In this document: one piece after another, positions 1 to 64,000 of the stretch
How positions within the stretch are numbered: the stretch's first letter is position 1
Layout of the letters: every line of letters begins with the position of its first letter
NCBI RefSeq assembly: GCF_003018115.1
Contig: NZ_CP027457.1
Reading direction: 5' to 3' (one strand)
Length of the DNA: 64,000 nt
Source: Escherichia coli
GTDB taxonomy: Bacteria; Pseudomonadota; Gammaproteobacteria; Enterobacterales; Enterobacteriaceae
The notes under the pieces: model-generated
Seen by the model: the letters and a program-made list of their open reading frames with translations, nothing else
Databases searched by the model: none
Told to the model about the DNA's origin: nothing
Position numbers and translations under genes: made by a program

Positions 1-1079
1 GCGCTGCCGCCGGGTATTATGCAACCCGCGCCGGTTTAAACGTGCTTATGACCGACGCCCATATGCCACCACATCAACACGGCAGCCACCACGGCGATAC
101 GCGATTAATTCGCCATGCTTATGGTGAAGGCGAAAAGTATGTCCCGCTGGTCCTCCGCGCGCAAACGCTGTGGGATGAGCTCTCCCGCCACAACGAAGAT
201 GATCCTATTTTTGTACGCTCTGGTGTCATTAACCTTGGCCCGGCTGACTCCGCATTTCTCGCCAACGTCGCCCACAGCGCCGAACAGTGGCAACTCAACG
301 TTGAAAAGCTCGATGCGCAAGGGATTATGGCCCGCTGGCCAGAAATACTCGTCCCGGACAACTACATCGGCTTATTTGAGACTGATTCCGGTTTTTTGCG
401 CAGCGAACTGGCGATTAAAACCTGGATCCAACTGGCGAAGGAAGCGGGCTGTGCGCAACTGTTCAACTGCCCGGTCACCGCAATTCGTCATGACGATGAT
501 GGCGTAACTATTGAAACGGCTGACGGTGAGTATCAGGCGAAAAAAGCGATTGTCTGCGCGGGAACATGGGTAAAAGACCTGCTCCCGGAGCTGCCTGTCC
601 AGCCCGTACGTAAAGTATTTGCCTGGTATCAGGCCGATGGCCGCTATAGCGTGAAGAATAAATTCCCGGCGTTTACCGGTGAACTGCCCAATGGCGATCA
701 ATATTATGGTTTTCCGGCAGAAAACGACGCGTTGAAGATTGGTAAACATAACGGAGGCCAGGTTATCCATTCAGCGGATGAACGTGTTCCGTTTGCGGAA
801 GTGGCCAGTGATGGGTCAGAAGCCTTCCCGTTCTTGCGCAATGTATTGCCGGGTATCGGTTGCTGCCTGTACGGCGCTGCCTGCACCTATGATAATTCGC
901 CTGACGAAGATTTTATTATCGATACCCTACCCGGCCACGATAATACACTGCTCATTACCGGCCTGAGTGGGCACGGTTTTAAATTTGCGTCAGTTTTAGG
1001 GGAAATAGCTGCCGATTTTGCGCAAGACAAAAAAAGCGATTTTGATTTGACGCCATTCAGGCTTTCCCGCTTCCAATAA
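1..1079 (+). CDS. solA: N-methyl-L-tryptophan oxidase (5' end outside window)
   Basis: Frame open to window edge; translation ...[43 protein letters not shown]... matches recalled E. coli SolA; gene order with yceO/yceJ. Confidence 0.93.
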
Positions 1080-1088
1080 TCATCATTA

Positions 1089-1113
1089 CGGCCTCCAGAA
1101 TGAGGCCGTTTTT
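1089..1113 (+). terminator. rho-independent terminator after solA
   Basis: cggcctc-cagaat-gaggccg stem-loop followed by ttttt, 10 nt after the solA stop. Confidence 0.75.
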
Positions 1114-1126
1114 ACAGGAGTATTTA

Positions 1127-1240
1127 ATGCGTCGGCTGTTGCACTATCTCATCAATAATATTCGCGAGCATCTGATGCTTTATCTTTTTCTCTGGGGATT
1201 GTTGGCAATTATGGATCTGATCTATGTGTTTTATTTTTAG
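1127..1240 (+). CDS. yceO: small membrane protein YceO
   Basis: ATG 1127, stop 1238-1240; 37 aa [37 protein letters not shown]; position between solA and yceJ as in K-12. Confidence 0.7.
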
Positions 1241-1500
1241 TTTTCCGCACTGACATAAACTGACAAATATTTAATCTCCCTTTCATTTAGCGTGAAAAAT
1301 TGAATGAGATTATTCCTGCTTCTACAGCACTCACCAGACATCTCTGATGCTGAACCCACTAAACTTATGAAGATTCTTTCATTATTAATTCAAAATTATT
1401 GAAATAAAAATAAATATCATTCAATTTGTTATTTTTGTGTTGCAATTCATTCTCCGACACGCCATTTTCTTTCTCTCGCAAATTCGTTTTGGATGCACTT

Positions 1501-2067
1501 ATGTCATTCACAAATACCCCTGAACGCTATGGTGTTATATCTGCGGCCTTCCATTGGCTAAGCGCAATTATTGTCTACGGCATGTTTGCTTTAGGTCTGT
1601 GGATGGTCACGCTCAGTTATTACGATGGCTGGTATCACAAAGCACCCGAACTGCATAAAAGCATCGGTATTTTGTTAATGATGGGGCTGGTTATTCGCGT
1701 TCTGTGGCGTGTCATATCTCCACCGCCGGGTCCGCTGCCGAGTTATTCGCCCATGACTCGTCTTGCCGCAAAAGCTGGACATCTCGCATTGTACCTATTG
1801 CTGTTCGCCATCGGCATCAGCGGCTATCTGATCTCAACTGCCGATGGTAAACCGATCAGCGTTTTTGGCTGGTTTGACGTCCCCGCGACCCTTGCCGACG
1901 CTGGCGCACAGGCAGACTTTGCCGGTGCCCTGCATTTTTGGCTCGCGTGGAGCGTCGTAGTACTGTCCGTTATGCACGGATTTATGGCCCTGAAGCATCA
2001 TTTCATCGATAAAGACGACACTCTGAAGCGCATGCTGGGAAAGTCGTCATCTGACTATGGAGTATAA
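1501..2067 (+). CDS. yceJ: cytochrome b561 homologue
   Basis: ORF 1426..2067; ATG at 1501 gives 188 aa MSFTNTPERYGV...; multi-TM protein with His residues; precedes yceI by 3 nt. Confidence 0.88.
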   Translation: MSFTNTPERYGVISAAFHWLSAIIVYGMFALGLWMVTLSYYDGWYHKAPELHKSIGILLMMGLVIRVLWRVISPPPGPLPSYSPMTRLAAKAGHLALYLLLFAIGISGYLISTADGKPISVFGWFDVPATLADAGAQADFAGALHFWLAWSVVVLSVMHGFMALKHHFIDKDDTLKRMLGKSSSDYGV

Positions 2068-2070
2068 AAA

Positions 2071-2646
2071 ATGAAAAAAAGCCTGCTTGGTTTAACCTTC
2101 GCGTCCCTGATGTTCTCTGCCGGTTCAGCGGTTGCCGCCGATTACAAAATTGACAAAGAAGGTCAGCACGCCTTTGTTAACTTCCGCATCCAGCATCTTG
2201 GCTATAGCTGGTTATATGGCACCTTTAAAGATTTCGACGGTACTTTTACCTTTGATGAAAAAAATCCAGCTGCCGATAAAGTGAATGTGACAATTAACAC
2301 CACCAGCGTCGATACTAATCACGCCGAACGTGATAAACATCTTCGCAGTGCAGATTTCCTCAATACCGCAAAATATCCACAGGCAACATTCACCTCCACC
2401 AGCGTGAAGAAAGACGGTGACGAACTGGATATTACCGGCGATCTGACGCTGAATGGCGTAACCAAACCCGTCACGCTGGAAGCGAAATTAATTGGTCAGG
2501 GCGACGACCCGTGGGGTGGTAAACGAGCAGGCTTTGAGGCCGAAGGCAAAATTAAGCTCAAGGACTTCAATATCAAGACAGATTTAGGTCCAGCTTCTCA
2601 GGAAGTGGATCTGATTATTTCAGTGGAAGGCGTACAGCAGAAGTAA
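2071..2646 (+). CDS. yceI: periplasmic YceI-family polyisoprenoid-binding protein
   Basis: 191-aa ORF with signal peptide [22 protein letters not shown]; K-12 synteny. Confidence 0.92.
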
Positions 2647-2656
2647 GAGTGAAATG

Positions 2657-2681
2657 TTGCCGGATGGCACGCATCCGGCAA
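2657..2681. terminator. stem-loop between convergent yceI and yceA
   Basis: ttgccggatg / catccggcaa perfect 10-bp inverted repeat with 5-nt loop. Confidence 0.6.
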
Positions 2682-2687
2682 TGATAT

Positions 2688-3740
2688 TTATTCTGTTGGA
2701 TCAGGAATGCCCAGTGTTGTATTCAGACGTCCACGAGACTTATTAAAGATCTTATTGCCATTTTCACGTCCTGCCCGACGGCGTCGCTGTTCTTCTGGCG
2801 GTAACGCGCTTTCTTCGCAGCAAATCTCACTACAACAACCTTTGTATTTTTCCGCACATACTGGACACTGAATAAACAGCAGGTGGCAGCCATCATTTTT
2901 ACAGTTGGTATGGCTGTCGCACGGCGCACCGCACTGGTGGCAATGCGCAATAATCTCATCAGTTATACGTTCGCCCATCCGCTCGTCAAAAACAAAATTT
3001 TTGCCAATAAAACGCACCGGCAAGCCCTGCTCGCGCGCCCTACGGGCGTATTCAATAATTCCGCCCTCGATATGCCAGACTTTATTGAATCCGTTATGTT
3101 TCATCCAGGCACTGGCCTTTTCACAACGAATGCCGCCGGTGCAGTACATGACGATTTTTTTATCTTTATGTGCCTGCATCATCTCGACTGCTTTTGGCAG
3201 CTGCTCACGGAAGGTATCTGCTGGAATTTCCAGCGCGTTTTCAAAGTGCCCCACTTCATACTCATAGTGGTTACGCATGTCGATAAACAGTGCATCGGGA
3301 TCGTCAAGCATGGCGTTCACTTCCGCCGCTTGCAGATACTCACCAACATTGCTGGCATCAAAGTGAGGATCGTCAATACCGTCGGCAACGATACGATCGC
3401 GGACCTTCATGCGCAGTACCCAGAAGGATTTCCCGTCATCATCCAACGCGATATTCAGGCGTAAGCCATCTAAAGCCGAGTCGAAGGCATAGAGCTGCGC
3501 GCGAAATGTTTCAACATTGCTCGCAGGTACGCTGATTTGCGCGTTAATGCCCTCATGCGCCAGATACACTCGCCCAAAAACATTCAGCGCGGTAAACAGC
3601 TGATATAAAGCGTCACGGGTCGCCTTAGGATCGGCGATGTGGAAATACTTATAAAACGAAATGGTGGTTCGCGGTTCGCTCTCAGCCAACATTTTGGCTT
3701 TTAACGCGTCGTTGGAAATGCGGTTGTGTAACACTGGCAT
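2688..3740 (-). CDS. yceA: rhodanese-domain tRNA U34 hydroxylase (YceA/TrhO)
   Basis: ORF 2688..3794; [16 protein letters not shown] start at 3740 gives 350 aa; rhodanese [10 protein letters not shown] motif; C-terminal Cys cluster. Confidence 0.9.
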
Positions 3741-3964
3741 GGTGTACGATTCCTGCGAGATGGGAAAGTAAAAATCCGCGGCATGATATAGCAATTATCG
3801 ATAATTAACATCCACATATTTTACGCTACATTTGCGCATTAAAAATTATTTGTTATTTACAAGCGCGGCAATTTCGCCCAGTCTTCAGCCACAAATTTTG
3901 GTTGCGGGCGAAAAAATGCGACAATACATACAATTGCCCGAATAGGTTGAAAAACAGGATTGAT

Positions 3965-4885
3965 ATGACGAATCTACCCAAGTTCTCCACCGCACTGCTT
4001 CATCCGCGTTATTGGTTAACCTGGTTGGGTATTGGCGTACTTTGGTTAGTCGTGCAATTGCCCTACCCGGTTATCTACCGCCTCGGTTGTGGATTAGGAA
4101 AACTGGCGTTACGTTTTATGAAACGACGCGCAAAAATTGTGCATCGCAACCTGGAACTGTGCTTCCCGGAAATGAGCGAACAAGAACGCCGTAAAATGGC
4201 GGTGAAGAATTTCGAATCCGTTGGCATGGGACTGATGGAAACTGGCATGGCGTGGTTCTGGCCGGACCGCCGAATCGCCCGCTGGACGGAAGTGATCGGC
4301 ATGGAACACATTCGTGACGTGCAGGCGCAAAAACGCGGCATCCTGTTAGTTGGCATCCATTTTCTTACACTGGAGCTGGGTGCGCGGCAGTTTGGTATGC
4401 AGGAACCGGGGATTGGCGTTTACCGCCCGAACGATAATCCACTGATTGACTGGCTACAAACCTGGGGCCGTTTGCGCTCAAATAAATCGATGCTCGACCG
4501 CAAAGATTTAAAAGGCATGATTAAAGCCCTGAAAAAAGGCGAAGTGGTCTGGTACGCACCGGATCATGATTACGGCCCGCGCTCAAGCGTTTTCGTCCCG
4601 TTGTTTGCCGTTGAGCAGGCTGCGACCACGACCGGAACCTGGATGCTGGCACGGATGTCCGGCGCATGTCTGGTGCCCTTCGTTCCACGCCGTAAGCCAG
4701 ATGGCAAAGGGTATCAATTGATTATGCTGCCGCCAGAGTGTTCTCCGCCGCTGGATGATGCCGAAACTACCGCCGCGTGGATGAACAAAGTGGTCGAAAA
4801 ATGCATCATGATGGCACCAGAGCAGTATATGTGGTTACACCGTCGCTTTAAAACACGCCCGGAAGGCGTTCCTTCACGCTATTAA
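3965..4885 (+). CDS. lpxL: lipid A lauroyl acyltransferase
   Basis: ATG 3965 gives 306 aa [20 protein letters not shown]...; K-12 synteny. Confidence 0.93.
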
Positions 4886-4892
4886 ATCTCCC

Positions 4893-4923
4893 ATGCCGGA
4901 TGCTTCAGAATGGCATCCGGCAT
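4893..4923 (+). terminator. REP-like stem-loop after lpxL
   Basis: atgccggatgc / gcatccggcat 11-bp inverted repeat with 9-nt loop; no T-run, so terminator function is uncertain. Confidence 0.45.
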
Positions 4924-5056
4924 TACCACAGCAAATCCCCCTGATTTAGCGATAAAAGCTCTCTGGATTGCGCCCCCTGGAAGTCGGGCGCATAATTAGT
5001 GTGCTTATCTTTTCTTCTTATGTTCACCGCGCCTGGCGCACCAACAGCGGATTGCT

Positions 5057-6283
5057 ATGTCACCCTGTGAAAATGACACCCCTATAAACTGGAAACGAAA
5101 CCTGATCGTCGCCTGGCTAGGCTGTTTTCTTACCGGGGCCGCCTTCAGTCTGGTAATGCCCTTCTTACCCCTCTACGTTGAGCAGCTTGGCGTTACCGGC
5201 CACTCCGCCTTGAATATGTGGTCCGGTATTGTCTTCAGCATTACATTTTTATTTTCGGCCATCGCCTCACCGTTTTGGGGTGGACTCGCCGACCGTAAAG
5301 GCCGAAAACTCATGCTATTACGTTCTGCTCTCGGCATGGGCATCGTGATGGTGTTGATGGGACTGGCACAAAATATCTGGCAGTTTTTGATCCTGCGGGC
5401 GCTTCTTGGTTTACTTGGCGGATTTGTCCCCAACGCTAATGCTCTTATCGCCACACAAGTACCGCGTAATAAAAGCGGCTGGGCGCTGGGTACGCTCTCC
5501 ACAGGCGGCGTTAGTGGTGCGTTGCTCGGCCCAATGGCTGGCGGCCTGCTCGCCGATAGCTACGGCTTACGTCCGGTATTCTTTATTACCGCCAGTGTGC
5601 TCATACTCTGCTTTTCCGTCACCCTGTTCTGCATCAGAGAAAAATTCCAGCCGGTCAGCAAAAAAGAGATGCTGCACATGCGGGAAGTGGTGACATCACT
5701 TAAAAACCCGAAACTGGTACTCAGCCTGTTTGTCACCACGTTAATCATCCAGGTAGCGACGGGCTCAATTGCCCCCATTCTGACGCTGTATGTCCGCGAA
5801 CTGGCGGGTAACGTCAGTAACGTCGCCTTTATCAGTGGCATGATCGCCTCGGTGCCAGGCGTGGCGGCTCTGCTGAGTGCACCACGACTCGGCAAACTTG
5901 GCGATCGAATCGGCCCCGAAAAGATCCTGATTACGGCGCTGATCTTTTCTGTACTGCTGTTGATCCCAATGTCATACGTTCAGACGCCATTACAACTTGG
6001 GATTTTACGTTTTTTGCTCGGTGCCGCCGATGGTGCACTACTCCCCGCCGTACAGACCCTGTTGGTTTACAACTCGAGCAACCAAATCGCCGGACGTATC
6101 TTCAGCTATAACCAATCGTTTCGTGATATTGGCAACGTTACCGGACCATTGATGGGAGCAGCGATTTCAGCGAACTACGGTTTCAGAGCGGTATTTCTCG
6201 TCACCGCTGGCGTAGTGTTATTCAACGCAGTCTATTCATGGAACAGTCTACGTCGTCGTCGAATACCCCAGGTATCGAACTGA
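5057..6283 (+). CDS. mdtG: MFS multidrug efflux transporter
   Basis: 408-aa ORF, about 12 TM segments, [24 protein letters not shown]...; K-12 synteny. Confidence 0.93.
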
Positions 6284-6365
6284 TTTTTCGCCTTTCATAC
6301 TTGCAAAAGCGGAGAATCAGCTATCCTTTTCCCTGAAACCTCATCAACTCAAAGGGAGAATCGTG

Positions 6366-6740
6366 ATGACCATGTACGCAACGCTTGAAGAAGCCATTGA
6401 CGCTGCACGCGAAGAATTTCTTGCAGACAACCCCGGCATTGACGCCGAAGACGCGAATGTGCAACAGTTCAATGCCCAAAAATACGTTTTGCAGGACGGC
6501 GACATCATGTGGCAAGTTGAGTTTTTTGCCGACGAAGGGGAAGAAGGTGAATGTTTACCTATGCTTAGCGGTGAAGCCGCGCAAAGTGTTTTTGATGGCG
6601 ACTATGATGAGATAGAGATCCGCCAGGAGTGGCAGGAAGAGAATACATTACATGAATGGGACGAGGGGGAATTTCAGCTTGAGCCACCGCTGGATACCGA
6701 GGAAGGACGCGCAGCAGCTGATGAGTGGGATGAACGTTAA
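6366..6740 (+). CDS. msyB: acidic protein MsyB
   Basis: 124 aa MTMYATLEEAIDAAREEF..., extremely D/E rich; K-12 synteny. Confidence 0.92.
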   Translation: MTMYATLEEAIDAAREEFLADNPGIDAEDANVQQFNAQKYVLQDGDIMWQVEFFADEGEEGECLPMLSGEAAQSVFDGDYDEIEIRQEWQEENTLHEWDEGEFQLEPPLDTEEGRAAADEWDER

Positions 6741-6968
6741 TCACTCATACGGGCCATGATGAATGTCGATCGGCAGCAGTAAAGTATCAAAAACCAGGGA
6801 GAATGGCAGATCAAGGATTGTGACATAACGCCAGGCGGAGTCACGCACATCCCATTGCACACCGGGATAATATTGGTTGCCATGCCCCTGCCCCGGTATA
6901 GTGCGGCTAATGATGCTGCCACAGCCACTCAGCAAGGTCACCATGATGCTCACCACAATTAAACGCAT
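6741..6968 (-). CDS. yceK: lipoprotein YceK
   Basis: 75 aa with lipobox LLSGC; convergent with msyB. Confidence 0.88.
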   Translation of the reverse strand: MRLIVVSIMVTLLSGCGSIISRTIPGQGHGNQYYPGVQWDVRDSAWRYVTILDLPFSLVFDTLLLPIDIHHGPYE

Positions 6969-7032
6969 TTGATACCTCTTCCGTAAAAAAATACCGGCAT
7001 AACGCCGGTATTTTTATTGGCTCGTTGTTTTT

Positions 7033-7131
7033 GCCAGATGCGACGTGAACGCCTTACCCAACCTACAAAATCTTGCAAAATCAATAAATTGCAGGAACGA
7101 TGTAGGCCTGATAAGCGTAGCGCATCAGGCA
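7033..7131. repeat. REP pair (BIME-like)
   Basis: gccagatgcgacgtgaacgccttacccaacctac and inverted gtaggcctgataagcgtagcgcatcaggca resemble the E. coli REP consensus. Confidence 0.75.
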
Positions 7132-7140
7132 ACTACGTTT

Positions 7141-11323
<4,183 letters not shown>

Positions 11324-11604
11324 TCAGCACGCTGGCTCATGGATTAAGCACCTGATTGCAACCGTTTTCACTTTCCGTGCTTCTCCTAAAGACAGAAGCA
11401 TCGACTTCGTGTAGGGTTTGCCAGCAAATTTATTTATCAACCGTCTTACAGACGCTTCCATTCTGGTTAGTGGTAGCGGTGATGCTATGCATAAAAACTT
11501 GAAGCCTGCGCCTGGCGCGGTCAGGTCGGTGTCGCTATGGCAACAAGCCTAAAGGCATAACCCGACAGGGATAAGACGAAAAATCCGAGATTAGTTAACC
11601 ATAT

Positions 11605-12762
11605 ATGAATCCAGTACCCGCGCAACGTGAATATTTCCTCGACTCCATCCGCGCCTGGCTGATGTTGTTAGGGATCCCTTTTCATATTTCTTTAATCTAT
11701 TCGAGCCATACATGGCATGTGAATAGCGCCGAACCGTCATTGTGGCTGACCCTTTTTAATGACTTCATCCACTCGTTCCGCATGCAGGTATTTTTCGTTA
11801 TATCCGGCTACTTTTCCTACATGCTTTTTTTACGCTATCCCTTGAAAAAATGGTGGAAAGTACGTGTCGAACGTGTAGGTATCCCGATGTTAACAGCCAT
11901 CCCCCTACTGACATTGCCGCAATTTATTATGCTGCAATACGTCAAAGGGAAAGCGGAAAGTTGGCCTGGACTGTCATTGTATGACAAATATAATACGTTG
12001 GCCTGGGAATTAATATCGCACCTGTGGTTTTTATTGGTGTTAGTGGTCATGACGACGCTGTGCGTCTGGATATTCAAACGCATCAGAAATAATTTAGAAA
12101 ATTCTGATAAAACGAATAAAAAATTCTCGATGGTAAAACTATCGGTGATTTTTTTGTGCCTCGGCATCGGCTATGCGGTAATAAGAAGAACGATTTTTAT
12201 TGTGTATCCGCCCATTCTGAGTAACGGCATGTTCAATTTTATTGTCATGCAAACGCTATTTTATTTGCCGTTCTTTATCCTCGGCGCACTGGCTTTCATT
12301 TTCCCTCATCTTAAAGCCTTGTTTACCACGCCGTCTCGTGGCTGTACCCTCGCAGCAGCATTGGCATTTGTCGCTTACTTACTCAACCAGCGCTATGGCA
12401 GTGGCGATGCCTGGATGTACGAAACCGAGTCTGTGATCACCATGGTCCTCGGTCTGTGGATGGTGAATGTGGTCTTCTCCTTCGGCCACCGTTTGCTTAA
12501 CTTCCAGTCAGCGCGGGTGACTTACTTTGTTAACGCATCGCTATTTATCTATCTGGTTCACCACCCGTTAACGCTGTTTTTCGGCGCGTACATTACACCG
12601 CACATCACCTCCAACTGGCTTGGTTTTCTCTGTGGCCTGATATTCGTAGTAGGGATTGCGATAATTCTGTATGAAATTCATTTACGCATCCCATTACTGA
12701 AGTTTTTGTTCTCTGGTAAACCGGTTGTTAAGCGTGAGAACGATAAAGCACCAGCCCGTTAA
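11605..12762 (+). CDS. opgC: OPG succinyltransferase (membrane acyltransferase_3)
   Basis: 385-aa polytopic ORF divergent from opgGH; K-12 synteny. Confidence 0.92.
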
Positions 12763-12769
12763 GCCGCGT

Positions 12770-14200
12770 TTACAATAACCATTCCACGGGCAATATCGAC
12801 GCCAGTCTGACCATAACCCGCTTCCAGAAACTGGTGGCGGGTTCTTTTTTGAGAACAATCTCTTTCTTTGCATGACGATCAACCCAGTTGATCCGTCCCC
12901 ACCTGTCCAGACGGAGCTGCCAGGCCGCATCATACTGGCTCTGAATAAAGCGTTTATCAATTAACTGTGCCAGCGTTTCGCTCTCTATCACGAAGCCCAT
13001 TTCAGTATTGAGCAATGTTGAACGCGGATCGAAATTGAAAGAGCCGATAAACACCGTTTTACCATCGATGCTAAAGGTTTTAGCATGCAGGCTGGCACCG
13101 GAATTACCTGTTATGCCGCGATCGTGTAACGTACTACTTTGTTCACACGTCGGCTTGAGTTCATATAATTCCACGCCATAACGGAGCAATTTTTTGCGCC
13201 AGCGCGCGTATCCGGCATGGACGACAGCAACATCGTTAGCGGCAAGAGAATTGGTTAGGATCGCAATCTTTACCCCTTTTCTCACCATCCGTAAGAGTTG
13301 CGCCACACCTGCGCGTGTCGGTACAAAATAGGAAGAGATAATATCGATGCGTTCACTGGGTGAGCCCATGATATCGAACAGGCGCTGCGGTAACAGTGAA
13401 TGCCGTTTTGCCTTGCCCTCCCCTTTCGCCGGATCATCACTTAATAAACGTGTCTTCGCCCAGATAAGCGGCAACGTTCCATCAACCAGATGATTTATAA
13501 ACGGACTGGATTCCATTTTGCGTAAATAACGATGCGTCATGGCATCGTTATGCCAGGAGGCGGGTAACTCGATGCGATCCGCCATTTCACCTTCCGGGAC
13601 ATCCAGCACCTGCTGTAAGGGTGAAACCGATTTGCAATACCAGTAGCGGGCGAAATCATCGGCAACGTCCTCTACTACGGGTCCTATTGCCATGACATCT
13701 AAATCCGAAAAAAGTGGCTCTTCCCCTGCCCCAAAATAGGCATCACCAATATTTCGCCCCCCTACCAGCGTCACCACGCCATCGACAGTGAAACTTTTAT
13801 TGTGCATACGGCGATTGAGGCGGGAAAAGTCGGTGATATAACCAAGCGGACGCAGCAAGCGAAACGAGAAAGGATTAAAAAGCCGGACTTCAATGCGGGG
13901 ATGGCTGTCAAGCAAGCGTAAAATGTCGTCAAGTCCGGGCGTATTGTTGTCGTCCAGCAACAAACGGACGCGAACGCCACGCTTTGCTGCGGCTAACAGG
14001 GCGGAAAACAGTAACCGACCCGACATATCGTCCTGCCAGATGTAATACTGAACATCCAGCGTATGCTCTGCCATTTCGGCCAGACGATACCGGGCGGCAA
14101 ACGCATCCAAACTTTTCTCCAGAGGGAAAAGACCACACTGACCGGGATGTTGCGAACACAGTGGCAGCACCGCGCTCGCCAGCCGGGGCAAATCATTCAT
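12770..14200 (-). CDS. clsC: cardiolipin synthase C (PLD family)
   Basis: ORF 12770..14350; [11 protein letters not shown] start at 14200 overlaps ymdB stop (gatgaatga); two HxK PLD motifs ([16 protein letters not shown]). Confidence 0.9.
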
Positions 14201-14726
14201 CTCCTTGTTGGGTAAGGAGTCTTTCGTAGAGGTGGGCGTTTTCTTCATCATAACAGACAAAGTATACCTGTTCGGGTAAAGCGTGACGGGTAATAAATTC
14301 TGAAACGGTTTTAACTGCGATTTCAGCCGCTGCCGCACGAGGGTAACCATAAACCCCAGTACTGATTGCAGGAAAAGCCACTGACGTATAGCTGTTTGCC
14401 GCCACCAGTCGCAGGCTATTCAGATAGGCATCCTGCAAAAGCTGGTCTTCGTTTTGTTCACCACCACGCCAGACTGGCCCGACGGTGTGTACTACGGCTT
14501 TAGCGGGAAGATCGCCTGCAAGCGTAATAACGGCATGCCCCGTAGGGCAATCGCCCTGCTGTTGCCTGACTTTTAAACAGGCATCCAGCAGGGCCGGACC
14601 CGCTGCGCGATGAATGGCCCCATCGACGCCGCCGCCTCCCATTAATGACGGATTAGCCGCATTCACAATCACATCAACGGCCAGTTTGGTAATATCACCC
14701 TGCACAACATGAATACGCGTTTTCAT
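14193..14726 (-). CDS. ymdB: macrodomain O-acetyl-ADP-ribose deacetylase
   Basis: 177 aa [25 protein letters not shown]...; macrodomain signature. Confidence 0.93.
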
Positions 14727-14820
14727 AACGCCTCCTTACACCTTCTTGTTTCTTAAGTGTACAGCAGGCTTTTTGGTTAAATCGCATTTTTCTGCTCAGC
14801 AACGTGCGTTGTTCAGAAAC

Positions 14821-15585
<765 letters not shown>

Positions 15586-15643
15586 ATTCTTCTCCCGAAA
15601 AAAAACAGGGCTTGCGCCCTGTTTCTGTAATACAAATGATGTA

Positions 15644-16099
15644 TTAGTACTGATGAGCGGTCGCGTTGTTACCAAAGCCAACCTGAGTCACGTTGACGGA
15701 GGAATTAGATGCAGTCTGGTCAACTGCAGCACCGTTGCCACCACCGAACTGTTTAACAGTCATTTCAGAATTTTTGCCGTTCCACTGATCAAGAGTGGCG
15801 CTGTTACCGAAGCCACGTTGGGTCAGATCGATTGAGCTGTCATCTGAGCCCTGACCAACATCTGCACCATTACCACCGCCATGCTGGGTAATAGTCAAGT
15901 CAGAGTTACGGGCATCAGTTTGCAGAGCAAGTGCAGAGTTACCGCCACCGTACTGGTAAATGTTCAGCTCTGAATTTGGGCCGCTATTATTACCGCCACC
16001 ACCGTGGTTACCGCCGCCGCCGTACTGAGGAACAACACCTGCCAGAGCGCTACCGGAGAATACGATTGCTGCAATTGCTGCTACTTTTAAAAGTTTCAT
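15644..16099 (-). CDS. csgA: major curlin subunit
   Basis: 151 aa with five Q/N/G-rich repeats (SELNIYQYGGGNSALALQ...). Confidence 0.96.
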   Translation of the reverse strand: MKLLKVAAIAAIVFSGSALAGVVPQYGGGGNHGGGGNNSGPNSELNIYQYGGGNSALALQTDARNSDLTITQHGGGNGADVGQGSDDSSIDLTQRGFGNSATLDQWNGKNSEMTVKQFGGGNGAAVDQTASNSSVNVTQVGFGNNATAHQY

Positions 16100-16139
16100 G
16101 TAAAACCCCCATCGGATTGATTTAAAAGTCGAATGGAAA

Positions 16140-16595
16140 TTAACGTTGTGTCACGCGAATAGCCATTTGCGACTGTCTCTGCACTACAATTGCCGTTTTT
16201 TGAGTACCATACTGTGTAATATTTGCTTTATTACCAGAACCTTTCTGGATAATCATCGCAGTATTACCATAAGCACCTTGCGAAATACTGGCATCGTTGG
16301 CACTGCCCGCCTGATCAATATATGCAAGGTTATAATCTCCTGTCTGGTCAATCTTTGCCCGGTTGCTACTACCTTCTTGCGCAACAACCGCCAAAAGTTT
16401 TGAGCCTCCCTGCCGTAACTGAGCACTATTATTAGTCCCAGCTTGACCAATTATGGCTGCCTGATTAAATGAAGACTTACTCAATTCATTTACCGCGAAG
16501 TTATATTCTGAATTAGCTAAATCATAACCTGCTGCGGCTGCAATCCCAGGCGCACCCAGTATTGTTAACATCATAAATAACAATTTGTTTTTCAT
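16140..16595 (-). CDS. csgB: minor curlin nucleator
   Basis: MKNKLLFMMLTILGAPGIAAA start at 16595 gives 151 aa; curlin repeats. Confidence 0.95.
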   Translation of the reverse strand: MKNKLLFMMLTILGAPGIAAAAGYDLANSEYNFAVNELSKSSFNQAAIIGQAGTNNSAQLRQGGSKLLAVVAQEGSSNRAKIDQTGDYNLAYIDQAGSANDASISQGAYGNTAMIIQKGSGNKANITQYGTQKTAIVVQRQSQMAIRVTQR

Positions 16596-17348
16596 GTTGT
16601 CACCCTGGACCTGGTCGTACATTTAAGAAATTAAATCATTTCAACTTGGTTGTTAACGCAACCTGTATTTTGTTAACGCTGCGTTACGATGGAAAGTATG
16701 TCTGCGGAAATATTTTTAATAACTCACCCGCGCGTTGTATTTTTCTTTTTTTGTTCATACCAAAGTATTAAAACCCACGTAAATACGCTGTTATCTACGC
16801 AAAAAATATTTTGTTTTCTTTTAAATCTCCGTTTTCCGCTAGCAAAAAACACCAGACAGTCATTCTTCTTGCCCGTCGCTGATTGCTGCGATATGTCTTG
16901 CGCACAAGCCGTGACAAACCTCGTCTTTTTGCAGTAAAAAATTGTCCACGGAGGTGTGGAGAAAAAACAAGAACGTTTTACATGACGAAAGGACTACACC
17001 GAAATATTTTTTATATGCATTATTAGTAAGTTATCACCATTTGTATGATTTTTTAAAATTGTGCAATAAAAACCAAATGTACAACTTTTCTATCATTTCT
17101 AAACTTAATAAAACCTTAAGGTTAACATTTTAATATAACGAGTTACATTTAGTTACATGTTTAACACTTGATTTAAGATTTGTAATGGCTAGATTGAAAT
17201 CAGATGTAATCCATTAGTTTTATATTTTACCCATTTAGGGTTGATTTATTACTACACACAGCAGTGCAACATCTGTCAGTACTTCTGGTGCTTCTATTTT
17301 AGAGGCAGCTGTCAGGTGTGCGATCAATAAAAAAAGCGGGGTTTCATC
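16596..17348. promoter_or_regulatory. divergent csgBAC / csgDEFG control region
   Basis: 753-nt very AT-rich intergenic region between divergent csgB and csgD; known hub for many regulators and a long csgD 5' UTR (established knowledge, sites not mapped here). Confidence 0.85.
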
Positions 17349-17999
<651 letters not shown>

Positions 18000-18003
18000 A
18001 GCC

Positions 18004-18393
18004 ATGAAACGTTATTTACGCTGGATTGTGGCGGCAGAATTTCTGTTCGCCGCAGGGAATCTTCACGCCGTTGAGGTAGAAGTCCCGGGATTGTTAACTG
18101 ACCATACTGTTTCATCTATTGGCCATGATTTTTACCGAGCCTTTAGTGATAAATGGGAAAGTGACTATACGGGTAACTTAACGATTAATGAAAGGCCCAG
18201 TGCACGATGGGGAAGTTGGATCACTATAACGGTGAATCAGGACGTTATTTTCCAGACTTTTTTATTCCCGTTGAAAAGAGACTTCGAAAAAACTGTCGTC
18301 TTTGCACTGATTCAAACTGAAGAAGCACTAAATCGTCGCCAGATAAATCAGGCGTTATTAAGTACGGGCGATTTGGCGCATGATGAATTCTAA
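18004..18393 (+). CDS. csgE: curli secretion specificity factor
   Basis: 129-aa ORF, synteny. Confidence 0.94.
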
Positions 18394-18417
18394 ATAAAAA
18401 ATTGTTCGGAGGCTGCA

Positions 18418-18834
18418 ATGCGTGTCAAACATGCAGTAGTTCTACTCATGCTTATTTCGCCATTAAGTTGGGCTGGAACCATGACTTTCCAGTTCCGTAA
18501 TCCAAACTTTGGTGGTAACCCAAATAATGGCGCTTTTTTATTAAATAGCGCTCAGGCCCAAAACTCTTATAAAGATCCGAGCTATAACGATGACTTTGGT
18601 ATTGAAACACCCTCAGCGTTAGATAACTTTACTCAGGCCATCCAGTCACAAATTTTAGGTGGGCTACTGTCGAATATTAATACCGGTAAACCGGGCCGCA
18701 TGGTGACCAACGATTATATTGTTGATATTGCTAACCGCGATGGTCAATTGCAGTTGAACGTGACAGATCGTAAAACCGGACAAACCTCGACCATCCAGGT
18801 TTCGGGTTTACAAAATAACTCAACCGATTTTTAA
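18418..18834 (+). CDS. csgF: curli assembly component
   Basis: 138-aa ORF, synteny. Confidence 0.94.
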
Positions 18835-18860
18835 GCCCCAGCTTCATAAGGAAAATAATC

Positions 18861-19694
18861 ATGCAGCGCTTATTTCTTTTGGTTGCCGTCATGTTACTGA
18901 GCGGATGCTTAACCGCCCCGCCTAAAGAAGCCGCCAGACCGACATTAATGCCTCGTGCTCAGAGCTACAAAGATTTGACCCATCTGCCAGCGCCGACGGG
19001 TAAGATCTTTGTTTCGGTATACAACATTCAGGACGAAACCGGGCAATTTAAACCCTACCCGGCAAGTAACTTCTCCACTGCTGTTCCGCAAAGCGCCACG
19101 GCGATGCTGGTCACGGCATTGAAAGATTCTCGCTGGTTTATACCGCTGGAGCGCCAGGGCTTACAAAACCTGCTTAACGAGCGCAAGATTATTCGTGCTG
19201 CACAAGAAAACGGCACGGTTGCCATTAATAACCGAATCCCGCTGCAATCTTTAACGGCGGCAAATATCATGGTTGAAGGTTCGATTATCGGTTATGAAAG
19301 CAACGTCAAATCGGGCGGGGTTGGGGCAAGATATTTTGGGATCGGTGCCGACACGCAATACCAGCTCGATCAGATTGCCGTGAACCTGCGCGTCGTCAAT
19401 GTGAGTACCGGTGAGATCCTCTCCTCGGTGAACACCAGTAAGACGATACTTTCCTATGAAGTTCAGGCCGGGGTTTTCCGCTTTATTGACTACCAGCGCT
19501 TGCTGGAAGGGGAAGTGGGTTACACCTCGAACGAACCCGTTATGCTGTGCCTGATGTCGGCTATCGAAACAGGGGTCATTTTCCTGATTAATGATGGTAT
19601 TGACCGTGGTCTGTGGGATTTGCAGAACAAAGCAGAACGGCAGAATGACATTCTGGTGAAATACCGCCATATGTCGGTTCCACCGGAATCCTGA
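18861..19694 (+). CDS. csgG: curli secretion channel lipoprotein
   Basis: 277-aa ORF with lipobox LLSGC; synteny. Confidence 0.95.
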   Translation: MQRLFLLVAVMLLSGCLTAPPKEAARPTLMPRAQSYKDLTHLPAPTGKIFVSVYNIQDETGQFKPYPASNFSTAVPQSATAMLVTALKDSRWFIPLERQGLQNLLNERKIIRAAQENGTVAINNRIPLQSLTAANIMVEGSIIGYESNVKSGGVGARYFGIGADTQYQLDQIAVNLRVVNVSTGEILSSVNTSKTILSYEVQAGVFRFIDYQRLLEGEVGYTSNEPVMLCLMSAIETGVIFLINDGIDRGLWDLQNKAERQNDILVKYRHMSVPPES

Positions 19695-19757
19695 CAGATA
19701 AAAATGCCAGAATTAATAATCCGGCATTTACTGTTTAAGCGAAAGCGTGAGTGCCCC

Positions 19758-20249
19758 TCACGCTTTATTTTTGATTTCCTGCTCACGGTGAGCCGTCTTT
19801 GCACTACGCGCCGCCAGCCACAGGCCGCTGTTTTTCATTGCGTAACCAAATACCAGCCCAAGCGCCAGCGAAGGTAACACCAGTTTCCAGTCACCCTGCC
19901 CGGCAAACGTCGCGCATGCGCCTATAAACGTCCCCGGAACAAATGAAAGCAGCAGCTGTTTGGCCTGAATACACATCAGAAACGCGACAATACCGGTTAT
20001 GACATAACCGAGAATTTCCAGATGTGGCGTCAGTGCACTACCGTAAATAATGACCATCGCCCACACCACGCCACTAAGCAGGGTTGCAGCGGAGATCGCC
20101 AGCCCTTTCAGCCCACCTTGCGGGCAAGCAAAGTAGGCCGTACAGCCCAGGAAGCCCGCCCAGCTTAGTAAGCCCAGGGAAACAGCCACCCATCCCCAGA
20201 TACCGGAGAGAATGCCTGTTGTGATTGCAATAGAGAGAAGTATGTTCAT
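19758..20249 (-). CDS. ycdZ: inner membrane protein YcdZ
   Basis: MNILLSIAITTGILSG start at 20249 gives 163 aa; hydrophobic. Confidence 0.88.
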   Translation of the reverse strand: MNILLSIAITTGILSGIWGWVAVSLGLLSWAGFLGCTAYFACPQGGLKGLAISAATLLSGVVWAMVIIYGSALTPHLEILGYVITGIVAFLMCIQAKQLLLSFVPGTFIGACATFAGQGDWKLVLPSLALGLVFGYAMKNSGLWLAARSAKTAHREQEIKNKA

Positions 20250-20350
20250 GCCGCGCATGATAGCAGAAAACGCGGCCATGAATGAGATCGAGCACACATT
20301 TTATGCAACAACAAATTATCAGTTGCAGTTATGAGTGACGTAGATCACAT

Positions 20351-20905
20351 TTACTCTTCAGAATCCTCTTCCAGCTCGTCCCACATTGCACTAATGGCAT
20401 CACGGGTTAGCGGTGCCATGGTGCGCCAGAAAGGCGTGGTTGCATGGGCCTCCACTTTGCCAAGGAACGCGCCACACCAGGGTACCAGATACTCACTGAA
20501 CAGTGTTTCCAGTGCTTCGCTCTCATCTTCCGTTGACTGATCTTCCAGCCAGGAAGCCGCGAGCAGCAATGTGCCGATGTGATCGGCTGGCGTATCTGCT
20601 AATGGCATCCCTCGCTCAGAAAGAAAAGCGCGCACTTCCGCTTCCGTTGCGTCCTCAACCCATGCGCTACGATATGGCGGCACGGCACATTCATCGCCGA
20701 TAAACAACGCATTGTAATCGGCAGAGACTTGCGTCATATCACAGCTTTTCTGCAAACGTGTCAGCAACTCATCCTGCTCCAGTGGCCAGTTCGCAGCCAG
20801 TTTCCCCTCACGAATCAGGGTAAACAGCGGCACCAGTAAAGGATCTTGCGGTTGGCGGTAATAGAGCGAACCCAGCACACGACAGAGGATAGAAAACTCG
20901 TTCAT
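20351..20905 (-). CDS. ycdY: TorD-family chaperone YcdY
   Basis: 184-aa ORF, synteny with ycdX. Confidence 0.9.
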   Translation of the reverse strand: MNEFSILCRVLGSLYYRQPQDPLLVPLFTLIREGKLAANWPLEQDELLTRLQKSCDMTQVSADYNALFIGDECAVPPYRSAWVEDATEAEVRAFLSERGMPLADTPADHIGTLLLAASWLEDQSTEDESEALETLFSEYLVPWCGAFLGKVEAHATTPFWRTMAPLTRDAISAMWDELEEDSEE

Positions 20906-20928
20906 TAATATATTTCCATTACTAGTAA

Positions 20929-21666
20929 TTAAAGGTCTGCAAATTCCGCAATCGGTGCCATACCGCGAGATTCAAGGAAGTTCAGTAAGCGGCGCGGAGA
21001 AACATTCAAAATGCGCTCTGGCGGAAAATCTACCGCGTCGAGGATTTTAAGACACTCTTCAAATTCCCCCAGGGTAAACGCGGTGTGAGAATCCGAGCCT
21101 AATGCAACCCAACCTCCAGCATCACGTACCGCTGCGGCTACCGCACGACAGTTGTCTTCACTGCCCTTACGTGAGTGTAAAAATGAGGAATTATTGATTT
21201 CCAGCGCCACCTGATGTTTCGCGGCTGCTTCAGCAACGGCTTTAACATCTATTTCATATTTCGGATTTCCGGGATGGCTTATTATATGCACATTGCCGCT
21301 GGCGATAGTGGCGATCATCGCTTGTGTATTGGTCGCTTTGTCATGTGGTGCAAAAACCGGCTCATGAAAACCGGCAATAATCAGATCCAGCGAGTCAAAC
21401 ATTTTACCGCTGCAATCAATTTCACCATCAACATTTTTAATGTTAGCTTCGATGCCGCGCAGGATCCCTACCCCATCAACCACTCGCGGCCAGATACGCA
21501 TGTTAATGAAGTGCCAGTGATGCGGCGCATCTTCCATATCCGGGCCATGATCGGTGATCGCAAAAAGTTTAATGCCCTTTTGTTTGGCCTGGGCAATGTA
21601 ATCACTCAATGTGCTATATGCATGTGTGCTGGCAACGGTATGCATATGAAGGTCGACGGGATACAT
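20929..21666 (-). CDS. ycdX: PHP-domain zinc phosphatase YcdX
   Basis: 245 aa [18 protein letters not shown]... (PHP motif). Confidence 0.92.
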
Positions 21667-21720
21667 AACTCTCTCCTGTATTCAATTCCCGCCAAGGATA
21701 GCAGGAATCCTGATGCTTTA

Positions 21721-22698
<978 letters not shown>

Positions 22699-22892
22699 TT
22701 ATCGTTATGATCTACAAAGGCCACCAGCATAACAAATCCGTGGTCGGTGGCAAAAAAAGCAGATTTCGCTTATTAAAACCACACATTGATTGAAGTTTGA
22801 ATAAACGCGCGATTTTTTAAAAAAGTTTGTTGACCTCAGGTCATGATTTCCCTAAATTAGCGCCCGTTCCAGCAAGACAGGAACGACAATTT

Positions 22893-22980
22893 GGTGAGGT
22901 GTCCGAGTGGCTGAAGGAGCACGCCTGGAAAGTGTGTATACGGCAACGTATCGGGGGTTCGAATCCCCCCCTCACCGCCA
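22893..22980 (+). tRNA. serX: tRNA-Ser (anticodon GGA)
   Basis: ggtgaggtgtccgagtggctgaaggagcacgcctggaaagtgtg...ggttcgaatccccccctcaccgcca; 88 nt with long variable arm, cu-GGA-aa anticodon loop and encoded CCA. Confidence 0.95.
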
Positions 22981-22986
22981 GATTAT

Positions 22987-23019
22987 AAGCGCATGTTATT
23001 GTTTAACATGCGCTTTTTT
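22987..23019 (+). terminator. serX terminator
   Basis: aagcgcatgtta / taacatgcgctt 12-bp stem followed by tttt. Confidence 0.85.
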
Positions 23020-23129
23020 ATTTTTCCTTCCAGACAGTATGCCATCGGGTATGCCATCTGAAACCGGTTTATATGCCCCGCGATCATATCTTATCGGACA
23101 ATTTCCGATCTTTGAGCATACTGGCAAAG

Positions 23130-23971
23130 CTATACTGCCAGCATGTCAGGATAGTGTTTTGCGATAATATCATTCAGTCTGTCAACCAGTTCTGGTTTTC
23201 TGAACGTGATATGCGCGGAGCCCTTCTTAAAGTATCTGATGCTGAACATCTCATCTTCATAGTCCTCTTTTCCCTGAACAGATTGGATATGGTCATCCAG
23301 ATGAATGGTGATGTTTTCCCGGTTGTCGGGGATCGGTTTGCCGCTGAACAGGTGCAGCATTCTTTCCAGATCGGCAAGTCGATCGGCCTGTTGCCCGGTG
23401 ATAAGATGCCCCCCCACCGGTCCCACCTCACCAGATTGTTGACGATAATTTTACTGCCAAATTTGCAGGGTGAATTGGTTTTGTAATTCCAGCTCAGTCC
23501 CCTGAAAACGTTGATCACCCCTCGCTCAAACACTTCATCTTTGTTCTGGTGCAGTTGTTCAAACGTGCTCAGGATATTCGCTTCGCTGATTTCCGGAAAA
23601 TTATCGTACTCCAGTGACCGGTACCATGTATCACGGGCTTGTGCATCCATTAATGACAGCATCCCTGAACGTTGCATCAGGTCACGCCAGATTTCGCGGT
23701 CAAGGTTGTGGGTGATGGCTTTCATTGCGGTTTCCGGTTTCTCCATGAGCCAGCAGCCACAGCGAAAATCCTGTTTCATGGCCCAGTCCAGTGCGGTTTT
23801 ACCTCCGATGCTTTCCGCCAGCACCGAGATTTCTGCCAGTTGCCGGATAAGCGTGTCGATTTGCAGCAGTGTACTTTTTCGTACAGCCAGAATGTGGCGG
23901 ATACTGGTTGAGCAGATAACGTCCGTATGCCCGTTGACAACTTCCAGACGAGAGGCTGTGATATCAGACAT
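23130..23971 (-). pseudogene. DUF4942-type protein, frameshifted in a C7/G7 tract
   Basis: ORFs 23174..23971 and 23130..23426 are consecutive parts of one protein (...LVRWDRWG | GHLITGQQADRLADLE...); junction at the C7 run 23409-23415. Confidence 0.75.
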
Positions 23972-23981
23972 AATCGATTAT

Positions 23982-25403
23982 ATGAACGCATCCCGTTTGC
24001 AAAGGCATCCATTGTTCTGACATCGACGGTAGGTTGCAGCTTTATATCCGGCTTTATTGCAGCCCGGAAGCTGCGAGCCCCTATGTAATTCGCCGACTCA
24101 CGCCTCATTTCCTCAGCGGGCTTTAGGCCCAATCGATTATCCAGGTTTAGTGAGTCACGGTCTTACCTGTCTTTGTCATCACGCTGGCTGCCAGAGCAAC
24201 CTTTCTGCATTCACCCTTTTGTAAAGAGTTTATGTTTATCGGTATCAGCGATTAATCAGGCCTGATACTGACATGATTTTTGTCGTATTTACGTCCGTGA
24301 GCGGCTATTGCCCACACCGTTCGCGCCAGCTTGTTTGCCATTGCGACGATTGCCACGCTGGCCGGACGACGCTTTTTCAGTTCGGTTATCCATGGACCAG
24401 GTTCTTTGGTCAGTAATGCTGCCGCCCTTGCACCATGAATAAACAGGGTTCGCAGATATTTATCACCACGTTTGCTTATTCCCAGCAGGCGGATTTTTCC
24501 TCCTGAGCCTGTCTGTCTGGGCACCAGACCGATAAACGCGGCGAATTCCCGTCCCGACTTAAAGGCGGAGGCGTCTCCCATCGTGGCAACGGCAGCGGTG
24601 GCGATTAACGGCCCCACGCCTGGGATGTTCAGTAACCGCTGACAGGTTTCATTCTGTCTGGCTACCGCCTGCAACTGCTTCTCAATGTGGTCAAGATGTT
24701 CATCAAGTTCAGTAATTCGCTGATATTGTTCATCCAGCATGTTTATCAGGTAGAGCGGTAGCCGCTCCTTCAGACGCTCCAGGGCTTCCGGCACCTCCTT
24801 CGCCAAAGCAGCACGCCCCTTGTGCGTCGTTTCACCAAATTCCAGCAAGAGACCGTGAAGCGCGTTTATTTGTGCTGTCCTGAACTTCACCAGTTGCTGG
24901 CGCATTCGGTGTAACCCCAGCGTAGCCTGTTGCTCCTCGCTTTTAACGGCGACGGATTTTACCGGCTGCTGAACCGCCAGCCAGATGGCTCGGGCGTCCA
25001 TCACATCGTTTTTATTTCCCATCACGAATGCTTTGACGAACCGGCCTTTGAGTAATCTGACCTTATGTCCCAGTTTCTGAAGCTCACGCGCCCAGTGATG
25101 AGAACCCCCACAGGCCTCCATGCCGATAAGGCAGGGTTCACGGTTGCTGAAATATTCAAGGAATTTCTCACGCTTAACCTGCTTATCGATAATCTCTCCG
25201 GTATGTTCATCAACGAAATGCACCTGCATAAGATGTTTTGCAATATCAACCCCGACAGGGATATATTTCATGGTGTGGATCCTCCAGTCTGTTGGGAGCG
25301 AAACGCATCCCGTTGGGCACGATGATGCCGGAAATCTGCGGGGATCCACACTCATCTACTTAATCCCCGAGCGGCTCATTTCATAATGTTGGGATGCGTT
25401 CAT
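23982..25403 (-). mobile_element. IS110-family (IS1111-like) insertion sequence, approximate ends
   Basis: 13-bp inverted repeat atgaacgcatccc (23982-23994) / gggatgcgttcat (25391-25403) brackets a DEDD-type transposase gene; about 1.42 kb. Confidence 0.7.
24252..25271 (-). CDS. IS110-family transposase/recombinase
   Basis: MKYIPVGVDIAKHLMQVHF... start at 25271 gives 339 aa; MEACGGSHHWARELQKLGH and LLNIPGVGPLIATAA motifs typical of IS110/IS1111 transposases. Confidence 0.88.
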   Translation of the reverse strand: MKYIPVGVDIAKHLMQVHFVDEHTGEIIDKQVKREKFLEYFSNREPCLIGMEACGGSHHWARELQKLGHKVRLLKGRFVKAFVMGNKNDVMDARAIWLAVQQPVKSVAVKSEEQQATLGLHRMRQQLVKFRTAQINALHGLLLEFGETTHKGRAALAKEVPEALERLKERLPLYLINMLDEQYQRITELDEHLDHIEKQLQAVARQNETCQRLLNIPGVGPLIATAAVATMGDASAFKSGREFAAFIGLVPRQTGSGGKIRLLGISKRGDKYLRTLFIHGARAAALLTKEPGPWITELKKRRPASVAIVAMANKLARTVWAIAAHGRKYDKNHVSIRPD

Positions 25404-25484
25404 TACATTTCCTTTTTGCAGATAAATGAAAACGCCAGCCCTGTTCAGGCTGACGTCAGTGGAATAAAGTCTGGTGAGTGAGAT

Positions 25485-25682
25485 TCACCGGTTCTGGTGC
25501 AGAAGCTGCAGTTGGCGCAGGGTACGGATATCCTCCCCGGCCTGTTCAATACAGGGCAACAGTGCTGCCGAATCCGTTTTATCTTCATCGTTGTCAAAGA
25601 TAATCCCCGATTCGCAGTCGATATTGTCCTGCAGCCACGCAATCAGAATATCCAGTGCTGTTTCCGTGGTTAATGATTTCAT
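25485..25682 (-). CDS. DUF957-type small protein
   Basis: 65 aa MKSLTTETALDILIAWLQDNIDCESGIIFDNDEDK...; usual position after the yeeW-like gene in CP4-type islands. Confidence 0.7.
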   Translation of the reverse strand: MKSLTTETALDILIAWLQDNIDCESGIIFDNDEDKTDSAALLPCIEQAGEDIRTLRQLQLLHQNR

Positions 25683-25693
25683 GTTGTTCCTGG

Positions 25694-26182
25694 TTACCAG
25701 TCGAAAGTGGGTAAATCCGGCAGACATTCGGCGCTGGCATCCAGATGAATGAGACTGACGCCATAACGTCGGGTAAGTGTGACAACCAGACGGCGGAACG
25801 TTTTTGACAGCCCCAGGCGTTTAAGCCGCAGAACCGGGTATGACCACGCACCGGTACGTAACAGATATCCGCTACCTGTGAAATGAATCCATTCTGATTC
25901 GCCAGTGTCATTCGTCTGATGTGACAGCGAATACAACCAGGCGTTGTCCTTTGCCGTGATATGCGCGGTACTGCAGCGTATGCCGGTCAGGGCAGCAAAT
26001 GGTGGCGTGCGCTCTGCTGATGTCCGGTCAGATTCATCAACAACACGAAGGGAGTAGCCATTGTCGCAGGCCACGTTAATCAGTTCAGCGAGATTAACAC
26101 CATCGACGTCAACGACAATTCGTCCCATGTTCAGCGCCTGCACGTTAACGCTGTCTGCTTCCAGCGTCAGGGCCAGTTTCAT
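25694..26182 (-). CDS. DUF5983 / YeeW-like protein
   Basis: 162-aa ORF whose start overlaps the cbtA stop by 4 nt; synteny with K-12 yeeW. Confidence 0.75.
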   Translation of the reverse strand: MKLALTLEADSVNVQALNMGRIVVDVDGVNLAELINVACDNGYSLRVVDESDRTSAERTPPFAALTGIRCSTAHITAKDNAWLYSLSHQTNDTGESEWIHFTGSGYLLRTGAWSYPVLRLKRLGLSKTFRRLVVTLTRRYGVSLIHLDASAECLPDLPTFDW

Positions 26183-26556
26183 TGTTTCGCCCCCGGATGT
26201 TTACCCAGGGTAATGTTATTTACCGTTCTGTAATTGTCGCGGGTCATCAGGCCTGTCGCCCGGCGGGCCCGGAGGATATCGATGCTGTTTATTAACTGAG
26301 AGTGGGTACAGGTGCTGAATCCCGGCTGGTCGGTACGCACCAGTGCGTATTTTTCCACGAGAAAGTTCACCGCATCGCACAGTGAAATGCCGGCCTCAAT
26401 ATGCTGCTCAATCACACGTTCATCAGCGAACGGTGTGTCATTCAGCGTAAGGCCGTAGTGCTGGTCCAGTAGTCGGGAGAGCAGTGTCTGCCAGATGGTG
26501 ACGGGAGACGGGCTGCGCGATGCCTCCCGTACGTGTGTATCGGGTAATGTTTTCAT
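26179..26556 (-). CDS. cbtA: CbtA-family cytoskeleton-targeting toxin
   Basis: 125 aa; ...IWQTLLSRLLDQHYGLTLNDTPFADERVIEQHIEAGISLCDAVNFLVEKYALVRTDQPGF... near-identical to recalled K-12 CbtA/YkfI/YpjF. Confidence 0.9.
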   Translation of the reverse strand: MKTLPDTHVREASRSPSPVTIWQTLLSRLLDQHYGLTLNDTPFADERVIEQHIEAGISLCDAVNFLVEKYALVRTDQPGFSTCTHSQLINSIDILRARRATGLMTRDNYRTVNNITLGKHPGAKQ

Positions 26557-26645
26557 ACTGAAGATTTTCCTGATATGAGAGATTAAATTTTGAGGAGAGT
26601 GGTGCTGTAGCGCACCGGGCCGGAGCAGACGATTATTTCGGTGGT

Positions 26646-27014
26646 TTACTTTTTCGTTTCTGGCGTCGGATAAACAGCCATATAAACGTAACCACAGCTG
26701 CCGAGGGTGTCGGCTTCGCAGGTCAGCCCTCTGGCATACAGCGTGACGGTATGCTGATGGCTGGGGCTGAGTTCACCGCTGGTGAGCATGAGTTCCAGTT
26801 GTTTCATCAGCAGCGGAAAGGCCTGGTCCAGATGGTACGCATCCGCGTCGCTGAACCGGCCTCTGATACCGGCGCGGTCTGCAAGGTAATGCAACCGGTT
26901 ACCCTCCTGCACCAGACGTGCCCCAAAACAGGGCGTCACGGTGCAGGGTAGCCCCCACCAGGGGCGGTCGTTGTTATCGTCGGGATGCGTTGTCCCGGGG
27001 AGAGTGTCTGACAC
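26646..27014 (-). CDS. cbeA: CbeA-family antitoxin
   Basis: 122-aa ORF directly upstream of the toxin gene; YeeU/YafW/YfjZ-like (WWGLPCTVTPCFGARLVQEGNRLHYLADRA). Confidence 0.88.
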   Translation of the reverse strand: MSDTLPGTTHPDDNNDRPWWGLPCTVTPCFGARLVQEGNRLHYLADRAGIRGRFSDADAYHLDQAFPLLMKQLELMLTSGELSPSHQHTVTLYARGLTCEADTLGSCGYVYMAVYPTPETKK

Positions 27015-27093
27015 GATAAAATCCTCACAGAAAATTGGTTAAGAATGGTCCGGTGGTGGCGATAATTCTGCTCTTCTGAATGCCCTTCCAGAC

Positions 27094-27315
27094 TCAGTTC
27101 AGGGTGACGCTCATCAGCCGGACATACGGACCGAAACTGTCCTTACGGCGTTCTGCAAACACAGCCAGCACACCGGGAATATCCTGCACTTCACGGCCGG
27201 TATATGTATCCGTGCTACCGTGCCAGCGGTATTTACCGGTACAGAACGGAAAAAGACGGGATGCAGGATGCTGACGGTGAATACGCATGGCTTCACCACG
27301 GGGGATGATTTTCAT
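27094..27315 (-). CDS. DUF987 (YeeT-like) protein
   Basis: 73-aa ORF; conserved position between the radC-like gene and the antitoxin. Confidence 0.75.
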   Translation of the reverse strand: MKIIPRGEAMRIHRQHPASRLFPFCTGKYRWHGSTDTYTGREVQDIPGVLAVFAERRKDSFGPYVRLMSVTLN

Positions 27316-27401
27316 GAGAATAGTCCTCCTGAATGTGAAAGTAAGAAACAGCTGAGAAAGAGAAACTGAAGTGATATGAAGGTGATTGTGACGGTGACGG
27401 G

Positions 27402-27893
27402 TTAAAGCAGTCCGTGTTCCGCAAAGGAGAAAACCTGGCTGCCACCGACTATCAGATGGTCCGGCACCCGGATATCCACCAGAGCCAGTGCCTGTACCAG
27501 ACGTTCCGTGATAAGGCGGTCTGCCTTGCTGGGTGTGACTTCACCGGACGGGTGATTGTGCGCCAGCACCACGGCAGCGGCATTGTGATACAGGGCGCGT
27601 TTAATCACTTCCCGGGGATGGACTTCCGTGCGGTTGATGGTGCCGGTGAAGAGGGTTTCACCGGCAATCAGCTGATTCTGGTTGTTCAGATACAGCACCC
27701 GGAATTCTTCACGCTCCAGTCCCGCCATGTTAAGAATCAGCCATTCCCGTGCCGCACGGGTGGAGGTGAAGGCCACGCCGGGTTCATGAAGATGGCGGTC
27801 CAGGGTTTTCAGGGCCCGCAGAATGAGACTGCGCTCGCCGGGCGTCATCTCTCCGGGCAGAAAGGAAAGCTGCTGCATTGTTCCTGCCTCCAT
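27402..27893 (-). CDS. RadC-like JAB-domain protein (YeeS-like)
   Basis: JAMM motif HNHPSGEVTPSKAD; alternative start MQQLSF at 27878. Confidence 0.85.
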   Translation of the reverse strand: MEAGTMQQLSFLPGEMTPGERSLILRALKTLDRHLHEPGVAFTSTRAAREWLILNMAGLEREEFRVLYLNNQNQLIAGETLFTGTINRTEVHPREVIKRALYHNAAAVVLAHNHPSGEVTPSKADRLITERLVQALALVDIRVPDHLIVGGSQVFSFAEHGLL

Positions 27894-28379
27894 TCAGTCG
27901 ATGATGCGCATAATGGCGCTGCATTCCGGATGCTGCAGGGCGTAATCCCGCAGCCGGTAATAATGGACCGTCATGGCATAACACTCCGTACGACAGGCAT
28001 GATGACTGTACGTCATCAGACAGGCAGCAATGCCGGCGGCTTCCGGACTCATTTCAGCGCGGTTACCGTTCATGGCATTGAACAGTACCCATTTTTCGTC
28101 ATCATCGTCATCCGGTTCAGGTGCCATAAATGCCCCGCCGTTGTTCAGGGTGTACAGATTCCAGATACCACCGCAGTAGTCTTCGCACAGACGGTCCATC
28201 CAGCCGAAAACACGGGGCTCCAGGGTCACCCACTGTGGAATGAGGCCAAAATGCTGCGGCCAGAAGCTGATGCGCTGTTCATCAGGGACTATGGTGGCAA
28301 CCAGCTGAGGCTGGTCATTCCCTGATGCAGCGGTTACGGAAACAGAAGGAGTGGTGGAATTATGCAAGACGGTTGTCAT
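27894..28379 (-). CDS. ArdB/KlcA-family antirestriction protein
   Basis: 161-aa ORF; ...LCEDYCGGIWNLYTLNNGGAFMAPE...YHYYRLRDYALQHPE typical of YfjX/YafX/KlcA. Confidence 0.82.
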   Translation of the reverse strand: MTTVLHNSTTPSVSVTAASGNDQPQLVATIVPDEQRISFWPQHFGLIPQWVTLEPRVFGWMDRLCEDYCGGIWNLYTLNNGGAFMAPEPDDDDDEKWVLFNAMNGNRAEMSPEAAGIAACLMTYSHHACRTECYAMTVHYYRLRDYALQHPECSAIMRIID

Positions 28380-28470
28380 GAGATGATTCCTTATAAAAAG
28401 TAAATGAATGGAAGAAACCCCGGGGGAAGGGACAGACGTGAGTCAGAACTGCGCTTTCAGGGAAAAGGCA

Positions 28471-29289
28471 TCAGCACATGCTCTCCAGCAGCGTTTCAGC
28501 CATCACCCACAATGCGCGGTTGAGCTTAATATCGGTGTCGATGCTGTGAATGGCCCGGGTATGGATACGTTTTCCTCTGGCACTGCGACCGGAAATCCCG
28601 CCTTTCAGCATATTCTCCTGGATGGTCTGATAAGCACTCCACAGGTCCTTACCGTAATCCTCCCGGCGTCGTGGCGTCAGAATGTCGGCGGTGGTGACGG
28701 GCTGATGTTCGTCACCATAACGGTAAGTCAGTGCCGCCTGTGCCAGCGCCTGGCGTGCCGGTGGCGGCAGAATCAGCGACTGCATGGCATCACGTTTCTC
28801 TTCAATCCGGTCAAAAACCCCCACCACCTCGTAAGCACCTTCAATCACCCTGTCCACCACGTTTCCCCGGTGTGGCACCCGGACTTCTCCCAGCGACTGA
28901 CCGCAGACCAGGCCATTGGTGCAGATGGCACGAAAATATCCGGGTAACATCTGGTAGCTGGATGAACCGTCATGGGAGTTGAGCAGAATAATTTCAGGCA
29001 CATGCTGACCGGTTATCTGTCCGGCCCGCCGCAGACGCAGCATATGTTTGGTATATTCCCGGCGGCTCTGGTCGCGCACACGGGTCTGGCAGGCGAAGAA
29101 CGGCTGAAAGCCTTCCCGCTGCAGATTTTCCAGGACGGTGATGGTGGGAATGTACGCATACCGTTCACTGCGGGAGGTGTGCCGGTCTTCTCCAAAAATA
29201 CTCGGGACGTGGTACATCAGTTCTTCGCGTGTCAGTGGGCGCTCCCGACGGATCTGATTTACATGACCAAAACGACTGGCTAATTGCAT
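28471..29289 (-). CDS. DUF932 (YafZ/YfjQ-like) protein
   Basis: 272-aa ORF MQLASRFGHVNQIRRERPLTREELMYHVPSIFGEDRH...; CP4-type island synteny. Confidence 0.8.
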   Translation of the reverse strand: MQLASRFGHVNQIRRERPLTREELMYHVPSIFGEDRHTSRSERYAYIPTITVLENLQREGFQPFFACQTRVRDQSRREYTKHMLRLRRAGQITGQHVPEIILLNSHDGSSSYQMLPGYFRAICTNGLVCGQSLGEVRVPHRGNVVDRVIEGAYEVVGVFDRIEEKRDAMQSLILPPPARQALAQAALTYRYGDEHQPVTTADILTPRRREDYGKDLWSAYQTIQENMLKGGISGRSARGKRIHTRAIHSIDTDIKLNRALWVMAETLLESMC

Positions 29290-29378
29290 ACTTTGCTCCT
29301 TATGAATGAGTTAGCGGTATAAACGAAAAGGCCGCGTCTCCCGGAGAAGACGCGGCCTGATGGATGAAATGAAGACGT

Positions 29379-29614
29379 TTATTGCCTGAGAATTCCCTCA
29401 CTGGCGAGATACGGATTTAGCTGTTTTCCGGCATCAGATTCAAAATTCCAGCACCGCCAGCGCAACTGACCTTCAGCGTTGCGGATCACCAGACGAAAAT
29501 GCGTACCCGGGTCATCCTTGATAAACACATTGCGGTAAGCGGTTATGACAGCAACCGCCTGCCCGTATGAGAAAGATCCTTCAGCCAGGACATACTCTGT
29601 GTGTAACCCGGCAT
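29379..29614 (-). pseudogene. DUF905-like small gene, start and body in different frames
   Basis: Body frame reads ...[69 protein letters not shown] (stop 29379-29381) but has no start codon; ATGs at 29614 and 29593 are in another frame and stop after 23/16 codons. Confidence 0.45.
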
Positions 29615-29688
29615 ATCTGGTTTCTCCTGATAAATAGCCTCTGCCACAACGTATGGCAGAGGCTGAAGCATGAAACTGACTTCAGGGA

Positions 29689-30144
29689 TCAGTTAACATT
29701 TTTTCCGGAAACGGTAATCAGCAGTGGATGGTAGTCCTGGGGATCGAAAACCGATAACGGCAGACTGACACGATGGCCGTTACTTTCTTCAGTTGCTTTA
29801 ATGATTTCGGTTGTGGCGACATTTTCCACGCACTCCGTTTCCAGAAATGCGTCTGTGGTTCGCGTGGCATTACTGTCACCAAAGGCTTCCGTTTCCATTT
29901 TTCTGGTCACCAGCGTCTGACCATATTTGTCTTTGAGTTGCAGAGTGATGGTGAGGGGGCCAAATCCTTCATAGTTTCCGCCATTATCCAGCCGGAACTG
30001 GTAGGCACAAATATTTCCCGGGAGCCATATCGTATCTGTATTGCGTATACTGATGTAACGTTGATCCTGTGCCCGGAGTGGGGCAGACCACGTTAACCCC
30101 AGAATGAAGGCGGTAATCATGCAGGTTTTGAACAGGTGAATCAT
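29689..30144 (-). CDS. irmA: small secreted protein, IrmA-like
   Basis: 151 aa with signal peptide MIHLFKTCMITAFILGLTWSAPLRA; lies downstream of flu-yeeR, which is where I recall irmA lying; identity by position and memory only. Confidence 0.6.
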   Translation of the reverse strand: MIHLFKTCMITAFILGLTWSAPLRAQDQRYISIRNTDTIWLPGNICAYQFRLDNGGNYEGFGPLTITLQLKDKYGQTLVTRKMETEAFGDSNATRTTDAFLETECVENVATTEIIKATEESNGHRVSLPLSVFDPQDYHPLLITVSGKNVN

Positions 30145-30219
30145 GGTATTTACCTCTCTGAGTCATGACGATGACACTGACAAATCAGGTGATAAAACGT
30201 AAAAGGCGCAGAATAGCCG

Positions 30220-32742
30220 TTATGCCGGTAACTCCGGGGGTAATGCTTCTTCCAGTCGGTTAACCATCTTGCCGAGATGGGATACATCATATTCCATGAC
30301 GGGGCGTTGCCTGATGATACTGACCACCAGTGGTTTGATTAACATATTGGTCGCGGCCCGTTGTTGTATACCGGCGGCGAAAATGATCTCCAGAGCATTC
30401 TGATCGATAACACGGGCCAGATTCGCGTTCAGATTTTCAATCTCATGTCCGGTCAGCAGGAAACTGCCGGCAAGCCATGTCACCTGCTCCTGAATCATTG
30501 CCAGAATTTTGACGCGATCTTCTTCAACCAGCGCTCCGGCAATTTTTCCTGATACAGCGGAGGCAATCATTCCCCCCAGAACACCGCCAACCACACGTCC
30601 TGTCAGTGCACCAAATGGTCCCAGTGGACTGAACAATATCCCGCCCGCCACTGACCCGACAGCACCACCTGCCACACCGGAAGATGCCACGGCAAGATTC
30701 CTGATGAACTGCGCACCGGAGATCCGTCCCCGCAACATTTTGATCATGTCAGGGCCGGTTGTGACAGCGACCAGTGCCAGAGATGTCACCAGCGTACCCT
30801 TCATCACTTTGTTCAGGGCACTGATATTTCCTGCACCGGTCCCCTTCTGAAGCGCCTGCCGGACAGTCGGGCTGGCCGTCGAAAAATCAATATGCTTCAG
30901 CATACCCTGAACAACACTGAGCCGGTGAAGTTGCTGGGTTGTGACGTAGACAGCCAGTGTGCGGGTGAAGGTTTTTCCTGCCTGGACAGCAGCTGTCTGC
31001 AGGGCAGCATCGCGATCGCCGGTGCTGAGCCAGAAGACCGATGCCGTCAGGGCAAAACTGATCCCTCCGGCCGCCAGACTGACAACCGCCCCCTCGGCAA
31101 TATCATAAGTGACCGATTCGATGGTCCCGAACCGGGTGATATTACGGGCCTGGGTATAAGTCAGATGTCCCCGACGAATCAGCCGGGACGCTTCTGCGGG
31201 ATCGGTTACACCGGGTACTTTACCTTCGCGGATCTTATTCTTCATGGTTTCCACAGCGCCGGCATACTGATCACGGGGGACTTCCAGTTGCATGGGACCA
31301 TGATTTCCCATGTAACGATACTGTCCGTTTTGTCCGTCGAATGCCGCACCGACGCTACGGGCTGCAGTTGAACAATATTTCGTCTGGATTTCTGTTCCGC
31401 TGACCAGTCTGTCTGCTCCATTTCTGGCATTATTATCACCGAGGATCCGTGCGTTTTTCAGACGGACTCTGTCGACAATATGGTTTCCCCGTTCAGCGGC
31501 AAACCCATGTCCCTGCCCTCCGGAAGCAAACATTTTCTCATTTGTACTCCAGGTTTCCGGCAGTTTCATGAGAATCAGACCATTCGCCGTTGCATCGGAA
31601 ATAAAACCGGTGTAAGAACGTTCATAAATGTCCTGACACAGTGTTTCTGTTTCGCGACAAAGAGAGGAGCAGTACCATTCCGGATCCGGCTTATGATTTT
31701 CCGGGGCATGATGTACTTCTGTCAGCCCGCAGGAGGCACAGATACGAAGCTCATCCACGTGGTGGAATGATACAAAACGGCGGCCTTCTGAAAAGGGGTA
31801 CCAGTCACCGCCGTCCAGGCAACGATCGAGAAAATCGTCATTCGCTTCCGGTGATAAATTCAGGCGGTTCCGGAAGAGGGTTTTCAGTTCATCAGGGGTA
31901 AATGACAGGCTCTCTCTCAGCTTTTCGTTGAAACCCGCCATGTTTCTTTCATACCAGGCATTGTCCAGTAGCCAGTTTCCGTCTGCCAGTTCAAATTCCC
32001 TCAGCTCTCCCCGGGAAATCCGTTGTGAAATGAGTGTCAGCCAGATGCGCTCCGTCAGCGTTTCAGGAAGGCTGTAATCGTTTTGCAAACTGCTCAGCCA
32101 CGATTTACTGTTGAGCACCGGTTGTTCTTCCAGTGTCTGGCGGATGGCACTGGTCAGTCTTTTCAGCGCCTGGATCTGGCTGGCCGCCCATAGCAGCGTC
32201 ACTAATGCAGCCAGCCAGTACAACAACCCGCCCCACCACATCAGTGAGGGTGAAATATCGAACTGCAATGCGATCAATGGTGCGTATGCAGAACACGCCA
32301 TAAGGAAAAAAGCAGTATAAAAACAGCAGTAATACCCGTTAATTTCCTTGCTGATATCTTCAGGTGTGAGCCCGTTCTGCTGAATGGTTCTTATCTGCAC
32401 GGGAAGAGCCAGCAGACCAGCAGCGAGAGCGGTGGTCAGAATAAATTTTACAGAGTCAAAAGTATGAGCCTCCAGTGCGATATGTTTACCATCAAGTCCC
32501 CACATGAAGCTGATGATCATTCCGGCAATCGTCAGAAATACGCCTGCCAGCCAGCGAATATGGAATAACCGGGTTATGCGTTCAGTGATATAGCCAGCCA
32601 GTAAAGCCGGGCCGAACAGACACAGCAATACGAATCCTGCCAGCGCAGACGCCGTGCTGGTTAATGCTCTGAACAAAAGGCGAAGAATGGCAAATCCTGC
32701 GATCAGCAGAATCAGCGCGCCGACTATCTGTAACATAGTCAC
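30220..32742 (-). CDS. yeeR: YeeR-type inner-membrane protein, full length (840 aa)
   Basis: N-terminus MTMLQIVGALILLIAGFAILRLLFRAL... as recalled for K-12 YeeR; several N-terminal TM segments, a CASC...CSSLC cluster, a GGQGHGFAAERGNH core and a Gly-rich C-terminal hydrophobic region. Confidence 0.85.
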   Translation of the reverse strand: MTMLQIVGALILLIAGFAILRLLFRALTSTASALAGFVLLCLFGPALLAGYITERITRLFHIRWLAGVFLTIAGMIISFMWGLDGKHIALEAHTFDSVKFILTTALAAGLLALPVQIRTIQQNGLTPEDISKEINGYYCCFYTAFFLMACSAYAPLIALQFDISPSLMWWGGLLYWLAALVTLLWAASQIQALKRLTSAIRQTLEEQPVLNSKSWLSSLQNDYSLPETLTERIWLTLISQRISRGELREFELADGNWLLDNAWYERNMAGFNEKLRESLSFTPDELKTLFRNRLNLSPEANDDFLDRCLDGGDWYPFSEGRRFVSFHHVDELRICASCGLTEVHHAPENHKPDPEWYCSSLCRETETLCQDIYERSYTGFISDATANGLILMKLPETWSTNEKMFASGGQGHGFAAERGNHIVDRVRLKNARILGDNNARNGADRLVSGTEIQTKYCSTAARSVGAAFDGQNGQYRYMGNHGPMQLEVPRDQYAGAVETMKNKIREGKVPGVTDPAEASRLIRRGHLTYTQARNITRFGTIESVTYDIAEGAVVSLAAGGISFALTASVFWLSTGDRDAALQTAAVQAGKTFTRTLAVYVTTQQLHRLSVVQGMLKHIDFSTASPTVRQALQKGTGAGNISALNKVMKGTLVTSLALVAVTTGPDMIKMLRGRISGAQFIRNLAVASSGVAGGAVGSVAGGILFSPLGPFGALTGRVVGGVLGGMIASAVSGKIAGALVEEDRVKILAMIQEQVTWLAGSFLLTGHEIENLNANLARVIDQNALEIIFAAGIQQRAATNMLIKPLVVSIIRQRPVMEYDVSHLGKMVNRLEEALPPELPA

Positions 32743-32856
32743 TCCGTGATGAATATCATGTTATTGTGAATGCCAGTGAATGTGGCACTGAAACGTTTTC
32801 CCCCGTCCGGGTCCCGGTCATGATGACCGGGACCACAGAGAGGCAATGCAGAATTA

Positions 32857-35800
32857 TCAGAAGGTCACATTCAGCGTGGCCTGACTGCTATAACCTTCAG
32901 CGCTGCTGCCGTTGATGCTGTGGGCATAACCGGCCTGAACGCCCAGGGTGATATTTTCCCGGACACGGGCTTCCAGTCCGGCCTGCAGATCCAGTGAAGT
33001 GCCATTCTGTGAGGGAGAGAACGTCATCCCGCTGCCTGCGGTGGAGGTCCCCACACGCATATCACCCCGGGAGCTGAAGGTGCGGATAACGGAAGGCTGT
33101 ACCCACCAGTTCACCGGCAGTTCACGCACACTGTGTTTTGCACTGTCACGCAGGGGGGCACGGGATGAGGTGCCTTCACCAAAGGTCATATCGTTGTGGC
33201 TGCCCAGACGGAAACCGGCACGCACATGCTGTGCACTGCCATGCCCGAACTTCACATAACCGGCGTTGTCCTTACCGTCATCCAGCGAAAGCCCCTGCCA
33301 GGTGTACTGCAGCCGTGGCTCCAGCATCAGGTTGTCAGTGATACTGAAGGGCAGACCGGTTTCCAGTGAGCCCAGCCAGCCCCAGCCCCGTGCGCGGAAG
33401 TCGTTATTGCCCGATGACGCTTTCATACTGTGGCGGGTTCCCTGTGCCACAATGTCAGCCCACAGGCCGGAGGAGGTGTGTGCCAGGTTCATATATCCGC
33501 CCAGGCTGCCGGCATCATCCCGGACCGTGCCGGCGCGGGAGCCGTCATCATCCTTAACATCAACGGAAGAATGGCCTGCAGCACCATACACTCCTGTCGT
33601 CAGTGACATACCGGCGACCTCTGTTCTGAGCAGGTCACCCTCCAGACGGACGAAGCCATAGCTGCCGCTGCTTTCCGGCGTGGCCCCACGGGCAATACCG
33701 CCGTTGTTATCGTGACCGAGATGGCCGCCCTGAATGCTGAGACGGACGCTGTTATTTTCACCGTTTACACCGGTCTGATGGCTGCGGGAGCCTGCCAGAA
33801 TCCGGTCATAGTCCATTGCCTGTGTCAGCATGGAGGCGTACAGGGGGACTTCAGCACGATAACGTTCTTCACTGCGCAGATACCAGCTCTCATCACTGTC
33901 CCGGTTGAGGGTGTAGTTAAAGGCCCCGGCCTGCAGCATATTCCCCTGGACAAAAGCCCCTTCCTCCGTGGTGGCACCGTTAATGGCCTCAACCACCTGA
34001 ATACCCTTACCGGTGGTCGCCAGCCCCGTACCACTGTTGCCGGCGTTCACCAGATTCAGGATGGTTTTTCCGGTTGCCCTGCCACCGTCAATGACCAGTC
34101 TGTCAGCATTGTTCTGCGCCATATCCGGACGTACACGCAGGCTGATGGTGCCATTCTGCCCGTTCAGGTTTTTCACCTGCAGAGTTGTCGGAACGAACTT
34201 CCCTGTGCGGGCGGAGGTGAAATGAATCTGTCCGGCATGGCTGAGGTCATCCACCACCGACTGAACCGTGGCGTTATCGGGAATATTCCAGGTGGCACCA
34301 GAGGCGAGAGTGACATTCGTGGGGTCAATGGCACCGTTCAGCACTGTGCTGCCGGTCAGCTTCAGGGCCGTGCCGCGCTGAGCAATGACATCCGTGGTGA
34401 CGGTACTGTCGTTCAGCGTCAGCGTGCCTTCATTCAGGTTGACGGCTTTCTGGGTGAGTGTGGTGTTGCTGACAGTGAGTGTTCCACTTCCTGATTTTTC
34501 CACCCTGCCGTTACCGGTGAGAGAGCCTCCCTGCAGGAGTGCATCGCCTTCACGGATGGTCAGGGTATCGTTGTTCACCGTCTTCCCGGAAAGGGTAAGT
34601 ATGGCGCCGTTATTCAGCGTGGTGGTGCCCGCCAGTGTGCCGCCCCTGGCGGTGAACAGTCCGCCATTTACCGTGGTATCCGTGGCCGTATCACCGGCGT
34701 TCAGCGTGAATGAACTGCCTTTTTCCAGCATCAGGGCATCCGCCTGACCGCCTCCGATACGGAATGCCTTTCCGTCGCTCCGGGTACCACTGACAGCGGC
34801 ACCGGAATCGGCCAGCAGTACACCGCCATTTCCCATGGATACGGTGGTGGCGGTGCCACCGTTGCGGACATCCAGCGTTCCGCCATCATCCACGCGGGTA
34901 TTAGTGGCTGTGTGTCCGGTCAGCACATCCAGGCGTCCGCCATTTTCCAGTACGACATTATCAGCTTTACCCTCCACAACAGAGAATGCTCCCAGGCGGT
35001 TTATGCCGGTAACGGTTGCAGCCGTACTGGTAACCAGTGCGCCGCCCTGCTTCAGGGTGACATTCGTGGCTGTACCACCGGCGTCCACCTGCAGTCTGCC
35101 CTTCTGATTAACGGTGGTATTCCCGGCCACACCCCCGTTTTTGACAATCTGCCAGCCGTCACTGTTCACAACAGTGTCAGACGCTGTACCGCCGTTGTGC
35201 ACATACTGGTATCCCCCATTCAGCGTGGTATCCAGTGCGTGACCATGTACAGTCTGGTCGCCGCCGGCATAAACCACAGTGGTATTTGCCGTTCCTTCAG
35301 TTCTCACAATCTGGCGACCGTTTTTATTGATGGTTGTGCGTACGGCATCCCCGCGAACAAACTGCCCGGTATCACCGTTTTCTGCATCCGGTCCCCCTTC
35401 CGCCCCGGTATTAACAACGGTATCCGTTGCCACTGTACCGGGCTTGACGACCTGCCAGCCCTTATCATTAATGACGGTTCCTGTGGCTATCGCCCCCTCA
35501 TGCATCCACTGTTCGCCACCATTCAGCGTGGTGTTCACTGCCCGTCCCTGAAGGCTCTGTCCGCCTCCGGCACTGATAACCGTGTCTGAGACACTTCCAC
35601 CGGGGTTCACTCTCTGAAGACCACCACTGGTGACAGTCGTTTTGTTGGCTGTTCCGCTATCCTGTACCCATTGCCCGCCGGTATTGGCCTCATTGTCCGG
35701 CCCGTACTCCAGACCGGTACTGATGGTCATTCCGTTGACCGTACCGAAGACAATCTGGTTGTCATGATTTGTCAGTGTTCCGCCGTTCACGGTTTCTCCC

Positions 35801-35976
35801 GCCTGTACAACCGTGTCAGCAGCCAGTGCCGGGACTGACGTGACAGCAGCAAGAGACAGCGCAACCGCCACACCAGCGCGTTTTCCCCGTGAGCGGGCCA
35901 GTTCGGAGGCCACCACCAGGGTGCCCGTAATGTGATTCCATACCAGCCTGTAGCTGGTGTTCAGATGTCGTTTCAT
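32857..35976 (-). CDS. flu: Antigen 43 self-associating autotransporter
   Basis: MKRHLNTSYRLVWNHITGTLVVASELARSRGKRAG start at 35976 gives 1039 aa; extended signal peptide, beta-helix repeats and a C-terminal beta-barrel ending ...ATLNVTF. Confidence 0.95.
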   Translation of the reverse strand: MKRHLNTSYRLVWNHITGTLVVASELARSRGKRAGVAVALSLAAVTSVPALAADTVVQAGETVNGGTLTNHDNQIVFGTVNGMTISTGLEYGPDNEANTGGQWVQDSGTANKTTVTSGGLQRVNPGGSVSDTVISAGGGQSLQGRAVNTTLNGGEQWMHEGAIATGTVINDKGWQVVKPGTVATDTVVNTGAEGGPDAENGDTGQFVRGDAVRTTINKNGRQIVRTEGTANTTVVYAGGDQTVHGHALDTTLNGGYQYVHNGGTASDTVVNSDGWQIVKNGGVAGNTTVNQKGRLQVDAGGTATNVTLKQGGALVTSTAATVTGINRLGAFSVVEGKADNVVLENGGRLDVLTGHTATNTRVDDGGTLDVRNGGTATTVSMGNGGVLLADSGAAVSGTRSDGKAFRIGGGQADALMLEKGSSFTLNAGDTATDTTVNGGLFTARGGTLAGTTTLNNGAILTLSGKTVNNDTLTIREGDALLQGGSLTGNGRVEKSGSGTLTVSNTTLTQKAVNLNEGTLTLNDSTVTTDVIAQRGTALKLTGSTVLNGAIDPTNVTLASGATWNIPDNATVQSVVDDLSHAGQIHFTSARTGKFVPTTLQVKNLNGQNGTISLRVRPDMAQNNADRLVIDGGRATGKTILNLVNAGNSGTGLATTGKGIQVVEAINGATTEEGAFVQGNMLQAGAFNYTLNRDSDESWYLRSEERYRAEVPLYASMLTQAMDYDRILAGSRSHQTGVNGENNSVRLSIQGGHLGHDNNGGIARGATPESSGSYGFVRLEGDLLRTEVAGMSLTTGVYGAAGHSSVDVKDDDGSRAGTVRDDAGSLGGYMNLAHTSSGLWADIVAQGTRHSMKASSGNNDFRARGWGWLGSLETGLPFSITDNLMLEPRLQYTWQGLSLDDGKDNAGYVKFGHGSAQHVRAGFRLGSHNDMTFGEGTSSRAPLRDSAKHSVRELPVNWWVQPSVIRTFSSRGDMRVGTSTAGSGMTFSPSQNGTSLDLQAGLEARVRENITLGVQAGYAHSINGSSAEGYSSQATLNVTF

Positions 35977-36193
35977 CAGCTTTTCCTTACAGAGGGTGAA
36001 TAAAAAAGCCGGTACCCACAAATGTGGATACCGGCAGGTACAAAACAGCATGGTCAGATAAAGTGGTTTTTCCCGGACATAAATGCTTCCCCTCTCTCAT
36101 CCGCCAGAGAAGTATCAGTCCGTTGTGTGCAATTCCGTTCTGCATGATGAAGAGATTCAGCTGCCTTTTCGCAGGCCATTAACCACCATAAAC

Positions 36194-36229
36194 GATCGAT
36201 AGTAACGATCGATACCTGTTTTATCGATC
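36194..36229. promoter_or_regulatory. flu (agn43) Dam/OxyR phase-variation switch
   Basis: Three GATC sites at 36194, 36207 and 36226 within aacGATCGATagtaacGATCGATacctgttttatcGATCGtttta, about 220 nt upstream of the flu ATG. Confidence 0.85.
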
Positions 36230-36348
36230 GTTTTATTCTATTGATAGCAGAGCGGTCACGCAAGAGAAACAGGAGGGGCATGAGGTGTTTGTATCATGTT
36301 TTCAGTTGGTTAACGCAATGTAATCAGGCATTTCCCCTGGCAGACTGT

Positions 36349-37221
36349 TCAGAAGAAAATCCAGTTCCATACCGCGCGGGCAACAGAGACCACCGAGTCA
36401 CGGACGGCACGCAGAACCGTGCGTGCAACAGAGGCAATACAGACGCTCTCCGCCGTGTCAAATATCCGGTCCACCGCACCGGTAAACTGTTCACGGGCCT
36501 GAGACCGGACAGATTCCGTGCGCAGCTCGTCCTGCAGGCGGGTCATCAGGGGGCTGGCGGCATGGTCGGGAAGCGCTGTCATGAGCGCACTGACCAGCGT
36601 ATCCAGTTCCCAGCCGGTGCGGGCCGATACGGCAACAACCGGATGTACGGGCCGGAACAGACGGAATACCGCCTCCGTTTTTTCGCGAATGTTCTGTGCC
36701 TGTGCGGGAGAAGGCTGAATGCCGGCCATATCCCATTCATGGCAGGGCTCCGTTTTGTCGGCCTGCGTCACCACAAACAGCACCTGCTGATGCCCCCGGT
36801 GCAGAATGTGTCGCCAGAAATACTCATCCACAGACAGGGCCCGGTCATCGGCTTTAATCAGCCACAGTACCAGGTCCAGTTCAGACAGAATGTTACGGTA
36901 CAGGGCTTCATACTCTGCATCCCTGTCACGGCTCTCGCCCACCCCGGGCAGGTCAGTGATAACCATGCTGTGACCGTGACCACTCAGACGGAAGCGCTGC
37001 ACTTCCCGGGTGCCGGCGTGAACATCACTGACCGGGGTGACCTCCCCCTGAAACAGTGCATTACAGAGTGAGGATTTACCGGCCCCGCTTTTCCCCATAA
37101 TGCCAATCACGGGTTCGTGACTGGTGAGTTTGCGCAGATGTTCCAGGATGTGACGGGAAAGTGAGTAAGGCAGGGAAGAAAGTGGTTTTTCAATTGCCTC
37201 AATGGCATCAGACGGATTCAT
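36349..37221 (-). CDS. YeeP/YfjP-type GTPase
   Basis: MNPSDAIEAIEKPLSSL start at 37221 gives 290 aa; P-loop GIMGKSGAGKSS and DLPG motif. Confidence 0.85.
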   Translation of the reverse strand: MNPSDAIEAIEKPLSSLPYSLSRHILEHLRKLTSHEPVIGIMGKSGAGKSSLCNALFQGEVTPVSDVHAGTREVQRFRLSGHGHSMVITDLPGVGESRDRDAEYEALYRNILSELDLVLWLIKADDRALSVDEYFWRHILHRGHQQVLFVVTQADKTEPCHEWDMAGIQPSPAQAQNIREKTEAVFRLFRPVHPVVAVSARTGWELDTLVSALMTALPDHAASPLMTRLQDELRTESVRSQAREQFTGAVDRIFDTAESVCIASVARTVLRAVRDSVVSVARAVWNWIFF

Positions 37222-37384
37222 ACATGTATTCCCGGTGAAAAAAGACAAAACCCCGCGCACCGGAAAGATGGCGGGGGATTCACGGAGATAATATCTGTCT
37301 GAAATTATTTGAAATGCAGGTATATGCAGCTAATTTGTATCAGCTTATTGGTACAGTACTAAACCTCATCTGACAGTCCGCTCT

Positions 37385-37399
37385 GTGCCAGGAGCGGAC
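37385..37399 (+). repeat. left copy of 15-nt direct repeat gtgccaggagcggac
   Basis: Identical 15-mer at 38896-38910; this copy forms the 3' arm of hairpin gtccgctc-tgtgccag-gagcggac (37376-37399). Confidence 0.6.
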
Positions 37400-37502
37400 A
37401 TTCCGATATTGAAAAGTAAATTGTCTTGCTGTATTTTTTCAGTCATAAAAATGAATAAGGATTCTCAGATGAGTGAGATATTTGAACTATTCAGTTCTAC
37501 TG

Positions 37503-38219
37503 TCAGTCCTTAAGTTTATTCATAGAAAGCCGCTCTTGGCGTTTAAGCTCATTTAAAGTGAAAAAAGCACATTTATTAGATAAAATATAAATAGTTCCTA
37601 CTAACCGATGTAAGCGCCTCATTTTTTCGGGCATAGAGAATTCAGCATTTTTGACAAACATTAAAGAATCAACCCCAGCAGAGAACATATATTGTAAACT
37701 TTCCATATTAAAAGCCTCTAGTGGATTTACTTCGTTAATATCAATACTATTAACAGACCTCTCTATTTCGAGGTAATCTTCACTTGTCATTGAATAGTCT
37801 ATTTTATGAGCGAATTTATTGCGGATAGAATTCAGCTTAACTAAAGAATTTGCAATTGAGAGAGGTAAACCTAAAGCAACACAGATCTCCAGTTTTGGAG
37901 TAAAATATCGTGATGGTTTAACGAACTGCTCAGTACCAGGCTTCCTAACATTGTTGATGAATACTTCCAAGAAATTCTCAATCAATAGGCTAAGTCTTAG
38001 CAAGACTGATGCTTCGTCATTTATACTTAGTAAAGGTGCAAATTTTTCTGCGTCAAGAAAGAAACCGAGGTCATTATTAATCGCTACATATCCAGTTAGA
38101 TTGTTATTTGACTTCATATTCATAAAAACCTTATCTTGTATATTAGCGGCATATTGTACCATAAATTGAATCGTGGTTTGTTCTAAGAATGGACACAAGA
38201 ACTTCCTCTCCTCACTCAT
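37503..38219 (-). CDS. hypothetical protein with HEPN-type R-x4-H motif
   Basis: ORF 37503..38228 (TTG); ATG at 38219 gives 238 aa; motif IRNKFAH encoded at 37806-37823; AT-rich; no close family recognised. Confidence 0.6.
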   Translation of the reverse strand: MSEERKFLCPFLEQTTIQFMVQYAANIQDKVFMNMKSNNNLTGYVAINNDLGFFLDAEKFAPLLSINDEASVLLRLSLLIENFLEVFINNVRKPGTEQFVKPSRYFTPKLEICVALGLPLSIANSLVKLNSIRNKFAHKIDYSMTSEDYLEIERSVNSIDINEVNPLEAFNMESLQYMFSAGVDSLMFVKNAEFSMPEKMRRLHRLVGTIYILSNKCAFFTLNELKRQERLSMNKLKD

Positions 38220-38230
38220 AAGAGACAACC

Positions 38231-38267
38231 ATACTCAAATCTCCCACATTGCAGGAGATTTGAGTAT
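38231..38267. promoter_or_regulatory. perfect 14-bp inverted repeat between divergent starts
   Basis: atactcaaatctcc (38231-38244) / ggagatttgagtat (38254-38267) with 9-nt loop; the right arm contains the ggag SD and the first two nt of the recombinase ATG. Confidence 0.6.
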
Positions 38268-38868
38268 GAACACGTCACCGTGGAACAAAGACCGTATCAT
38301 CGCCCAAAAAAGACCACTTCAGATATCTCATATCTGGGAGATCCGAATCCGGCTTGAACTGGAAGGTAAAACGCGCGATTTAGCTCTGTTCAATATGGCC
38401 CAGGACAGTAAGCTTCGAGGCTGTGATCTGGTCAAACTCAAAGTATCGAATGTGGCATATGGTAGCTCGGTTTCAAGCAGAGAAACGGTGTTGCAACAAA
38501 AAACCGGTAACCTTGTGCAATTCGAGATAACCAAAGGGACAAGAGAAGCTGTTGCTGCATTGATAAAGCTTGGCAATTTGCACAGTAAAGACTTCTTGTT
38601 TCGGTCTCGGGTCGGAACTAATCGGCACATATCAACCCAGCAATACAGCCGAATTTTTCATGGGTGGGTAGAAAAGCTTGGTCTCGAAGCTTCGCTGTAC
38701 AGCACACAATCCATGAGAAGAACAAAACCTTACCTAATCTACAAGAAAACCAAGAATCTCCGGATCATCCAACTTCTGTTGGGTCATAAGAAACTGGAAA
38801 GCACGATCCGTTATCTGGGCATTGAAGTCGATGATGCGTTAGAGACCTCTGAATCGATTGAAGTCTAA
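38266..38868 (+). CDS. short (200-aa) tyrosine recombinase, FimB/FimE-sized
   Basis: ATG 38266 preceded by aggag; catalytic signature ...SKLRGCDL..., ...QSMRRTKP..., LLGHKKLESTIRYLG (R...R...H...Y); no long N-terminal arm-binding domain. Confidence 0.8.
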   Translation: MNTSPWNKDRIIAQKRPLQISHIWEIRIRLELEGKTRDLALFNMAQDSKLRGCDLVKLKVSNVAYGSSVSSRETVLQQKTGNLVQFEITKGTREAVAALIKLGNLHSKDFLFRSRVGTNRHISTQQYSRIFHGWVEKLGLEASLYSTQSMRRTKPYLIYKKTKNLRIIQLLLGHKKLESTIRYLGIEVDDALETSESIEV

Positions 38869-38895
38869 GGTTGTCAGAGCTGCAATAGCAGCCCC

Positions 38896-38910
38896 GTGCC
38901 AGGAGCGGAC
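38896..38910 (+). repeat. right copy of 15-nt direct repeat gtgccaggagcggac
   Basis: 28 nt after the recombinase stop; identical to 37385-37399. Confidence 0.6.
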
Positions 38911-39026
38911 CTAACTAAGTTCATACAACATTGATTATTGAAGATTAGGTCAGAAATAAATACTTTATTTTGATAATTTAGTTACGTTAGAACACCGCAA
39001 TGTACAACGTAAAAATGAGGAATAAT

Positions 39027-40388
39027 ATGACTCGGAGTGAAATAAACGTCTGGGATGAGAGAAGAGGTACCAATAGTCATCGAGTGGAGGAGATTCGATC
39101 TGAAGCTCAGCACGACCTTTCTCGATTGATTCACTCGTCTGCTTTCAGACGATTACAATCCAAAACACAGGTTCTTGGTCTGGGTGAAAGTGATTTCTAC
39201 CGCACACGACTGACTCATTCTATGGAAGTCGCACAAATCGGTTCAGGTCTTCTTGCTAAGTTGAAAATAAAATATAAAGGTAAAGAGCAAGAGCAATTTT
39301 TACCAGATAACGCTCTTATGCAGGCAGTATGTCTCGCACATGATATTGGACATCCTCCATTTGGTCACGGCGGTGAGGTAGCTCTTAACTACTGTATGCA
39401 GGATTACGGTGGTTTTGAAGGAAACGGTCAGACGCTTCGCATTCTCTCGAAACTAGATAAGTATACCTTAGAACACGGACTCGATCCTACACGCAGACTT
39501 CTGCTAGGCATACTGAAATATCCGGTTAAATACTCGGAGCTAGTGGTTACAAAAGACAGAATCCCGGTCACTATCGGATCACCAAACTGGCTCTTTAAGT
39601 CATCTGATTTTAAACCTCCAAAATGCTATCTAGATTCAGAATGCGATGTTGTAAAATTTGCTCTCTCACCATTTACTGAACAGGATCGGAGGCTTTTTAC
39701 TTCCGTTGAAGATGGTCAAACTAAATCCGATCATAAAAAAGCTTCTTATAAAGCTCTCGATACAACTATAATGGATCTTGCCGATGAAATTTCGTATTCG
39801 CTGCACGATTTGGAGGATGCTATTTCTCTCGGAATGGTGACACGAGAAATGTGGATGGAGCATTTCAGTGAACATGAAACCCTATTTACTAACTGCCATG
39901 GAAAAATATTTTCCGAAACATGCCAATCTGTAGCGGATAGCCTTTTTGGTGAAAGTTACAAGAGAAAAGAGTGCATCGGGATGCTGGTTCACCTGATGAT
40001 TACAAGCGTTGAGCTTATTACAAAGAATCCAGCATTCGAATGTGGCATGCTCAAATATAATGCGGTCCTTCCGGAAGCGGTCGAAGCACTACGGTTGAAA
40101 ATTTTCAAACTGGTCAAAAATAAAGTAATTAAGCATGAAAATGTACAGCAGCTTGAATTCAAGGGACAAAAGTTGATTGTTGAGCTCTTCGGTGTGTTGG
40201 CGAACGATCCGTGTCGGTTTCTACCTGCCTCAACGAGGGAAATTTACGAGCGGCAGACTAGCTTAGACAAGAAGGCTGGTATGCGAGTCATTTGCGACTA
40301 TGTTTCAGGGATGACTGATGACTATGCAACAAAGCTTTATGAGAAGATCCTTATTCCACGCAAAGGGTCTATTTTTGACCATCTCTAA
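39027..40388 (+). CDS. dGTPase-family HD-domain dNTP triphosphohydrolase
   Basis: ORF 39000..40388; ATG 39027 follows aggaa; motifs IHSSAFRRLQSKTQV, YRTRLTHSMEVAQIG, HDIGHPPFGHGGE, DLADEISYSLHDLEDA. Confidence 0.85.
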   Translation: MTRSEINVWDERRGTNSHRVEEIRSEAQHDLSRLIHSSAFRRLQSKTQVLGLGESDFYRTRLTHSMEVAQIGSGLLAKLKIKYKGKEQEQFLPDNALMQAVCLAHDIGHPPFGHGGEVALNYCMQDYGGFEGNGQTLRILSKLDKYTLEHGLDPTRRLLLGILKYPVKYSELVVTKDRIPVTIGSPNWLFKSSDFKPPKCYLDSECDVVKFALSPFTEQDRRLFTSVEDGQTKSDHKKASYKALDTTIMDLADEISYSLHDLEDAISLGMVTREMWMEHFSEHETLFTNCHGKIFSETCQSVADSLFGESYKRKECIGMLVHLMITSVELITKNPAFECGMLKYNAVLPEAVEALRLKIFKLVKNKVIKHENVQQLEFKGQKLIVELFGVLANDPCRFLPASTREIYERQTSLDKKAGMRVICDYVSGMTDDYATKLYEKILIPRKGSIFDHL

Positions 40389-41372
40389 CACGGTAAGAAT
40401 GATACTCTGAGTTCAATTGACCTATAAACATTAACCAAGGCATCTACCAGGGGGGATATCAAATCCCCCCATTCTGAATTTGTTCATGCAGAATCGGTGA
40501 ACGTTCTCATCTGAGCGTTAAACGCCAATAATCATTGATCTACACTGATCATTAATACACCTTAATACCATTAGCGTCTTACTCCGTTATGAGAACAAAC
40601 GCGAACTTCCGCTGTTCGCTCAAAGCAGACCATTCGCTCAGTTAACGCATCAGTGTCGTGCTAGAAGTAGAAGTGGTTAACAACAATGTGAGTTAATCAA
40701 CGGAGAGCAGGTCAACTCTAACCTGTATCAAAAAACAAATGTGTCATAAAGATGCCGCATGCCTTAATTTGAGTATAATTGAGACGGAAGTAGACGGTTT
40801 ATGACTAGATATTGTTGATATATAGCTATTTGAAGAGTTGTAGCGCAAGCGCATAGCCCAAACTAATAACGCTACGCCCCTTATCAAAGAGCGGCAACGA
40901 TGCACAGCTCGCACGAGACAATATTCGCACAAGAAATCAGGTTCGGAAATAACCAGCTCTGGCATGGCGGGGAGAGTATCAATGGTCAGGCTTTCGGTAA
41001 GATGCGGCGGGATGAGGTCGGCGTGGGTTACAGCAGTACAAGGTCGCCCACAGAGGGTAAGCCACAGCGTGGAATCCTCGGTTTCTATCAGGGATTCGGC
41101 GAAGCGGGCGCAGTTGTCGACCAAGACGATGAAATCCATTGTGGCATTATAAGGGAACGAACAATAGATCGAGTAAATCGCAGTCAGGGACAAGGATTGT
41201 AGTCATAGAGAAGTCTCCTGTAACGGTTTTCAGGAGGCTAATCCCGACGCCTGATTTCGCAGGCGCGGAAAGAGAGGATACTGCGACCATTAATCCGCCA
41301 CAAGTCATTTACGTACATAAATCGCGCAGTCAGATCCGACTCCCACTGTAGTTCTTGAACTTGATACCACAT

Positions 41373-41389
41373 TTAGCTAATTTAGCTAA
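41373..41389. promoter_or_regulatory. tandem palindromes TTAGCTAA-t-TTAGCTAA (putative operator)
   Basis: Two self-complementary octamers at 41373-41380 and 41382-41389, 26 nt upstream of the small HTH ORF that heads the R-M operon. Confidence 0.5.
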
Positions 41390-41414
41390 ATTATCCAGTA
41401 TACCAGTGGTTGCC

Positions 41415-41660
41415 ATGAATATGAATGAAGATGAGATTTATCGCCATATCCGGCAGGCACTTTCCAGTGCGCCGCGTAACCAGTACACCGTCGAGCTACA
41501 CCTGCAAATGATTAAATATGCCGACGAACTGGAACACATTACGGCAAAAGCCTTTTGCGAAGGCACCGGTCTGAGCCAGAGCCTCGGTACCGAATTCAGC
41601 AAAATGCGTAACTTAACCCGTCGGTTGAAGGCCGCCGGTCTGAATACCGATCTGCTGTAA
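41415..41660 (+). CDS. small putative HTH protein preceding hsdM
   Basis: ORF 41355..41660; ATG 41415 gives 81 aa MNMNEDEIYRHIRQALSS...ITAKAFCEGTGLSQSLGTEFSKMRNLTRRLKAAG (HTH-like by eye). Confidence 0.6.
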   Translation: MNMNEDEIYRHIRQALSSAPRNQYTVELHLQMIKYADELEHITAKAFCEGTGLSQSLGTEFSKMRNLTRRLKAAGLNTDLL

Positions 41661-41699
41661 CCGACTTACGGCAGATTATCGCGCAAAACGAGATATTTA

Positions 41700-44138
41700 A
41701 TGGCTATCAAAAAAACCGAACTCTATTCTTCCCTGTGGGCAAGCTGCGACGAACTGCGTGGCGGGATGGACGCCAGCCAGTACAAAGACTATGTACTGAC
41801 CCTGCTGTTTATGAAGTACGTTTCCGATAAGTATAAAGGCGATCCTTACGGGATGATCGTGATACCCAAAGGAGCCAGCTTTGACGATATGGTTGCGCTG
41901 AAAAATGACAAAGAGATCGGCGACAAAATCAACAAAATCATCCACAAGCTGGCGGAAGAGAACGGCCTGAAGGGCGTCATCGACGAAGCCGACTTTAACG
42001 ACGAAGATAAGCTCGGCAAAGGCAAGGAAATGATTGACCGCCTGAGCAAGCTTGTCGGTATCTTTGAAGGGTTAGATCTCTCCAGCAACCGGGCCGAAGG
42101 CGACGATCTGTTGGGCGATGCCTATGAATATCTGATGCGTCACTTCGCAACCGAATCCGGCAAGAGTAAAGGGCAGTTTTACACTCCGGCGGAGGTGTCA
42201 CGTATTCTGGCGAAGGTGATTGGTATTACTCCCGATACGCCGCGAGATGCAACGGTTTATGACCCAACCTGTGGCTCTGGTTCGCTGCTGTTGAAAGTGA
42301 ATGATGAAGCCCGGCGCGGACTATCGATTTTCGGCCAGGAGATGGATAACGCTACCAGTGCACTGGCGCGGATGAACATGATTCTGCATAACAATGCCAC
42401 CGCGAAAATCTGGCAGGGTAATACGCTGAGCGATCCGCAGTGGAAAGAGGCGAACGGCAAACTGAAAGCCTTCGATTTTGCCGTGGCGAACCCGCCTTTT
42501 TCCAATAAAAACTGGACCAACGGGTTGACGCCGAAAAAAGATCCGTTTGAACGCTTCGGCTGGGGCATTCCGCCGGAGAAAAACGGCGATTATGCTTTTT
42601 TGCTGCATATCATTAAAAGCCTGAAAAGTACCGGCAAAGGCGCGGTGATCCTGCCCCATGGCGTACTGTTTCGCGGTAACGCCGAGGCAAATATCCGTGA
42701 AAATCTAATCAAGCAGGGCTATATCAAAGGCGTTATTGGTTTGCCGGCCAACCTGTTTTACGGCACCGGCATCCCGGCGTGCATTATTGTGATTGATAAA
42801 GAGCACGCCCACAGCCGCAAAGGCATTTTTATGATCGACGCCAGTCGGGGCTTTATCAAAGATGGCAACAAGAACCGCCTGCGTAGCCGAGATATTCACC
42901 GCATTGTGGACGTGTTCAACCATCAGCGAACGGTGCCGGGCTACAGCCGGATGGTGCCCTCCAGCGAGATCGCCGGAAATGATTACAACCTGAATATTCC
43001 TCGCTATATCGAGAGCGGCGAGCCGGAAGATTTGCACGATCTGACCGCGCACTTACAGGGCGGTATTCCAGCACGCGATGTGGATGCTTTGCAGGATTAC
43101 TGGCGGGTATTCCCTGCCCTGCGCAACGTGCTGTTTGCTGACGACCGTTCCGGTTACTGTCGGGCGCAGGTGAACGCGCAGCAGGTGAAACCAACCATTC
43201 TGGCACATCAGGAGTTTAAGGATTTTGCCACCCGCAGCCTGCTACCGTTTAAAGCGTGGGTGAAAGAGGCAAGTCTGGAAGAGATTCGCAAAGGTGATAA
43301 ACCCAAAGCGCTGATCCACGATATCAGCGAGATGTTGCTTGTGCAGTACGCCAACAGTGAGTTGCTGAACAAGTACAGCGTGTACCAGATCCTGATGGAT
43401 TACTGGGCTGATGTCATGCAGGACGATGTGTATGTGATTATGCAGGATGGCTGGCAAGCCGCCGCGCAAATCCGCGAGCTTCAACCGGTGAAAGGCAAAG
43501 ATGGCAAAAACATCTGGAAAGAAACGCACGATTTCGAGTTTACCAAACAGCGCTACAAGGCCGATGTGCTACCCCGTTCACTAGTGGAAATTCGCTGCTT
43601 CCCGGAACTGCTGGATACGTTGAACCGCGCGCAGGAGCGCAGTGAAGAAGCCAGTCGTCAGCTAGCGGAACTCATCGAGGAGCAGGCAGGGGAAGAGGAT
43701 CTGCTGGCTGAGGCGAAGAACGATAAAGATAAGGTGACGCAAAAGCTGGTGAATGCCCGTCTGGCACAGTTGAAGAAAACCCCTGCCGACCCAGATGAGC
43801 TGGCAGTGCTGAACCGCTGTCTGGCGCTGATTAAGGCCGAGGCCAGTGCGAAAAAAGCGCTGAAAGCCGCACAGGAAGCGTTGGATCGAGCGGTATTTAA
43901 ACATTATCCCACGCTGGATGAAACAGCGATTAAAACGCTGGTAGTGCAGGATAAGTGGCTGGCAACGTTGCAGGCAGGAATCAAGGCGGAGATTGAGCGT
44001 ATTACCCAGCAACTGGCGTCGCGCGTAAAGGAGCTGGAAGAGCGTTATGCTGAACCGTTGCCAGCGCTTGAAGCCTCCGTTGAGGCGTTGAGCGAGAAAG
44101 TGGCCGGGCATTTGCGGGCGATGGGGCTGGAGTGGTGA
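41700..44138 (+). CDS. hsdM: type I R-M methyltransferase subunit (long form, 812 aa)
   Basis: AdoMet motif VYDPTCGSGSLLL and catalytic motif FAVANPPFS; about 330-aa charged, helical-looking C-terminal extension. Confidence 0.92.
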   Translation: MAIKKTELYSSLWASCDELRGGMDASQYKDYVLTLLFMKYVSDKYKGDPYGMIVIPKGASFDDMVALKNDKEIGDKINKIIHKLAEENGLKGVIDEADFNDEDKLGKGKEMIDRLSKLVGIFEGLDLSSNRAEGDDLLGDAYEYLMRHFATESGKSKGQFYTPAEVSRILAKVIGITPDTPRDATVYDPTCGSGSLLLKVNDEARRGLSIFGQEMDNATSALARMNMILHNNATAKIWQGNTLSDPQWKEANGKLKAFDFAVANPPFSNKNWTNGLTPKKDPFERFGWGIPPEKNGDYAFLLHIIKSLKSTGKGAVILPHGVLFRGNAEANIRENLIKQGYIKGVIGLPANLFYGTGIPACIIVIDKEHAHSRKGIFMIDASRGFIKDGNKNRLRSRDIHRIVDVFNHQRTVPGYSRMVPSSEIAGNDYNLNIPRYIESGEPEDLHDLTAHLQGGIPARDVDALQDYWRVFPALRNVLFADDRSGYCRAQVNAQQVKPTILAHQEFKDFATRSLLPFKAWVKEASLEEIRKGDKPKALIHDISEMLLVQYANSELLNKYSVYQILMDYWADVMQDDVYVIMQDGWQAAAQIRELQPVKGKDGKNIWKETHDFEFTKQRYKADVLPRSLVEIRCFPELLDTLNRAQERSEEASRQLAELIEEQAGEEDLLAEAKNDKDKVTQKLVNARLAQLKKTPADPDELAVLNRCLALIKAEASAKKALKAAQEALDRAVFKHYPTLDETAIKTLVVQDKWLATLQAGIKAEIERITQQLASRVKELEERYAEPLPALEASVEALSEKVAGHLRAMGLEW

Positions 44139-45445
44139 TGGTGGATTTAATGGTGAATGAGCAACGATCAGGTACGGCGGGGAAAGATGTGCCTGCGGGG
44201 TATAAGCTGACTGAGGTGGGGGTGATTCCTGAGGATTGGGTAGTAATCTCTATTGATGACTGTACAACCAAAGTTGGTAGTGGAAAAACACCAACTGGTG
44301 GAGCATCTGTTTATATTGATAGCGGACGCCCTTTTGTCCGTAGCCAAAATGTTGATTGGGGAAGATTAGATCTCGCCGATGTCGTACATATTACAGATGA
44401 AACCCATAACACATTCTCTGGTTCTGAAATTCAGCAAGATGATGTTTTACTCAACATAACGGGAGCATCTATCGGCCGATGCGCTAAAGCTGATTTTAGG
44501 GTTATAGGTGGTAATGTTAACCAACATGTTTGCATCATCAGAACAGAGGCAAAAAAACTCTCCCCATCCTTACTGGTTGAATTAATCAATTCAAATTATG
44601 GACAAAACCAGATTGATAGTTATCAAGCCGGAGGAAACAGAGAAGGACTGAATTTTTCTCAAGTTAAAAATCTTAAGTTTGCTATTACACCAAACTCCCT
44701 TGAACAAACGGAAATTGTCAGAACATTAAATGATATTAATGCATTCACTCTCGCTCTGGAAAACTTAATTGCTAAAAAACAGGCCATAAAAGCCGCTGCT
44801 ATGCAACAACTACTCACCGGTAAAACCCGTTTGCCGCAGTTTGCGTTGCGCAAAGATGGATCTGCTAAGAGATATAAAAAGAGCAAGTTGGGGGAGACTC
44901 CAGAAGATTGGGCAGTTAATAATATTGGAGATTTATTCTCCATTACCGCAGGAGGAGATTTAAGACAGTCTGAATTCTCTAATATTCAATCTGAAAAACA
45001 TCTTTACCCTATTTATTCCAATGCAATTAGTCATTATGGTTTATATGGCTATTGCCAGAGTTATGATTATGTTGGTGACTATCTAACAATCACTGCGAGG
45101 GGAGGAATCGGCCATGCCGTGGCAAGAAAAGGAAGATTCTGTGCAATTGGACGATTATTAGTTCTTAGTCCAAAAGGAGATTCAAACGTAAAATTTTATG
45201 AAGGGTATATAAACCAATACTTATCATTTGCAAATGAGAGCACTGGAGTCCCTCAACTTACAGCTCCTCAAGTTGCAAAATATCCGGTTGTTTCCCCATG
45301 CATTGAAGAACAAACCGCCATCGCCACCATCCTCTCCGATATGGACAAGGAAATTCAGACCCTGCAACAACGTCTGGACAAAACCCGTCAGCTTAAACAG
45401 GGGATGATGCAGGAGCTGTTAACCGGGAAAACACGCTTAATATAA
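44135..45445 (+). CDS. hsdS: type I R-M specificity subunit
   Basis: Start overlaps hsdM stop; two AT-rich variable TRDs separated by conserved [26 protein letters not shown] and ending [17 protein letters not shown]. Confidence 0.92.
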
Positions 45446-45456
45446 AAGGGAAACCT

Positions 45457-46107
45457 ATGACTACAGCGCCAGCCTCAATCCGCAAAAAGCCCTGATCTGG
45501 CGTATCGTCCATCGGGACAATATCCCGTGGATTCTGGACAATGGTCTGCACTGCGGCAACAGCCCGGTGCAGGCTGCTAACTGGATCAATATCGGCAACC
45601 CGGAGCTTATCGGCAAGCACGCCGGACATCCGGTACCTGTCGGGACGGGCGGGACACTGCGTGACTATGTGCCATTTTATTTTACCCCCTTCTCGCCAAT
45701 GCTGATGAACATCCACAGCGGACGTGGCGGCATTAAGCAACGCCCCAATGAAGAGATCGTTATTCTGGTCAGCAGCCTGCGGCACGTGGCAGCACACGAC
45801 GTGCCCTTCGTGTTTACCGACAGCCATGCTTACTATAACTGGACCAACTACTACACCAGTCTGGATAGTCTGGACCAGATCGACTGGCCCATTTTGCAGG
45901 CACGGGACTTTCGCCGCGATCCAGACGATCCGGCTAAATTTGAACGCTATCAGGCAGAGGCGCTAATCTGGCAACACTGCCCGATCTCGCTGCTGGATGG
46001 GATAATTTGTTACAGCGAAGAGGTCAGGTTACAATTAGAACAATGGTTGTTTCAGCGTAATCTAACAATGTCCGTTCACACACGGGCTGGATTGGTACTT
46101 CTCATGA
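45457..46107 (+). pseudogene. darT: DarT ssDNA ADP-ribosyltransferase toxin, out of frame at both ends
   Basis: ATG 45457 (frame 1) stops after 12 codons; body in frame 0 ([19 protein letters not shown]...[16 protein letters not shown]...[11 protein letters not shown]...RYQAEALIW...) aligns with recalled Thermus DarT; native-looking end ..DWYFS* (TGA 46105-46107) is back in frame 1. Confidence 0.8.
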
Positions 46108-47171
46108 TCACATATACACAAGGCAATTTACTGGACGCACCGGTGGAAGCTCTGGTGAATACGGTTAATACCGTCGGTGTCATGGGGAAAGGCATCGCGT
46201 TGATGTTTAAAGAGCGCTTCCACGAAAATATGAAAGCCTATGCCCTCGCCTGCAAACAAAAGCAGGTGATCACCGGCAAAATGTTCATTACCGAAACCGG
46301 GGAACTGATGGGACCGCGCTGGATTGTTAATTTTCCGACCAAACAGCACTGGCGCGCTGACTCCCGCATGGGGTGGATTGAAGATGGCTTACAAGACTTA
46401 CGTCGATTTTTGATTGAAGAGAACGTGCAATCCATCGCCATTCCACCGCTGGGCGCAGGCAACGGTGACTTGAACTGGCCGGACGTTCGGGCGCAGATTG
46501 AATCTGCCCTTGGCGACCTTCAGGACGTTGATATCCTGATTTACCAACCAACTGAAAAATACCAGAACGTTGCCAAAAGCACTGGCGTAAAAAAGCTCAC
46601 TCCCGCCAGAGCCGCCATCGCTGAACTGGTGCGTCGCTACTGGGTATTGGGGATGGAGTGCAGCCTACTGGAAATCCAGAAACTGGCCTGGCTGTTACAA
46701 CGCGCCCTTAAGCAGCATCAACAGGACGATATCCTCAAACTGCGGTTTGAAGCTCACTATTATGGCCCCTATGCGCCCAATCTGAACCATCTGCTTAATG
46801 CGCTGGACGGCACCTATCTTAAAGCCGAGAAACGCATCCCGGACAGCCAACCGCTGGATGTGATCTGGTTTAACGATCAGAAAAAAGAACACGTTAATGC
46901 GTATCTGAACAGCGAAGCCAGAGAGTGGCTACCGGCGCTGGAGCAGGTCAGCCAGTTAATTGACGGCTTTGAATCGCCGTTTGGTCTGGAGCTGCTGGCA
47001 ACCGTAGACTGGTTGCTGAGCCGTGGCGAATGTCAACCAACACTGGATTCCGTTAAGGAAGGGCTGCACCAGTGGCCTGCGGGCGAACACTGGGCCAGCC
47101 GTAAGTTGAGGCTGTTTGATAATAATAATCTGCAATTTGCCATTAACCGCGTAATGGAGTTCCATTGCTGA
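46104..47171 (+). CDS. darG: DarG macrodomain antitoxin
   Basis: 355 aa [39 protein letters not shown]...[12 protein letters not shown]...[14 protein letters not shown], closely parallel to recalled Thermus DarG; ATG overlaps the darT TGA (ATGA). Confidence 0.9.
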
Positions 47172-47189
47172 GGGTTTAAGGAGCGCCTT

Positions 47190-50100
47190 TTGAGTACCGT
47201 GGGCCAGCGCGAACGCGCCACACAGCAGCGTCTGATTCAGTTTTTTGTTGAAGATTTAGGTTACCGCCATCTGAGTCACCGCACCGGGTACACCGGGAAC
47301 AGCAACATCGACACTAATATACTGAGCGCGTGGCTAAAACGGCGCGGCGTTAATGATACGTTGATCACCCGGGCGTTGCGGCAACTGGATTCCGCCGCCG
47401 CTCTGGGCGAAGGCAAAAAACTCTATTACGCCAATAAAGAGGTCTATCGCCTGCTACGTTACGGCGTGAAAGACAAAGAAGGCGCAGGCGAGCAGAACCA
47501 AACCGTGTGGCTGATTGACTGGGCCAACCCACAAGCCAATGATTTCGCCATCGCCGATGAGGTGACGGTCAAAGGCGAGTACTGCAAGCGCCCGGATCTG
47601 GTGCTGTACGTTAACGGCATTGCGCTGGGCGTGATTGAACTTAAGCGTTCGTCAGTGCACGTCAGCGAAGGCATCCGGCAGAATCTCGATAATCAAAAGA
47701 AAACCTTTATCCGCGATTTCTTCACCACTATGCAGTTAGTGATGGCGGGCAACGATACGCAGGGCCTGCGCTACGGCACCATCGAAACCCCGGAAAAATA
47801 CTATCTGGAGTGGAAAGAAGATAATCCAGGCGACTATACACATAAACTCGACTTTCATTTAAGTCGTCTGTGTAGCAAATCCAGGCTGTTGGATATCGTC
47901 CATAATTACATTGCCTTTGATGTCGGAGTGAAAAAACTCTGCCGCCATAATCAGTTCTTCGGCGTCGAGGCGGCTAAACAACATATTGCCCGTCGTGAAG
48001 GCGGTATTATCTGGCACACACAGGGATCGGGTAAAAGCCTGACGATGGTCTGGCTGGCGAAGTGGATCCGTGAAAATGTGCCAAACTCCCGCGTGTTGAT
48101 TGTGACTGACCGCACCGAACTGGATGAACAGATCGAAAGCGTGTTTATGGGCGTGAATGAAGATATTTATCGCACCTCCAGCGGCAACGATCTTATCGCA
48201 ACGCTCAATCATCCTAACCCGTGGCTCATTTGCTCGCTGGTGCATAAATTTGGTCGTCGCAGCGAAGCTGAAGACAATGCGGCTACCGACGCCTTTATCA
48301 CCGAATTACAGCAGTCCCTGACGAAAACATTCCGCGCCAAAGGCGATCTGTTTGTTTTTGTGGACGAGTGCCACCGCACACAATCCGGCAAGCTGCATAA
48401 CGCCATGACTGCCATTCTGCCGGACGCCCTGTTTATCGGTTTTACCGGCACACCGCTGATGAAGAAAGATAAGAAGAAGTCGGTTGAGGTGTTCGGCCCT
48501 TATATCCATACCTATAAATTTGATGAAGCGGTGGCCGACGGTGTGGTGCTGGATCTGCGCTACGAGGCACGCGATATTGACCAGTATCTGACATCAGAGA
48601 AAAAGGTCGATGACTGGTTTGAAGCCAAGACTCGCGGTTTGTCGAATTTAGCCAGGACCCAGCTTAAGCAAAAGTGGGGATCAATGCAGAAGCTGCTCTC
48701 CAGCAAGTCGAGGCTGGAGCAGATCGTTAACGACATTTTGCTGGATATGGATACCCGTCCACGCCTGATGGACGGGCGCGGCAACGCCATGCTGGTATGC
48801 AGCAGTATCTATCAAGCCTGCAAGGTTTACGAGATGTTCAGCCAGACCGAGCTGGCAGGAAAAGTAGCGATTGTGACCAGCTATCGCCCCGATGCCGCCA
48901 GCATCAAAGGCGAAGAAACGGGCGAAGGGTTAACGGAGAAACTCTCTAAACACGCCACCTATCGTAAAATGTTGGCTGACTATTTTGAACAAAGTGAAGA
49001 GAAGGCCGCCGCACGCATTACCGAGTTCGAGCGGGAAGTGAAACAGCGTTTTATTGAAGAGCCGGGGCAAATGCGCCTGCTTATCGTGGTGGATAAGCTG
49101 CTGACTGGCTTTGACGCGCCGTCCGCCACCTATCTCTACATTGATAAAACCATGACCGACCATACGCTGTTTCAGGCGATTTGTCGGGTGAACCGGCTGG
49201 ACGGTGAGGATAAAGAGTATGGCTATATTATCGATTATAAAGATCTGTTCCGTTCGCTGGATAAAGCGATTACCGATTACACCACGGGCGCGTTTGATGA
49301 TTACGATCGGGACGATGTGGCCGGGTTGCTGAAAGACAGGCTGGAGCAGGCGCAACTGGATCTCGACAGCGCGCTGGAGATGGTTCGCAGCTTATGTGAA
49401 CCCGTCAAAACCCCGCGCAGCCTGCAGGACTATCAGCACTATTTTTGCGGTGAATCAGGAGAGAATCAGACTTCGTTAAACGAAAAAGAGGCGCTGCGCC
49501 TGACATTTTACCAGTGCGTCGCCCGTCTGCTACGCGCTTATGCCAGCATCGCCAATGAAATGCCGGAAGCAGGCTACACTGCCGAAGAGGTAGAGAGCAT
49601 TCGCGCCGAAGTCGCTGAATTCGAAAAACTGCGCTATGAGATTAAGCTGACCAGCGGCGATCTTCTGGATATGAAGCGCTTTGAACCCGCTATGCGTCAT
49701 TTACTGGATATGTATGTTCGCGCCGATGATAGCGAAGTGCTGATGGATTTTGAAGAGTTAAGTCTGATTGAACTGATTGTCGAGAAAGGCTTGGCGGCGA
49801 CCGTCGCCCTGCCGGATGATATCCGTAATAATCAGGATGCGATGGCGGAAACCATCGAAAACAACGTGCGCAAAACCATCGTGGATGAAAACCCGGTTAA
49901 CCCAAAATACTATGGACGCATGTCGCAGCTGCTGGATGAACTGATTACCCTTCGCCGACAAAATGCGCTCAATTATCAGCAGTATCTGGAACGTATCCGC
50001 GATTTGTGTAAACAAGTCATCCGCCCGGAGCAAACCGCCGGAGCGTGCTACCCTGCCACCATGGATACACAAGCAAAGCGCGCCTTCTATGATAACTTCG

Positions 50101-50285
50101 GCCACGACGAGGTACTGGCGACCCGCATAGATACGACGATTCGCTATACCAAAAGGGCAGAGTGGATTGGCGATCGTTTTAAAGAACGGGAAATTGCCAA
50201 CGCATTACGTGAAGAGACCGCCAGCTATAATATTGATATTGATGAGGTGATAGCGCTTGCCCGTCAGCAGAAGGAATATCACTGA
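47190..50285 (+). CDS. hsdR: type I R-M restriction/translocase subunit
   Basis: 1031 aa; nuclease PD...ELK (RPDLVLYVNGIALGVIELKRS), Walker A TQGSGKSLTM, DECH box VFVDECHRTQSG; TTG 47190 follows aaggag. Confidence 0.92.
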   Translation: MSTVGQRERATQQRLIQFFVEDLGYRHLSHRTGYTGNSNIDTNILSAWLKRRGVNDTLITRALRQLDSAAALGEGKKLYYANKEVYRLLRYGVKDKEGAGEQNQTVWLIDWANPQANDFAIADEVTVKGEYCKRPDLVLYVNGIALGVIELKRSSVHVSEGIRQNLDNQKKTFIRDFFTTMQLVMAGNDTQGLRYGTIETPEKYYLEWKEDNPGDYTHKLDFHLSRLCSKSRLLDIVHNYIAFDVGVKKLCRHNQFFGVEAAKQHIARREGGIIWHTQGSGKSLTMVWLAKWIRENVPNSRVLIVTDRTELDEQIESVFMGVNEDIYRTSSGNDLIATLNHPNPWLICSLVHKFGRRSEAEDNAATDAFITELQQSLTKTFRAKGDLFVFVDECHRTQSGKLHNAMTAILPDALFIGFTGTPLMKKDKKKSVEVFGPYIHTYKFDEAVADGVVLDLRYEARDIDQYLTSEKKVDDWFEAKTRGLSNLARTQLKQKWGSMQKLLSSKSRLEQIVNDILLDMDTRPRLMDGRGNAMLVCSSIYQACKVYEMFSQTELAGKVAIVTSYRPDAASIKGEETGEGLTEKLSKHATYRKMLADYFEQSEEKAAARITEFEREVKQRFIEEPGQMRLLIVVDKLLTGFDAPSATYLYIDKTMTDHTLFQAICRVNRLDGEDKEYGYIIDYKDLFRSLDKAITDYTTGAFDDYDRDDVAGLLKDRLEQAQLDLDSALEMVRSLCEPVKTPRSLQDYQHYFCGESGENQTSLNEKEALRLTFYQCVARLLRAYASIANEMPEAGYTAEEVESIRAEVAEFEKLRYEIKLTSGDLLDMKRFEPAMRHLLDMYVRADDSEVLMDFEELSLIELIVEKGLAATVALPDDIRNNQDAMAETIENNVRKTIVDENPVNPKYYGRMSQLLDELITLRRQNALNYQQYLERIRDLCKQVIRPEQTAGACYPATMDTQAKRAFYDNFGHDEVLATRIDTTIRYTKRAEWIGDRFKEREIANALREETASYNIDIDEVIALARQQKEYH

Positions 50286-51001
50286 TGCCAATCATGCAAA
50301 TAGGCTCGTTACACTTGCTGGTCAACCGTAAGGCGATTAAGAATCTGCATATCAGCGTGCTGCCGCCTGATGGCAAAGTCCGCGTTTCAGCGCCGGAACA
50401 TATGACGGAGACGGCGATTCGTATGGCGGTTGCTTCACGCTTTCGCTGGATCAGAAAACAGCAGCAGGATTTCGCCAGACAGCCTCGTCAATCAGAGAGG
50501 GAAATGGTCAGCGGAGAGTGCCACTATCTTTGGGGCCGAAGATATCGCCTACTTGTGATTGAGCGTCACGGGCGTCACGAAGTAAAAGTTGCGGGAAATA
50601 ATAAGCTCCAGCTTTATGTTCAACCGGGAACCCGTGATGAAAATAAGGCATTGGCGTTAAGTGAATTTTATCGACATGAACTAAAACAGCAGGTGGCTAA
50701 GCTTCTACCTGAATGGCAGGACCGAATCGGTGTTCCCCTAACATTCTGGGGCATCAAAAAGATGAAAACCTTTTGGGGCACCTGTAACACTACAACAAAA
50801 CGAATCTGGCTCAATCTGGAGCTAATTAAGAAGCCGCCGGAGTGTCTGGAGTATATTCTGGTGCATGAACTGGTTCATCTTCTGGAACGTCACCATAATG
50901 CTCGCTTCCGGTTGCATATGGATCGGTTTATTCCTGACTGGCGTGAGCGTCGGGATTTGTTAAATAATATGCCGTTAGCGTTTGAGGCATGGGAGTATTG
51001 A
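50285..51001 (+). CDS. DUF45/YgjP-like zinc metallopeptidase
   Basis: 238 aa; HELVH at 50864-50878; ATG overlaps the hsdR stop (TGATG). Confidence 0.8.
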   Translation: MPIMQIGSLHLLVNRKAIKNLHISVLPPDGKVRVSAPEHMTETAIRMAVASRFRWIRKQQQDFARQPRQSEREMVSGECHYLWGRRYRLLVIERHGRHEVKVAGNNKLQLYVQPGTRDENKALALSEFYRHELKQQVAKLLPEWQDRIGVPLTFWGIKKMKTFWGTCNTTTKRIWLNLELIKKPPECLEYILVHELVHLLERHHNARFRLHMDRFIPDWRERRDLLNNMPLAFEAWEY

Positions 51002-51100
51002 TTGAGCCTGTAACTGTTTTTTGTCCATAAATTAACCTTCATTTGATGCTGGATTGAACATATCAAAATCAGACAATTACACAAATCTATGTACAGGCTC

Positions 51101-51168
51101 AACTCCTGCCATGGAACGTAGTACTCACCAATAAGTAAGCATCAATACGGCGCTCCGTTAACGCTTAC
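51101..51168 (+). mobile_element. 68-bp right-end remnant of an IS66-family element
   Basis: aactcctgccatggaacgtagtactcaccaataa...cgctccgttaacgcttac is a near copy of 53832-53899 (right end of the intact IS), in the same orientation. Confidence 0.8.
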
Positions 51169-51452
51169 TAGCATGGTTATCTCCTTAAAAAATTGAGGCG
51201 ACAACTATGCTGACACAGGGGGTTACTCACCGATCTCCTTCACGGTAATACGCAGTTCTTCAGAACCCGCCTCCGATACCAGCCTGGCGGTCGCCCCGGC
51301 GCAACAGAATAAATCAACCATCGTCAGACTGCGATCATTCGTAATGTTCCGGGGACCTCATCTTCAGTAAGCGTAAACTGACCGCCGTATGTAGCCATTA
51401 AGCCAGTATTGGTAACGTAGGTGCCCACCTTTTCAACTAGTGGACACCTGTT

Positions 51453-51878
51453 ATGGAACAGAAAATATTATCCTCAGAACCCCGCAGATCATTTTCAAAT
51501 GAGTTTAAACTTCAAATGGTTAAACTGGCTTCACAACCAGGAGCCTCTGTTGCCCGTATTGCCCGGGAACACGATATCAATGATAACCTCCTGTTCAAAT
51601 GGCTCAGGCTCTGGCAGAACGAAGGGCGTATATCGCGGCGTCTTCCGGTAACAATCTCTTCTGGCGCTGGCGTTGAATTATTACCTGTTGAGATAACGCC
51701 TGATGAGCAGAAAGAGCCTATGGCGGCTCTTACTCCGCTTTTATCCACTCCTTCACAAAGCACAGTCAGTGCCAGTTCCTGTAAAGTTGAGTTCCGCCAC
51801 GGTAACATGACGCTGGAAAATCCTTCACCAGAGCTGCTCACGGTGTTGATCCGTGAACTGACCGGGAGGGGACGATGA
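51453..51878 (+). CDS. IS66 accessory protein TnpA (orf1)
   Basis: 141-aa ORF with HTH-like N-terminus; 4-nt overlap with orf2. Confidence 0.85.
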   Translation: MEQKILSSEPRRSFSNEFKLQMVKLASQPGASVARIAREHDINDNLLFKWLRLWQNEGRISRRLPVTISSGAGVELLPVEITPDEQKEPMAALTPLLSTPSQSTVSASSCKVEFRHGNMTLENPSPELLTVLIRELTGRGR

Positions 51879-52225
51879 TCTCGCTCCCATCAGGTACCCG
51901 TATCTGGCTCGTTGCCGGCGTTACCGATATGCGTAAATCCTTCAACGGACTGGGAGAACAGGTACAACATGTGCTGAATGATAATCCCTTCTCCGGTCAC
52001 CTGTTTATCTTCCGTGGCCGACGGGGTGACACCGTCAAAATTCTTTGGGCTGATGCTGATGGTCTGTGCCTGTTCACCAAACGCCTGGAGGAAGGCCAGT
52101 TTATCTGGCCTGCGGTACGTGACGGCAAGGTATCCATTACCCGCTCGCAACTGGCAATGCTCCTCGATAAGCTGGACTGGCGTCAGCCAAAAACATCCAG
52201 CCGTAACTCACTGACAATGTTGTAA
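51875..52225 (+). CDS. IS66 Orf2 (TnpB)
   Basis: 116 aa MISLPSGTRIWLVAGVTDMRKSFNGLGEQVQHVL..., a typical IS66 Orf2. Confidence 0.88.
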   Translation: MISLPSGTRIWLVAGVTDMRKSFNGLGEQVQHVLNDNPFSGHLFIFRGRRGDTVKILWADADGLCLFTKRLEEGQFIWPAVRDGKVSITRSQLAMLLDKLDWRQPKTSSRNSLTML

Positions 52226-52255
52226 AAAACTCCTGACCGCATTATAAAAACGGTC

Positions 52256-53869
52256 ATGAGTCAGAAATACCTCATTCGCATCGCAGAGCTGGAAAGATTG
52301 CTCTCTGAGCAGGCTGAAGCCCTCCGTCAGAAAGACCAGCAACTGAGTCTGGTTGAAGAGACGGAAGCCTTCCTGCGCTCTGCACTGACACGTGCCGAAG
52401 AAAAGATCGAAGAAGATGAACGGGAAATAGAACATCTGCGGGCTCAGATAGAAAAACTGCGCCGGATGCTGTTCGGTACCCGTTCTGAAAAACTGCGTCG
52501 TGAAGTTGAACTGGCTGAGGCTCTGCTGAAACAACGTGAACAGGACAGCGATCGTTACAGTGGGCGGGAAGACGATCCTCAGGTTCCCCGCCAGTTGCGA
52601 CAGTCGCGCCATCGTCGTCCGTTACCGGCACACCTTCCCCGTGAAATACACCGCCTGGAGCCAGAAGAAAGCTGTTGCCCGGAGTGTGGCGGTGAACTGG
52701 ATTATCTGGGGGAAGTCAGCGCTGAACAGCTGGAACTGGTGAGCAGTGCCCTGAAAGTGATCCGCACAGAACGGGTAAAAAAAGCCTGTACAAAATGTGA
52801 CTGTATTGTTGAAGCACCGGCGCCGTCCCGCCCGATAGAGCGTGGTATCGCGGGCCCCGGATTACTTGCCCGCGTGTTAACGGGAAAATACTGCGAACAT
52901 CTGCCACTGTATCGTCAGAGTGAAATCTTTGCCCGCCAGGGTGTCGAACTGAGCCGGGCCTTACTCTCCAACTGGGTTGACGCGTGCTGCCAGTTAATGA
53001 CACCGGTGAATGATACCCTGTACCGTTATGTAATGAACACCCGCAAGGTTCACACTGATGACACACCGGTAAAGGTACTGGCACCGGGTCAGAAAAAGGC
53101 GAAAACAGGGCGTATCTGGACGTATGTCCGGGATGATCGCAATGTGGGTTCGTCATCTCCTCCAGCGGTCTGGTTCGCGTACTCGCCGAACCGGCAGGGG
53201 AAACACCCGGAGCAACACCTCCGCCCCTTCCGGGGTATCCTGCAGGCGGATGCGTTCACAGGTTACGACAGGTTGTTCAGTGCAGAACGTGAAGGTGGTG
53301 CACTGACAGAAGTTGCGTGCTGGGCCCATGCCCGGCGAAAAATCCACGATGTATACATCAGCAGCAAAAGTGCGACGGCAGAAGAAGCCCTGAAGCGAAT
53401 CAGTGAACTGTACGCCATCGAGGATGAAATACGGGGATTACCGGAGTCAGAGCGTCTTGCCGTCAGGCAGCAGCGAAGCAAAGTGTTACTGACGTCGCTG
53501 CATGAATGGATGGTGGAGAAGAATGGTACGCTGTCGAAAAAATCCAGACTGGGCGAAGCGTTCAGCTATGTACTGAATCAGTGGGATGCCCTCTGTTATT
53601 ACAGTGATGACGGTCTGGCGGAGGCGGATAATAATGCTGCGGAAAGAGCGCTTCGTGCAGTCTGTCTCGGAAAGAAAAACTTTATGTTCTTTGGCAGCGA
53701 TCACGGCGGCGAGCGTGGAGCACTGTTGTACGGGCTGATCGGCACCTGCCGTCTGAACGGTATCGATCCGGAAGCGTATCTGCGCCATATCCTGAGCGTA
53801 CTGCCGGAATGGCCTTCCAACCGAGTTGATGAACTCCTGCCATGGAACGTAGTACTCACCAATAAATAA
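52256..53869 (+). CDS. IS66-family DDE transposase (orf3)
   Basis: 537 aa with N-terminal coiled coil, CPECG zinc motif and DDE core. Confidence 0.9.
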   Translation: MSQKYLIRIAELERLLSEQAEALRQKDQQLSLVEETEAFLRSALTRAEEKIEEDEREIEHLRAQIEKLRRMLFGTRSEKLRREVELAEALLKQREQDSDRYSGREDDPQVPRQLRQSRHRRPLPAHLPREIHRLEPEESCCPECGGELDYLGEVSAEQLELVSSALKVIRTERVKKACTKCDCIVEAPAPSRPIERGIAGPGLLARVLTGKYCEHLPLYRQSEIFARQGVELSRALLSNWVDACCQLMTPVNDTLYRYVMNTRKVHTDDTPVKVLAPGQKKAKTGRIWTYVRDDRNVGSSSPPAVWFAYSPNRQGKHPEQHLRPFRGILQADAFTGYDRLFSAEREGGALTEVACWAHARRKIHDVYISSKSATAEEALKRISELYAIEDEIRGLPESERLAVRQQRSKVLLTSLHEWMVEKNGTLSKKSRLGEAFSYVLNQWDALCYYSDDGLAEADNNAAERALRAVCLGKKNFMFFGSDHGGERGALLYGLIGTCRLNGIDPEAYLRHILSVLPEWPSNRVDELLPWNVVLTNK

Positions 53870-53909
53870 GCGTCAATACGGTGCTCCGTTGACGCTTACA
53901 GCTTTCCCA

Positions 53910-54284
53910 CTATTTCTTGATTCCTAAACGGAACATATCAGTTGGGAATAAAGGTTGTATTATCACTTCATCATTAAAAATGAATAATTTGGGCGATAAA
54001 GCTGTTACGTCATAGATATTTTCAGCGATTAATCTTAGATTTGACCTAAAAACTGGAATACTTGCATCATCTGCAAAGACAAACATGTCATCGTTTTTTA
54101 CAGAGTTTGCACACAATAGCTCATCAAAACTCTCATAATCAGAATGCCAGATCTCTGACCAAGTAACACTTCCTTTCGCGAGAGGGTACTTATTTAAAAT
54201 GCCCAGAGCCTCCTGCTGAGCCAGCCCCTCTACTATATTAAAATCAGCACTCAGTGCTTCCCGACACTCATCAAATAAAGTCAT
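53910..54284 (-). CDS. CdiI-type immunity protein, orphan module 4
   Basis: 124-aa AT-rich ORF 5 nt downstream of the orphan toxin stop; its stop is 10 nt from the IS66 end. Confidence 0.7.
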   Translation of the reverse strand: MTLFDECREALSADFNIVEGLAQQEALGILNKYPLAKGSVTWSEIWHSDYESFDELLCANSVKNDDMFVFADDASIPVFRSNLRLIAENIYDVTALSPKLFIFNDEVIIQPLFPTDMFRLGIKK

Positions 54285-54289
54285 TTGCT

Positions 54290-55657
54290 CTACCTGTTTA
54301 GCTGTTTCAATATTGTTTCAAAAGACTTTTCATTGCCTTCAAAAGGTATGACTTGCTTCACCGCTTTTCCAGGGCCTTTACCCTGCGAGTAATCCCATAT
54401 ATTGATGTGTGTGCCTTTTTCAGGATCATAATCAACACGCCAACCAACTTTTCCGTCGCTGGATTGCCGCCCTATGACTTTCCCATTACCAGCGCTGACT
54501 TCCAAACGTCCGATAACTGGCTTAGAGTCCGCTCCTAAATTACCTACAAGATCCAATGCCTTGTTTCGAGCAGTTTCCCAGTTTTTCTCTGGCTTGAGGA
54601 TTTGTTCAATTTTAGGCTGGGAATTCCCTTTAACCTTACTAATTCCCCCAAATGCTGACGCCGCAGCGCTCGCGACTATTCCCGCCTGAACTTCATCCAA
54701 ACCGTATTCTTCTTGGAGTGCTTCCGAGACTTTGTTGGTCGCGACAACCCCTTCAGCCTGCATTTGCTGCGCAAAAGTCGCCGTCAGATCGTAGACCATT
54801 TTGATCGGGATATCTTCACCCAGAGCACGATCTATTGCCTGCTTCACCGCCAGACTGTCAGTCAGTACATCACCGTATTTCTGCTGGCAGGTTGCCGGGC
54901 TGGCTGCACAGTCACTGATCAGTTGCTTTTGCTGTGCCGTACTCAACTCTTCGTACTTTTTGATAATACCGCCGCAGTCACCGCCTTTCGCCTGACAGGA
55001 CTTCATTTCAGCGGACCAAGCATCTATCTGCTTACTGCTCAGATAGTTATTCTCAACAGCATTCTTCCCGCTTTGTGCTCCCACTGCTGCTGATGCGGTG
55101 CTGTTTCCGGTAAGACCTCCGGCCAGCCCTGCTGACACGGTTGCCAGCGTACTTATCGTTTGCTTCTGCTCTTCACTGAGGTCTGACTGTTTCACGCCCG
55201 GATACAGCATGCCGGCAATCGCTCTGACTGCCAGCTCTCCCGTTGCTGCGCCTGCTGCACCGGCAGCAACATTATTACCCTGCATTGCCGCCACTGCGCC
55301 GCCCAAAATGGCGTGAGCAATGGCGTTTACTGCCGGGTCTTTTTCTGTTGATTTCAGCAGGTGCGCCAGTTCCGGAGCCGAAGTTCCGGCCAGAGCACCC
55401 GCTAAATTACCCCCCGCCAGCCCCTGAAGCGCGGCCTGGATACCCCGCTGAATTTCACTGCCGGTACCATACTTCGCCATTTCATCCCTGTAAGCCTGCG
55501 TGTCACGCAGTTTTGCCAGATATGCCTGCCGCTGCTCTTCCGTCGCATCCGCCGGAACAGGCCCATATTTATCCTGCGCAGCCTTCAACGCATTCAGTTC
55601 CCCCTGCGTCCGCGCAATATCAGCCACCTGACTGCCTATGTCACTGATAAGCCCCAC
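54290..55657 (-). CDS. orphan cdiA-CT module 4 (pretoxin remnant + VENN + toxin domain)
   Basis: VENN encoded at 55046-55057 ([11 protein letters not shown]); about 200 aa upstream resembles the resident cdiA pre-VENN region; homology extends to about 55705 ([12 protein letters not shown]) beyond the first ATG. Confidence 0.8.
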
Positions 55658-55742
55658 TGTCTGCAGACGCTGCTGCTCTTTTTCCTTGTCAAAGATGGAA
55701 AAGCAAAAAAACCAGCCAACTGAACTAGCTGGTAGTTAAAGT

Positions 55743-56006
55743 CTATTTGATTTTGCTTAAAATATTATTGACTATCGGTATTACAGAACTAACCAATTGC
55801 TCTTCCTCAACTGTATACAAAAGCAATTCGATCTCATTCTCCGCATTAAATAACATTGTATGGAGCCACTTTTCCTCAACAGCAACAATTTGGCTTTCCG
55901 CAGCATAAATTTCTGATTGAATACTTTGTACCGTTATTTTCCCTTCAAGAAAGTTTTTACAAGAGTGTTGTAACCTCTCGATCACCTCAGGATAAATCCA
56001 ACTCAT
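55743..56006 (-). CDS. CdiI-type immunity protein, orphan module 3
   Basis: 87-aa AT-rich ORF overlapping the toxin stop by 4 nt. Confidence 0.65.
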   Translation of the reverse strand: MSWIYPEVIERLQHSCKNFLEGKITVQSIQSEIYAAESQIVAVEEKWLHTMLFNAENEIELLLYTVEEEQLVSSVIPIVNNILSKIK

Positions 56007-56737
56007 TGCCCACTCCTGCGAAGAATAGTAACAATAATATTACTGTTATTTTCAGTGACTACACCTACGTCACCACTCCAATAAGTCGTTCTAGTTACGC
56101 CATTAACGACACTATTTTGAGGAGTTCCTTCTTTGATAACACTTTCAACCATATTCGGCGTTATATTTCTCCCTGGGCCAACTGTGCCGGCTGGAGAACC
56201 AGATGGCTGCATTCTATCAACAGCATGTTGTGAATACAAACGATGACCTATTTGTGCATATTGTCGCCCATCTACTGTAACCTTTCGATAATTTTGCCAA
56301 GAGTCCCAAGGTAACTTTTCAGAACTATTAGGTACGTTTTCTGATGAGGTTTTCTCATTACGTTGCTCTATTGATTCATTATTCCTGGCGTTCTCCTCAT
56401 CCTGCGGCTCCCATCCCCCCGGTGTTCCAGCACCTGCGCCACCAAGCTCAGCTTTCTCCTTGTCCGTAGCGCTCGCTACGTCTTTGCCCAGATTCGGCTG
56501 TTTGTTTTCGTCTGTATTGTCGCCATTCAGCACATACCCCGGCCCCCGGGCACCATCGCGACTCGGATCACGTACAGCACACTGTTCCCGTGAGCCTTCA
56601 CAACCACCACCGGTATCCCAGCTATTATCATTCCCGGTATCCTTACTGGCATTACCTGTAGCACCAGCTATTGCTGCTGCCGTATTAGCTGCTGTTTCAG
56701 TGGCTATCACGTTCAGCATATTGTTTTCAGCAACAAC
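56003..56737 (-). CDS. orphan cdiA-CT module 3 (AENN variant; DUF4258/RelE-fold-like C-terminus)
   Basis: Frame opens IVVAENN-MLNV...; C-terminus ...YSQHAVDRMQPSG...GRNITPNMVESVIKEG...VTILRR resembles my recollection of DUF4258-type RNase toxins. Confidence 0.65.
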   Translation of the reverse strand, partial: VVAENNMLNVIATETAANTAAAIAGATGNASKDTGNDNSWDTGGGCEGSREQCAVRDPSRDGARGPGYVLNGDNTDENKQPNLGKDVASATDKEKAELGGAGAGTPGGWEPQDEENARNNESIEQRNEKTSSENVPNSSEKLPWDSWQNYRKVTVDGRQYAQIGHRLYSQHAVDRMQPSGSPAGTVGPGRNITPNMVESVIKEGTPQNSVVNGVTRTTYWSGDVGVVTENNSNIIVTILRRSGQ

Positions 56738-56955
56738 TATTTACGATAGTATCTTCGCATTTGTAGATAGAGTTGTAACCAAATCCCAGCACCTCCCCAT
56801 AAGCCAACTACTGCGCCAATTATTCCGTATTTTACATACACCTCAGAAGGTATTGGTTCCCGAGCTATAAGCCAGATACTAACCACTATTCCAATAGAGC
56901 AAGTAGCTATAGATATAAGTAACAACTTAATAAGAAGTAGTAGATGTTTTTTCAT
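56737..56955 (-). CDS. small two-TM immunity protein, orphan module 2
   Basis: 72 aa with two hydrophobic helices (LLLLIKLLLISIATCSIGIVVSIWLIA; IIGAVVGLWGGAGIWLQLYL). Confidence 0.7.
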   Translation of the reverse strand: MKKHLLLLIKLLLISIATCSIGIVVSIWLIAREPIPSEVYVKYGIIGAVVGLWGGAGIWLQLYLQMRRYYRK

Positions 56956-57860
56956 TTTTTGTCTCCATCAACTTCTTTTTGCGTTGCGCTGCTTGCACCT
57001 TCTGATACGAATGAACCAACAAATCCACCAAATGTTCCTGGTATAGAGCTCATTTGGCCGCCTTGATACATACCGTATCCGATAGACTTTTCCGAATATT
57101 GCAGTGAATATTTACTGGCGTCCATTCCCAGTTGATTTTTGATGTATTGAGCTTCTAACTTATTAGTAATTGAAGCCCCAATGTTATAGCCAAGGCCTGT
57201 ACCAGCCATGCTACCCACTACTGATGCGGTACTGTCCTGGCCTTCAATCTGGCTGCTCATGTAAGCGCTACCGGCACCCAACAACTGATTAGCGTAATAT
57301 CCTTTCCCGGCTGTACCTACACCAGTCAAGCCTGACATCATGAAACTGAGATAATCGAACTTATCACCGATATTTCCCGTACCAATTTGTACCGCACCAT
57401 TAGCCCCATAGCTCAGCCCGGCACTGACAAATTTTTCAGTCAGCGTGGCTGATGATGTTAACAATGAACCCGCTCCGGCAACCGTACCCCAGTAATTTTC
57501 CGGTTCCCCGAAGAAAGCCAGAGCCTTATCACCTTTCGATGTGTTGTTGTTCAGATAGTTCAGGTCATAGCTGTTACTTTCAGTGACGTAGTTCTTCACG
57601 TCCTGGTTTTCCAGCGAACCATACAACCAGCCAGGCCGACCTGCCGCGCTGAGTCCGCCCTCAATATTCCATTTATCTTCCCCGGACAGAGCCGTCAGAG
57701 GATCTGTGGCCACATCAATGTGTAATTTCTGTCGGTGCTCTGCGCTTATTACAGCATATTTATTCTGAATATCGCCGCAGTCTCCACCCACTTTACGACA
57801 GGCCGTCATTTCTCTGTCAAAAGCATGCGCCTCGTCGTAGCTGAGGTAGTTATTCTCAAC
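56952..57860 (-). CDS. orphan cdiA-CT module 2 (Gly-rich, probably membrane-active toxin)
   Basis: VENN at 57849-57860 (ERVVVENNYLS); first ATG only at 57809; C-terminal half is G/A/S-rich and hydrophobic. Confidence 0.7.
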   Translation of the reverse strand, partial: VENNYLSYDEAHAFDREMTACRKVGGDCGDIQNKYAVISAEHRQKLHIDVATDPLTALSGEDKWNIEGGLSAAGRPGWLYGSLENQDVKNYVTESNSYDLNYLNNNTSKGDKALAFFGEPENYWGTVAGAGSLLTSSATLTEKFVSAGLSYGANGAVQIGTGNIGDKFDYLSFMMSGLTGVGTAGKGYYANQLLGAGSAYMSSQIEGQDSTASVVGSMAGTGLGYNIGASITNKLEAQYIKNQLGMDASKYSLQYSEKSIGYGMYQGGQMSSIPGTFGGFVGSFVSEGASSATQKEVDGDKK

Positions 57861-58173
57861 AACAACTCTTTCCGACGTAAGTTGCTGCGATGAACCCTAT
57901 TTTCTCCTTGCCTTTCCGTGAATTACAACCGTTTTCCCCTGCTGTACTTCCTGCCTGCCAACTTTTTGCCCCGACGCGCCTTTTTCGTCTGAACACGCTA
58001 CCGCCCCGGTGAAAAGTCCACCGAGTAAATAGCCTGCGGCTATTTAACATAACGCGCGGGAATTATGCGCAGTTCAGGAGGCCGAACCACGCATAATCAG
58101 CGTTATGTCTTGCGCCCTTCAGAAGCCTGCGATAGTGCAGGCTGACAGTCAGGAGACCCAGACGGTTAAGATA

Positions 58174-58467
58174 TTAACTGTCGGGCTCTCCTTTTTTATT
58201 ATTTTTATAATCAATCATCAAGTTATTCACCTCATTCCATAGTTGCTCATCGTTAAATTCGTATTCTTCACGATCATTATCTGGGTTGTACATATCAGCC
58301 ACACAGAAGACACTGGATAATAATTCACTTAGATTATCATTATCTTGCTTAAGTAGGTTACTATCACGCTCACCCTTCCACTTCGCCATATAAGTGTCGG
58401 TAAAATATTCAGCCGATATATTCTTAGCAAGAAAATCATCAATGTATTTTTTAAGAGACTGACTCAT
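58174..58467 (-). CDS. colicin-D-immunity-like protein, orphan module 1
   Basis: 97-aa acidic ORF overlapping the toxin stop; ...YMAKWKGERDSN...FCVADMYNPDNDREEYEFNDEQL resembles recalled ImmD-type immunity proteins. Confidence 0.65.
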   Translation of the reverse strand: MSQSLKKYIDDFLAKNISAEYFTDTYMAKWKGERDSNLLKQDNDNLSELLSSVFCVADMYNPDNDREEYEFNDEQLWNEVNNLMIDYKNNKKGEPDS

Positions 58468-59219
58468 CTTAATGTCCCGTTATTTATGAAGTTTTCATAT
58501 TGCTTCGTTTGAGGATCAAGCTTCCACCCACTAACAAAATTACCAGATTTATCAATTACAACCACATTATTAGTTTGTGGATTGAAGAACACCTTTGATT
58601 CTGGAATTAATAGGTATGTCCCATGTTCATAAGTCGTCTTATTATCTAAATGTGATTTGATGGCAGCCTGATATTCTGCAATGGTATCACTATTTTTCTT
58701 AGTTGTTATTACGCCAAAATCAGAAGCATGTTTAAATTTCTTATCTAACTGTTTTGCGCTGAAAGCGACACTATCAGAGACGATTGTAGCTCCAGCATTT
58801 GGAATTTTCTTCCCTGGAAGTATAAGGCTAGCCAGTATTCCGCCAGTTGCTTCCAGCGCAGCCTGGTTCCCTCCATACGCTTGTTTCACATTCTCTGCTA
58901 CTGCTGACCAGGTTTCACTTTGCATCAGCGCTTTAACGCTGTCTGCCACTGCCTGATTTTTACCCGCCAAATCACTCAGTGCTTTATCACAATAGCTTTC
59001 GCCGGTTGCACATGAGGCGAGCGCCATTGCCGCATCACCCACATAATCGGCTGAGCCTATTGCCGTATCACCGGAGTCAGCGATGACATTAATAATGCCG
59101 TTGGCAATAGCCGATGAGGCTCCGTCTCCCAGCTTATCCCTGACCTGTGTTTTCCACCATTCAGCACTTTGTTTGACCGATTCCCTGGCCTTATCACCCG
59201 CCAGCGAGTTATTCTCAAC
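58464..59219 (-). CDS. orphan cdiA-CT module 1 (colicin D-like tRNase domain)
   Basis: VENN at 59208-59219 (MSERVVVENNSL); C-terminus contains QLDKKFKHASDFGV, which I recall as the colicin D nuclease-domain signature. Confidence 0.7.
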   Translation of the reverse strand, partial: VENNSLAGDKARESVKQSAEWWKTQVRDKLGDGASSAIANGIINVIADSGDTAIGSADYVGDAAMALASCATGESYCDKALSDLAGKNQAVADSVKALMQSETWSAVAENVKQAYGGNQAALEATGGILASLILPGKKIPNAGATIVSDSVAFSAKQLDKKFKHASDFGVITTKKNSDTIAEYQAAIKSHLDNKTTYEHGTYLLIPESKVFFNPQTNNVVVIDKSGNFVSGWKLDPQTKQYENFINNGTLR

Positions 59220-59438
59220 AACAACTCTTTCCGACATAAGTTGCTGCGATGAACCCGGATTCTCCCTGCATTTTCCGTTAGTTACAGCCGATTTTCCCTG
59301 TTGTACTTCCTGCCCGCCAACTTTTTGTGCTGTTAAGCGTTTCTGGCCCCGCAGACGCTACCGCCCCGCCGTGACGCGCCACCATCATATAAGCAAACTA
59401 CAGCACCACTTAGGATGGTGGTGTCTTGGATTTATATT

Positions 59439-59822
59439 TCAATTAAGAAGTTCCTTTGATACGTTACCAGTATCAAAAAACTCTTTTAAGATCTTTACAA
59501 TAAGTTCACAGTCTTTTGTAAGCTGAGATTCCGGCCAGTAATCACCAAGAATCACCATTTTTGTATCAGGTTTAGATGAGTCCCAGTACGTTCTTACTTG
59601 GTATTCATCTTCAAAAATTTCACCTAATGTTATCAAGTAATAACCATTCTCCGTTCTGATCTGAAGCATTTCAGCGCTATTATCGCCACTGTTCTGTATA
59701 TCAAGAGTAAGTGTTCCTTTTTTTCCCTGAATTAGTTTAAACTGATTTAATACCATGTCCCAATTTGAGATCTGTTTATTGCCACCTGTTTCGCCCAGTG
59801 TCCAACTCACTTTAAAATTCAT
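59439..59822 (-). CDS. cdiI: CdiI immunity protein of the resident cdiA
   Basis: 127-aa AT-rich ORF starting 1 nt after the cdiA stop codon. Confidence 0.8.
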   Translation of the reverse strand: MNFKVSWTLGETGGNKQISNWDMVLNQFKLIQGKKGTLTLDIQNSGDNSAEMLQIRTENGYYLITLGEIFEDEYQVRTYWDSSKPDTKMVILGDYWPESQLTKDCELIVKILKEFFDTGNVSKELLN

Positions 59823-59823
59823 T

Positions 59824-62800
59824 TTAATCCCTAACCTTGAGAGATTTCATGCCAGGCTGCCAGTAGAGGACTGATCCTGTAGCCTCTTCATAAATTGTTA
59901 AAGATTTTAGCCCCGCTTTATCAGCCATGGCTGCTATATCACCGCGGCAATAACCACATACAGGCTCTTTAGATACACTCATTGTCATCTCACGCCCTTG
60001 AGACATACCCTTTTCAAAAGCTTGCTGTATAACACCTACTTCAGCATGAGCTGTAGCCATATTGCCGTTAGGAAGAGGCTTGTTTTGCTTATCTATTTTA
60101 GCTTGGATTCGTCCATCAATGAGTGTTGGCTTATTCACATCTGCTAAGTTGGAAGGCCTTGCACCCTGATTAGTATCAGTAAACTTAGCTCCATCAACAT
60201 TACCTTTCGCTACGACCTTAAGATTAGCATCAACGATTTTACTTAATTGTTTTGCCGCAGCAGAACCCAAAATTGGTGTCACCGAAGCCGCAATGCTCTC
60301 CAGACCCTGCTTTGTTTCGGTGTAGCTTTCTGCGGTCTGACGATCCACCCCTTTGGTGACCATGAAATAGTTAATCATGGCGTCTTTCACCTGTTGCTGA
60401 TTCTGTGCATCAACACTGGTGATATCGAGGAGATTGACCATCTGACCATACGCATCAGCGTATTGCTGGCTGTATTTCGAGTTATAAGGGCCATCTTCGT
60501 ACCCTTCTTTCGACGCAATAACTTTCAGTCTTGCGCTGGCACACGCTGAACTACCCGCATTACCATTACCGCAGGCAGCAATAACCTCCTTATCACTGGC
60601 AATATCTTTCTCACGCAGAGCATTATATTTCTGTTGCGCCTTTTCGCGCTCTGCCGGATCTTTACTATTTTTAAGCGTCTGTTTTGCTATCTCAAGCTCT
60701 GTCTTTTCAGACACGCTAAGATAGTTATTCTCAACCGCGTTCCTGCCTGCCTGTGCCCCCGTACCGGCAGACGCCGTACTGTTGCCTGCAAGCCCGCCCG
60801 CAATACCTGAGGCAATGGTGGCCAACATGCTGATTTGCTGACGTTCCTGTTCACTCAGGTTATCAGTACGACCACCATAGTAGTTATCAATGATATACCG
60901 GGCTGCAAGTTCACCGCTGAATGCCCCTGCAGCACCGGAAGCCGCATTGTTTCCGCCCAGTTGTGCGGCAAGCGCTCCCCAGACTGCGTGAGCCATCAGG
61001 TTTGCTTCCCGGTTATCGCCGGTGGCCTGTTTTATAAGCTGTGCCACTGCCGGATTCAGACCGCCAGCCAGTATCTGCCCCGGATTCCCTGCATTCAGTC
61101 CGCCCAGCACACCCGTGATGGCCTGTACCACCATCTGCGGCGTACTGCCCGTACCGTAGCCTTTCATGACCTCTCTGTATTCCGGGGTCTCCCGCAACTG
61201 TGCATCGCTCATGCCAGGATGCTCTTTCCTGGCTGCTTTCATCGCTTCAGTTTCGCCATACGTCATGACGATGTTACTCATCTGACCGCTAATCTGGCTG
61301 ATAACCTGCGCTTCCTGCAGACGCTTCTGCTCTTTCTCCCTGTCAAATATCGGTGCAATGCTGCCGTTGGCGTTTTCCGGGTCCCGGCTGAGCCCGGCAA
61401 TATCCTGCTTCTGACTCTCATTATCACGGATAATGAGATTTCCGCCGCTGATGGCGGATGACGTGGTACCTTCAGCATGTCCACTGCTGCCGGACATACC
61501 GGTAAGTGCGTTCGCCGCACCGGCTATTGCATTTGAGGCCACCATCTGGCTGGCTGACATCCCTGAGCCACCCGATAAACTGATTCCGGTATGGCTGGCT
61601 TTATAGTCTGCCTGGTTATGGATATCCGACCAGCCCAGCGTATTGGTATTGAGGCTGTTTTTGTCATCCGTTGCCGTGGACGCAATTACCGCACCATTGA
61701 GCTGAGTGTGATTCCCAACAGTGACATCAAACCCGTCTTTTCCGGCGTAGATACCACTCTGTTCCCGGACAGAATCGTAATTGCTTTTAATTTTGTCCTG
61801 ACTGATGCTGGCATAGCCGCTGCCGGACATTGAGCCAAACGTGAAGCTTCCACCTGCAGCCACGCTGTTCTGTCTGCTGTCGTAACGGTCACTGTCCTGA
61901 AGGCTCGAAATGGTCAGGTTGTTGCCGACATCTGCTGTGACTTTCTCGCCACTGACCTGAGCCCCCGACAGGGTGGTATCACGTCCGCTTGTGAGGGAGA
62001 CATTTTTACCCGCATCCAGCGTGGTTTCGGTCCAGGTCGTGCCGTTGCCTTTCTCCCTGCCCTCTGAACCATTGATACCGGCGAAGATACTGAGGCCTCC
62101 GCCATTGGTTCCACCACCAAAGCTGACGCCCACGCCGCCACCTTTGCTGCTGTTCTTCCCGGTTGTCTGTCGGGTGTCAGCGGCGGCAGCCAGCAGAATA
62201 TCGTTCTGTGCATTCAGGCTGGTGTCATTGCCGGACTTAATCTGGCTCCCGGTAATGAGAATATCGCCGCTGTTGTTATGGTCCTTATTTTTCCCCGTGG
62301 CAGTGACAGAGACATTGTTACCGGCGCTGAGGGTTGAGCCGGAGACGATATCGTGCTGATATTTCGTCTCAGACTTCGACTGCTGATGGTTGAGCGAAAT
62401 GCTCACGCCGATACCATTATTCGGGTCAGCACTCTGTTGCTGCAGTCCGTGGTTAACACCGGCCTGTACACCAGACAGAACCGCCTGTGTTCCTTTCAGT
62501 GCCGCCAGACGGCTGTCGCTGGTTTCTTTCGCCTCCCGGGCCATGGTGGCAGCATTATTGATGGCACTGCCCACTGTGCCGGAAAGGGCAACCGTCAGCC
62601 CGCTTTTCTTCTGCTCAAATTTTTCGTCCACAGTACGACGGTCATGCCCCGGGTCAACCACCACACTGTCACCGGTAATGCTGATATCCCGGTTCGCAAT
62701 CACATCCGAACCGCTGATATGAGCCTGTTTGCCCGCGGTAATACTGACATTACCAGCAGTGGAGCCGATGGTGCTGGCACTCTGACTCTGCGTTGTCCCG

Positions 62801-64000
62801 GCCTCGCGGCGGTCGTGCGTTGTCTTACTGCTGCCAGTGGTGAAACCAATACCGCCGGTACCCGTCAGACCGGATTTCTTCGTTTCCTTAAAGCGCCAGG
62901 ACGTATCTGTACTGGTGGCAGCAAGAACATCAACATGGTTATCCGCCGCCAGTGACACATCCCAGTCAGCCACCACATCCGAACCCTGTACCGTCAGGTT
63001 ATTACCGGCGTTAACGGTCACGCGGTTTCCCGACAGCAGGGAGCCCTTCTCACGGGTGACGCTGTCTTCCGTGATGGTCCGGGTGGTCTGATGGCTGAGG
63101 AGACGGTTACGGGTTTCCCCTGATTCACTGTAGTGATAATCACTTTCCGTGGCAGTACCCAGTACGATGTCATGACCGGCATTCACACGGATATCGCCCT
63201 TTGCCGTTACAGCGGTCGCAACTGAGGTGATATCCCGTCCGGCAGTAACCGTAATGTCACCGCCACTGGTCATGTCTGTTCCCTGCTGCCGGACCGAATC
63301 ATGAACCGTCTTCATGCTGAAAGTGCTGTCGTGGTCACCTGCGCCTGTGGACTCCGCAGCCATGTTCACATCCCGTCCGGCGCGGATAGCCATACTGTTT
63401 TCAGCCGTAATACCGGCAGCCTGGCTGTTCACATCACGACCGGCGGAAAGCATCAGACTGTTCCCGGCAGTGACCGTGGGGGCCACGGCATGAGTTTCAT
63501 ACCACCCGGACCCGCCATAGCGACGACGTTCTCCGGCCTGTATCGCGTTCATGTTCAGGTCATTACCGGCGGACAGTAACACGCTGTCACCGGCAGAAAC
63601 GGCGGCACCGGTGATACTGATATCCCCGGCTGCGCCCATAAACAGTGAGTCCGTTGCCCTGACAGCAGCCAGCGGACCGGTATCCGTTCCGCTGAAATGG
63701 TTATATCCGTTGTTCATCGCCCACTGTTCTGTCCGGGTGAGGTTACTGATGTTTCCGGTGGCGCTTTCCAGGGATACGGTTTTACCGCTGATGACTGAGC
63801 TGATATTGCCGATATCCCCGATGGCCTTCAGGTTCAGTGCACCACCGGCGTTTATCAGTCCGGCATTCAGGTTGTCGATACTACCTGTGCTGTCGAGCAG
63901 GAGGTCATTCTGTGCGTTGATGCTGCCGCCGCTGTTGGTGATATTGCCACCCGCAAGCTGCACGTTGTTCCCGCTGATAACGCTGCCATTATGAAGGGTG
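59824..64000 (-). CDS. cdiA: CdiA contact-dependent inhibition exoprotein, C-terminal about 1390 codons (5' end outside window)
   Basis: Frame open to the window edge; filamentous-haemagglutinin-type repeats, pretoxin region, VENN at 60724-60735, then a 303-aa CT. Confidence 0.93.

What the first reader, a model, noticed from the sequence alone, without database searches (positions are those of the whole stretch)
23982..25403. IS110/IS1111-family element with 13-bp inverted repeats and a 270-nt non-coding 3' arm (candidate bridge/seek RNA)
A 339-aa IS110-family recombinase gene (24252-25271) is bracketed by atgaacgcatccc (23982-23994) and its exact reverse complement (25391-25403). The non-coding arms are asymmetric: about 130 nt on the 5' side and about 270 nt on the 3' side (23982-24251). 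Recent work on IS110/IS1111 elements, as I recall it, places a structured guide RNA (bridge RNA / seekRNA) in a non-coding end. It lies downstream of the recombinase in the IS1111 subgroup, which is also the subgroup with subterminal IRs. The 3' arm is therefore a candidate programmable guide RNA. The element sits 11 nt upstream of the DUF4942 start codon and separates that gene from the upstream operon.
Basis: partly seen in the sequence, partly recalled or inferred. Interest (0 to 1): 0.5.

Follow-up and report, generated by a model that had tools for sequence, protein, structure and literature searches.

The report
ISEc11-like insertion sequence with guide RNA
This is an intact 1,431-bp jumping gene of the IS1111 type whose 3' non-coding arm encodes a two-loop guide RNA that matches the DNA on both sides of its own insertion site; it is a naturally re-targeted cousin of the experimentally studied ISEc11, so it is a good example of a known mechanism, not a new one.

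Summary
The exact 13-bp inverted repeats, the 339-aa DEDD recombinase gene on the minus strand, and the 132-nt 5' and 270-nt 3' arms are all present. Empty sites and independent copies show that the repeats are sub-terminal. The element spans 23980-25410 (1,431 bp), ending 2 nt beyond the repeat on the right and 7 nt beyond it on the left, as in ISEc11.

The transposase is 81% identical to that of ISEc11, the IS1111-family model for seekRNA. The 3' arm aligns with the ISEc11 non-coding region except at two short segments. In each element those segments match that element's own flanks:
- Here, GAUAAUCGAUU is complementary to the right flank AATCGATTAT, and GAGGAAAUG equals the left junction.
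- In ISEc11, the same positions spell its GTGAAAATACTG target.

In 26 relatives, 30 base pairs are 96.8% paired and 14 show compensatory changes. They form two stem-loops, each with an internal loop. The second loop covaries with the element's ends, as a donor-binding loop would.

This is a new member of a known kind, of modest interest. Two side results stand out. Nearly the whole clade inserts between a Shine-Dalgarno sequence and a start codon. The bases between the two target half-sites differ unexpectedly between empty and occupied sites.

The parts
23980..25410 (-). Whole insertion sequence, 1,431 bp. The transposase strand is the window minus strand. The ends follow the ISEc11 convention: a 7-bp left extension and a 2-bp right extension outside the repeats.
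   Evidence: Occupied versus empty ydhF/ydhL site. Ends identical to ISEc11. Three independent contexts.
25391..25403 (.). Left-end sub-terminal inverted repeat (ATGAACGCATCCC on the tnp strand).
23982..23994 (.). Right-end sub-terminal inverted repeat (GGGATGCGTTCAT on the tnp strand).
25404..25410 (-). Left terminal extension AAATGTA. Its first two bases, AA (25409-25410), are the core shared with the target. ATGTA plus AT of the repeat forms the right-donor sequence read by RDG.
23980..23981 (-). Right terminal extension AT (tnp strand ...GTTCAT-AT).
24252..25271 (-). Transposase/recombinase gene, 339 aa. DEDD candidates are D9, E52, D89 and D92. The GLVPRQTGSG motif places the serine at 256.
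   Evidence: 81% identical to TnpEc11.
24028..24172 (-). Structured guide RNA region (seekRNA / bridge RNA) of 145 nt, starting 80 nt after the tnp stop codon. The true RNA 5' and 3' ends were not determined.
   Evidence: RNAalifold consensus. Pair counts: 96.8% paired, 14 compensatory pairs, 0/500 shuffles. Covariance-model hit of 158 bits, the only one in the window. One hit per relative, always 3' of tnp.
24094..24158 (-). Target-binding stem-loop. An outer 8-bp stem plus CCU/AGG and an inner GGGC/GCCC hairpin enclose a two-sided internal loop. It is homologous to the region of ISEc11 that carries its two target-matching segments; the ends of the published 82-nt seekRNA could not be mapped here.
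   Evidence: Every pair of the outer stem shows compensatory changes.
24131..24141 (-). RTG (top-strand guide) GAUAAUCGAUU. It is complementary to core plus right flank AATCGATTAT, a 10/10 match.
   Evidence: Own-flank versus other-flank run lengths of 6.7 versus 3.3, permutation p<=1e-4.
24106..24114 (-). LTG (bottom-strand guide) GAGGAAAUG. It has the same sense as the left flank AGG, the core AA and the first bases ATG of the left end.
24036..24093 (-). Second (donor-binding) stem-loop. An outer GCG/UGC stem and an inner GGCU/AGCC stem plus a GCAGC/GCUGC hairpin enclose a two-sided internal loop.
24082..24090 (-). RDG AAUUACAUA. It is complementary to ATGTAAT at the left end of the element.
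   Evidence: Covaries with the left extension in relatives, in a fixed register: TTACAT/ATGTAA, TCTCAT/ATGAGA, TGACAT/ATGTCA, TTCCAT/ATGGAA, TCTTAT/ATAAGA.
24040..24048 (-). LDG GAUAUAAAG. It has the same sense as the right end ATAT, the core AA and one more A, which is the circle junction CATAT-AAA-TG.
   Evidence: Tracks CATAT versus CATAC right ends and AA versus AG cores in relatives.
23970..23979 (-). Right half of the target (AATCGATTAT on the tnp strand). It includes the AT of the DUF4942 start codon (ATG = 23969-23971 on the minus strand).
25411..25415 (-). Left half of the target (AAAGG on the tnp strand). This is the Shine-Dalgarno sequence of DUF4942, now cut off from its start codon.
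23997..24002 (-). TTGCAA in the right end. It is the presumed -35 of the junction promoter that forms only in the circular form. The sequence from here across the junction is identical to ISEc11.
   Evidence: Junction promoter of ISEc11 reported in PMC11187229. No minus-strand sigma-70-like site inside the linear element.
25273..25351 (-). tnp 5' UTR hairpin. GUGUGGAUCC (25342-25351) pairs with GGAUCCACAC (25273-25282) and covers the tnp Shine-Dalgarno sequence GGAGGA (25280-25285).
   Evidence: Consensus fold of 10 relatives with compensatory changes. Coordinates.

Best explanation
Window 23980-25410 is an intact IS1111-group insertion sequence. It is a distinct relative of ISEc11 that moves by RNA-guided DEDD recombination.

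Guide RNA. About 80 nt after the stop codon of the recombinase gene lies a roughly 145-nt RNA (24028-24172, minus strand) that folds into two stem-loops, each with a two-sided internal loop.
- The first loop reads the target. [quoted passage not shown] - The second loop reads the element's own joined ends. RDG (AAUUACAUA) pairs with ATGTAAT at the left end. LDG (GAUAUAAAG) pairs with the right end plus core (ATAT-AAA).

Inferred cycle.
1. The element excises as a circle with a CATAT-AAA-TGTAAT junction.
2. The junction forms a promoter that drives tnp and the co-transcribed guide.
3. The recombinase-RNA complex inserts the circle, in one orientation, at 5'-AGG-AA-NNGATTAT(G)-3'.

In this window that site is the Shine-Dalgarno-to-start-codon interval of a DUF4942 gene at the end of a tRNA-Ser island. 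The gene's ribosome-binding site is now 1.4 kb away from its ATG.

Shown here: the anatomy, homology, structural covariation, guide/flank and guide/end covariation, and the empty sites.

Inferred from ISEc11 and IS621 experiments: RNA expression and processing, RNP formation, circle formation, the junction promoter, and the chemistry.
For: Mobility:
- Identical copies occur in three unrelated contexts, and the empty ydhF/ydhL site fits a conservative insertion with a shared AA core.

Homology:
- The recombinase has both IS110-family Pfam domains and exceeds the NCBIfam cutoff. It is 81% identical over 338 aa to TnpEc11.
- The ends, from TTGCAA in the right end through the junction into the left repeat, are identical to ISEc11.

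Re-targeting:
- The 3' arm aligns with the ISEc11 non-coding region. The two blocks where they differ most spell each element's own target. This is the same pattern reported as natural re-direction for ISEc11 versus ISXne4 (PMC11187229).
- Over 22 distinct guides, RTG matches its own right flank with a mean exact run of 6.7, against 3.3 for other elements' flanks. Permutation p<=1e-4.

Structure:
- 30 pairs in 26 distinct sequences are 96.8% paired, with 14 pairs changed on both sides.
- 0 of 500 shuffles reach any of the measures, and slid controls pair at <=41%.

Donor loop:
- RDG tracks five different left-extension variants in a fixed register. LDG tracks CATAT/CATAC ends and AA/AG cores.

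Generality:
- A covariance model finds exactly one hit in the window.
- It finds one hit per relative, always on the tnp strand about 85-100 nt after the stop. This includes eight loci not used to build the model.

Published experiments:
- The ISEc11 3' non-coding region is essential for circle formation and transposition. Its RNA co-purifies with the transposase and can be reprogrammed (PMC11187229).
- 93% of IS1111 elements have a predicted bridge RNA in the right end (PMC11208160).
Against: - No expression data exist for this element. The RNA ends, processing and RNP are inferred by homology.
- The single-sequence fold is only marginally better than shuffles (z -1.64). The structural case rests on covariation.
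- For ISEc11, the 82-nt RNA carrying only the target loop was sufficient, and even better, in the reporter assay. The authors state that the role of the long RNA is unknown (PMC11187229). The donor-binding role of the second loop therefore rests only on covariation here, plus analogy with IS621.
- The sequences are phylogenetically related, so shuffle-based controls overstate independence.
- No empty DUF4942 site with exactly the predicted sequence exists in 5,426 E. coli genomes. All carry 2 extra nt. The IncI1 empty site has 1 nt fewer than predicted.
- A terminator-like hairpin lies just upstream of the element, so read-through transcription at this particular locus may be low.
Confidence: 0.9

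Rival explanations
1. Only the first stem-loop (the short seekRNA) is a guide. The second stem-loop is a processing, stability or termination module of the tnp 3' UTR, and the ends are recognised by the protein through the sub-terminal repeats.
For: The ISEc11 82-nt RNA alone supported 42% transposition, against about 15% for the 154-nt RNA. The authors say the role of the long RNA is not established (PMC11187229). The 13-bp repeats are an obvious protein-binding candidate and are absent from the IS110 group.
Against: RDG and LDG change in step with the left extension, the right terminal base and the core, across at least five independent variant classes and in a fixed register. A pure stability element has no reason to do this. 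Durrant et al. report donor-complementary loops in three IS1111-group elements.
Confidence: 0.2
2. The element is a fixed, immobile relic at this locus. The complementarity between guide and flank survives from a past event, but the copy no longer transposes.
For: About 178 genomes carry it at the same DUF4942/DUF957 position. A terminator-like hairpin lies just upstream. The tnp Shine-Dalgarno sequence is buried in a conserved hairpin.
Against: The ORF is intact. The encoded protein accession (WP_000875212.1) is the same in a chromosomal copy and in an IncI1 plasmid copy. Copies in diverged DUF4942 alleles differ by only 3 of 1,431 nt while their flanks differ at 13 of 200 positions. Ends, guides and flanks are all intact and match each other.
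Confidence: 0.1
3. The 3' arm has no RNA function. Its conservation reflects DNA-level transposase-binding sites, and the flank matches arise because part of the 'flank' is really inside the element.
For: Flanks in three contexts look alike (cataatcRMttat / tacatttcctYtt). This could suggest mis-set ends.
Against: Empty sites retain the AGG...GATTATG halves without the element, so they are target and not element. Compensatory base-pair changes in four of the seven helices (2, 4, 6 and 7) point to selection on RNA structure. The guide blocks differ between relatives in step with different targets.
Confidence: 0.02

Closest known systems
ISEc11 (IS1111 group; the seekRNA model of Siddiquee et al. 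2024, PMC11187229)
   Same: - 339-aa transposase, 81% identical.
- The same 13-bp sub-terminal repeats, the same 7-bp (AAATGTA) and 2-bp (AT) extensions, and the same junction sequence.
- The same RNA scaffold at the same distance from the stop codon, with the top-strand match 5' of the bottom-strand match.
   Different: - About 78% DNA identity overall.
- Both guide segments differ (GAUAAUCGAUU/GAGGAAAUG versus AACAGUAUUUU/GUGAAAAU), so the target is AGG-AA-NNGATTATG instead of GTGAA-AATACTG inside IS66 tnpB.
- The 5' UTR upstream of the conserved hairpin is diverged.
- No experiments exist for this element.
ISXne4 and ISEc66 (other ISEc11-subgroup members; natural re-direction reported for ISXne4)
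   Same: Same subgroup and the same phenomenon: a conserved scaffold with swapped guide blocks. Relatives from Xenorhabdus, Photorhabdus and Brenneria are 77-82% identical in protein.
   Different: Guides and targets differ. ISEc66 is about 79% identical in DNA. Identity to a named ISfinder entry could not be checked.
IS621 bridge RNA (IS110 group; Durrant et al. 2024 PMC11208160; Hiraizumi et al. 2024 PMC11208158)
   Same: - Two internal loops, each with one guide for the bottom strand on the left and one for the top strand on the right.
- A 2-nt core shared by target and donor.
- The left target guide extends into donor sequence, which resembles handshake pairing.
- A DEDD RuvC domain plus a serine-bearing Tnp domain.
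   Different: - The RNA lies 3' of the gene, not 5'.
- The order of the guides within each loop is reversed.
- The repeats are long (13 bp) and sub-terminal.
- The core is AA or AG rather than CT.
- The RNA would be cut from the tnp 3' UTR rather than made as a separate 5' transcript.
[quoted passage not shown]
   Same: Orientation-specific insertion between the ribosome-binding site and the start codon of host genes.
   Different: A different subgroup and a different host phylum. The link between that preference and a guide RNA is drawn here only for the ISEc11 clade.

Membership tests
IS110 family, IS1111 group | N-terminal DEDD (RuvC-like) domain | tested here: met
   PF01548 E 8e-14, residues 6-144. 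Conserved D9, E52, D89 and D92 lie in the VGVDIAK, GMEACG and KNDVMDA contexts. These residue assignments come from motif position, not from structure.
IS110 family, IS1111 group | C-terminal Tnp domain (PF02371) with the GL-P----S/TG motif | tested here: met
   PF02371 E 5e-23. GLVPRQTGSG at 248-257. The motif is as defined in PMC11187229.
IS110 family, IS1111 group | Sub-terminal inverted repeats of 7-17 bp with short terminal extensions | tested here: met
   13-bp exact repeats. Extensions of 7 nt and 2 nt follow from the empty ydhF/ydhL site and from ISEc11.
IS110 family, IS1111 group | Long non-coding region downstream of tnp | tested here: met
   272 nt from the stop codon to the right end, against 139 nt upstream of tnp.
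IS110 family, IS1111 group | Sequence-specific, orientation-specific insertion without a target-site duplication beyond a shared core | tested here: inconclusive
   The ydhF/ydhL site is exactly conservative. The IncI1 site gains 1 nt and the DUF4942 site loses 2 nt relative to every empty allele found. Orientation is the same in all 3 contexts.
seekRNA / bridge RNA-guided elements | Structured RNA in the long non-coding end, supported by covariation | tested here: met
seekRNA / bridge RNA-guided elements | [quoted passage not shown] | tested here: met
   RTG matches 10/10 and LTG matches 8 nt at this locus. The swap relative to ISEc11 and the permutation test support specificity.
seekRNA / bridge RNA-guided elements | Second loop matching the donor (the joined element ends) | tested here: met
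   RDG and LDG are complementary to the ends and covary with end variants. The functional requirement is unproven, and the short ISEc11 RNA suffices in the published assay.
seekRNA / bridge RNA-guided elements | RNA is expressed, binds the recombinase and is required for movement | not testable with these tools
   Shown only for ISEc11, ISPa11, ISKpn4, ISPst6 and ISEc21 (PMC11187229) and for IS621 (PMC11208160).
ISEc11 itself (same IS or an isoform) | Near-identity in DNA and protein, and the same target | tested here: not met
   About 78% DNA identity, 81% protein identity, and a different target. This is a distinct IS of the same subgroup.
Rfam RNA family | Match to a curated covariance model | tested here: not met
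   No Rfam 15 hit at E<=1 in 23000-26500. No family appears to exist for this RNA.

The most novel reading that the evidence does not exclude
The ISEc11 clade may be a lineage of RNA-guided elements hard-wired to home to translation-initiation regions. The left target guide keeps an AGGA(G/A) block that reads the Shine-Dalgarno sequence. The 5' end of the right target guide keeps AU, which reads the AT of ATG. Only the spacer-reading part of the right target guide varies. A promoterless element would then always land co-oriented, just behind a host ribosome-binding site, on an active transcript.

In addition, the two half-sites may be read independently. The 1, 2 or 4 bases lying between them in empty sites would then be replaced by the donor's AA core. 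That behaviour has not been described for IS621 or ISEc11.
Probability: 0.3. Interest if true: 0.6.

Novelty: new member of a known kind. Interest (0 to 1): 0.38.

Why it matters
RNA-guided DEDD recombinases are being developed as programmable tools for inserting DNA. This element is a natural, apparently active re-targeting of ISEc11, the best-studied IS1111 system. It uses the same scaffold and ends with different guides, so it gives a ready-made second specificity for comparison.

The covariation of the second loop with the element's ends bears on the function of the 'long seekRNA', which its discoverers left open.

For this genome, the practical consequence is that the DUF4942 gene at the edge of the tRNA-Ser island has been cut off from its ribosome-binding site.

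Tried and rejected
- Rfam 15 scan of 23000-26500 at E<=1 gave no hits. I therefore built a model, R1, from 26 relatives.
- The single-sequence fold of the 145-nt RNA was only weakly better than shuffles (z -1.64). I did not use it as evidence.
- I considered that the similar flanks in three contexts meant the element was longer than thought. Empty sites keep those bases, so I rejected this.
- I tried alternative crossover registers (an AT core, shifted ends) to reconcile the DUF4942 empty allele GGAATATCGATTATG with the occupied junctions. None reproduces both junctions.
- The in-frame 28-codon upstream extension of tnp (ATG at 25355, 367 aa) is not conserved in ISEc11 (by eye). The 339-aa start has its own GGAGGA and matches TnpEc11 in length.
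- Naming the IS was not possible, because ISfinder is not available. The supplementary files of PMC11187229 hold no identical transposase.
- The paper on the ISEc11 junction promoter (PMC1483014) is not in the library. The exact -10 box could not be cited.
Full report
**1. Observation**

The 13-bp sequence ATGAACGCATCCC at 23982-23994 and its exact reverse complement at 25391-25403 are present. They bracket a minus-strand ORF at 24252-25271 encoding 339 aa. The ORF matches Pfam DEDD_Tnp_IS110 and Transposase_20. It also matches the NCBIfam model 'IS110 family RNA-guided transposase' at 341 bits against a cutoff of 140. The arms are 132 nt on the 5' side and 270 nt on the 3' side, as described.

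The unit is not a chance repeat. It occurs at >=99% identity in 68 E. coli records and in at least three unrelated settings:
- between DUF4942 and DUF957 genes of a prophage-like island (about 178 genomes);
- between ydhF and ydhL;
- in an IncI1 plasmid next to excA.

**2. True ends**

In all three contexts the bases just outside the repeats are alike. The empty ydhF/ydhL site reads, on the transposase strand, CTGATAAGAGG-AA-GCGATTATG. The occupied site reads GAGG|AAATGTA-ATGAAC...GTTCAT-AT|AAGCGATTATG.

The element therefore carries a 7-nt left extension (AAATGTA) and a 2-nt right extension (AT), and shares an AA core with its target. This is the arrangement described for ISEc11 (PMC11187229), whose ends are identical in sequence. 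In window coordinates the element is 23980-25410, which is 1,431 bp.

**3. What it is related to**

- The protein is 81% identical over 338 aa to the ISEc11 transposase taken from the supplement of PMC11187229.
- DNA identity to ISEc11 and ISEc66 is about 78-79%. It is a different IS of the same subgroup.
- It carries the GL-P----SG motif (GLVPRQTGSG, 248-257) and DEDD candidates D9, E52, D89 and D92.
- RefSeq already labels some copies 'IS110 family RNA-guided transposase'.

**4. The 3' arm**

Rfam 15 has nothing here. Aligned by eye with the ISEc11 non-coding region, and then by MAFFT with 34 other relatives, the arm is conserved except at two short blocks.

| Element | First block | Complement of | Second block | Equals |
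|---|---|---|---|---|
| This element | GATAATCGATT | right flank AATCGATTAT (10/10) | GAGGAAATG | left junction AGG-AA-ATG |
| ISEc11 | AACAGTATTTT | AAAATACTGTT | GTGAAAAT | its published target GTGAAAATACTG |

This is the signature that Siddiquee et al. used to show natural re-direction between ISEc11 and ISXne4.

Over 22 distinct guides, the first block matches its own right flank with a mean exact run of 6.7 nt. Against other elements' flanks the mean is 3.3 nt (permutation p<=1e-4).

**5. Structure**

I collected 51 relatives from species genomes and 8 from E. coli and Salmonella records. Forty were complete. For 26 distinct 145-nt RNA regions (alignment A1), RNAalifold gives two stem-loops.

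Counting 30 pairs:
- 96.8% of cells are paired.
- 14 pairs have changes on both sides, and all eight pairs of the outer stem of loop 1 are among them.
- 0 of 500 shuffles reach any measure.
- Partners slid by 1-3 columns pair at only 26-41%.

The sequences are related, so the shuffle control is generous. The slid control and the number of compensatory pair types are not explained by relatedness.

The single-sequence fold alone is weak (z -1.64).

A covariance model built from A1 finds one hit in the 64-kb window, at 24028-24172 on the minus strand. It finds one hit per relative, always on the transposase strand about 85-100 nt after the stop. Eight of those loci were not in the model.

**6. 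Reading the two loops**

The names below follow Durrant et al..

*Loop 1 (24094-24158), the target-binding loop.*
- RTG (24131-24141) lies on the 5' side and LTG (24106-24114) on the 3' side.
- This is the reverse of the IS621 order, as reported for IS1111 seekRNAs.
- LTG runs past the core into the first bases of the left end. This resembles the handshake pairing described for IS621.

*Loop 2 (24036-24093).*
- It carries AAUUACAUA (24082-24090), complementary to ATGTAAT of the left end.
- It also carries GAUAUAAAG (24040-24048), identical to the right end plus core (ATAT-AAA).

Across relatives these two segments change with the ends, in a fixed register:
- TTACAT/ATGTAA, TCTCAT/ATGAGA, TGACAT/ATGTCA, TTCCAT/ATGGAA and TCTTAT/ATAAGA for the first segment.
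- ATATAAA, ATATAGA or ATACAGA for CATAT+AA, CATAT+AG or CATAC+AG for the second.

Loop 2 therefore behaves as a donor-binding loop.

One caveat applies. In the published ISEc11 assay, the 82-nt RNA with loop 1 alone was sufficient and more efficient. The authors leave the role of the long RNA open.

**7. Expression (inferred)**

No sigma-70-like site on the transposase strand is found inside the linear element. This agrees with the statement for ISEc11 that the only promoter is the one created at the circle junction. The sequence from the right-end TTGCAA through the junction is identical to ISEc11.

The tnp 5' UTR folds into a conserved hairpin. GUGUGGAUCC (25342-25351) pairs with GGAUCCACAC (25273-25282), which covers the tnp Shine-Dalgarno sequence, and relatives show compensatory changes. 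This would damp translation from read-through transcripts.

**8. Target and local consequence**

The target is 5'-AGG-AA-NNGATTAT(G). In all three contexts the trailing ATG is the start codon of a co-oriented gene: DUF4942, ydhF, or a HEAT-repeat gene.

In this window the element separates the DUF4942 start codon (23969-23971) from its AAAGG ribosome-binding site (25411-25415). The gene is also frameshifted. The locus is the end of an island at tRNA-Ser(GGA), next to ghrA.

**9. Side result: clade-wide homing to translation starts**

Of 35 unique insertion sites of relatives:
- 34 have an ATG 7-10 nt after the right end.
- 31 also have AGG, GGA or GAG just before the left end.
- Only 2.7% of background positions in the same loci have both features.

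These sites are not fully independent.

LTG is nearly constant (AGGAG or AGGAA) and RTG nearly always starts with AAU or GAU, which reads the AT of ATG. ISEc11 itself is the exception.

Insertion between a Shine-Dalgarno sequence and a start codon is on record for mycobacterial IS900 and IS901 (cited in PMC2942039). I found no description of it for this enterobacterial clade.

**10. Unexplained**

The three empty sites carry different numbers of bases between the AGG and NNGATTAT halves.

| Site | Bases between the half-sites in the empty site | Evidence |
|---|---|---|
| ydhF/ydhL | 2 (AA) | |
| IncI1 plasmid | 1 (A) |; >750 plasmids |
| DUF4942 | 4 (AATA) |; every allele in 5,426 genomes |

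Yet all occupied sites have the same junction form, AGG+AAATGTA... and ...CATAT+AA+NNGATTATG.

Two diverged DUF4942 alleles (13 differences in 200 nt of flank) are both occupied by copies that differ at 3 of 1,431 nt. Independent events are therefore likely.

Two explanations remain, and this cannot be settled here:
- Rare alleles with exactly 2 nt were the real targets.
- The half-sites are read independently, and the bases between them are replaced by the donor core.

**11. Verdict**

The element is a new, or at least distinct, member of a known and experimentally established kind.

Noticed in passing
L001-L066 flanks (table); window 23969-23979 and 25411-25415: Nearly all relatives of this element, from E. 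coli, Salmonella, Xenorhabdus, Photorhabdus, Brenneria, Symbiopectobacterium, Vibrio and Variovorax, sit between an AGGA-like Shine-Dalgarno sequence and an ATG 7-10 nt downstream, co-oriented with the host gene. 31 of 35 unique sites have both features, against 2.7% of background positions. ISEc11 itself is the exception.
   Followed up: partly
window 23978-23981 and 25404-25413; L005, L006, L068 (empty sites); L001-L004 (occupied sites): Empty sites carry 2, 1 or 4 nt between the two guide-matched half-sites (ydhF/ydhL, IncI1 plasmid, DUF4942). All occupied sites have donor-type AA at both junctions. No empty DUF4942 allele of the predicted sequence exists in 5,426 genomes. One ydhF copy (L001) has an extra A at the right junction.
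   Followed up: partly
window 25273-25351 (minus strand): A conserved hairpin in the tnp 5' UTR pairs GUGUGGAUCC with GGAUCCACAC and buries the tnp Shine-Dalgarno sequence GGAGGA (25280-25285). Relatives show compensatory changes (GAGCC/GGCUC, GGCUCC/GGAGCC). An inner hairpin GGCAUCAUCGUGCC (25316-25329) is almost invariant.
   Followed up: partly
window 25302-25313: A third copy of the repeat core (ACGGGATGCGTT, the same as the right-end repeat region 23985-23996) lies inside the 5' UTR, in direct orientation to the right-end repeat. A diverged version is present in ISEc11 and other relatives.
   Followed up: no
window 24242-24268 (minus strand): The inverted repeat GTATCAG...CTGATAC straddles the tnp stop codon. 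It is followed by a strongly conserved block, AAAGGGTGAATGCAGAAAGGTTGC (24196-24219), between the stop and the guide RNA. This could be a processing or protein-binding site of the long RNA.
   Followed up: no
window 23130-23971 (minus strand): The DUF4942 gene downstream of the element is frameshifted. It appears as two overlapping ORFs, the Pfam match covers only the first 100 of 190 profile positions, and RefSeq marks the identical locus 'frameshifted'.
   Followed up: partly
window 25431-25457 (minus strand): A terminator-like hairpin (11 pairs followed by a T-rich tail) lies 20 nt upstream of the left end of the element, between DUF957 and the DUF4942 ribosome-binding site. This is a pattern match only; the scan found 3 such sites against 2.0 expected.
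   Followed up: no
L001 (NZ_CP059130.1, ydhF copy), RNA position equivalent to window 24116: The ydhF/ydhL copy L001 differs from the window copy by one base next to LTG (CUG to CAG). This lengthens the match to its own left flank from 9 to 10 nt (AGAGGAAATG).
   Followed up: no
window 21721-28325: The element sits at the end of a genomic island inserted at tRNA-Ser(GGA) (22893-22980), next to ghrA. The island carries DUF957, DUF5983, a CbtA/YeeU-type toxin-antitoxin pair, DUF987, RadC and antirestriction genes.
   Followed up: partly
L015-L042, L048, L057 (Symbiopectobacterium purcellii MEX, NZ_CP189882.1): One genome carries more than 20 copies, several of them degraded, of a relative with slightly different RTG variants (GGGGCG, GGGGUG, GGUGUG). 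They sit at many different Shine-Dalgarno-to-ATG sites with imperfect guide matches. This is an IS expansion in a symbiont.
   Followed up: no

Follow-up and report, generated by a model that had tools for sequence, protein, structure and literature searches.

Integrons combine a tyrosine recombinase with arrays of one- to few-gene cassettes that meet at short, imperfectly palindromic junctions, and an array with these features occupies positions 37376-40672 of the window, the whole 64-kb stretch of Escherichia coli DNA that was analysed. Its order is A, HEPN-motif gene, B', recombinase gene, C, dGTPase gene and B-linker-A', where the letters denote short border sites and a B-linker-A junction spans ~66 bp. 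As in integrons, anti-phage genes are abundant in the cassettes, the intermediates are presumed to be circles, and a recombinase is missing from many arrays, in the manner of integron cassette clusters without an integrase. However, the recombinase has 200 aa and no core-binding domain, whereas IntI proteins have ~320-340 aa. The sites are 24-bp, duplex-type, arm-core-arm sequences of two classes that are conserved in sequence, unlike attC sites, which are structure-defined single-stranded hairpins. Moreover, there is neither an attI site nor a common cassette promoter, the cargo can face either way and has promoters of its own, and the arrays are located inside phages, plasmids and islands.

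The pdif modules of Acinetobacter are likewise gene modules bounded by short inverted sites, arranged in arrays and present in several plasmid contexts; the resemblance is one of mechanism and not of membership. Exchange of these modules through paired site-specific crossovers was reportedly proposed by Blackwell and Hall in 2017 and in later work. The dif site is organised as 11-6-11, and sequence inspection indicates that the present sites are unrelated to it. The recombinase is dedicated and element-borne, whereas pdif modules depend on host XerC/XerD; each junction has a B and an A site whose cores differ, and the hosts are mobile genetic elements (MGEs) of Enterobacterales, including phages. 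Engineered recombinase-mediated cassette exchange with heterospecific lox or FRT pairs also uses two flanking sites that share their arms, differ in the crossover core and are mutually inverted, so that they do not recombine with each other yet each pairs with its like elsewhere. This arrangement is a laboratory design, and we know of no described natural counterpart. Short inverted repeats are also the substrates of the small or dedicated tyrosine recombinases FimB and FimE, which have ~200 aa and no separate core-binding domain, and of Rci in the R64 shufflon, whose sfx core GTGCCAA resembles the A core, GTGCCA. However, Rci has 384 aa and shuffles gene segments rather than whole genes, and no inversion was seen in 126 cassettes here.

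Phages, satellites, plasmids and islands have fixed variable spots at which the turnover of defence genes is very rapid. For the P2 variable loci, Nilsson et al. are said to have proposed site-specific recombination in 2004, as the title of that work has it, and may have noted repeats. The P2-like (Z/fun, tin-old) and lambdoid variable loci have been described together with their cargo (Rousset et al. 2022, PMC9122126; NAR 2026, PMC13586616), and these same loci bear A and B sites here. A 2026 survey of P2/P4 variable spots called the mechanism of exchange with unrelated elements unknown and considered none of the options it listed (transposons, homologous recombination, illegitimate recombination) satisfactory (PMC13586616). 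The array in the window probably represents a site-specific cassette insertion and exchange system, which has analogues in integrons and pdif modules and comprises three modules: A-HEPN-B', recombinase-C and anti-phage dGTPase-B. The initial annotation had not recognised the locus as a described element, and no account of this recombinase-site cassette system was found in the full-text searchable literature.

The three-module array

The initial annotation drew attention to a 15-mer, GTGCCAGGAGCGGAC, which an exact search placed at 37385-37399 and 38896-38910, both on the + strand. No further copies occur in the 64-kb window when up to two mismatches are allowed, and two or more matches were obtained in 0 of 100 dinucleotide shuffles. 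A chance origin, which the annotation had kept in view, is ruled out by these shuffles and by hundreds of independent loci in which the motif recurs at an equivalent position; its caveat is dropped because of this recurrence. The left copy does lie in the 8-bp hairpin that had been proposed, being the 3' part of a palindrome at 37376-37399 in which the inverted arms gtccgctc and gagcggac match perfectly around tgtgccag. This palindrome is the A-type site GTCCGCTC-TGTGCCAG-GAGCGGAC (+ strand), which borders the variable array on the left, and the 15-mer is the site's cargo-side 15 bp, consisting of the 6-bp core GTGCCA and a 9-bp arm. Linkage mapping assigns the outer arm to the island backbone, while the core and inner arm go with the cargo. 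Together with ~35 nt of left flank, the A site adjoins YeeP-like GTPase genes in ~1,090 E. coli genomes and is then followed by differing cargo. As had been described, the region is AT-rich (35-44% GC against ~57% in the flanks). No Rfam RNA family matched within 37300-40700, and neither the A nor the C hairpin is followed by a T-run, only weak terminator-like matches being found elsewhere in the scan; an intrinsic terminator role for the sites was rejected on these grounds.

The first cargo gene (37503-38219 or 37503-38228, - strand) encodes the HEPN motif IRNKFAH (Rx4H) and lies 103 nt from the left repeat, as annotated. Its true start is probably near 38123, which would give a product of ~206 aa; homologues have 189-231 aa, and those at 60-88% identity 192-213 aa. 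The protein matches phrog_5712 (6.6e-46) and, below the curated cut-off of 28.4, Pfam HEPN_RiboL-PSP (4.9e-4, 20.5 bits), and has no specific family in PADLOC or NCBIfam. The homologues examined lie within lambdoid-type phage contigs without A/B sites. The idea that the gene serves as a cassette elsewhere was rejected, its homologues of 70% identity lying in ordinary phage operons without sites.

The recombinase module starts with a degenerate B' site, TTCCTCTC-CTCACTCA-TAAGAGAC (38203-38226, + strand), which has four mismatches to the usual recombinase-proximal B site, GTCCGCTC-CTCGCTCA-TAAGGGAC; homology to other genomes begins at 38200-38212 and stops at 38908-38910. The gene (38266-38868, + strand) encodes a 200-aa tyrosine recombinase consisting of the catalytic domain only (PF00589, 1.3e-14), and its stop is followed after 28 nt by the right repeat, again as annotated. 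The catalytic set R51, K79, H148 (replaced by Q), R151, H174 and Y183 places it in the superfamily. Q at position 148 is confined to the window's copy, 108 of 113 homologues having H, and it is one of 11 substitutions at positions that are at least 95% conserved. Residues 36-184 align to the C-terminal domains of XerD, XerA and XerH when a family profile is used, while a single-sequence PDB search gave no match, and the AlphaFold model is poor (pLDDT 52). The homologue search scored at least 7,899 clusters, and proteins in the 120 listed are mostly ~200 aa. There is no specific family for the recombinase in PADLOC or NCBIfam, and it falls below the cut-offs of the models for IntI-type integrases (NF011946, 15 bits against 435), XerC (TIGR02224, 35.9 against 335), XerD (TIGR02225, 25.6 against 330) and FimB and FimE (NF007371 and NF007370, 19.7 and 14.7 against 222 and 221). 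Its Shine-Dalgarno sequence (GGAG, 38254-38257) and ATG are predicted to be sequestered in a hairpin at 38230-38268 (+ strand; 15-bp stem, -22.5 kcal/mol), which is preserved through compensatory changes in distant homologues and was also picked out as a stem in a separate scan.

The module ends at the C site (38875-38910, + strand), in which a stem-loop and a non-canonical outer arm, AGCAGCCC, precede CGTGCCAG-GAGCGGAC. The stem-loop, with consensus CAGGGCTGC-aaca-GCAGCCCTG and two mismatches in the window, overlaps this outer arm. The C site is an A-type half site whose last 15 nt are the right repeat (38896-38910); it closes the recombinase module on the right and borders the dGTPase cassette on the left. 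The ~710-bp module (~38200-38910) recurs at ~90-95% identity in 895 of 5,426 E. coli genomes and in 731 plasmids, with neighbours that differ from one occurrence to the next, and is bounded by B and C wherever found. Pseudomonas-type homologues at 57-60% identity have near-perfect inverted end sites in which the arm RAGCGGAC is kept, and a remnant of the module adjoins a B site at the Z/fun variable spot of P2. The local recombinase probably has little or no activity and the array is probably a fossil, because H148Q, the other substitutions and the degenerate sites all point to decay of this copy.

The second cargo gene (39027-40388, + strand) is named 'anti-phage deoxyguanosine triphosphatase' in RefSeq and matches the PADLOC dGTPase model (9.2e-145) and the domains HD_assoc and HD (PF13286, 6.1e-19; PF01966, 6.3e-7). 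The cassette that holds this gene is 97% identical to one in the Rac-like prophage of E. coli RM9513, between a DUF977 gene and hokD, with homology limits at 38896 and 40607. The latter position opens the B-type site TTCCGCTG-TTCGCTCA-AAGCAGAC (40607-40630, + strand), the right border of both the cassette and the variable array; from 40590-40616 onwards the backbone is again homologous to related islands. An 18-nt linker, cattcgctcagttaacgc, and a degenerate A-type site, ATCAGTGT-CGTGCTAG-AAGTAGAA, follow at 40631-40672 (+ strand) and complete a typical B-linker-A junction, which recurs in locus L089. Some cassettes have their end slightly beyond a site, as at the degenerate B that follows the dGTPase gene in locus L090. 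B' and B belong to a second site class that the initial annotation overlooked, and the extension of the array to 40630 was therefore overlooked as well.

Two site classes across mobile elements

Sites of class A follow the 24-bp consensus GTCCGCTY-YGTGCCAR-RAGCGGAC with the core GTGCCA, and those of class B share the arms (GTCCGCTYY and RRAGCGGAC) but have the core GAGCGA, so that the two 6-bp cores differ at two of six positions. The cores are 94-100% invariant among 215 A and 202 B sites, and among IMG/VR viral contigs at least 120 contain an A site that is exact over all 24 bp and 73 contain a B site. The arms, to which the 94-100% conservation likewise applies, are conserved as sequence and not as structure; their mismatches are mostly uncompensated, and hairpin recognition of the attC type was rejected on these grounds. 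One B variant has two compensatory arm changes, which is not a general pattern. Neighbouring A and B sites were mutually inverted in 143 of 174 pairs and co-oriented in none. These pairs comprised 112 A...B cassettes of 0.57-5.8 kb and 31 B-A junctions with a median spacing of 42 bp. Junctions between cassettes consist of B and A separated either by ~18 nt or by the recombinase gene, and the B-linker-A architecture is common to 31 unique junctions. Cargo ORFs are found on either strand, and among 126 cassettes (68 distinct cargoes) there was none whose cargo occurred both ways round between A and B.

P2-like phages, lambdoid prophages, CP4-44-type islands and plasmids all have variable spots that are occupied by A...B cassettes. 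In Yersinia P2-like phages (L006) the two sites lie on either side of the gene at the Z/fun position, and in lambdoid prophages they enclose the interval between DUF977 and hokD; some copies of variable spots (L093, L094) have no detectable A/B sites. At least ~1,000 E. coli genomes have variable spots flanked by sites, and the lambdoid spot in which sites were seen is found in ~4,500. Many of the cargo genes fit models of defence systems; the PADLOC matches include PD-T7-1, PD-T7-5, NsnA, SIR2, Lit, DarTG, Tmn, ThsA and dGTPase, and HEPN Pfam families are matched as well. Many of the cargo ORFs scanned matched no known defence model.

Identical cargo was found in unrelated replicons, with breakpoints within the invariant 6-bp core, and a cassette of a Shigella IncFIA plasmid is 92% identical to one from Erwinia. 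Among pairs of loci with the same cargo, both flanks differed in 21 and one flank in 30. Polymorphic site positions 8-9 track the outer flank and positions 16-17 track the cargo, so the crossovers map to core positions 10-15 (based on 14 and 20 informative pairs). In P2-type flanks, a search of IMG/VR with spacer lengths of 0-24 returned no empty extended palindrome. The recombinase is encoded in only eight of 182 site-bearing viral loci and in 895 of 5,426 E. coli genomes, against at least ~1,000 with site-flanked variable spots, and many A/B sites may therefore be fossils or serve another enzyme.

Candidate mechanisms of cassette exchange

Under the favoured reading, a site-specific cassette insertion and exchange system, the 200-aa recombinase would bind the arms as a dimer and swap strands across the 6-bp core. 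Since the cores differ at two of six positions, A would recombine with A alone and B with B alone. Either reaction within one array would release a cassette circle, which could carry the recombinase gene plus either neighbour, and the same reaction between molecules would insert the circle. Both reactions together, between two replicons, would swap cassettes as in engineered recombinase-mediated cassette exchange, and the recombinase would mostly act in trans. Its putative action on A/B sites is suggested by their association in the sequences compared. It is plausible, though somewhat less likely than not, that a very large family of ~200-aa, catalytic-domain-only recombinases with two heterospecific site classes excises, inserts and swaps entire anti-phage cassettes between the variable spots of P2-like phages, lambdoid prophages, CP4-type islands and plasmids by a natural form of cassette exchange.

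The initial annotation had instead read the HEPN and recombinase genes as a minimal integrative element, whose 15-mers would be attL and attR. On this model a self-contained 1.5-kb circle would have integrated into a single site beside the GTPase gene. Part of this idea stands, as the 15-mers are recombination-site sequences tied to a small tyrosine recombinase and frame both genes exactly, and the homology of both flanks breaks at them; they lie in direct orientation, and A x C recombination would therefore excise a 1,511-bp circle with both genes, a reaction that the cassette model also permits. The proposed layout of site, cargo, recombinase and site with direct repeats is likewise realised in distant homologues (L020, L024, L029). 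However, a single two-gene unit is unlikely: the pair occurs in only five E. coli genomes, all with this identical context, whereas the recombinase module alone has many other neighbours. B' stands between the two genes, and the right 15-mer belongs to the dGTPase cassette and moves with it, the cassette being one whose homology begins exactly at 38896. No empty site (37399 joined to 38911) was present in 5,426 E. coli genomes, none of which covered at least 80% of that junction, and the recombinase itself carries H148Q and ten other unusual substitutions.

Most site-flanked cassettes have no recombinase nearby, and lambdoid and P2 contexts have recombination functions of their own, recE adjoining the variable spot in L090. 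A and B might then be boundary or 'linker' sequences, possibly terminator or insulator hairpins, exchanged over short homology by Red, RecET or RecA, with the recombinase as unrelated cargo or moving only itself. The palindromic sites and the compensated B variant agree with this, but the account is quite improbable, given the classic arm-core-arm anatomy of tyrosine-recombinase sites, arms conserved in sequence rather than structure, A and C sites without a terminator-like T-run, and crossovers that fall in the 6-bp core. The strict inversion of two core classes (143 versus 0) would be unexpected of homology linkers, and the recombinase gene sits at the junction position, with the same sites at its own ends and an arm sequence kept across genera. 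An inversion switch of the FimB/FimE or shufflon type, in which the recombinase would flip the cargo or its own gene between inverted sites and so turn expression on or off, could draw on the FimB/FimE-like size of the enzyme, a weak invertase-model match (4.7e-4), inverted sites around every cargo and the recombinase gene itself, and the near-perfect inverted ends of Pseudomonas-type modules. This is very improbable, because no cargo in the 126 cassettes was found in both orientations, two of six invariant core positions distinguish A from B, and the invertase model scored 19.7 bits against a cut-off of 222.

A dedicated recombinase and two site classes bordering cassettes would supply a concrete, testable mechanism of exchange and, if natural cassette exchange holds true, the mechanism behind rapid defence-gene turnover at the variable spots of otherwise unrelated mobile elements. 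The A/B sites would act as a sequence signature with which cassettes could be delimited and new defence genes found, and genome engineering could make use of a recombinase as compact as 200 aa whose 24-bp sites are naturally heterospecific. In the window, the cassette system would explain why the dGTPase and HEPN genes are flanked on one side by the backbone of an adhesin island and on the other by a type I R-M / DarTG block.

The ordered array in the window

The 15-mer GTGCCAGGAGCGGAC reported in the initial annotation has exactly two + strand occurrences in the window, 37385-37399 and 38896-38910. Allowing up to two mismatches added no further copy, and none of the window shuffles contained two or more matches. 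As had been described, the left copy closes a palindrome, GTCCGCTC-TGTGCCAG-GAGCGGAC (37376-37399), the two copies enclose a HEPN-motif ORF (37503-38219, - strand, motif IRNKFAH) and a 200-aa tyrosine recombinase ORF (38266-38868, + strand, PF00589), and the region is AT-rich, with a GC content of 35-44% across 37200-40800, down from ~57%. The HEPN-motif ORF showed a strong match to phrog_5712, a sub-threshold match to the Pfam RiboL-PSP HEPN family and no PADLOC match. The 15-mer pair lies between an Ag43/YeeP-like GTPase island backbone on the left and, on the right, an anti-phage dGTPase gene (PADLOC 9e-145) followed by a type I R-M system with DarTG.

At other loci with a recombinase homologue, the 15-mer recurs as a 24-bp site, A (GTCCGCTY-YGTGCCAR-RAGCGGAC). 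A second class, B, combines these arms with the core GAGCGA (on the opposite strand, GTCCGCTC-CTCGCTCA-yAGCGGAC). At these loci B always lies before the recombinase gene, and a stem-loop and C, an A-type half site, always come after it. On this pattern, the window is read as an ordered array: A (37376-37399) at the left end, the HEPN gene, a degenerate B with four mismatches (B', 38203-38226), the recombinase gene, C (38887-38910), the dGTPase gene, B (40607-40630), an 18-nt linker and a degenerate A (40649-40672). The two 15-mers are the core and inner arm of A (left) and of C (right). As annotated, the HEPN ORF starts at 38219 or 38228, with its N-terminal part overlapping B'; given the length of 192-213 aa in homologues at 60-88% identity, translation probably begins instead at the Met near 38123. 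A G/C-rich hairpin, caggggggatatcaaatcccccc (40445-40470), which lies inside the cassette 3' of the dGTPase stop and is kept in the copy of E. coli RM9513, may be a terminator.

Site grammar and cargo

In IMG/VR, at least 120 viral contigs contain an exact 24-bp A site and 73 contain a B site. Arrangement was assessed, with fixed mismatch thresholds, for 174 neighbouring site pairs in 182 viral loci picked for one exact site, the second site of each pair not being preselected. A was followed by inverted B, the cassette arrangement, in 112 pairs (spacing 0.57-5.8 kb), and B by A, a junction, in 31 (median 42 bp; one at 1.6 kb); another 31 were same-class pairs (0.28-9.5 kb) and none was a co-oriented A and B. 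The 6-bp cores were 94-100% invariant across 215 A and 202 B sites. Because the arms are conserved in sequence and substitutions in them are mostly uncompensated, the sites have the appearance of protein-binding sites in duplex DNA and not of attC-like hairpins. One B variant, GGCAGCTT-TTCGATCA-AAGCTGCC (locus L012, ~3179-3202), departs from this general pattern, its arm complementarity being perfect through two compensatory changes.

In P2-like Yersinia phages, A and B bracket a gene at the Z/fun position, where 74 bp of the recombinase module survive next to B. A lambdoid hotspot, whose flanks are present in ~4,500 E. coli genomes, carries A 3' of a DUF977 gene in five of the seven copies examined (L002, L090, L091, L092 and L095); AbiH, SIR2, a KwaB-like (Kiwa) protein and RelA/SpoT are among its cargo. 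In ~1,090 genomes A and its left flank adjoin YeeP-like GTPase genes and are followed by varied cargo ending in B. Plasmids, among them those of Klebsiella, Shigella and Pantoea, carry sites as well. Many of the 94 cargo ORFs scanned matched PADLOC systems (PD-T7-1, PD-T7-5, NsnA, PD-T4-2, SIR2, LmuA, Lit, dGTPase, DarT/DarG, Tmn, ThsA, CARF-ADA and restriction enzymes), others matched HEPN or GmrSD Pfam families, and some were non-defence genes (LysR regulators, MFS transporters and GNAT acetyltransferases). At P2-type variable spots, the sequences beyond the two sites are mutually inverted as well, with aatctgaca directly before A and tgtcagatt directly after B (L096, L100, L107 and L210); the left flank in the window (37360-37375, ending catctgaca) resembles them, and no unoccupied palindrome of these flanks was found in IMG/VR.

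Cassette movement and alternative readings

A 2026 survey (PMC13586616) states that it is not known how the variable spots of P2/P4 exchange defence genes with other elements. The dGTPase cassette of the window is 97% identical to a copy in the Rac-like prophage of E. coli RM9513, between the DUF977 gene and hokD, with homology limits at 38896 and 40607. A Shigella IncFIA plasmid cassette is 92% identical to one of Erwinia over a span from the A core to B. Among 126 cassettes with 68 distinct cargoes, 21 same-cargo pairs had both flanks different and 30 had one. In aligned cassette ends, identity switches within the 24-bp sites; polymorphic positions 8-9 track the outer flank and positions 16-17 the cargo (14 and 20 informative pairs only), which places the putative crossovers in the invariant core, positions 10-15.

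From this comparative evidence, we infer that recombinase dimers would occupy the 9-bp arms and that strand exchange would span the 6-bp core, A pairing with A only and B with B only, since the cores differ at two of six positions. Intramolecular A x A recombination through the two 15-mers would release a circle with the HEPN and recombinase genes, and B' x B a circle with the recombinase and dGTPase genes; intermolecular events would insert circles, and A x A together with B x B between two replicons would swap cassettes. The system is like integrons and Acinetobacter pdif modules in how it works and shares the logic of engineered cassette exchange; its features place it outside integrons, Xer/pdif, FimB/E and shufflons. 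The initial annotation had not recognised the cassette as a described element, and no description was found in full-text literature searches, which included site sequences and protein accessions. The repeats in P2 may already have been noted by Nilsson et al. 2004, which lay outside the reach of the search, and priority for the site system is therefore uncertain.

The 15-mers had been read as attL/attR of an autonomous two-gene element. In favour of this, direct repeats around cargo and recombinase recur in Pseudomonas and Burkholderiales loci, and both flank homologies end at the 15-mer; against it, the HEPN-recombinase pair occurs in five genomes only, all in the context of the window, and the precise empty junction predicted for such an element is in none of 5,426 E. 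coli genomes, which leaves this reading unlikely. Somewhat less probable still is that phage or host recombination exchanges homologous linkers and that the recombinase is a bystander; in favour of this, the enzyme is encoded in only 8 of the 182 site-bearing viral loci, and against it, the identity switches fall within the sites. An inversion switch is highly improbable, and each cargo of the 126 cassettes keeps a single orientation with respect to A and B. Under site-specific cassette exchange, the low number of enzyme-encoding loci suggests that the recombinase, if active on these sites, works mostly in trans. The array in the window is probably fossilised, since its recombinase has 11 deviations at positions at least 95% conserved, including catalytic H148Q, B' is degenerate, the stem-loop before C has two mismatches, the gene pair is confined to five genomes and the empty junction is absent.

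The recombinase family and neighbouring features

The module from B to C (~710 bp) was found in 895 E. coli genomes (80-95% nucleotide identity, mostly 90-95%) and 731 plasmids (60-95%), with different neighbours at each occurrence. The recombinase belongs to a very large family, with at least 7,899 clusters scored, and members among the 120 clusters listed are mostly ~200 aa with generic names only. In a family-profile alignment, residues 36-184 match the catalytic domains of XerD, XerA and XerH, by which the protein is a predicted recombinase without a core-binding domain; it scores below the curated cut-offs of Xer, IntI and FimB/E models, and its structure model was too poor for use. Homologues from Pseudomonas and Burkholderiales (57-60% identity) retain inverted end sites with the arm RAGCGGAC, and further motif copies lie kilobases away. 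A 15-bp hairpin (38230-38268) sequesters the Shine-Dalgarno and ATG of the recombinase gene and is kept, with compensatory changes, from enterics to Pseudomonas, which suggests that it keeps read-through transcripts from being translated, as is the case for some transposases. Two diverged modules lie a few kb apart in L009 (7939-8645 and 11794-12495), L017, L043 and L081, mutually inverted in the last.

Near the array, an Rfam match to the IS102 (IsrC) sRNA (36000-36231, - strand; 60.5 bits, E=1.3e-8, above the gathering score) lies between the GTPase gene and Ag43, a placement typical of CP4-44-type islands. The backbone directly right of the array (41205-41279, - strand) has sub-threshold Rfam matches to isrK and to the a1/b1 targets of C4 antisense RNA. 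Farther right, at ~41600-50000 (16122-24986 in L001), the type I R-M operon comprises hsdM, hsdS and hsdR; DarG and a DarT that is frameshifted in RefSeq are inserted between hsdS and hsdR, and an M48 peptidase gene follows the operon.

Follow-up and report, generated by a model that had tools for sequence, protein, structure and literature searches.

The closest described system to the gene analysed here is HepS ('HEPN Solo', STM14_3211), a constitutively expressed, single-protein abortive-infection defence carried by the Gifsy-1 prophage of Salmonella Typhimurium 14028 (Sargen et al., Nature 2026; PMC13043305), for which structures are available of the apo form (PDB 9OIJ) and of an H105A mutant bound to a lambda J peptide (PDB 9OIK) (PMC13043305). 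HepS is non-toxic when over-expressed alone, and its latent tetramer keeps R100 and H105 buried and out of alignment (PMC13043305). Its trigger is the nascent siphovirus tail-tip protein J (residues 902-933, with F924 being key), which binds the N- and C-termini of each protomer, both unstructured until then, and which in the crystal structure is held largely via backbone beta-sheet pairing (PMC13043305). Binding of J moves Y20 and I107 and opens two composite active sites, and the enzyme cleaves anticodon loops, that of tRNA-Thr(GGT) most strongly, followed by other Thr tRNAs, Ile(GAT) and Ser(GCT) (PMC13043305). Both R100 and H105 are needed for defence and RNA cleavage, function being lost in the R100A and H105A mutants; Y20A, I107A, F66A, K78A and L83A also abolish function, while Y20F is active (PMC13043305). 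Homologues of HepS at 35-50% identity are found in the Enterobacteriaceae, Yersiniaceae, Erwiniaceae and Pectobacteriaceae, and are often prophage-borne and without a conserved partner (PMC13043305).

Other HEPN toxins are those of the HEPN-MNT pairs (e.g. SO_3166, PDB 5YEP, and the Aphanizomenon HEPN protein, PDB 7AE2), which are approximately 130-140 aa long and neutralised by an adjacent MNT nucleotidyltransferase. Unlike these, the protein described below has 206 aa and extra helices, lacks an MNT neighbour and is predicted to be latent alone. PrrC and RloC are latent tRNA anticodon-loop nucleases that are unleashed by a phage product, resulting in abortive infection; they are large ATPase-fused proteins, silenced by a type I restriction-modification (R-M) enzyme or through DNA-damage sensing. 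The action that we propose for the hepS-like protein would follow the same strategy.

The gene lies in a 64,000-nucleotide stretch of an Escherichia coli chromosome (contig NZ_CP027457.1; hereafter the window), where an earlier note made from the letters alone had described an 'orphan' helical protein of 238 aa and put it forward as a candidate single-gene abortive-infection HEPN RNase. The hepS-like CDS occupies 37503..38123 on the minus strand and encodes 206 aa between an ATG at 38123, whose use as the start is homologue-supported, and a TGA stop at 37505-37503. Residues are numbered here in this form; the RefSeq entry ('hypothetical protein' WP_001288265.1, 238 aa) adds 32 (R133/H138), and counting from a TTG at 38228 gives R136/H141. 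The minus-strand reading frame running from 38228 or 38219 to 37503 exists as the earlier note had it, its translation includes LVKLNSIRNKFAHKIDY, and the RNKFAH motif was correctly placed at 37806-37823 (encoded at 37823-37806). These codons specify R101-N-K-F-A-H106, the HEPN Rx4H catalytic motif, which aligns with R100-H105 of HepS and is invariant across all 16 aligned sequences (16/16). By itself an Rx4H motif is weak evidence, as chance occurrence was estimated in about a quarter of proteins of comparable size.

Homology to HepS was recovered by several routes. When PDB sequences were searched with a profile built from the clade, HepS was matched (9OIJ and 9OIK), with an E-value of 4.8e-61 for 9oij_A across 10-205 of 208 profile positions; single-sequence phmmer gave E=7.3e-46, and BLASTP aligned the two proteins over 196 aa at 39% identity and 65% positives with one gap, which is inside the 35-50% band named 'closely related' (PMC13043305). 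The AlphaFold2 model is all-helical (pLDDT 83, pTM 0.81) and shows the helical HEPN core fold carrying the Rx4-6H motif; this predicted fold matches that of HepS with TM-scores of 0.86/0.95. The 206-aa protein is a stand-alone single domain of less than 250 aa with no added domain, and shares with HepS its size (~206-212 aa), a single HEPN domain, the R-N-K-(F/Y)-A-H motif, the lack of a partner gene, disordered termini and close relatives in temperate phages. One difference is that HepS is prophage-encoded, whereas the gene here is cassette-borne, with a small recombinase next to it in a tRNA-Ser island. The label 'orphan' has to be given up, given that the protein matches phrog_5712 (E=4e-46) in addition to the solved HepS structure. 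Reference models were less informative: Pfam gave only sub-threshold HEPN matches (HEPN_RiboL-PSP, 20 bits versus a cut-off of 28.4), neither PADLOC (2023) nor NCBIfam holds a model matching the protein, and the families suggested earlier for it (AbiU2/DUF4145, Abi2, Swt1-like and MAE_28990-like) were absent among Pfam hits at E<=0.1, with no hit in PADLOC.

We conclude that the HepS family gains here a new and divergent member, whose mechanism is thus largely known by homology. With the predicted fold, the catalytic residues and the lack of a partner gene also in its favour, the candidacy as a single-gene abortive-infection RNase is upheld, and we think it likely that the gene encodes a 'solo' HEPN protein of the HepS family, i.e. 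a one-protein abortive-infection system built on a latent nuclease that is switched on by phage. Homologous clusters numbered 15 among 5.8 billion proteins, and an exhaustive profile search of 1.84 billion cluster representatives returned 269 clusters at E<=1e-3, only 4 of which fall below 1e-30, so that the close family is small. With the present sequences, a defence family that had a single characterised member gains a divergent clade from E. coli.

The length of 238 (or 241) aa given previously probably has to be revised, since homologue starts and DNA homology both point to a product of 206 aa beginning at ATG 38123, which would correct the start codon in RefSeq. All 13 homologues from other contexts (13/13) begin at a Met matching this ATG and have lengths of 203-213 aa. 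At the DNA level, homology to the closest relatives (loci L009 and L010, 85-87% identity) spans only 38174 to 37376, and both of these have an in-frame TGA at 18 codons before the ATG; relative to them, the window differs by a 1-nt indel that opens up the longer reading frame. From 38199 onward the DNA belongs to a separate conserved block, that of the recombinase. The N-terminal extension of WP_001288265.1 (38124..38219, minus strand) has no counterpart in homologues outside E. coli, and is probably 5' UTR and promoter rather than coding sequence. It includes a candidate extended -10 promoter, TGgTACAAT (38153..38161, minus strand), conserved in position in L009 and L010, where the counterpart reads TGGTATAAT (pattern TGgTA(C/T)AAT); a two-hexamer promoter scan made no call here, and we therefore infer this promoter from a reading of the consensus. 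A Shine-Dalgarno-like AAGG (38129..38132, minus strand) stands 5 nt before the ATG, and relatives have GAGG or GGAG at equal spacing.

Alignment with HepS indicates that the catalytic core and the allosteric relay are kept, whereas changes affect the residues that contact the trigger and one residue of the tetramer interface. [quoted passage not shown] The relay residue Y20 is F21 here, equivalent to the Y20F change that leaves HepS active (PMC13043305), and K71, likewise a modelled anticodon contact, is conservatively changed to R72. The exceptions are K78 of the tetramer interface, which is E79 here, and the four residues that form hydrogen bonds to the trigger in HepS (S13, D15, S202 and T203), which are replaced by A14, N16, K203 and L204. 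The termini (residues 1-11 and 199-206) are the least conserved parts of the clade, with mean conservation of 0.45 and 0.50 versus 0.66-0.84 in internal segments. Residues 1-16 and 203-206 of the model have pLDDT <50, as expected if these segments gain structure only with the trigger bound.

Extrapolating by homology from HepS of Gifsy-1, we take the protein to be, most likely, expressed constitutively under its own promoter and held as an inactive homotetramer, in which the R101/H106 pairs of facing protomers would be misaligned. In the late phase of an infection, the flexible segments at the N and C termini of each protomer would be bound by a phage protein, which would reposition H106 through the G20/F21-I108 relay and open two composite HEPN active sites. 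Once active, the enzyme would cleave a small set of tRNAs in the anticodon loop (those for Thr, Ile and Ser in the case of HepS), translation would stop, and no infectious particles would be assembled. Tetramer, latency, tRNA target and defence phenotype are all predicted by analogy with the characterised protein.

The relatives at 60-72% identity are located in temperate phages, either as prophages or as viral contigs. In five loci (L002-L004, L011 and L012) the gene is at the end of a lambdoid prophage, adjoining the integrase, and in seven others (L005-L008 and L013-L015) it is flanked by replication genes on one side and the small terminase on the other, in phages whose structural genes are of podovirus type; three IMG/VR viral contigs carry it as well. 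G+C content of the gene is below that of the flanks in every context (0.32-0.42 versus 0.44-0.54), and in the window the hepS-like stretch is ~34% G+C versus 50-60% in the island on its left. Among plasmids just distant relatives were recovered (29-36% identity), and neither a protein-pattern scan with one genome for each species nor tblastn against 50,697 phage records gave a match. Neighbours vary over eight contexts (the window, L002, L005, L009-L011, L013 and L014), revealing no conserved partner. In several phage contexts a 112-aa phrog_536 'transcriptional regulator' directly precedes the hepS-like gene (its copies in L002 and L005 are 80% identical), but the regulator gene is absent from the window and none was called beside the relatives in L009-L011, which means that it is not an obligate partner. 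The 366-aa neighbours seen in L010 and in HKUOPY1 were considered as one gene and rejected, being unrelated to each other.

In the window the hepS-like gene lies in a tRNA-Ser island lacking phage structural genes, with a YeeP-like GTPase on one side and a 200-aa tyrosine recombinase (WP_001399565.1; 38266..38868, plus strand) on the other. The recombinase consists of the catalytic domain only (Pfam Phage_integrase, 1.9e-14; phrog_216), and is followed by an anti-phage dGTPase (39000..40388, plus strand; RefSeq start 39027; NCBIfam NF041026, 3e-168; PADLOC dGTPase) and by a type I R-M operon with darT and darG, in which darT is frameshifted. These are the neighbours that the earlier note had listed, and its statement that no MNT is adjacent also holds, as Pfam finds no nucleotidyltransferase family in the ten neighbouring ORFs scanned.

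The alternative that survives best, which we regard as possible though clearly the lesser prospect, is that fold and chemistry are those of HepS while the sensor or the RNA target is different, such that a phage protein other than J acts as the trigger, or that other tRNAs or mRNA are cut. The replacement of all four J-peptide hydrogen-bond residues speaks for it, as do termini that are the most variable segments of the clade, an identity to HepS of just 39% and the podovirus-like nature of several carrier phages, judged by Pfam (Bbp16, GP7, Head-tail_con). However, the relay (G20, F21 and I108) and the RNA contacts (N102 and R72) are conserved, and the backbone beta-sheet pairing by which HepS largely holds its trigger (PMC13043305) tolerates side-chain changes. 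For the question of how sensors of the HepS type diversify, and whether siphovirus tail tips are always what is read, the clade is a natural test case.

A silent or decaying passenger gene, intact yet unexpressed or non-functional and left behind as a relic of cassette shuffling, is in our view improbable. Such a reading could draw on the rarity of the gene, which is present in just 5 of 5,426 complete E. coli genomes (the window being 100% identical to strains 1303 and 2014C-4135), on the frameshift in the neighbouring darT, on the change of K78 to E at the tetramer interface, and on a recombinase block that abuts the upstream region ~24 bp past the end of cassette homology. Yet the five genomes all have an intact ORF, at 99.8-100% identity, dN/dS values of 0.15-0.17 versus the two closest relatives denote purifying selection, every catalytic residue is intact, and both the candidate extended -10 and the Shine-Dalgarno-like motif are retained. 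Moreover, E79 is a clade trait and not a sign of decay, because 13 of 14 clade members have E at this position.

A toxin of a toxin-antitoxin pair (HEPN-MNT or similar) with a small, unannotated antitoxin is very unlikely: the ~850 bp between the bounding sites of the cassette contain no MNT or other candidate, the phage-borne 112-aa gene accompanies neither the window copy nor the relatives in L009, L010 and L011, and HepS over-expressed alone is non-toxic (PMC13043305). Least credible of all is a non-catalytic HEPN-fold regulator like MtlR/YggD.

Returning to the island, the boundaries of the hepS-like segment coincide with short palindromes. At its 3' boundary is a perfect 24-bp palindrome at 37376..37399 that we term an 'A' site (GTCCGCTC-TGTGCCAG-GAGCGGAC), and at its 5' boundary, which is also the left end of the recombinase block, a degenerate 'B'-type site (38203..38226, minus strand; GTCTCTTA-TGAGTGAG-GAGAGGAA), the 'B' consensus in other E. 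coli genomes being GTCCCTTA-TGAGCGAG-GAGCGGAA. On its right the recombinase block ends in an 'A' half-site (38887..38910, plus strand), which is also the left end of a second cassette, that of the dGTPase; the half-site includes at 38896-38910 the sequence GTGCCAGGAGCGGAC, an exact 15-bp direct repeat of 37385-37399. The dGTPase cassette is closed by a further 'B' site (40607..40630, minus strand; GTCTGCTT-TGAGCGAA-CAGCGGAA), which together with ~40 nt beyond it is common to strain TW14588. In a scan of the whole window that permitted <=7 mismatches to the two consensus types, under which block shuffles of the window give 0-2 sites, these were the only four found, all of them within 37376-40630, each at a gene boundary and in alternating order (A(+) 37376, B(-) 38203, A(+) half-site 38887, B(-) 40607).

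Comparisons among genomes place break-points at these same sites. The left flank of the window is homologous to CFT073 up to 37399 and homology begins again from 38199; the slot between the two break-points is filled by the hepS-like gene (~800 bp) in the window and by an unrelated 366-aa gene in CFT073. Homology to the hepS cassettes of L009 and L010 stops at 37376, so that flank homology and cassette homology overlap exactly in the A site. In TW14588 the same backbone (GTPase, A site, B site, HTH, hsdM) holds two other genes in the slot, and the stretch of the window from 38896 to 40607 is 97% identical to one in a Rac-like prophage of RM9513, where homology ends at 40607 and no recombinase is nearby. 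On this sequence evidence the hepS-like gene is a ~0.8-kb single-gene cassette, made up of candidate promoter, gene and terminal palindrome, that occupies a variable slot of the tRNA-Ser island and is not part of a prophage. An 'empty site', in which the left flank and A site would be joined to the dGTPase flank, was found at 0 places with >=80% coverage in E. coli genomes; consequently, simple insertion or excision of a unit comprising hepS and recombinase is not supported by the population data.

The cassettes resemble those of integrons (attC) and the pdif modules of Acinetobacter in being small, mostly single-gene and bounded by short imperfect palindromes, and in swapping between unrelated contexts near a tyrosine recombinase, the cargo here being defence genes. 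An integron proper (IntI, attI, Pc, attC) was rejected, for the recombinase has 200 aa and scores just 14.6 bits against the NCBIfam integron-integrase model NF011946 (cut-off 435), and the cassettes carry their own putative promoters and lie in either orientation, whereas those of integrons are promoterless. The sites also differ. Those of attC type are 57-141 bp long and dif sites 28 bp, whereas here we find 24-bp arm-spacer-arm palindromes with two spacer types at opposite ends of a cassette; in shape (arm, 8-bp spacer, arm) they are like the core sites of lox or dif. A further difference is that the recombinase is absent from many arrays. Rfam returned nothing at the palindromes, and nothing of relevance came from full-text literature searches on the sequence of the site and on allied concepts.

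We tentatively raise the possibility, which we hold to be less probable than not, that the hepS-like gene and the dGTPase are the cargo of an undescribed system of single-defence-gene cassettes, shuffled by the small recombinase between CP4-like islands and Rac-like prophages. Such a system may use two inverted 24-bp core-type sites with arms GTCCGCTC/GAGCGGAC and an 8-bp spacer that is either TGTGCCAG or the inverted TGAGCGAG. Break-points do coincide with the sites, the recombinase sits exactly at a cassette junction, and it may be the enzyme that acts on them. A live alternative is that the palindromes are REP-like intergenic elements at which exchanges accumulate. The exact 24-mer was found at 75 loci among one-genome-per-species representatives (~0.02 were estimated by chance), mostly in Enterobacterales, but also in some metagenome-assembled genomes (MAGs) of Alphaproteobacteria with a third spacer type. 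In these MAGs it occurs between ordinary genes, in arrays with a site every 0.5-3 kb and often as B(-)/A(+) doublets ~40 bp apart, the cargo including ordinary accessory genes (judged by eye from ORF translations), and the recombinase is within 8 kb in just 2 of the 75 loci. Occurrence between ordinary genes, mostly with no recombinase, would suit REP-like elements. Were the cassettes indeed moved by the small recombinase, the passage of single-gene defences between E. coli prophages and islands would have an explanation, and the A/B sites would provide a sequence signature for mining unknown defence genes.

By visual inspection of its translation, the recombinase appears to have the catalytic residues R, K, R, H and Y, with Q in the place of His-II. 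We considered whether it is a truncated integrase and rejected this, as annotation treats the 603-bp gene as complete and the ~710-bp block containing it is recurrent at 90-93% identity. This block (38199-38910) is carried, at that identity, by roughly 900-1,090 of the 5,426 E. coli genomes (~17-20%, depending on the query), with different genes on both sides, several of them of nuclease or defence type. A 19-bp inverted repeat covering the GGAG and ATG of the recombinase (38229..38269) is invariant in six E. coli loci; although the inverted-repeat scan permits G-T pairs, the arms read as exact complements, and the structure could sequester the translation start from read-through transcripts. 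Genes that flank the recombinase block elsewhere include a restriction endonuclease together with an HNH endonuclease, a DUF4145 protein, a CBS-domain protein and ETEC_3214.

Homology break-points between exchangeable genes coincide exactly with 24-bp palindromes, four of which lie in the window (37376-37399, 38203-38226, 38887-38910 and 40607-40630), and which are likewise found at the loci of the two closest hepS-like relatives (L009 and L010) and at the further loci compared (L016-L020 and L023-L099). Each palindrome consists of the arm GTCCGCTC, an 8-nt spacer and the arm GAGCGGAC, the spacer being either TGTGCCAG or TGAGCGAG, with TGGGTCAA found in Alphaproteobacteria. Arrays of these palindromes occur in many Enterobacterales and in some MAGs of Alphaproteobacteria. 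They had no match in Rfam, and we found no description of them in the literature searched.

The small tyrosine recombinase block (38199-38910) encodes a 200-aa protein comprising only a catalytic domain (CDS 38266-38868, plus strand), in which, reading the translation by eye, a Gln takes the place of the catalytic His-II. Roughly 900-1,090 of the 5,426 complete E. coli genomes contain this block at 90-93% identity, the count varying with the query, and its settings include both CP4-like islands and Rac/Qin-like prophage remnants. At all loci inspected both of its flanks differ in gene content from one locus to another, and several of the flanking genes are nuclease or defence-like (a restriction endonuclease with an HNH endonuclease, a DUF4145 protein, the dGTPase, the hepS-like gene and a CBS-domain protein). 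The recombinase start codon and a Shine-Dalgarno-like GGAG both fall within a 19-bp inverted repeat (38229-38269), which was detected by a scan permitting G-T pairs, although its arms read as exact complements, and which is unchanged across six E. coli loci. By analogy with some IS elements, this repeat might block the translation of read-through transcripts.

The RefSeq start of the hepS-like protein (WP_001288265.1, 238 aa) appears to be placed 32 codons too far upstream, the excess corresponding to 38124-38219; a 231-aa call also exists in the protein collection, as P0001, whose cluster has 81 member sequences. Elsewhere, two plasmids of 2,203 bp each, NZ_AP022156.1 from Klebsiella quasipneumoniae and NZ_CP147122.1 from E. 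coli, encode a HepS-family protein that is 34% identical to the window protein across 92% of its length, which would make a defence gene essentially the sole cargo of these tiny replicons. Where hepS-like genes are carried by lambdoid or podovirus-like phages, they can be preceded, at a distance of ~31 nt, by a 112-aa gene of phrog_536 ('transcriptional regulator'). This gene occupies 9631-9969 in both L002 and L005, where the two copies share 80% identity, and 7629-7967 in L014; the hepS-like cassette of the E. coli window lacks it.

The surrounding island starts at the tRNA-Ser adjoining infA (~23969-24056), where no full-length integrase is annotated, and extends to at least 64000. Its CP4-44-like module, which runs from DUF4942 through CbtA/YeeU and the Cah autotransporter to a GTPase, is turned so that the distal end lies at the tRNA-Ser. 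Further along, the type I R-M operon reads hsdM-hsdS-darT-darG-hsdR, with the embedded darT annotated as frameshifted (~45492-47171); in the mechanical ORF list, a 534-aa ORF at 45567-47171 extends through to the end of darG. Beyond this operon the island runs on into polymorphic-toxin and CdiA genes.

Follow-up and report, generated by a model that had tools for sequence, protein, structure and literature searches.

The analyzed window is a 64-kb stretch of E. coli chromosome that matches strains 1303, 2014C-4135 and three more at 100% identity. PGAP orders the genes at the locus as an anti-phage dGTPase, an HTH-like protein, hsdM, hsdS, a frameshifted darT, darG, hsdR and an M48 metallopeptidase, with these calls backed by Pfam, NCBIfam and PADLOC. 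The type I restriction-modification (R-M) subunits HsdM, HsdS and HsdR are all present at full length, and hsdM, hsdS, darG, hsdR and the M48 gene are each intact. Adjacent island genes overlap or sit no more than 39 nt apart, a packing that fits one operon, and we infer that all seven genes from the HTH-like ORF to the M48 gene lie on one transcript. The small HTH-like ORF is E. coli RptR and the tandem repeat in front of it is the RptR operator, a pair known from the seven-gene 'RRDM' island of EPEC E2348/69 (Zhang et al., Nucleic Acids Res 2025, July; PMC12255303). The features of the locus are:

41355–41360, + strand: −35 box TTGAAC of the island promoter, the same as the EPEC −35 box and conserved in an alignment of four E. 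coli loci
41372–41380, + strand: operator repeat DR1, TTTAGCTAA, core palindrome TAGCTA at 41374–41379, identical to the published RptR-binding repeat
41375–41383, + strand: −10 box AGCTAATTT, 14 bp past the −35 box and spanning the DR1/DR2 junction, with the sequence and spacing of the functional EPEC 5′ −10 box
41381–41389, + strand: operator repeat DR2, TTTAGCTAA, core palindrome TAGCTA at 41383–41388, identical to the published RptR-binding repeat
41390–41398, + strand: candidate site, a degenerate third in-phase repeat ATTATCCAG with hexamer TATCCA, one mismatch from the accepted TATCTA
41421–41660, + strand: rptR, 79 aa (9R2Z identity, Pfam PF24718, PGAP); an in-frame start at 41415 gives 81 aa
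41700–44138, + strand: hsdM, long-form type I methyltransferase, 812 aa (Pfam N6_Mtase and HsdM_N; TIGR00497; PADLOC MTase_I full length; PGAP)
44138–45445, + strand: hsdS specificity subunit, about 435 aa (Pfam Methylase_S; PADLOC Specificity_I; PGAP)
45492–46107, + strand: darT pseudogene (PGAP 'frameshifted'; DarT homology confirmed)
46104–47171, + strand: darG antitoxin, macrodomain glycohydrolase, intact (NCBIfam antitoxin_DarG E=2e-132; PADLOC DarG; PGAP)
47190–50285, + strand: hsdR restriction subunit, 1031 aa (Pfam HSDR_N, SWI2_SNF2, T1R_D3-like; PADLOC REase_I; PGAP)
50285–51001, + strand: YgjP-like/M48 metallopeptidase, last island gene (Pfam YgjP-like E=1.4e-61; PGAP 'M48 family metallopeptidase')

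The small protein, named 'HTH-like domain-containing protein' (79 aa) by PGAP, matches the structurally solved EPEC E2348/69 RptR over its full length (PDB 9R2Z chain A; WP_000343040.1), with 77 of 79 residues identical (97%; E=1.3e-47) and the substitutions N2D and E36K relative to EPEC in 79-aa numbering. Pfam assigns it to HTH_73 (PF24718; E=2.6e-29, positions 1–70 of 71, 101 bits against a cut-off of 27), and neither NCBIfam nor PADLOC has a model for RptR. An initial annotation made from the sequence alone had read the protein as HTH-like and proposed a remote homology search. All published contact and dimer residues are retained (V24, E25, T57, E58, S60, K61, L65, R68, L69, A72 and L74), including the DNA-contact stretch T57–K61 of helix α4 and the dimer residues E25, L69, A72 and L74, and in an alignment of 24 homologues these positions vary little or not at all, E58 and K61 being fully conserved. 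The proper annotation of the locus is rptR and its operator, in place of 'HTH-like hypothetical'.

The ORF was originally drawn as 81 aa beginning 26 nt past the repeats. An ATG at 41415 indeed sits 26 nt past the last repeat base, and the ORF stop ends at 41660, but the family-typical start is the second ATG at 41421, the PGAP choice, which gives the 79-aa length of nearly all homologues. The start at 41421 is favored because homologues in other genera begin MNE/MTE at the second-ATG position, and the 81-aa form keeps some plausibility since that position reads ATA in E. coli strain 219, where translation must begin at the first ATG or a non-canonical start. Several Enterobacterales carry a tandem duplication at the 5′ end of rptR, seen as ATGAAT ATGAAT in E. 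coli (window 41415–41426), as ATGAATGAAAAC ATGAACGAAAAC in Pectobacterium and, with a diverged copy, as TTAACGAAAAC ATGAACGAAAAC in Dickeya (loci L009 and L010); in E. coli and Pectobacterium the duplication offers a choice of in-frame starts, and Photorhabdus loci begin one codon upstream (ATG ATA AAC). The hsdM start at 41700 follows the rptR stop by 39 nt, the interval given at the outset, and places rptR directly ahead of a type I defense module.

The repeats upstream of rptR had been described as two self-complementary octamers with 9-bp periodicity at 41373–41389, and the sequence is as described, with TTAGCTAA at 41373–41380 and 41382–41389 and a single T between the copies. A perfect tandem 9-mer, two copies of TTTAGCTAA at 41372–41389, is the more exact description. 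The window promoter reads TTGAAC TTGATACCACATTT AGCTAATTT AGCTAA ATTATCC, so that two TAGCTA hexamers in 9-bp phase overlap the −10 box upstream of rptR. With both strands read, TTTAGCTAA occurs 4 times in the 64 kb against 0.54 expected, three of the 4 occurrences being the operator array, and bare TAGCTA is not enriched across the same window (6 found, 7.5 expected). Nowhere else in the 64-kb window do two RptR-type hexamers lie in phase at 9, 18 or 27 bp; within the island, including the stretches ahead of darT and hsdR, variant hexamers occur only singly. A cluster at 40806–40828 (TAGATA, TATATA, TAGCTA) was considered as an operator and rejected as chance because its hexamers are out of 9-bp phase.

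The promoter assignment relies on the mapped EPEC promoter, which consists of TTGAAC, 14 bp and AGCTAATTT; it carries two identical −10 boxes of which only the 5′ one is needed, and scrambling the −35 box attenuates it (PMC12255303). A generic sigma-70 consensus scan of 40300–42000 returned no + strand promoter at the repeats, because the −10 box is weak (TAATTT) and the scan filter too strict for it; we therefore assigned the promoter by identity with the experimentally mapped one. The E2348/69-derived locus in our set (L002) bears exactly the accession numbers of the published study, and its alignment with the window reveals an identical −35 box, spacer and repeats except for one unit fewer in the window. 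Loss of one unit from a perfect tandem array keeps TTGAAC-14 bp-AGCTAATTT and therefore retains the functional 5′ −10 box together with two operator sites. By this identity, the −10 box AGCTAATTT is predicted to function in the window strain, with a predicted transcription start at about 41390.

The EPEC work supplies the biochemistry of the system. The EPEC island has a single promoter ahead of rptR-hsdM-hsdS-darTG-hsdR-M48, and rptR, its first gene, encodes a 79-aa dimeric repressor whose crystal structure (9R2Z) has no close PDB homologue (PMC12255303). The EPEC operator comprises three 9-bp direct repeats, TTTAGCTAA, overlapping the −10 box, the RptR-binding repeat being defined by EMSA and mutagenesis, with a minimal palindrome TAGCTA in which G5/T5 and C6/A6 are tolerated (PMC12255303). 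Binding is cooperative (Hill coefficient 3.4, KD about 185 nM), two adjacent repeats suffice for full repression of a GFP reporter in vivo, and the S60G DNA-binding mutant binds and represses poorly (PMC12255303). Over-production of RptR abolishes phage defense, and phage infection raises hsdM mRNA more than 15-fold (PMC12255303). The proposal of a small protein that binds these palindromes and governs the type I R-M operon is thus borne out by EMSA, reporters, mutant, structure and the over-production phenotype for a 97%-identical orthologue with the same repeats.

Window and EPEC islands agree in the TTTAGCTAA repeats, −35 box, 14-bp spacer and −10 box, and match gene for gene in the order rptR-hsdM-hsdS-darT-darG-hsdR-M48. 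They differ in operator copy number (two repeats in the window, three in EPEC), in the hsdS specificity allele, in the inactivation of darT in the window, and in the upstream flank, which holds an anti-phage dGTPase in the window and IS elements in EPEC. RptR orthology and the identity of operator and promoter can be read directly from the two loci; structure, binding, repression and the loss of defense on over-expression would be expected to carry over from the EPEC orthologue to the window strain. RptR would act as a 9-kDa four-helix protein forming a homodimer, with one dimer per TAGCTA palindrome and the α4 helices entering a single major groove from both sides, and dimers would occupy adjacent 9-bp repeats cooperatively. 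Because the −10 box of the sole mapped promoter lies within the repeats, bound RptR would silence its own gene and the tightly packed genes downstream, a negative autoregulation blocking rptR and the rest of the island that phage infection would relieve. Very probably, then, the window carries an RptR-controlled 'RRDM' defense island with a two-repeat operator and negative autoregulation, on the strength of experiments with the 97%-identical EPEC orthologue.

Operator and regulator are conserved together far beyond E. coli. A protein search recovered 688 RptR homologues, nearly all 79 aa long and all with PF24718, and scanning one genome per species yielded 80 rptR loci, from Gammaproteobacteria and a small number of other groups. 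We scored an operator where at least two TA[GT][CA]TA hexamers in strict 9-bp phase lie within 90 bp upstream of rptR, and 77 of the 80 species have one, with runs of 2, 3 and 4 sites at 24, 51 and 2 loci, respectively; the remaining 846 kb of the same loci contain 6 in-phase pairs. We regard this comparative conservation as the decisive evidence that the repeats are a real feature.

Co-occurrence with long-form hsdM, raised initially as a check, holds directly downstream of rptR at 38 of the 80 loci; a further 6 have an adjacent hsdM of another family (44 in total), and 7 additional loci carry an hsdM-like gene further along. Among ten sampled loci without an adjacent hsdM match, an EcoEI-type hsdR comes first at three and a divergent hsdM at one, and the remaining first genes encode OLD-like AAA_15/TOPRIM, SMC-like ATPase (885–890 aa), Schlafen/AlbA_2, SNF2 helicase with NOV_C, and DEAD-box helicase proteins. 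Loci L011, L019, L025, L031, L041 and L049 have non-R-M genes, including SMC/AAA_23-like ATPases, behind an rptR homologue with an in-phase operator. These non-R-M genes are candidate defense modules under RptR control. This neighborhood survey replicates and slightly widens the published analysis (PMC12255303).

Within E. coli, the window operator is the normal allele. About 247 complete genomes carry the promoter, about 238 of them with the two-repeat length, and about 240 E. coli genomes combine exactly two repeats with an intact rptR; among complete genomes, the three-repeat operator is confined to four assemblies of E2348/69 or its derivatives. With two repeats in nearly all genomes, it is E2348/69 that is the exception. 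Comparison of window positions 41372–41398 with L002 and L003 reveals a further polymorphism in the third in-phase hexamer, which is TATCCA in the window and EPEC and TATCTA in the E. coli strain 219 type, Xenorhabdus and Edwardsiella. The repression set-point may differ because the window has two perfect repeats instead of three and its third hexamer is degenerate (TATCCA).

RptR itself is also polymorphic. E. coli O157:H7 NE 1169-1 (L004:11086–11322) has an in-frame 69-bp rptR deletion, corresponding to window 41566–41634 and lying between CCGGTCTGA direct repeats, that removes the recognition helix α4; no fewer than 10 complete genomes carry the deletion, most of them under an O157 or O157:H7 label, and it may be present in as many as 36 records. 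Operator, hsdMSR, darTG and M48 are still intact in these strains, which are natural rptR-null strains tolerating the island. Repression is thus not strictly essential for carrying the island, because the O157:H7 clade keeps it without the RptR recognition helix. We tentatively suggest that the E. coli alleles (two perfect repeats; two with an in-phase TATCTA; three; helix-less RptR) form a series that may set basal island expression, and that the RptR-operator cassette is a portable regulator at the head of many unrelated defense modules and a possible marker for new ones, although we hold the combined proposal to be less probable than not.

The system is already known from the 2025 publication, and the window contributes only an allele of it, the common two-repeat operator with a dead darT. 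Beyond that report (PMC12255303), small additions come from the allele frequencies, the inactive darT, the rptR deletion found in nature and the cargo genes outside R-M. Two lesions account for the darT pseudogene. A 7-bp deletion, in which one copy of CCTATGG/CCTATGA is gone, has cost the gene its start codon, and close to the 3′ end, at about 46095, one additional T causes a +1 frameshift that joins the DarT frame to darG. The outcome of these changes in the darT region (45457–46107) is a fused DarT(ΔN)–DarG ORF of 534 aa that opens from a GTG at 45567. The DarTG pair is accordingly incomplete, with darG intact and darT inactivated. The initial suggestion that the regulator would also gate the nested darTG agrees with published RptR control of the darTG-containing EPEC island, but does not apply to the window, where the darT pseudogene leaves no intact toxin to gate.

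The last island gene invites speculation that its M48 peptidase removes RptR on infection. The data argue against this as a general mechanism: tblastn with the window M48 protein found no homologue within 6 kb on either side of rptR at any of the 80 loci, non-R-M loci included. At R-M loci this absence is only weak evidence because the 6-kb flank is too short for the expected M48 position. As an obligate partner of RptR, the M48 peptidase was rejected on the same lack of matches near all 80 rptR loci.

Upstream of the island lie an anti-phage dGTPase gene (39000–40388; PADLOC dGTPase E=9e-145) and a short tyrosine recombinase gene (38266–38868), and their position directly upstream suggests that the RptR island sits inside a larger defense or mobile island. 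Further neighbors are typical of CP4-type islands, including a Cah autotransporter and DUF932, DUF905 and IrmA genes. The stretch of almost 1 kb that separates the dGTPase gene from the rptR promoter (40389–41354) is without an annotated gene in the record of identical strain 1303 and holds unsupported ORFs, including one of 149 aa on the minus strand with no Pfam match; most of this interval, from about 40590, is found upstream of rptR in other E. coli at 92–94% identity. An Rfam scan of 40300–41800 gave only matches below threshold, upstream of the promoter at 41205–41279 on the minus strand: isrK scored 39.2 bits where 50 is required, and the a1/b1 target of C4 antisense RNA scored 38.2 bits where 46.7 is required. 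A piece of roughly 72 bp (41213–41286) recurs in roughly 830 E. coli genomes without rptR, sometimes annotated 'ash family protein', and is probably what is left of the regulatory region of a P4-like island.

Other explanations of the small ORF and its repeats fare poorly against these observations. The initial annotation asked whether control might be C-protein-like, and a genuine type II R-M C protein, an Xre-type HTH factor that activates and then represses from C-boxes and delays restriction in a new host, would likewise be small, bind DNA and stand at the head of an R-M operon whose operator is a repeated palindrome; the RptR authors themselves call their protein 'akin to' C proteins (PMC12255303). 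However, a Pfam scan of the window protein at E≤0.01 returns only HTH_73, with no HTH_3 or Xre-type match and with NCBIfam and PADLOC empty, and the published structure is without close PDB homologue and binds DNA in a different geometry (PMC12255303). The operator consists of two 6-bp palindromes in 9-bp phase and not of C-boxes, rptR precedes hsdM with hsdR 5.5 kb downstream, and repression alone has been observed for RptR (PMC12255303). Because M and R lie in one transcription unit, there is also no delay of R relative to M. On domain, operator type and gene position we reject membership in the C-protein family, a reading to which we give very little credence; what survives of the comparison is functional analogy only.

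An equally improbable view holds that the tandem 9-mer is a slippage duplicate of the −10 region with no operator role in the window strain, two copies being too few and the island constitutive. Copy number does vary, from 2 in the window to 3 in EPEC, and the junction between the repeats supplies the −10 box, but constructs with two intact repeats are repressed like wild type (PMC12255303), two-site arrays recur at 24 of the 80 loci from other species, and the roughly 240 E. coli genomes counted above pair exactly two repeats with an intact rptR. Nesting of darTG in the same gene string could instead make the small protein a DarTG accessory, a toxin-antitoxin (TA)-type autoregulator rather than an R-M regulator. 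We consider this the least credible of the alternatives, as most hsdM-bearing rptR loci have no DarT or DarG match in the 6 kb downstream, rptR also heads operons without TA genes, and the window retains rptR and operator intact while its darT is a pseudogene. RptR control of the R-M island through its two-repeat operator is the reading we retain.

Type I R-M systems were long held to lack transcriptional control, and their regulation was ascribed to post-translational ClpXP restriction alleviation. RptR changed that view, which makes the early hunch of a regulator heading this operon a good one. The accompanying remark that such control is not known as a standard feature of type I systems had been superseded by the publication of RptR in July 2025 (PMC12255303).

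Comparison with other defense regulators places RptR among known strategies without kinship to them. C proteins are Xre/lambda-cI-like five-helix HTH proteins. C.PvuII, C.AhdI, C.Esp1396I and C.Csp231I share with RptR the role of a small dimeric autoregulator at the head of an R-M unit and the cooperative occupation of repeated palindromic sites overlapping the promoter, but have no sequence or fold relationship to it. C-boxes are longer inverted repeats, whereas RptR sites are 6-bp palindromes, and C proteins activate and then repress from upstream of the R gene, whereas RptR lies ahead of hsdM and is known only as a repressor. Unlike the WYL-domain repressors BrxR/CapW and CapH–CapP of CBASS, RptR is a single domain of 79 aa with no sensor domain and no cognate protease or ligand known, yet in each of these systems a repressor heads a phage-defense operon that is de-repressed on infection.

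Follow-up and report, generated by a model that had tools for sequence, protein, structure and literature searches.

The seven-gene locus characterised here, located in a 64,000-nucleotide stretch of Escherichia coli chromosomal DNA (the window), is very probably an E. coli allele of RRDM, a defence island already in the literature (RptR, type I R-M, DarTG2 and M48 peptidase), with darT inactivated. The same seven-gene island was described, and its role in anti-phage defence demonstrated, in EPEC O127:H6 isolate E2348/69 (Zhang et al., Nucleic Acids Res 2025, PMC12255303), phage resistance being shown for the EPEC allele only, cloned on pBR322. In the window, two lesions that disrupt the reading frame have made darT a pseudogene, leaving no functional toxin-antitoxin module. 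In E. coli 2014C-4135, to which the window is 100% identical, PGAP annotates darT as a frameshifted pseudogene and the remaining six genes as intact.

Gene content of the locus

The locus is part of a genomic island beside a tRNA-Ser gene, and the identities of its genes were assigned using Pfam, NCBIfam and PADLOC. On the plus strand, the order is rptR (HTH), hsdM, hsdS, darT, darG, hsdR and a gene for an M48/YgjP peptidase, with no gap larger than 39 nt. From 5' to 3', the junctions are a gap of 39 nt, a TGATG overlap, 11 nt, an ATGA sequence, 18 nt that include an AAGGAG Shine-Dalgarno sequence, and a further TGATG overlap. The order, coordinates and packing had been reported in a sequence-only reading of this DNA, and all junctions are as described there, but darT is not an intact ORF. 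The six other ORFs are full length.

The rptR gene (41421-41660) encodes a 79-aa HTH_73 repressor (Pfam PF24718, E 4.9e-29; PGAP CDS WP_024175231.1) that shares 77 of 79 residues (97.5%) with the crystallised EPEC RptR (PDB 9r2z); the HTH ORF of the sequence-only reading is therefore present, with its start (ATG 41415) two codons upstream of the annotated one. The product of hsdM (41700-44138) is a type I methyltransferase subunit of 812 aa (N6_Mtase, E 1e-103, and HsdM_N; TIGR00497 at 282 bits against a cut-off of 242.75). The hsdM stop overlaps the start of hsdS (44138-45445), which encodes a 435-aa specificity subunit (PADLOC Specificity_I, E 1.5e-103) with two stretches matched to Pfam Methylase_S, i.e. 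two target-recognition domains. The restriction/translocase subunit of 1031 aa, encoded by hsdR (47190-50285; TTG start preceded by AAGGAG), includes the HSDR_N, SWI2_SNF2 and T1R_D3 domains, giving it nuclease and SF2 motor domains, and matches TIGR00348 at 546 bits, which, like the TIGR00497 score, is above the cut-off. A complete set of type I R-M subunits is thus encoded. The darT pseudogene (45457-46107; PF14487, E 5e-49; NF048013, 246 bits) retains DarT-domain DNA, and directly downstream of it darG (46104-47171) encodes an intact 355-aa antitoxin with a macrodomain and a C-terminal DarT-binding domain (NF048014 at 443 bits against a cut-off of 250; Macro domain, E 9e-19; PADLOC DarG, E 3e-125). 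The final gene (50285-51001), whose start overlaps the hsdR stop, encodes an M48/YgjP-like (DUF45) metallopeptidase (PF01863, E 1.4e-61).

Comparison with the RRDM island of E2348/69 revealed the same seven genes with the same order, overlaps and spacings, and the annotations match gene for gene. As in that island, hsdM, hsdS and hsdR are complete, darTG lies between hsdS and hsdR, the M48 gene is last, and IS elements flank the locus. RptR, HsdM, DarG and HsdR are 97.5%, 97.8%, 97.7% and 99.6% identical to their E2348/69 counterparts, and the M48 protein is 100% identical (WP_001122107.1). However, whereas all seven ORFs are intact in the RRDM island, the darT start is lost and the gene frameshifted in the window. 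In addition, HsdS is only 40.8% identical to that of E2348/69, though the flanking genes are 97-100% identical, which implies that the window allele would have a recognition sequence different from that in EPEC. The intact ORFs suggest that an R-M system with this HsdS allele would be active. Unlike the E2348/69 island, the window also has an anti-phage dGTPase gene just upstream.

Inactivation of darT

Three-frame translation places the residual ATG of darT (45457) in frame 1 (coordinate mod 3), where 12 codons lead to a TGA at 45493-45495. The DarT domain itself (Pfam positions 1-188 of 201) is encoded in frame 0, out of frame with this ATG. This DarT frame has no stop between 45441 and about 46091, continues directly into darG as one ORF of 534 aa, and includes no ATG, GTG or TTG before GTG 45567 (residue 41). 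The sequence-only reading had darT and darG joined by an ATGA overlap; the junction sequence is present, but its TGA belongs to the frame of the false ATG and not to that of DarT. Hence, no translatable DarT ADP-ribosyltransferase ORF was found in the window.

Alignment with E2348/69, where darT is intact, located the two lesions. The first is a 7-bp deletion (CCTATGG) at about 45451-45460, between CCTATG direct repeats, which removed the true darT start. The second is a 1-bp T insertion at 46092/46093, near the 3' end of darT. In intact darT, the 5' end reads CCTATGGCCTATGAC and the 3' end GGATGG. As the net change is -6 nt, the false start and stop of darT appear to be in frame with one another. 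When the 7 bp are restored and the T is removed, the frame-corrected gene encodes a 218-aa protein that differs from EPEC DarT by 9 substitutions, and RYQAEALIW, which contains the catalytic Glu (E170 in EPEC numbering), is retained. Retention of E170 and of the match to the DarT family indicates that the pseudogene is recent.

The possibility that these lesions are errors of sequencing or assembly and that darT is truly intact was considered. Single-base indels can occur in long-read assemblies, and one inserted T makes up the 3' lesion, but this T lies outside any long homopolymer, and a 7-bp deletion between direct repeats is typical of replication slippage and atypical of read error. In 248 complete E. 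coli genomes, the genes recur in the order rptR-hsdM-hsdS-darT-darG-hsdR-M48; the majority allele has an intact 657-bp darT, and base-level alignment with it also reveals both lesions. Five of the 248 share the two identical lesions, the four assemblies besides that of the window being independent, and these genomes come from different laboratories and hosts. One of them, STEC2017-197, has lost a further 226 bp within darT, which indicates, from the sequence, progressive decay of the gene. An artefact is accordingly extremely improbable.

As the DarT frame stays open into darG, a little DarT'-DarG fusion could in principle be produced, either from GTG 45567 or by a -1 slip at C_AAA_AAG (45483-45489), and such a single chain might retain some function, e.g. 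as an attenuated or self-inhibited toxin. The slip would re-enter the DarT frame just ahead of the conserved domain, and the T insertion alters no more than the four C-terminal residues of DarT (WYFS to LVLL). However, GTG 45567 is not preceded by a Shine-Dalgarno sequence, and a product initiated there would be without 40 N-terminal residues, among them the conserved IWRIVHRDN motif with which the Pfam domain begins. Intact alleles carry the slippery-looking, ancestral sequence as well, so that nothing suggests selection for frameshifting. The deletion of 226 bp of the DarT frame in the sister genome is likewise consistent with neutral decay, and a functional fusion is considered very unlikely. 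Inactivation of darT is thus the preferred explanation: initiation at the surviving ATG 45457 would end after 12 codons, the 1-bp insertion would join the remaining darT frame to darG, and any DarT product is probably absent.

Promoter, operators and expression

The island promoter/operator was read from the plus strand at 41355-41388 using the motifs defined in PMC12255303. It consists of a -35 box (TTGAAC, 41355-41360), 14 nt and a -10 box (AGCTAATTT, 41375-41383), with two predicted TAGCTA RptR-binding palindromes (41374-41379 and 41383-41388) overlapping the -10 box. Hence, as in RRDM, rptR comes first, behind a promoter that carries two or more TAGCTA-type operators. The boxes and operators are the same as in the E2348/69 island, except that alignment shows one 9-bp repeat unit to be absent, leaving two operator sites instead of three. 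Experiments in EPEC established these motifs and what they do, and showed that two sites are enough for repression (PMC12255303). By analogy with the EPEC allele, one RptR-repressed promoter upstream of rptR would drive at least rptR and hsdM in intact copies, and the spacing suggests that all seven genes would be co-transcribed.

The sequence-only reading placed darTG inside an R-M transcription unit. The gaps flanking darTG (11 nt and 18 nt) are too short for a terminator or a full promoter, and terminator-like and promoter-like matches in the region are no commoner than in shuffled sequence. Yet a sigma-70-like match (9/12 positions) is found within darT at 46007-46035. As this match could drive separate expression of darG and hsdR, the locus may comprise more than one transcription unit.

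Relationship between DarTG and the R-M genes

DNA coding for DarT and DarG does lie between hsdS and hsdR, but with darT dead the proposed toxin-antitoxin module inside the R-M gene string is incomplete. As in the DarTG2 systems of Thermus aquaticus, M. tuberculosis and EPEC (Jankevicius 2016, Lawaree 2020), the coding sequences for DarT (PF14487/NF048013) and DarG (macrodomain, NF048014) are adjacent and share the ATGA junction sequence, but, unlike in those systems, only the antitoxin gene is intact, the toxin ORF being start-less and frame-shifted. Association of DarTG with type I R-M had, as stated in the sequence-only reading, been noted in 2016 (PMC5179494). The comparison with EcoprrI drawn there also holds for position, as prrC is likewise found between hsdS and hsdR (PMC12707154, PMC2610378). 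In both cases, a type I R-M locus has an abortive-infection effector gene lying between hsdS and hsdR, as a conceptual 'second line' behind restriction. However, DarT is an ADP-ribosyltransferase and PrrC an ABC-ATPase-type anticodon nuclease, with no homology between them, and searches of the embedded genes against Pfam, NCBIfam and PADLOC matched only DarT, Macro and DarG models and no PrrC homologue. The R-M family also differs, HsdM having 812 aa here and EcoprrI being type IC.

By this parallel, an intact DarTG nested in the R-M operon would be held latent by the Hsd complex and freed when restriction is inhibited, as for EcoprrI-PrrC. The prrC-like position, the tight packing and conservation of the arrangement in 9 other species are consistent with this, and the EPEC study (PMC12255303) leaves the separate contributions of R-M and DarTG, and any interaction between them, unexamined. 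For the window itself, the proposal is very improbable, as with darT a pseudogene the R-M complex has nothing to hold latent. PrrC lacks an antitoxin and depends on the Hsd proteins for its silencing, whereas DarT has a dedicated antitoxin, DarG, which alone neutralises DarT by two mechanisms in BL21 without a cognate R-M system (PMC7003065). Moreover, Zhang et al. (PMC12255303) state that DarTG systems give defence once introduced into E. coli.

Among 30 related DarTG loci from other species, DarTG is embedded in hsd genes at nine, with the full order from rptR to M48 seen in the 248 E. coli genomes, and the arrangement is recurrent rather than a chance juxtaposition. At 19 of the 30, searches within 8 kb yielded no hsd gene: phmmer across the flanks of non-embedded loci found no hsd match, and the Pfam families listed for the two closest genes on either side include none of type I R-M. 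Close DarTG relatives are thus mostly outside hsd loci, unlike a PrrC-type guard linked to type I R-M. The absence of nearby hsd genes from about two thirds of the closely related loci, the sufficiency of DarG in a host without cognate R-M, and the loss of darT from the window lineage while hsdM, hsdS, hsdR, darG and the M48 gene stayed intact all weigh against an obligate PrrC-like dependence of DarTG on R-M. It is unlikely that, in intact relatives, DarTG2 is modulated by the Hsd complex and/or by the co-translated M48 peptidase, e.g. through release of DarT once an Ocr- or Stp-like protein blocks restriction. If so, the island would be a PrrC-style 'restriction plus guard' unit rather than two independent systems sharing a promoter, and by losing darT the window lineage would have escaped the cost of the guard.

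In intact islands, an HsdM2S/HsdR2M2S complex would methylate host DNA and cut unmodified incoming DNA; as extrapolated from experiments with the EPEC allele, DarT would ADP-ribosylate thymidines in single-stranded DNA and so arrest replication, and DarG would reverse this modification and sequester DarT. With the toxin half lost, the locus would now comprise an RptR-controlled type I R-M system of new HsdS specificity, an orphan DarG and an M48 peptidase, with no DarT-based abortive-infection arm.

The architecture is already known, DarTG in type I R-M operons having been noted in 2016 and the same island characterised in 2025. The present locus is properly classed as type I R-M plus an orphan DarG rather than as DarTG defence, and crosstalk between R-M and DarTG is a subject for an intact allele such as that of E2348/69. 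The window lineage represents a small natural experiment, in which the toxin was lost while the R-M genes, antitoxin and peptidase were kept, an argument that the R-M arm can do without DarT.

The gene string and its control region

Every long ORF between positions 41355 and 51001 lies on the forward strand. As judged by Pfam, NCBIfam and PADLOC, these are rptR, encoding an HTH_73 protein of 79 aa (41421–41660), hsdM (812 aa, 41700–44138), hsdS (44138–45445), DNA for a DarT domain (45457–46107), darG (46104–47171), hsdR (1031 aa, 47190–50285) and a gene for a YgjP/M48-like metallopeptidase (50285–51001). The junctions are those given by the sequence-only reading, with a 39-nt gap between the HTH gene and hsdM, a TGATG overlap of hsdM and hsdS, 11 nt from the hsdS stop to an ATG at 45457, an ATGA at 46104–46107, an 18-nt darG–hsdR gap containing AAGGAG, a TTG start for hsdR, and a further TGATG overlap of hsdR and the M48 gene. 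The architecture in that reading thus stands, and the intact darT that it included does not. Exactly this seven-ORF unit of E. coli E2348/69 was named 'RRDM' (RptR-RMS-DarTG-M48) by Zhang et al. 2025 (PMC12255303), and the architecture is therefore already known.

The six genes other than darT are full length in the window, and the encoded RptR, HsdM, DarG, HsdR and M48 proteins are 97.5%, 97.8%, 97.7%, 99.6% and 100% identical, respectively, to their EPEC counterparts. In contrast, HsdS is only 40.8% identical to that of E2348/69, although the products of the adjoining hsdM and darG genes are about 97–98% and that of hsdR 99.6% identical. This divergence points to swapped target-recognition domains, and hence to a different methylation/restriction motif. 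The C-terminal, DarT-binding part of DarG (residues about 190–250) has a weak SocA/Panacea match (PF13274, E 4e-4) that falls below the Pfam cut-off.

In E2348/69, an active promoter lies within the 159 bp upstream of rptR, with a TTGAAC -35 box and AGCTAATTT as the -10 box; TAGCTA palindromes, two of which suffice, mediate its repression by RptR, the crystal structure of RptR has been solved, and infection induces hsdM >15-fold (PMC12255303). The window RptR is identical to that in the crystal structure (PDB 9r2z) at 77 of 79 positions. The window retains the -35 box and the functional 5' -10 box with the 14-nt spacer between them but lacks one 9-bp unit of the operator, leaving two TAGCTA sites (41374 and 41383; 41374–41388) versus three in E2348/69. 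A consensus scan of 40300–51600 found 16 promoter-like and 17 terminator-like matches, no excess over the 13.0 ± 4.1 and 12.8 ± 3.5 in shuffled sequence. The best forward-strand promoter-like match near darG (46007–46035) fits at only 9 of 12 positions, and the 11-nt and 18-nt gaps flanking darTG are too short for a terminator.

Two lesions in darT

The sequence-only reading took darT to be intact, but reading of the three frames, alignment to E2348/69 and PGAP annotation revealed no open reading frame for it. Translation from the ATG at 45457, which lies in frame 1 (coordinate mod 3), would end after 12 codons at the TGA at 45493–45495. The DarT domain lies in frame 0, which is open from 45441, offers no ATG, GTG or TTG until the GTG at 45567, and runs without a stop into darG to form a mechanical 534-aa ORF. 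The TGA of the ATGA at 46104–46107 shares frame 1 with the false start, whereas the DarT body does not. The window matches E. coli 2014C-4135 at 100% identity, and in that genome PGAP flags darT as 'frameshifted' and annotates six intact genes around it.

The two lesions, which, like the gene identities, are directly observed, were defined by alignment to E. coli O127:H6 E2348/69, whose darT is intact (657 bp, 218 aa). A 7-bp deletion (CCTATGG) between CCTATG direct repeats takes out the true ATG of darT, and a second, out-of-frame ATG remains after the unchanged Shine-Dalgarno sequence. Near the 3' end, insertion of a T at 46092/46093 converts GGATGG to GGATTGG, so that ...RSGWYFS* becomes ...RAGLVLL and is followed by DarG in frame. 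Together the lesions remove a net 6 nt, which brings the false start into frame with the old stop, and the gene therefore looked intact to a reader without tools.

Sequencing error was considered as the source of the lesions and rejected, as both are common to five assemblies; the lesions are judged to be real and to represent decay. In-silico repair of both restores a 218-aa DarT with 9 substitutions relative to the EPEC protein, alongside 16 synonymous codon changes, and with the context of the catalytic E170 retained. The small number of differences and the preserved E170 context show that inactivation was recent.

In the frame of the residual ATG, positions 45483–45495 read CGC AAA AAG CCC TGA, placing C_AAA_AAG one codon ahead of the stop. 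A -1 slip there would bring translation back into the DarT frame at ...K-A-L-I-W, immediately ahead of the conserved domain, and together with the 3' insertion would yield a DarT-DarG fusion. However, C_AAA_AAG is ancestral and is present in intact alleles too, and the stretch is thus probably a coincidence.

The island in E. coli and in other species

The locus was found in 248 of 5426 complete E. coli genomes, five of which (2014C-4135, 1303, C311, CFIAFB20180511 and STEC2017-197) carry both lesions; STEC2017-197 has an extra 226-bp deletion within darT. The majority E. coli allele, like E2348/69, has an intact darT. Most E. coli alleles differ in length by 1 bp; this was first suspected to be the same 3' insertion, which would have made DarT-DarG fusions widespread, but alignment and annotation placed the extra base in the hsdS–darT spacer and left darT intact. 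An hsdR query of the complete E. coli genomes recovered no version of this R-M system lacking darTG. The 248 genomes with this hsdR allele are exactly those with darTG, so that within E. coli the two travel as one island. Across 45380–49190, identity to the majority E. coli allele is 99.8% for hsdR and only 96.6–97% for the darT–darG segment; the island is thus a mosaic whose segments differ in history.

In the window, a tRNA-Ser (GGA) gene (22893–22980) marks the edge of a horizontally acquired island, beyond which lie CP4-type genes including a CbtA/YeeU toxin-antitoxin pair, an antirestriction-protein gene (about 27894–28379, reverse strand) and Ag43. An IS110 element, RadC and a GTPase gene also occur within 23000–37500. 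One acquired island thus carries both an antirestriction gene and a type I R-M system. Just upstream of the RRDM island are a short tyrosine-recombinase gene (38266–38868) and an anti-phage dGTPase gene (39000–40388; NF041026, 560 bits; PADLOC dGTPase), which forms a small defence cluster with the R-M system. STEC2017-197 also has the dGTPase gene upstream of the island, whereas E2348/69 does not. The stretch 51453–59200, beyond the M48 gene, holds three or four IS66-family elements, in one of which the transposase is frameshifted, and 59234–64000 farther downstream holds orphan contact-dependent-inhibition modules, comprising a VENN pre-toxin fragment, CDI immunity genes, and a colicin-D-domain toxin with its immunity gene.

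A scan of one genome per species gave 30 loci with DarT (57–87% identical) and DarG. The full hsdM-hsdS-(...)-darT-darG-hsdR-M48 order is present in nine, seven of which also include rptR. The gaps between hsd genes in relatives appear to serve as slots for other defence genes: two GmrSD-family genes, a DUF1810 gene and a NERD gene lie between hsdS and darT in a gammaproteobacterial MAG (locus L022, 2002–7780), and genes for a MazF-like toxin and a YhcG/DUF1016 nuclease lie between hsdM and hsdS in a Francisella MAG (L028, 5014–6394). Zhang et al. suggested that the site is a defence-gene hotspot (PMC12255303), and these occupied gaps agree with that suggestion.

In 13 of the 30 species loci, darT is immediately preceded, on its own strand and across 0–5 nt, by a second, divergent DarT-family gene (7423–7998 in each of L010, L011, L013, L019 and L021; L014, 7424–8029; L017, 7382–8029; L023, 7376–8005; L024 and L026, each 7388–7999; L027, 3611–4204; L032, 7252–7998; L033, 7381–7995). 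The product of this second gene (191–248 aa) is about 20% identical to DarT2, matches PF14487 with E down to 6e-28, and retains the alignment columns of EPEC R57, H126, Y134 and A169-E170. The three-gene darT'-darT-darG unit is found both inside hsd operons and as a stand-alone unit, and the E. coli island is without the additional gene. The additional gene product has no close relative detected in the PDB, and a literature search turned up no description of it.

Comparison with EcoprrI and expected working of the locus

The position of darTG is analogous to that of prrC, which lies within the type IC EcoprrI locus and whose product the Hsd proteins keep silent until T4 Stp activates it (PMC2610378, PMC12707154). 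The placement proposed in the sequence-only reading is hence upheld, as is its statement that DarTG had been associated with type I R-M loci (Jankevicius et al.); its functional toxin-antitoxin module is lost, darT being frameshifted. The shared position might suggest that DarT is gated by the R-M complex. However, whereas PrrC of EcoprrI is silenced by Hsd proteins, DarT has its own antitoxin, and in BL21, where the cognate R-M system is missing, DarG neutralises DarT through two mechanisms (PMC7003065). DarTG systems also defend once introduced into E. coli, as stated by Zhang et al. (PMC12255303). No hsd genes were detected by phmmer within 8 kb in 19 of the 30 species loci, and among the two nearest neighbours on each side of these 19, no type I R-M family occurs in the 25 most frequent of 66 Pfam families. 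In the window lineage, darT decayed while hsdM, hsdS, hsdR, darG and the M48 gene remained intact. The separate antitoxin, the loci without detected hsd genes and the decay of darT beside an intact R-M system argue against obligate PrrC-like dependence, and PrrC-like gating is unsupported. The literature search found no treatment of such gating for the RRDM island; term look-ups in PMC12255303 found no mention of PrrC, operon mapping or pseudogenes, and that study of the EPEC island did not split the contributions of R-M and DarTG.

In intact copies, the RptR-controlled promoter would drive the gene string, with all seven genes presumably co-transcribed, and the Hsd proteins would restrict unmodified DNA. 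DarT attaches ADP-ribose to thymidines in single-stranded DNA, and DarG both removes the modification and sequesters DarT (PMC7003065). In the window, ribosomes starting after the darT Shine-Dalgarno sequence would terminate at 12 codons, and no DarT product is expected, while the R-M system is predicted to be active. The window locus is most likely a type I R-M system under RptR control and with a new specificity, accompanied by an orphan darG and the M48 gene.

Follow-up and report, generated by a model that had tools for sequence, protein, structure and literature searches.

Is the darT toxin gene in the 64,000-nucleotide stretch of Escherichia coli DNA analysed here (the window) recoded, or is it broken? 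Its start and its body lie in different frames. A Shine-Dalgarno-like AAGGG (45446-45450) sits 6 nt 5' of ATG 45457, which is itself 11 nt past hsdS and opens an ORF of 12 codons ending at TGA 45493-45495; the DarT body is in the -1 frame relative to this ATG, and a frame scan finds that frame open from the stop at 45438-45440, with no ATG, GTG or TTG between there and GTG 45567. All of this had been described in an earlier note on the same DNA, and all of it holds. That note offered three readings of the junction, namely a one-nucleotide A6 to A5 deletion, a homopolymer sequencing error, or recoding that keeps toxin synthesis at a low fixed ratio, with decay as the default. We are highly confident that darT here is a dead pseudogene, carrying a 7-nt deletion at its start together with the substitutions R57H and H71R and the insertion of one T. 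Decay was the right default and the frames were correctly observed, but the cause is the deletion at the start codon rather than anything in the A-run, and the start-codon lesion, the second frameshift (near 46092) and both substitutions in the active site had been missed.

The genes on either side are those of the RRDM island of EPEC, which comprises rptR, hsdM, hsdS, darT, darG, hsdR and a gene for an M48 peptidase (PMC12255303), and the annotation of an identical genome, set against that description, gives the same order (Table 1). The short ORF at its head agrees in position with RptR of the EPEC island and has no NCBIfam match. All six island ORFs other than darT are annotated as intact in the identical genome. 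Positions 45380-47200 are 100% identical to E. coli 2014C-4135, a genome in which RefSeq labels darT a "frameshifted" pseudogene. The pseudogene had in this sense already been flagged by public annotation, and the value of the present analysis lies mostly in annotating it correctly. The identical-genome annotation also places an anti-phage dGTPase gene and a tyrosine recombinase fragment upstream of the island (window 39027-40388) and several IS66-family copies downstream of it, past 51000; the island and its flanks are a composite defence island.

Table 1. Features of the darTG locus and its island, in window coordinates.
Feature	Position	Strand	Basis or remark
Putative ORF at the rptR position	41421..41660	+	HTH-like protein WP_024175231.1 in identical genome NZ_CP027310
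hsdM, type I R-M methylase subunit	41700..44138	+	ORF list and annotation of identical genome
hsdS, type I R-M specificity subunit	44132..45445	+	ORF list and annotation; stop TAA 45443-45445
Shine-Dalgarno-like AAGGG of darT	45446..45450	+	Same sequence and 6-nt spacer (AAACCT) as intact E2348/69 darT
Lesion 1, single leftover CCTATGA unit	45454..45460	+	Alignment to intact alleles
darT pseudogene body, from Tyr3 codon to former ATGA stop/start overlap	45456..46107	+	NCBIfam, Pfam, RefSeq annotation
Out-of-frame 12-codon ORF on the darT ribosome-binding site	45457..45495	+	Translation; TGA 45493-45495
C_AAA_AAG motif with A5 run	45483..45489	+	Ancestral P-Q-K-A coding; neither a lesion nor a site selected for shifting
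Predicted hairpin in VHRDNIPW coding sequence	45507..45532	+	Folding of 45490-45570
Accidental DarT-body/DarG ORF, 534 aa	45567..47171	+	ORF list; made by lesion 3
Lesion 2, R57H at the catalytic arginine	45618..45620	+	CAC versus CGT in intact alleles
H71R, at the position of Thermus active-site H65	45660..45662	+	CGT; active-site listing in PMC9967889
Lesion 3, +1 T insertion, GGATGG to GGATTGG	46092..46093	+	Alignment to intact alleles
darG antitoxin	46104..47171	+	NCBIfam antitoxin_DarG equivalog
hsdR, type I R-M endonuclease subunit	47190..50285	+	ORF list and annotation of identical genome

The start of the gene was aligned with two intact references, the darT of E. coli DA33137 and that of EPEC E2348/69, the subject of experimental work as an active toxin (PMC7003065, PMC12255303). 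The intact 5' end reads aaaCCTATGGCCTATGACTAC and codes for M-A-Y-D-Y, whereas the window reads aaaCCTATGACTAC: the tandem pair of units, CCTATGG followed by CCTATGA, that both references carry is down by one 7-nt unit in the window. With that unit the original start, ATG-GCC-TAT-GAC (MAYDYS...), has disappeared. The loss comprised a complete unit and so left the Shine-Dalgarno sequence and its 6-nt spacer as they were, which is why the start looks good yet lies one frame off the DarT body. ATG 45457 has its counterpart in intact darT as well, embedded out of frame in the codons TAT-GAC. A gap of 7 or 8 nt at the start and the extra T near the end account for the whole difference in length between broken and intact genes. 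The lesion separating the frames is thus the one at 45454-45460, not the A-run, and 45457-45495 is simply where the two frames overlap.

As to how this came about, the mismatch of frames is best explained by slipped-strand loss of one 7-nt unit from a repeat spanning the start codon. The retained Shine-Dalgarno sequence would then serve the formerly out-of-frame ATG, and ribosomes would make a 12-residue peptide and terminate at 45493-45495. Reversible phase variation at the CCTATGR repeat was considered and rejected: with one unit left, slippage cannot restore a second, and the other lesions are irreversible.

The body downstream of this lesion is recognisably that of DarT, scoring 245.9 bits against the NCBIfam toxin_DarT equivalog (NF048013, cut-off 150) and E = 1.3e-40 against Pfam DarT (PF14487). 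EPEC DarT aligns with Thermus DarT (PDB 7OMV) over residues 11-216 (HMMER, E = 4.8e-26), and this alignment bears out the resemblance, pointed out earlier, of the N-terminus of the body to the PIYHITHIDNL of the Thermus protein. In the latter, H13, I14, T15, N19, K28 and L30 bind NAD+ (review PMC9967889), so that a start at GTG 45567 would remove part of the NAD+ pocket, as had been supposed. Like the DarT of Thermus sp. 2.9 and T. aquaticus (PDB 7OMV-7ON0), the window body encodes the NAD-binding N-terminus and the equivalents of Y71, M78, H119 and the catalytic glutamate E160, the segments QAEALIW, DYVPFYF, SPMLM and TDSHAYY all being kept. It differs from them in having His for R51 and Arg for H65, and in being untranslatable from its own start, there being no continuous ORF in which a start codon of its own leads into that N-terminus.

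The first of these differences puts His at the position of the catalytic arginine. When the window DarT was conceptually repaired at both indels and aligned with 32 intact orthologues, just one of 55 invariant columns was violated, and the violation was R57H. The residue is Arg in 32/32 intact orthologues and in 120/120 database homologues, the latter a set drawn from a search of 5.8 billion proteins and used for the conservation statistics. Position 57 pairs with residue 52 of the 7OMV chain, which is Thermus R51, the chain index being the literature number plus 1 (checked on H13, H65, Y71 and M78). R51 polarises NAD+ and takes the N3 proton from thymidine, and its mutation abolishes activity and toxicity (PMC9967889). 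By analogy with those Thermus mutants, R57H would be expected to cost the protein its catalytic arginine function and, with it, its enzymatic activity. The second substitution, H71R, introduces an arginine that is found in 0/152 homologues, where the residue is N, H, S, G, T, Q or K. R57H and H71R are the sole residues of the body that are unseen in any homologue, and both fall at active-site positions. The change from CGT to CAC at codon 57 needs two base changes. The toxin may accordingly have been detoxified by missense mutation, either ahead of the frameshifts or independently of them.

At the other end of the gene, intact alleles close with ...HTR[AS]GWYFS-TGA, the stop overlapping the ATG of darG as ATGA. 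In the window the inserted T turns the C-terminal GWYFS* into GLVLL, the stop is lost, and the frame runs on into darG (MITYTQ...); the GWYF(S) terminus with a stop abutting or overlapping the darG start is thus missing. This is a well-kept terminus: W, Y and F of GWYFS are retained in 117, 119 and 118 of the 120 homologues, respectively, and WYF occurs in Thermus DarT too. The EPEC island is among the closest known systems. Its DNA is 96.8% identical to the window over darT-darG and the DarT bodies differ at 9 of 218 residues (~96% amino acid identity), but in the window allele the 7-nt deletion has taken away the start codon, R57H and H71R are present, and the +1 insertion has done away with the darT-darG stop/start overlap.

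Looking further afield, we compared 31 orthologous loci of other species, which range from Edwardsiella, Phytobacter, Enterobacter, Klebsiella, Xenorhabdus and Dickeya out to Bradyrhizobium. In every one darT is a single ORF with its N-terminus in the body frame, beginning with a start codon followed by A/V-Y/H-D-Y in that frame (31/31), a few codons 5' of the LNP[QE]... motif. The loci end in GWYF(S) against the next ATG and run into a full-length darG, with one exception, an Aquabacterium MAG (locus L021, near 3647), which by a simple rule is the sole locus without full-length darG directly after darT; another start, another partner or a fault in the assembly may be the reason.

Within E. 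coli, the lesions are rare. Short queries spanning each indel covered the 249 E. coli records in which the locus is present. The short start form is present in 5/249, the longer start region in the other 244; likewise the T insertion is present in 5/249, with a single T in the other 244. The carriers are 2014C-4135 (human, USA), C311 (cow), 1303 (bovine), CFIAFB20180511 (food) and STEC2017-197 (human, Switzerland), and the lesions are absent from all intact relatives. In STEC2017-197 (locus L036, 1501-1990) both indels are accompanied by the loss of a further 226 nt of darT, equivalent to window positions 45558-45783. This deletion lies between 8-nt direct repeats, CTGCGGCA, takes out the R57 region together with GTG 45567, and shifts the frame again. 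It is a continuation of neutral decay, and would be expected neither of a recoding signal that is being maintained nor of a fusion protein with a use.

The window body gives a dN/dS of 0.08-0.14 against intact alleles, from which it follows that most of the 3-5% divergence arose under selection, before inactivation. This suggests that the inactivation of darT is recent, and past the lesions listed here the body is, by its low dN/dS, not yet visibly degraded.

What, then, of the motif at which the two frames meet? The A5 run (45484-45488) lies within cgC-AAA-AAG-CCc, and the same A5 (CGCAAAAAGCC) is present in the intact darT of both E2348/69 and DA33137, where the run and its surroundings, CCGCAAAAAGCCCTGATCTGG, are unchanged and read P-Q-K-A-L-I-W. 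Among the 31 orthologous loci of other species A5 is the commonest state and a longer run is never found: the alignment of A5 against A6 that had been proposed as a check returns A5 or shorter throughout, and never A6. The homologous nucleotides in orthologues are CCGCAAAAAGCC, CCGGAAAAAGCC, CAGAAAGC, CAAAAGGC and AAGAAGGC, the last three being among the synonymous variants, so what is conserved at the site is the amino acids and not a slippery heptamer. AAAAAG occurs in 67 copies within the 64-kb window. Judged from these comparisons, C_AAA_AAG is inherited coding sequence, and no more than chance or ancestry would give.

In E. coli, A_AAG is prone to -1 shifts, more so when followed by CC, and can suppress nearby frameshift mutations (PMC5009743); for non-programmed frameshift suppression, efficiencies in the percent range are possible (PMC10861913). 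Some trans-frame product, at trace level, is thus conceivable from the shift-prone A_AAG-CC. The slip product is predicted to have ~571 aa and to consist of an R57H DarT without its C-terminus, fused to its own antitoxin. There is a very small chance that adventitious -1 slippage at AAA_AAG-CC, by a minor share of ribosomes, yields this DarT(R57H)-DarG fusion and so sustains some antitoxin or macrodomain protein after the loss of the translational coupling between darT and darG; the expression state of darG itself is something that we infer.

That the slippage should be programmed, joining the 12-codon ORF to ALIWRIVH... and so setting a low, fixed level of toxin, is another matter, and we consider it highly unlikely. 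In its favour, ATG 45457 comes with a good Shine-Dalgarno sequence, the zero frame stops two codons past the motif, and A_AAG followed by CC is the shift-prone sequence just described, capable of compensating nearby frameshifts. The window further shares with the A_AAA_AAG sites of dnaX and IS911 an AAA_AAG, the single E. coli tRNA-Lys and a 3' CC (PMC5009743). It differs from those sites, however, in having C rather than A at the first position, so that the X_XXY_YYZ heptamer is matched at 6/7 positions, and in having neither a structure 5-8 nt 3' of the motif (folding of 45490-45570) nor a GGAGG-like upstream stimulator in 45460-45482. The heptamer count and the want of a strong hairpin at that distance had both been pointed out before. 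The fold of 45490-45570 has an MFE of -30.3 kcal/mol with z = -1.86, and the nearest hairpin begins 17 nt 3' of the motif, within VHRDNIPW codons that intact alleles share. Further against the proposal, the motif was inherited unchanged and belongs to the normal reading frame of intact alleles, and the two-frame layout is absent from 244/249 E. coli records and from all 31 orthologous loci, each of which has one ORF. Unlike at dnaX and IS911, then, the layout is not kept in relatives and the downstream frame is predicted to encode no functional product: what a shift produced would come without the catalytic Arg and without the conserved C-terminus, in fusion with DarG, and such a catalytically dead fusion could not set a toxin level. 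The sister genome STEC2017-197, finally, has dispensed with 226 nt of the body. The earlier suggestion of recoding at a fixed toxin ratio finds no support in any of this.

Returning to the reading of darT as a dead pseudogene, the ORF created by the third lesion deserves a word of its own. The +1 T opens a continuous frame of 534 aa in which Pfam identifies DarT, Macro and SocA_Panacea domains, and this, with the low dN/dS of the body, might be taken to indicate functional remodelling into an attenuated single-chain DarT-DarG, made from GTG 45567 or by slippage and put to a new role. We find this very hard to credit. GTG 45567 has no Shine-Dalgarno sequence, a start there would drop 37 N-terminal residues that bind NAD+, the catalytic Arg is gone, the 226-nt deletion in STEC2017-197 takes out the GTG and shifts the frame, and there is no fused orthologue among the 31 loci. 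The notion of a designed single-chain system was likewise set aside, as the ORF is conserved neither in the sister genome nor in any orthologue.

Could the gene be truly intact and the lesions an artefact of assembly or sequencing? Indels are the commonest assembly error, but a 7-nt deletion and a change of T to TT are not miscounts of long homopolymers, both indels recur unaltered in five complete genomes that differ in source and country, and they travel together with missense changes. Five independent assemblies with lesions outside homopolymers rule out a sequencing artefact, including the homopolymer error raised earlier, to the point where an intact gene retains only a very slim chance. 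The likelihood that a single-base A6 to A5 deletion killed the toxin is practically nil: it has in its favour that the frames happen to overlap at the A-run and nothing further, and it founders on the A5 of the intact E2348/69 and DA33137 alleles, on the absence of any run beyond A5 from the orthologues in other species (0 cases), and on a length difference that the start gap and the 3' T explain in full.

The dead toxin gene has beside it an antitoxin gene that is still open. DarG is full length (355 aa), scores 443.4 bits against NCBIfam antitoxin_DarG (NF048014, cut-off 250) and has the same residue as EPEC DarG at 347 of 355 positions (98%). Two of its substitutions, P40H and G122D, break columns that are invariant in 31 orthologues, and G122D falls in the GAGNGG loop of the macrodomain. 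On this sequence evidence DarG may also be drifting or decaying now that the toxin is dead, and the two substitutions suggest a drift of the whole darTG module. The pattern is that of toxin-first decay of a type II toxin-antitoxin system, which leaves an orphan antitoxin: the window toxin has several independent lesions beside a full-length antitoxin ORF, and a sister genome of the window has suffered more deletion. In this respect the window shows nothing unusual, save that in the antitoxin, too, two invariant positions are substituted. The locus is a textbook case, found in the TA defence module of a type I R-M island that is intact in other respects, and it illustrates how plain coding sequence, inherited and lying where two frames meet, can pass for a slippery motif. 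A practical consequence is that the five carrier genomes should be scored DarTG-negative in defence inventories despite HMM matches for both genes.

Two minor observations concern the ancestry of this allele. The search of 5.8 billion proteins with the repaired window DarT returned none above 85% identity, though E. coli DarT at ~96% is in RefSeq; close relatives seem to be missing from that set or to have been missed by the search. The differences between the window and other E. coli darT are concentrated at the 5' end, with 23 of 27 in the first ~330 nt (window 45456-45790), and encode SPVQAANW there, as in Edwardsiella and Phytobacter alleles, a distribution which suggests that the window darT may be a recombinant or mosaic allele.
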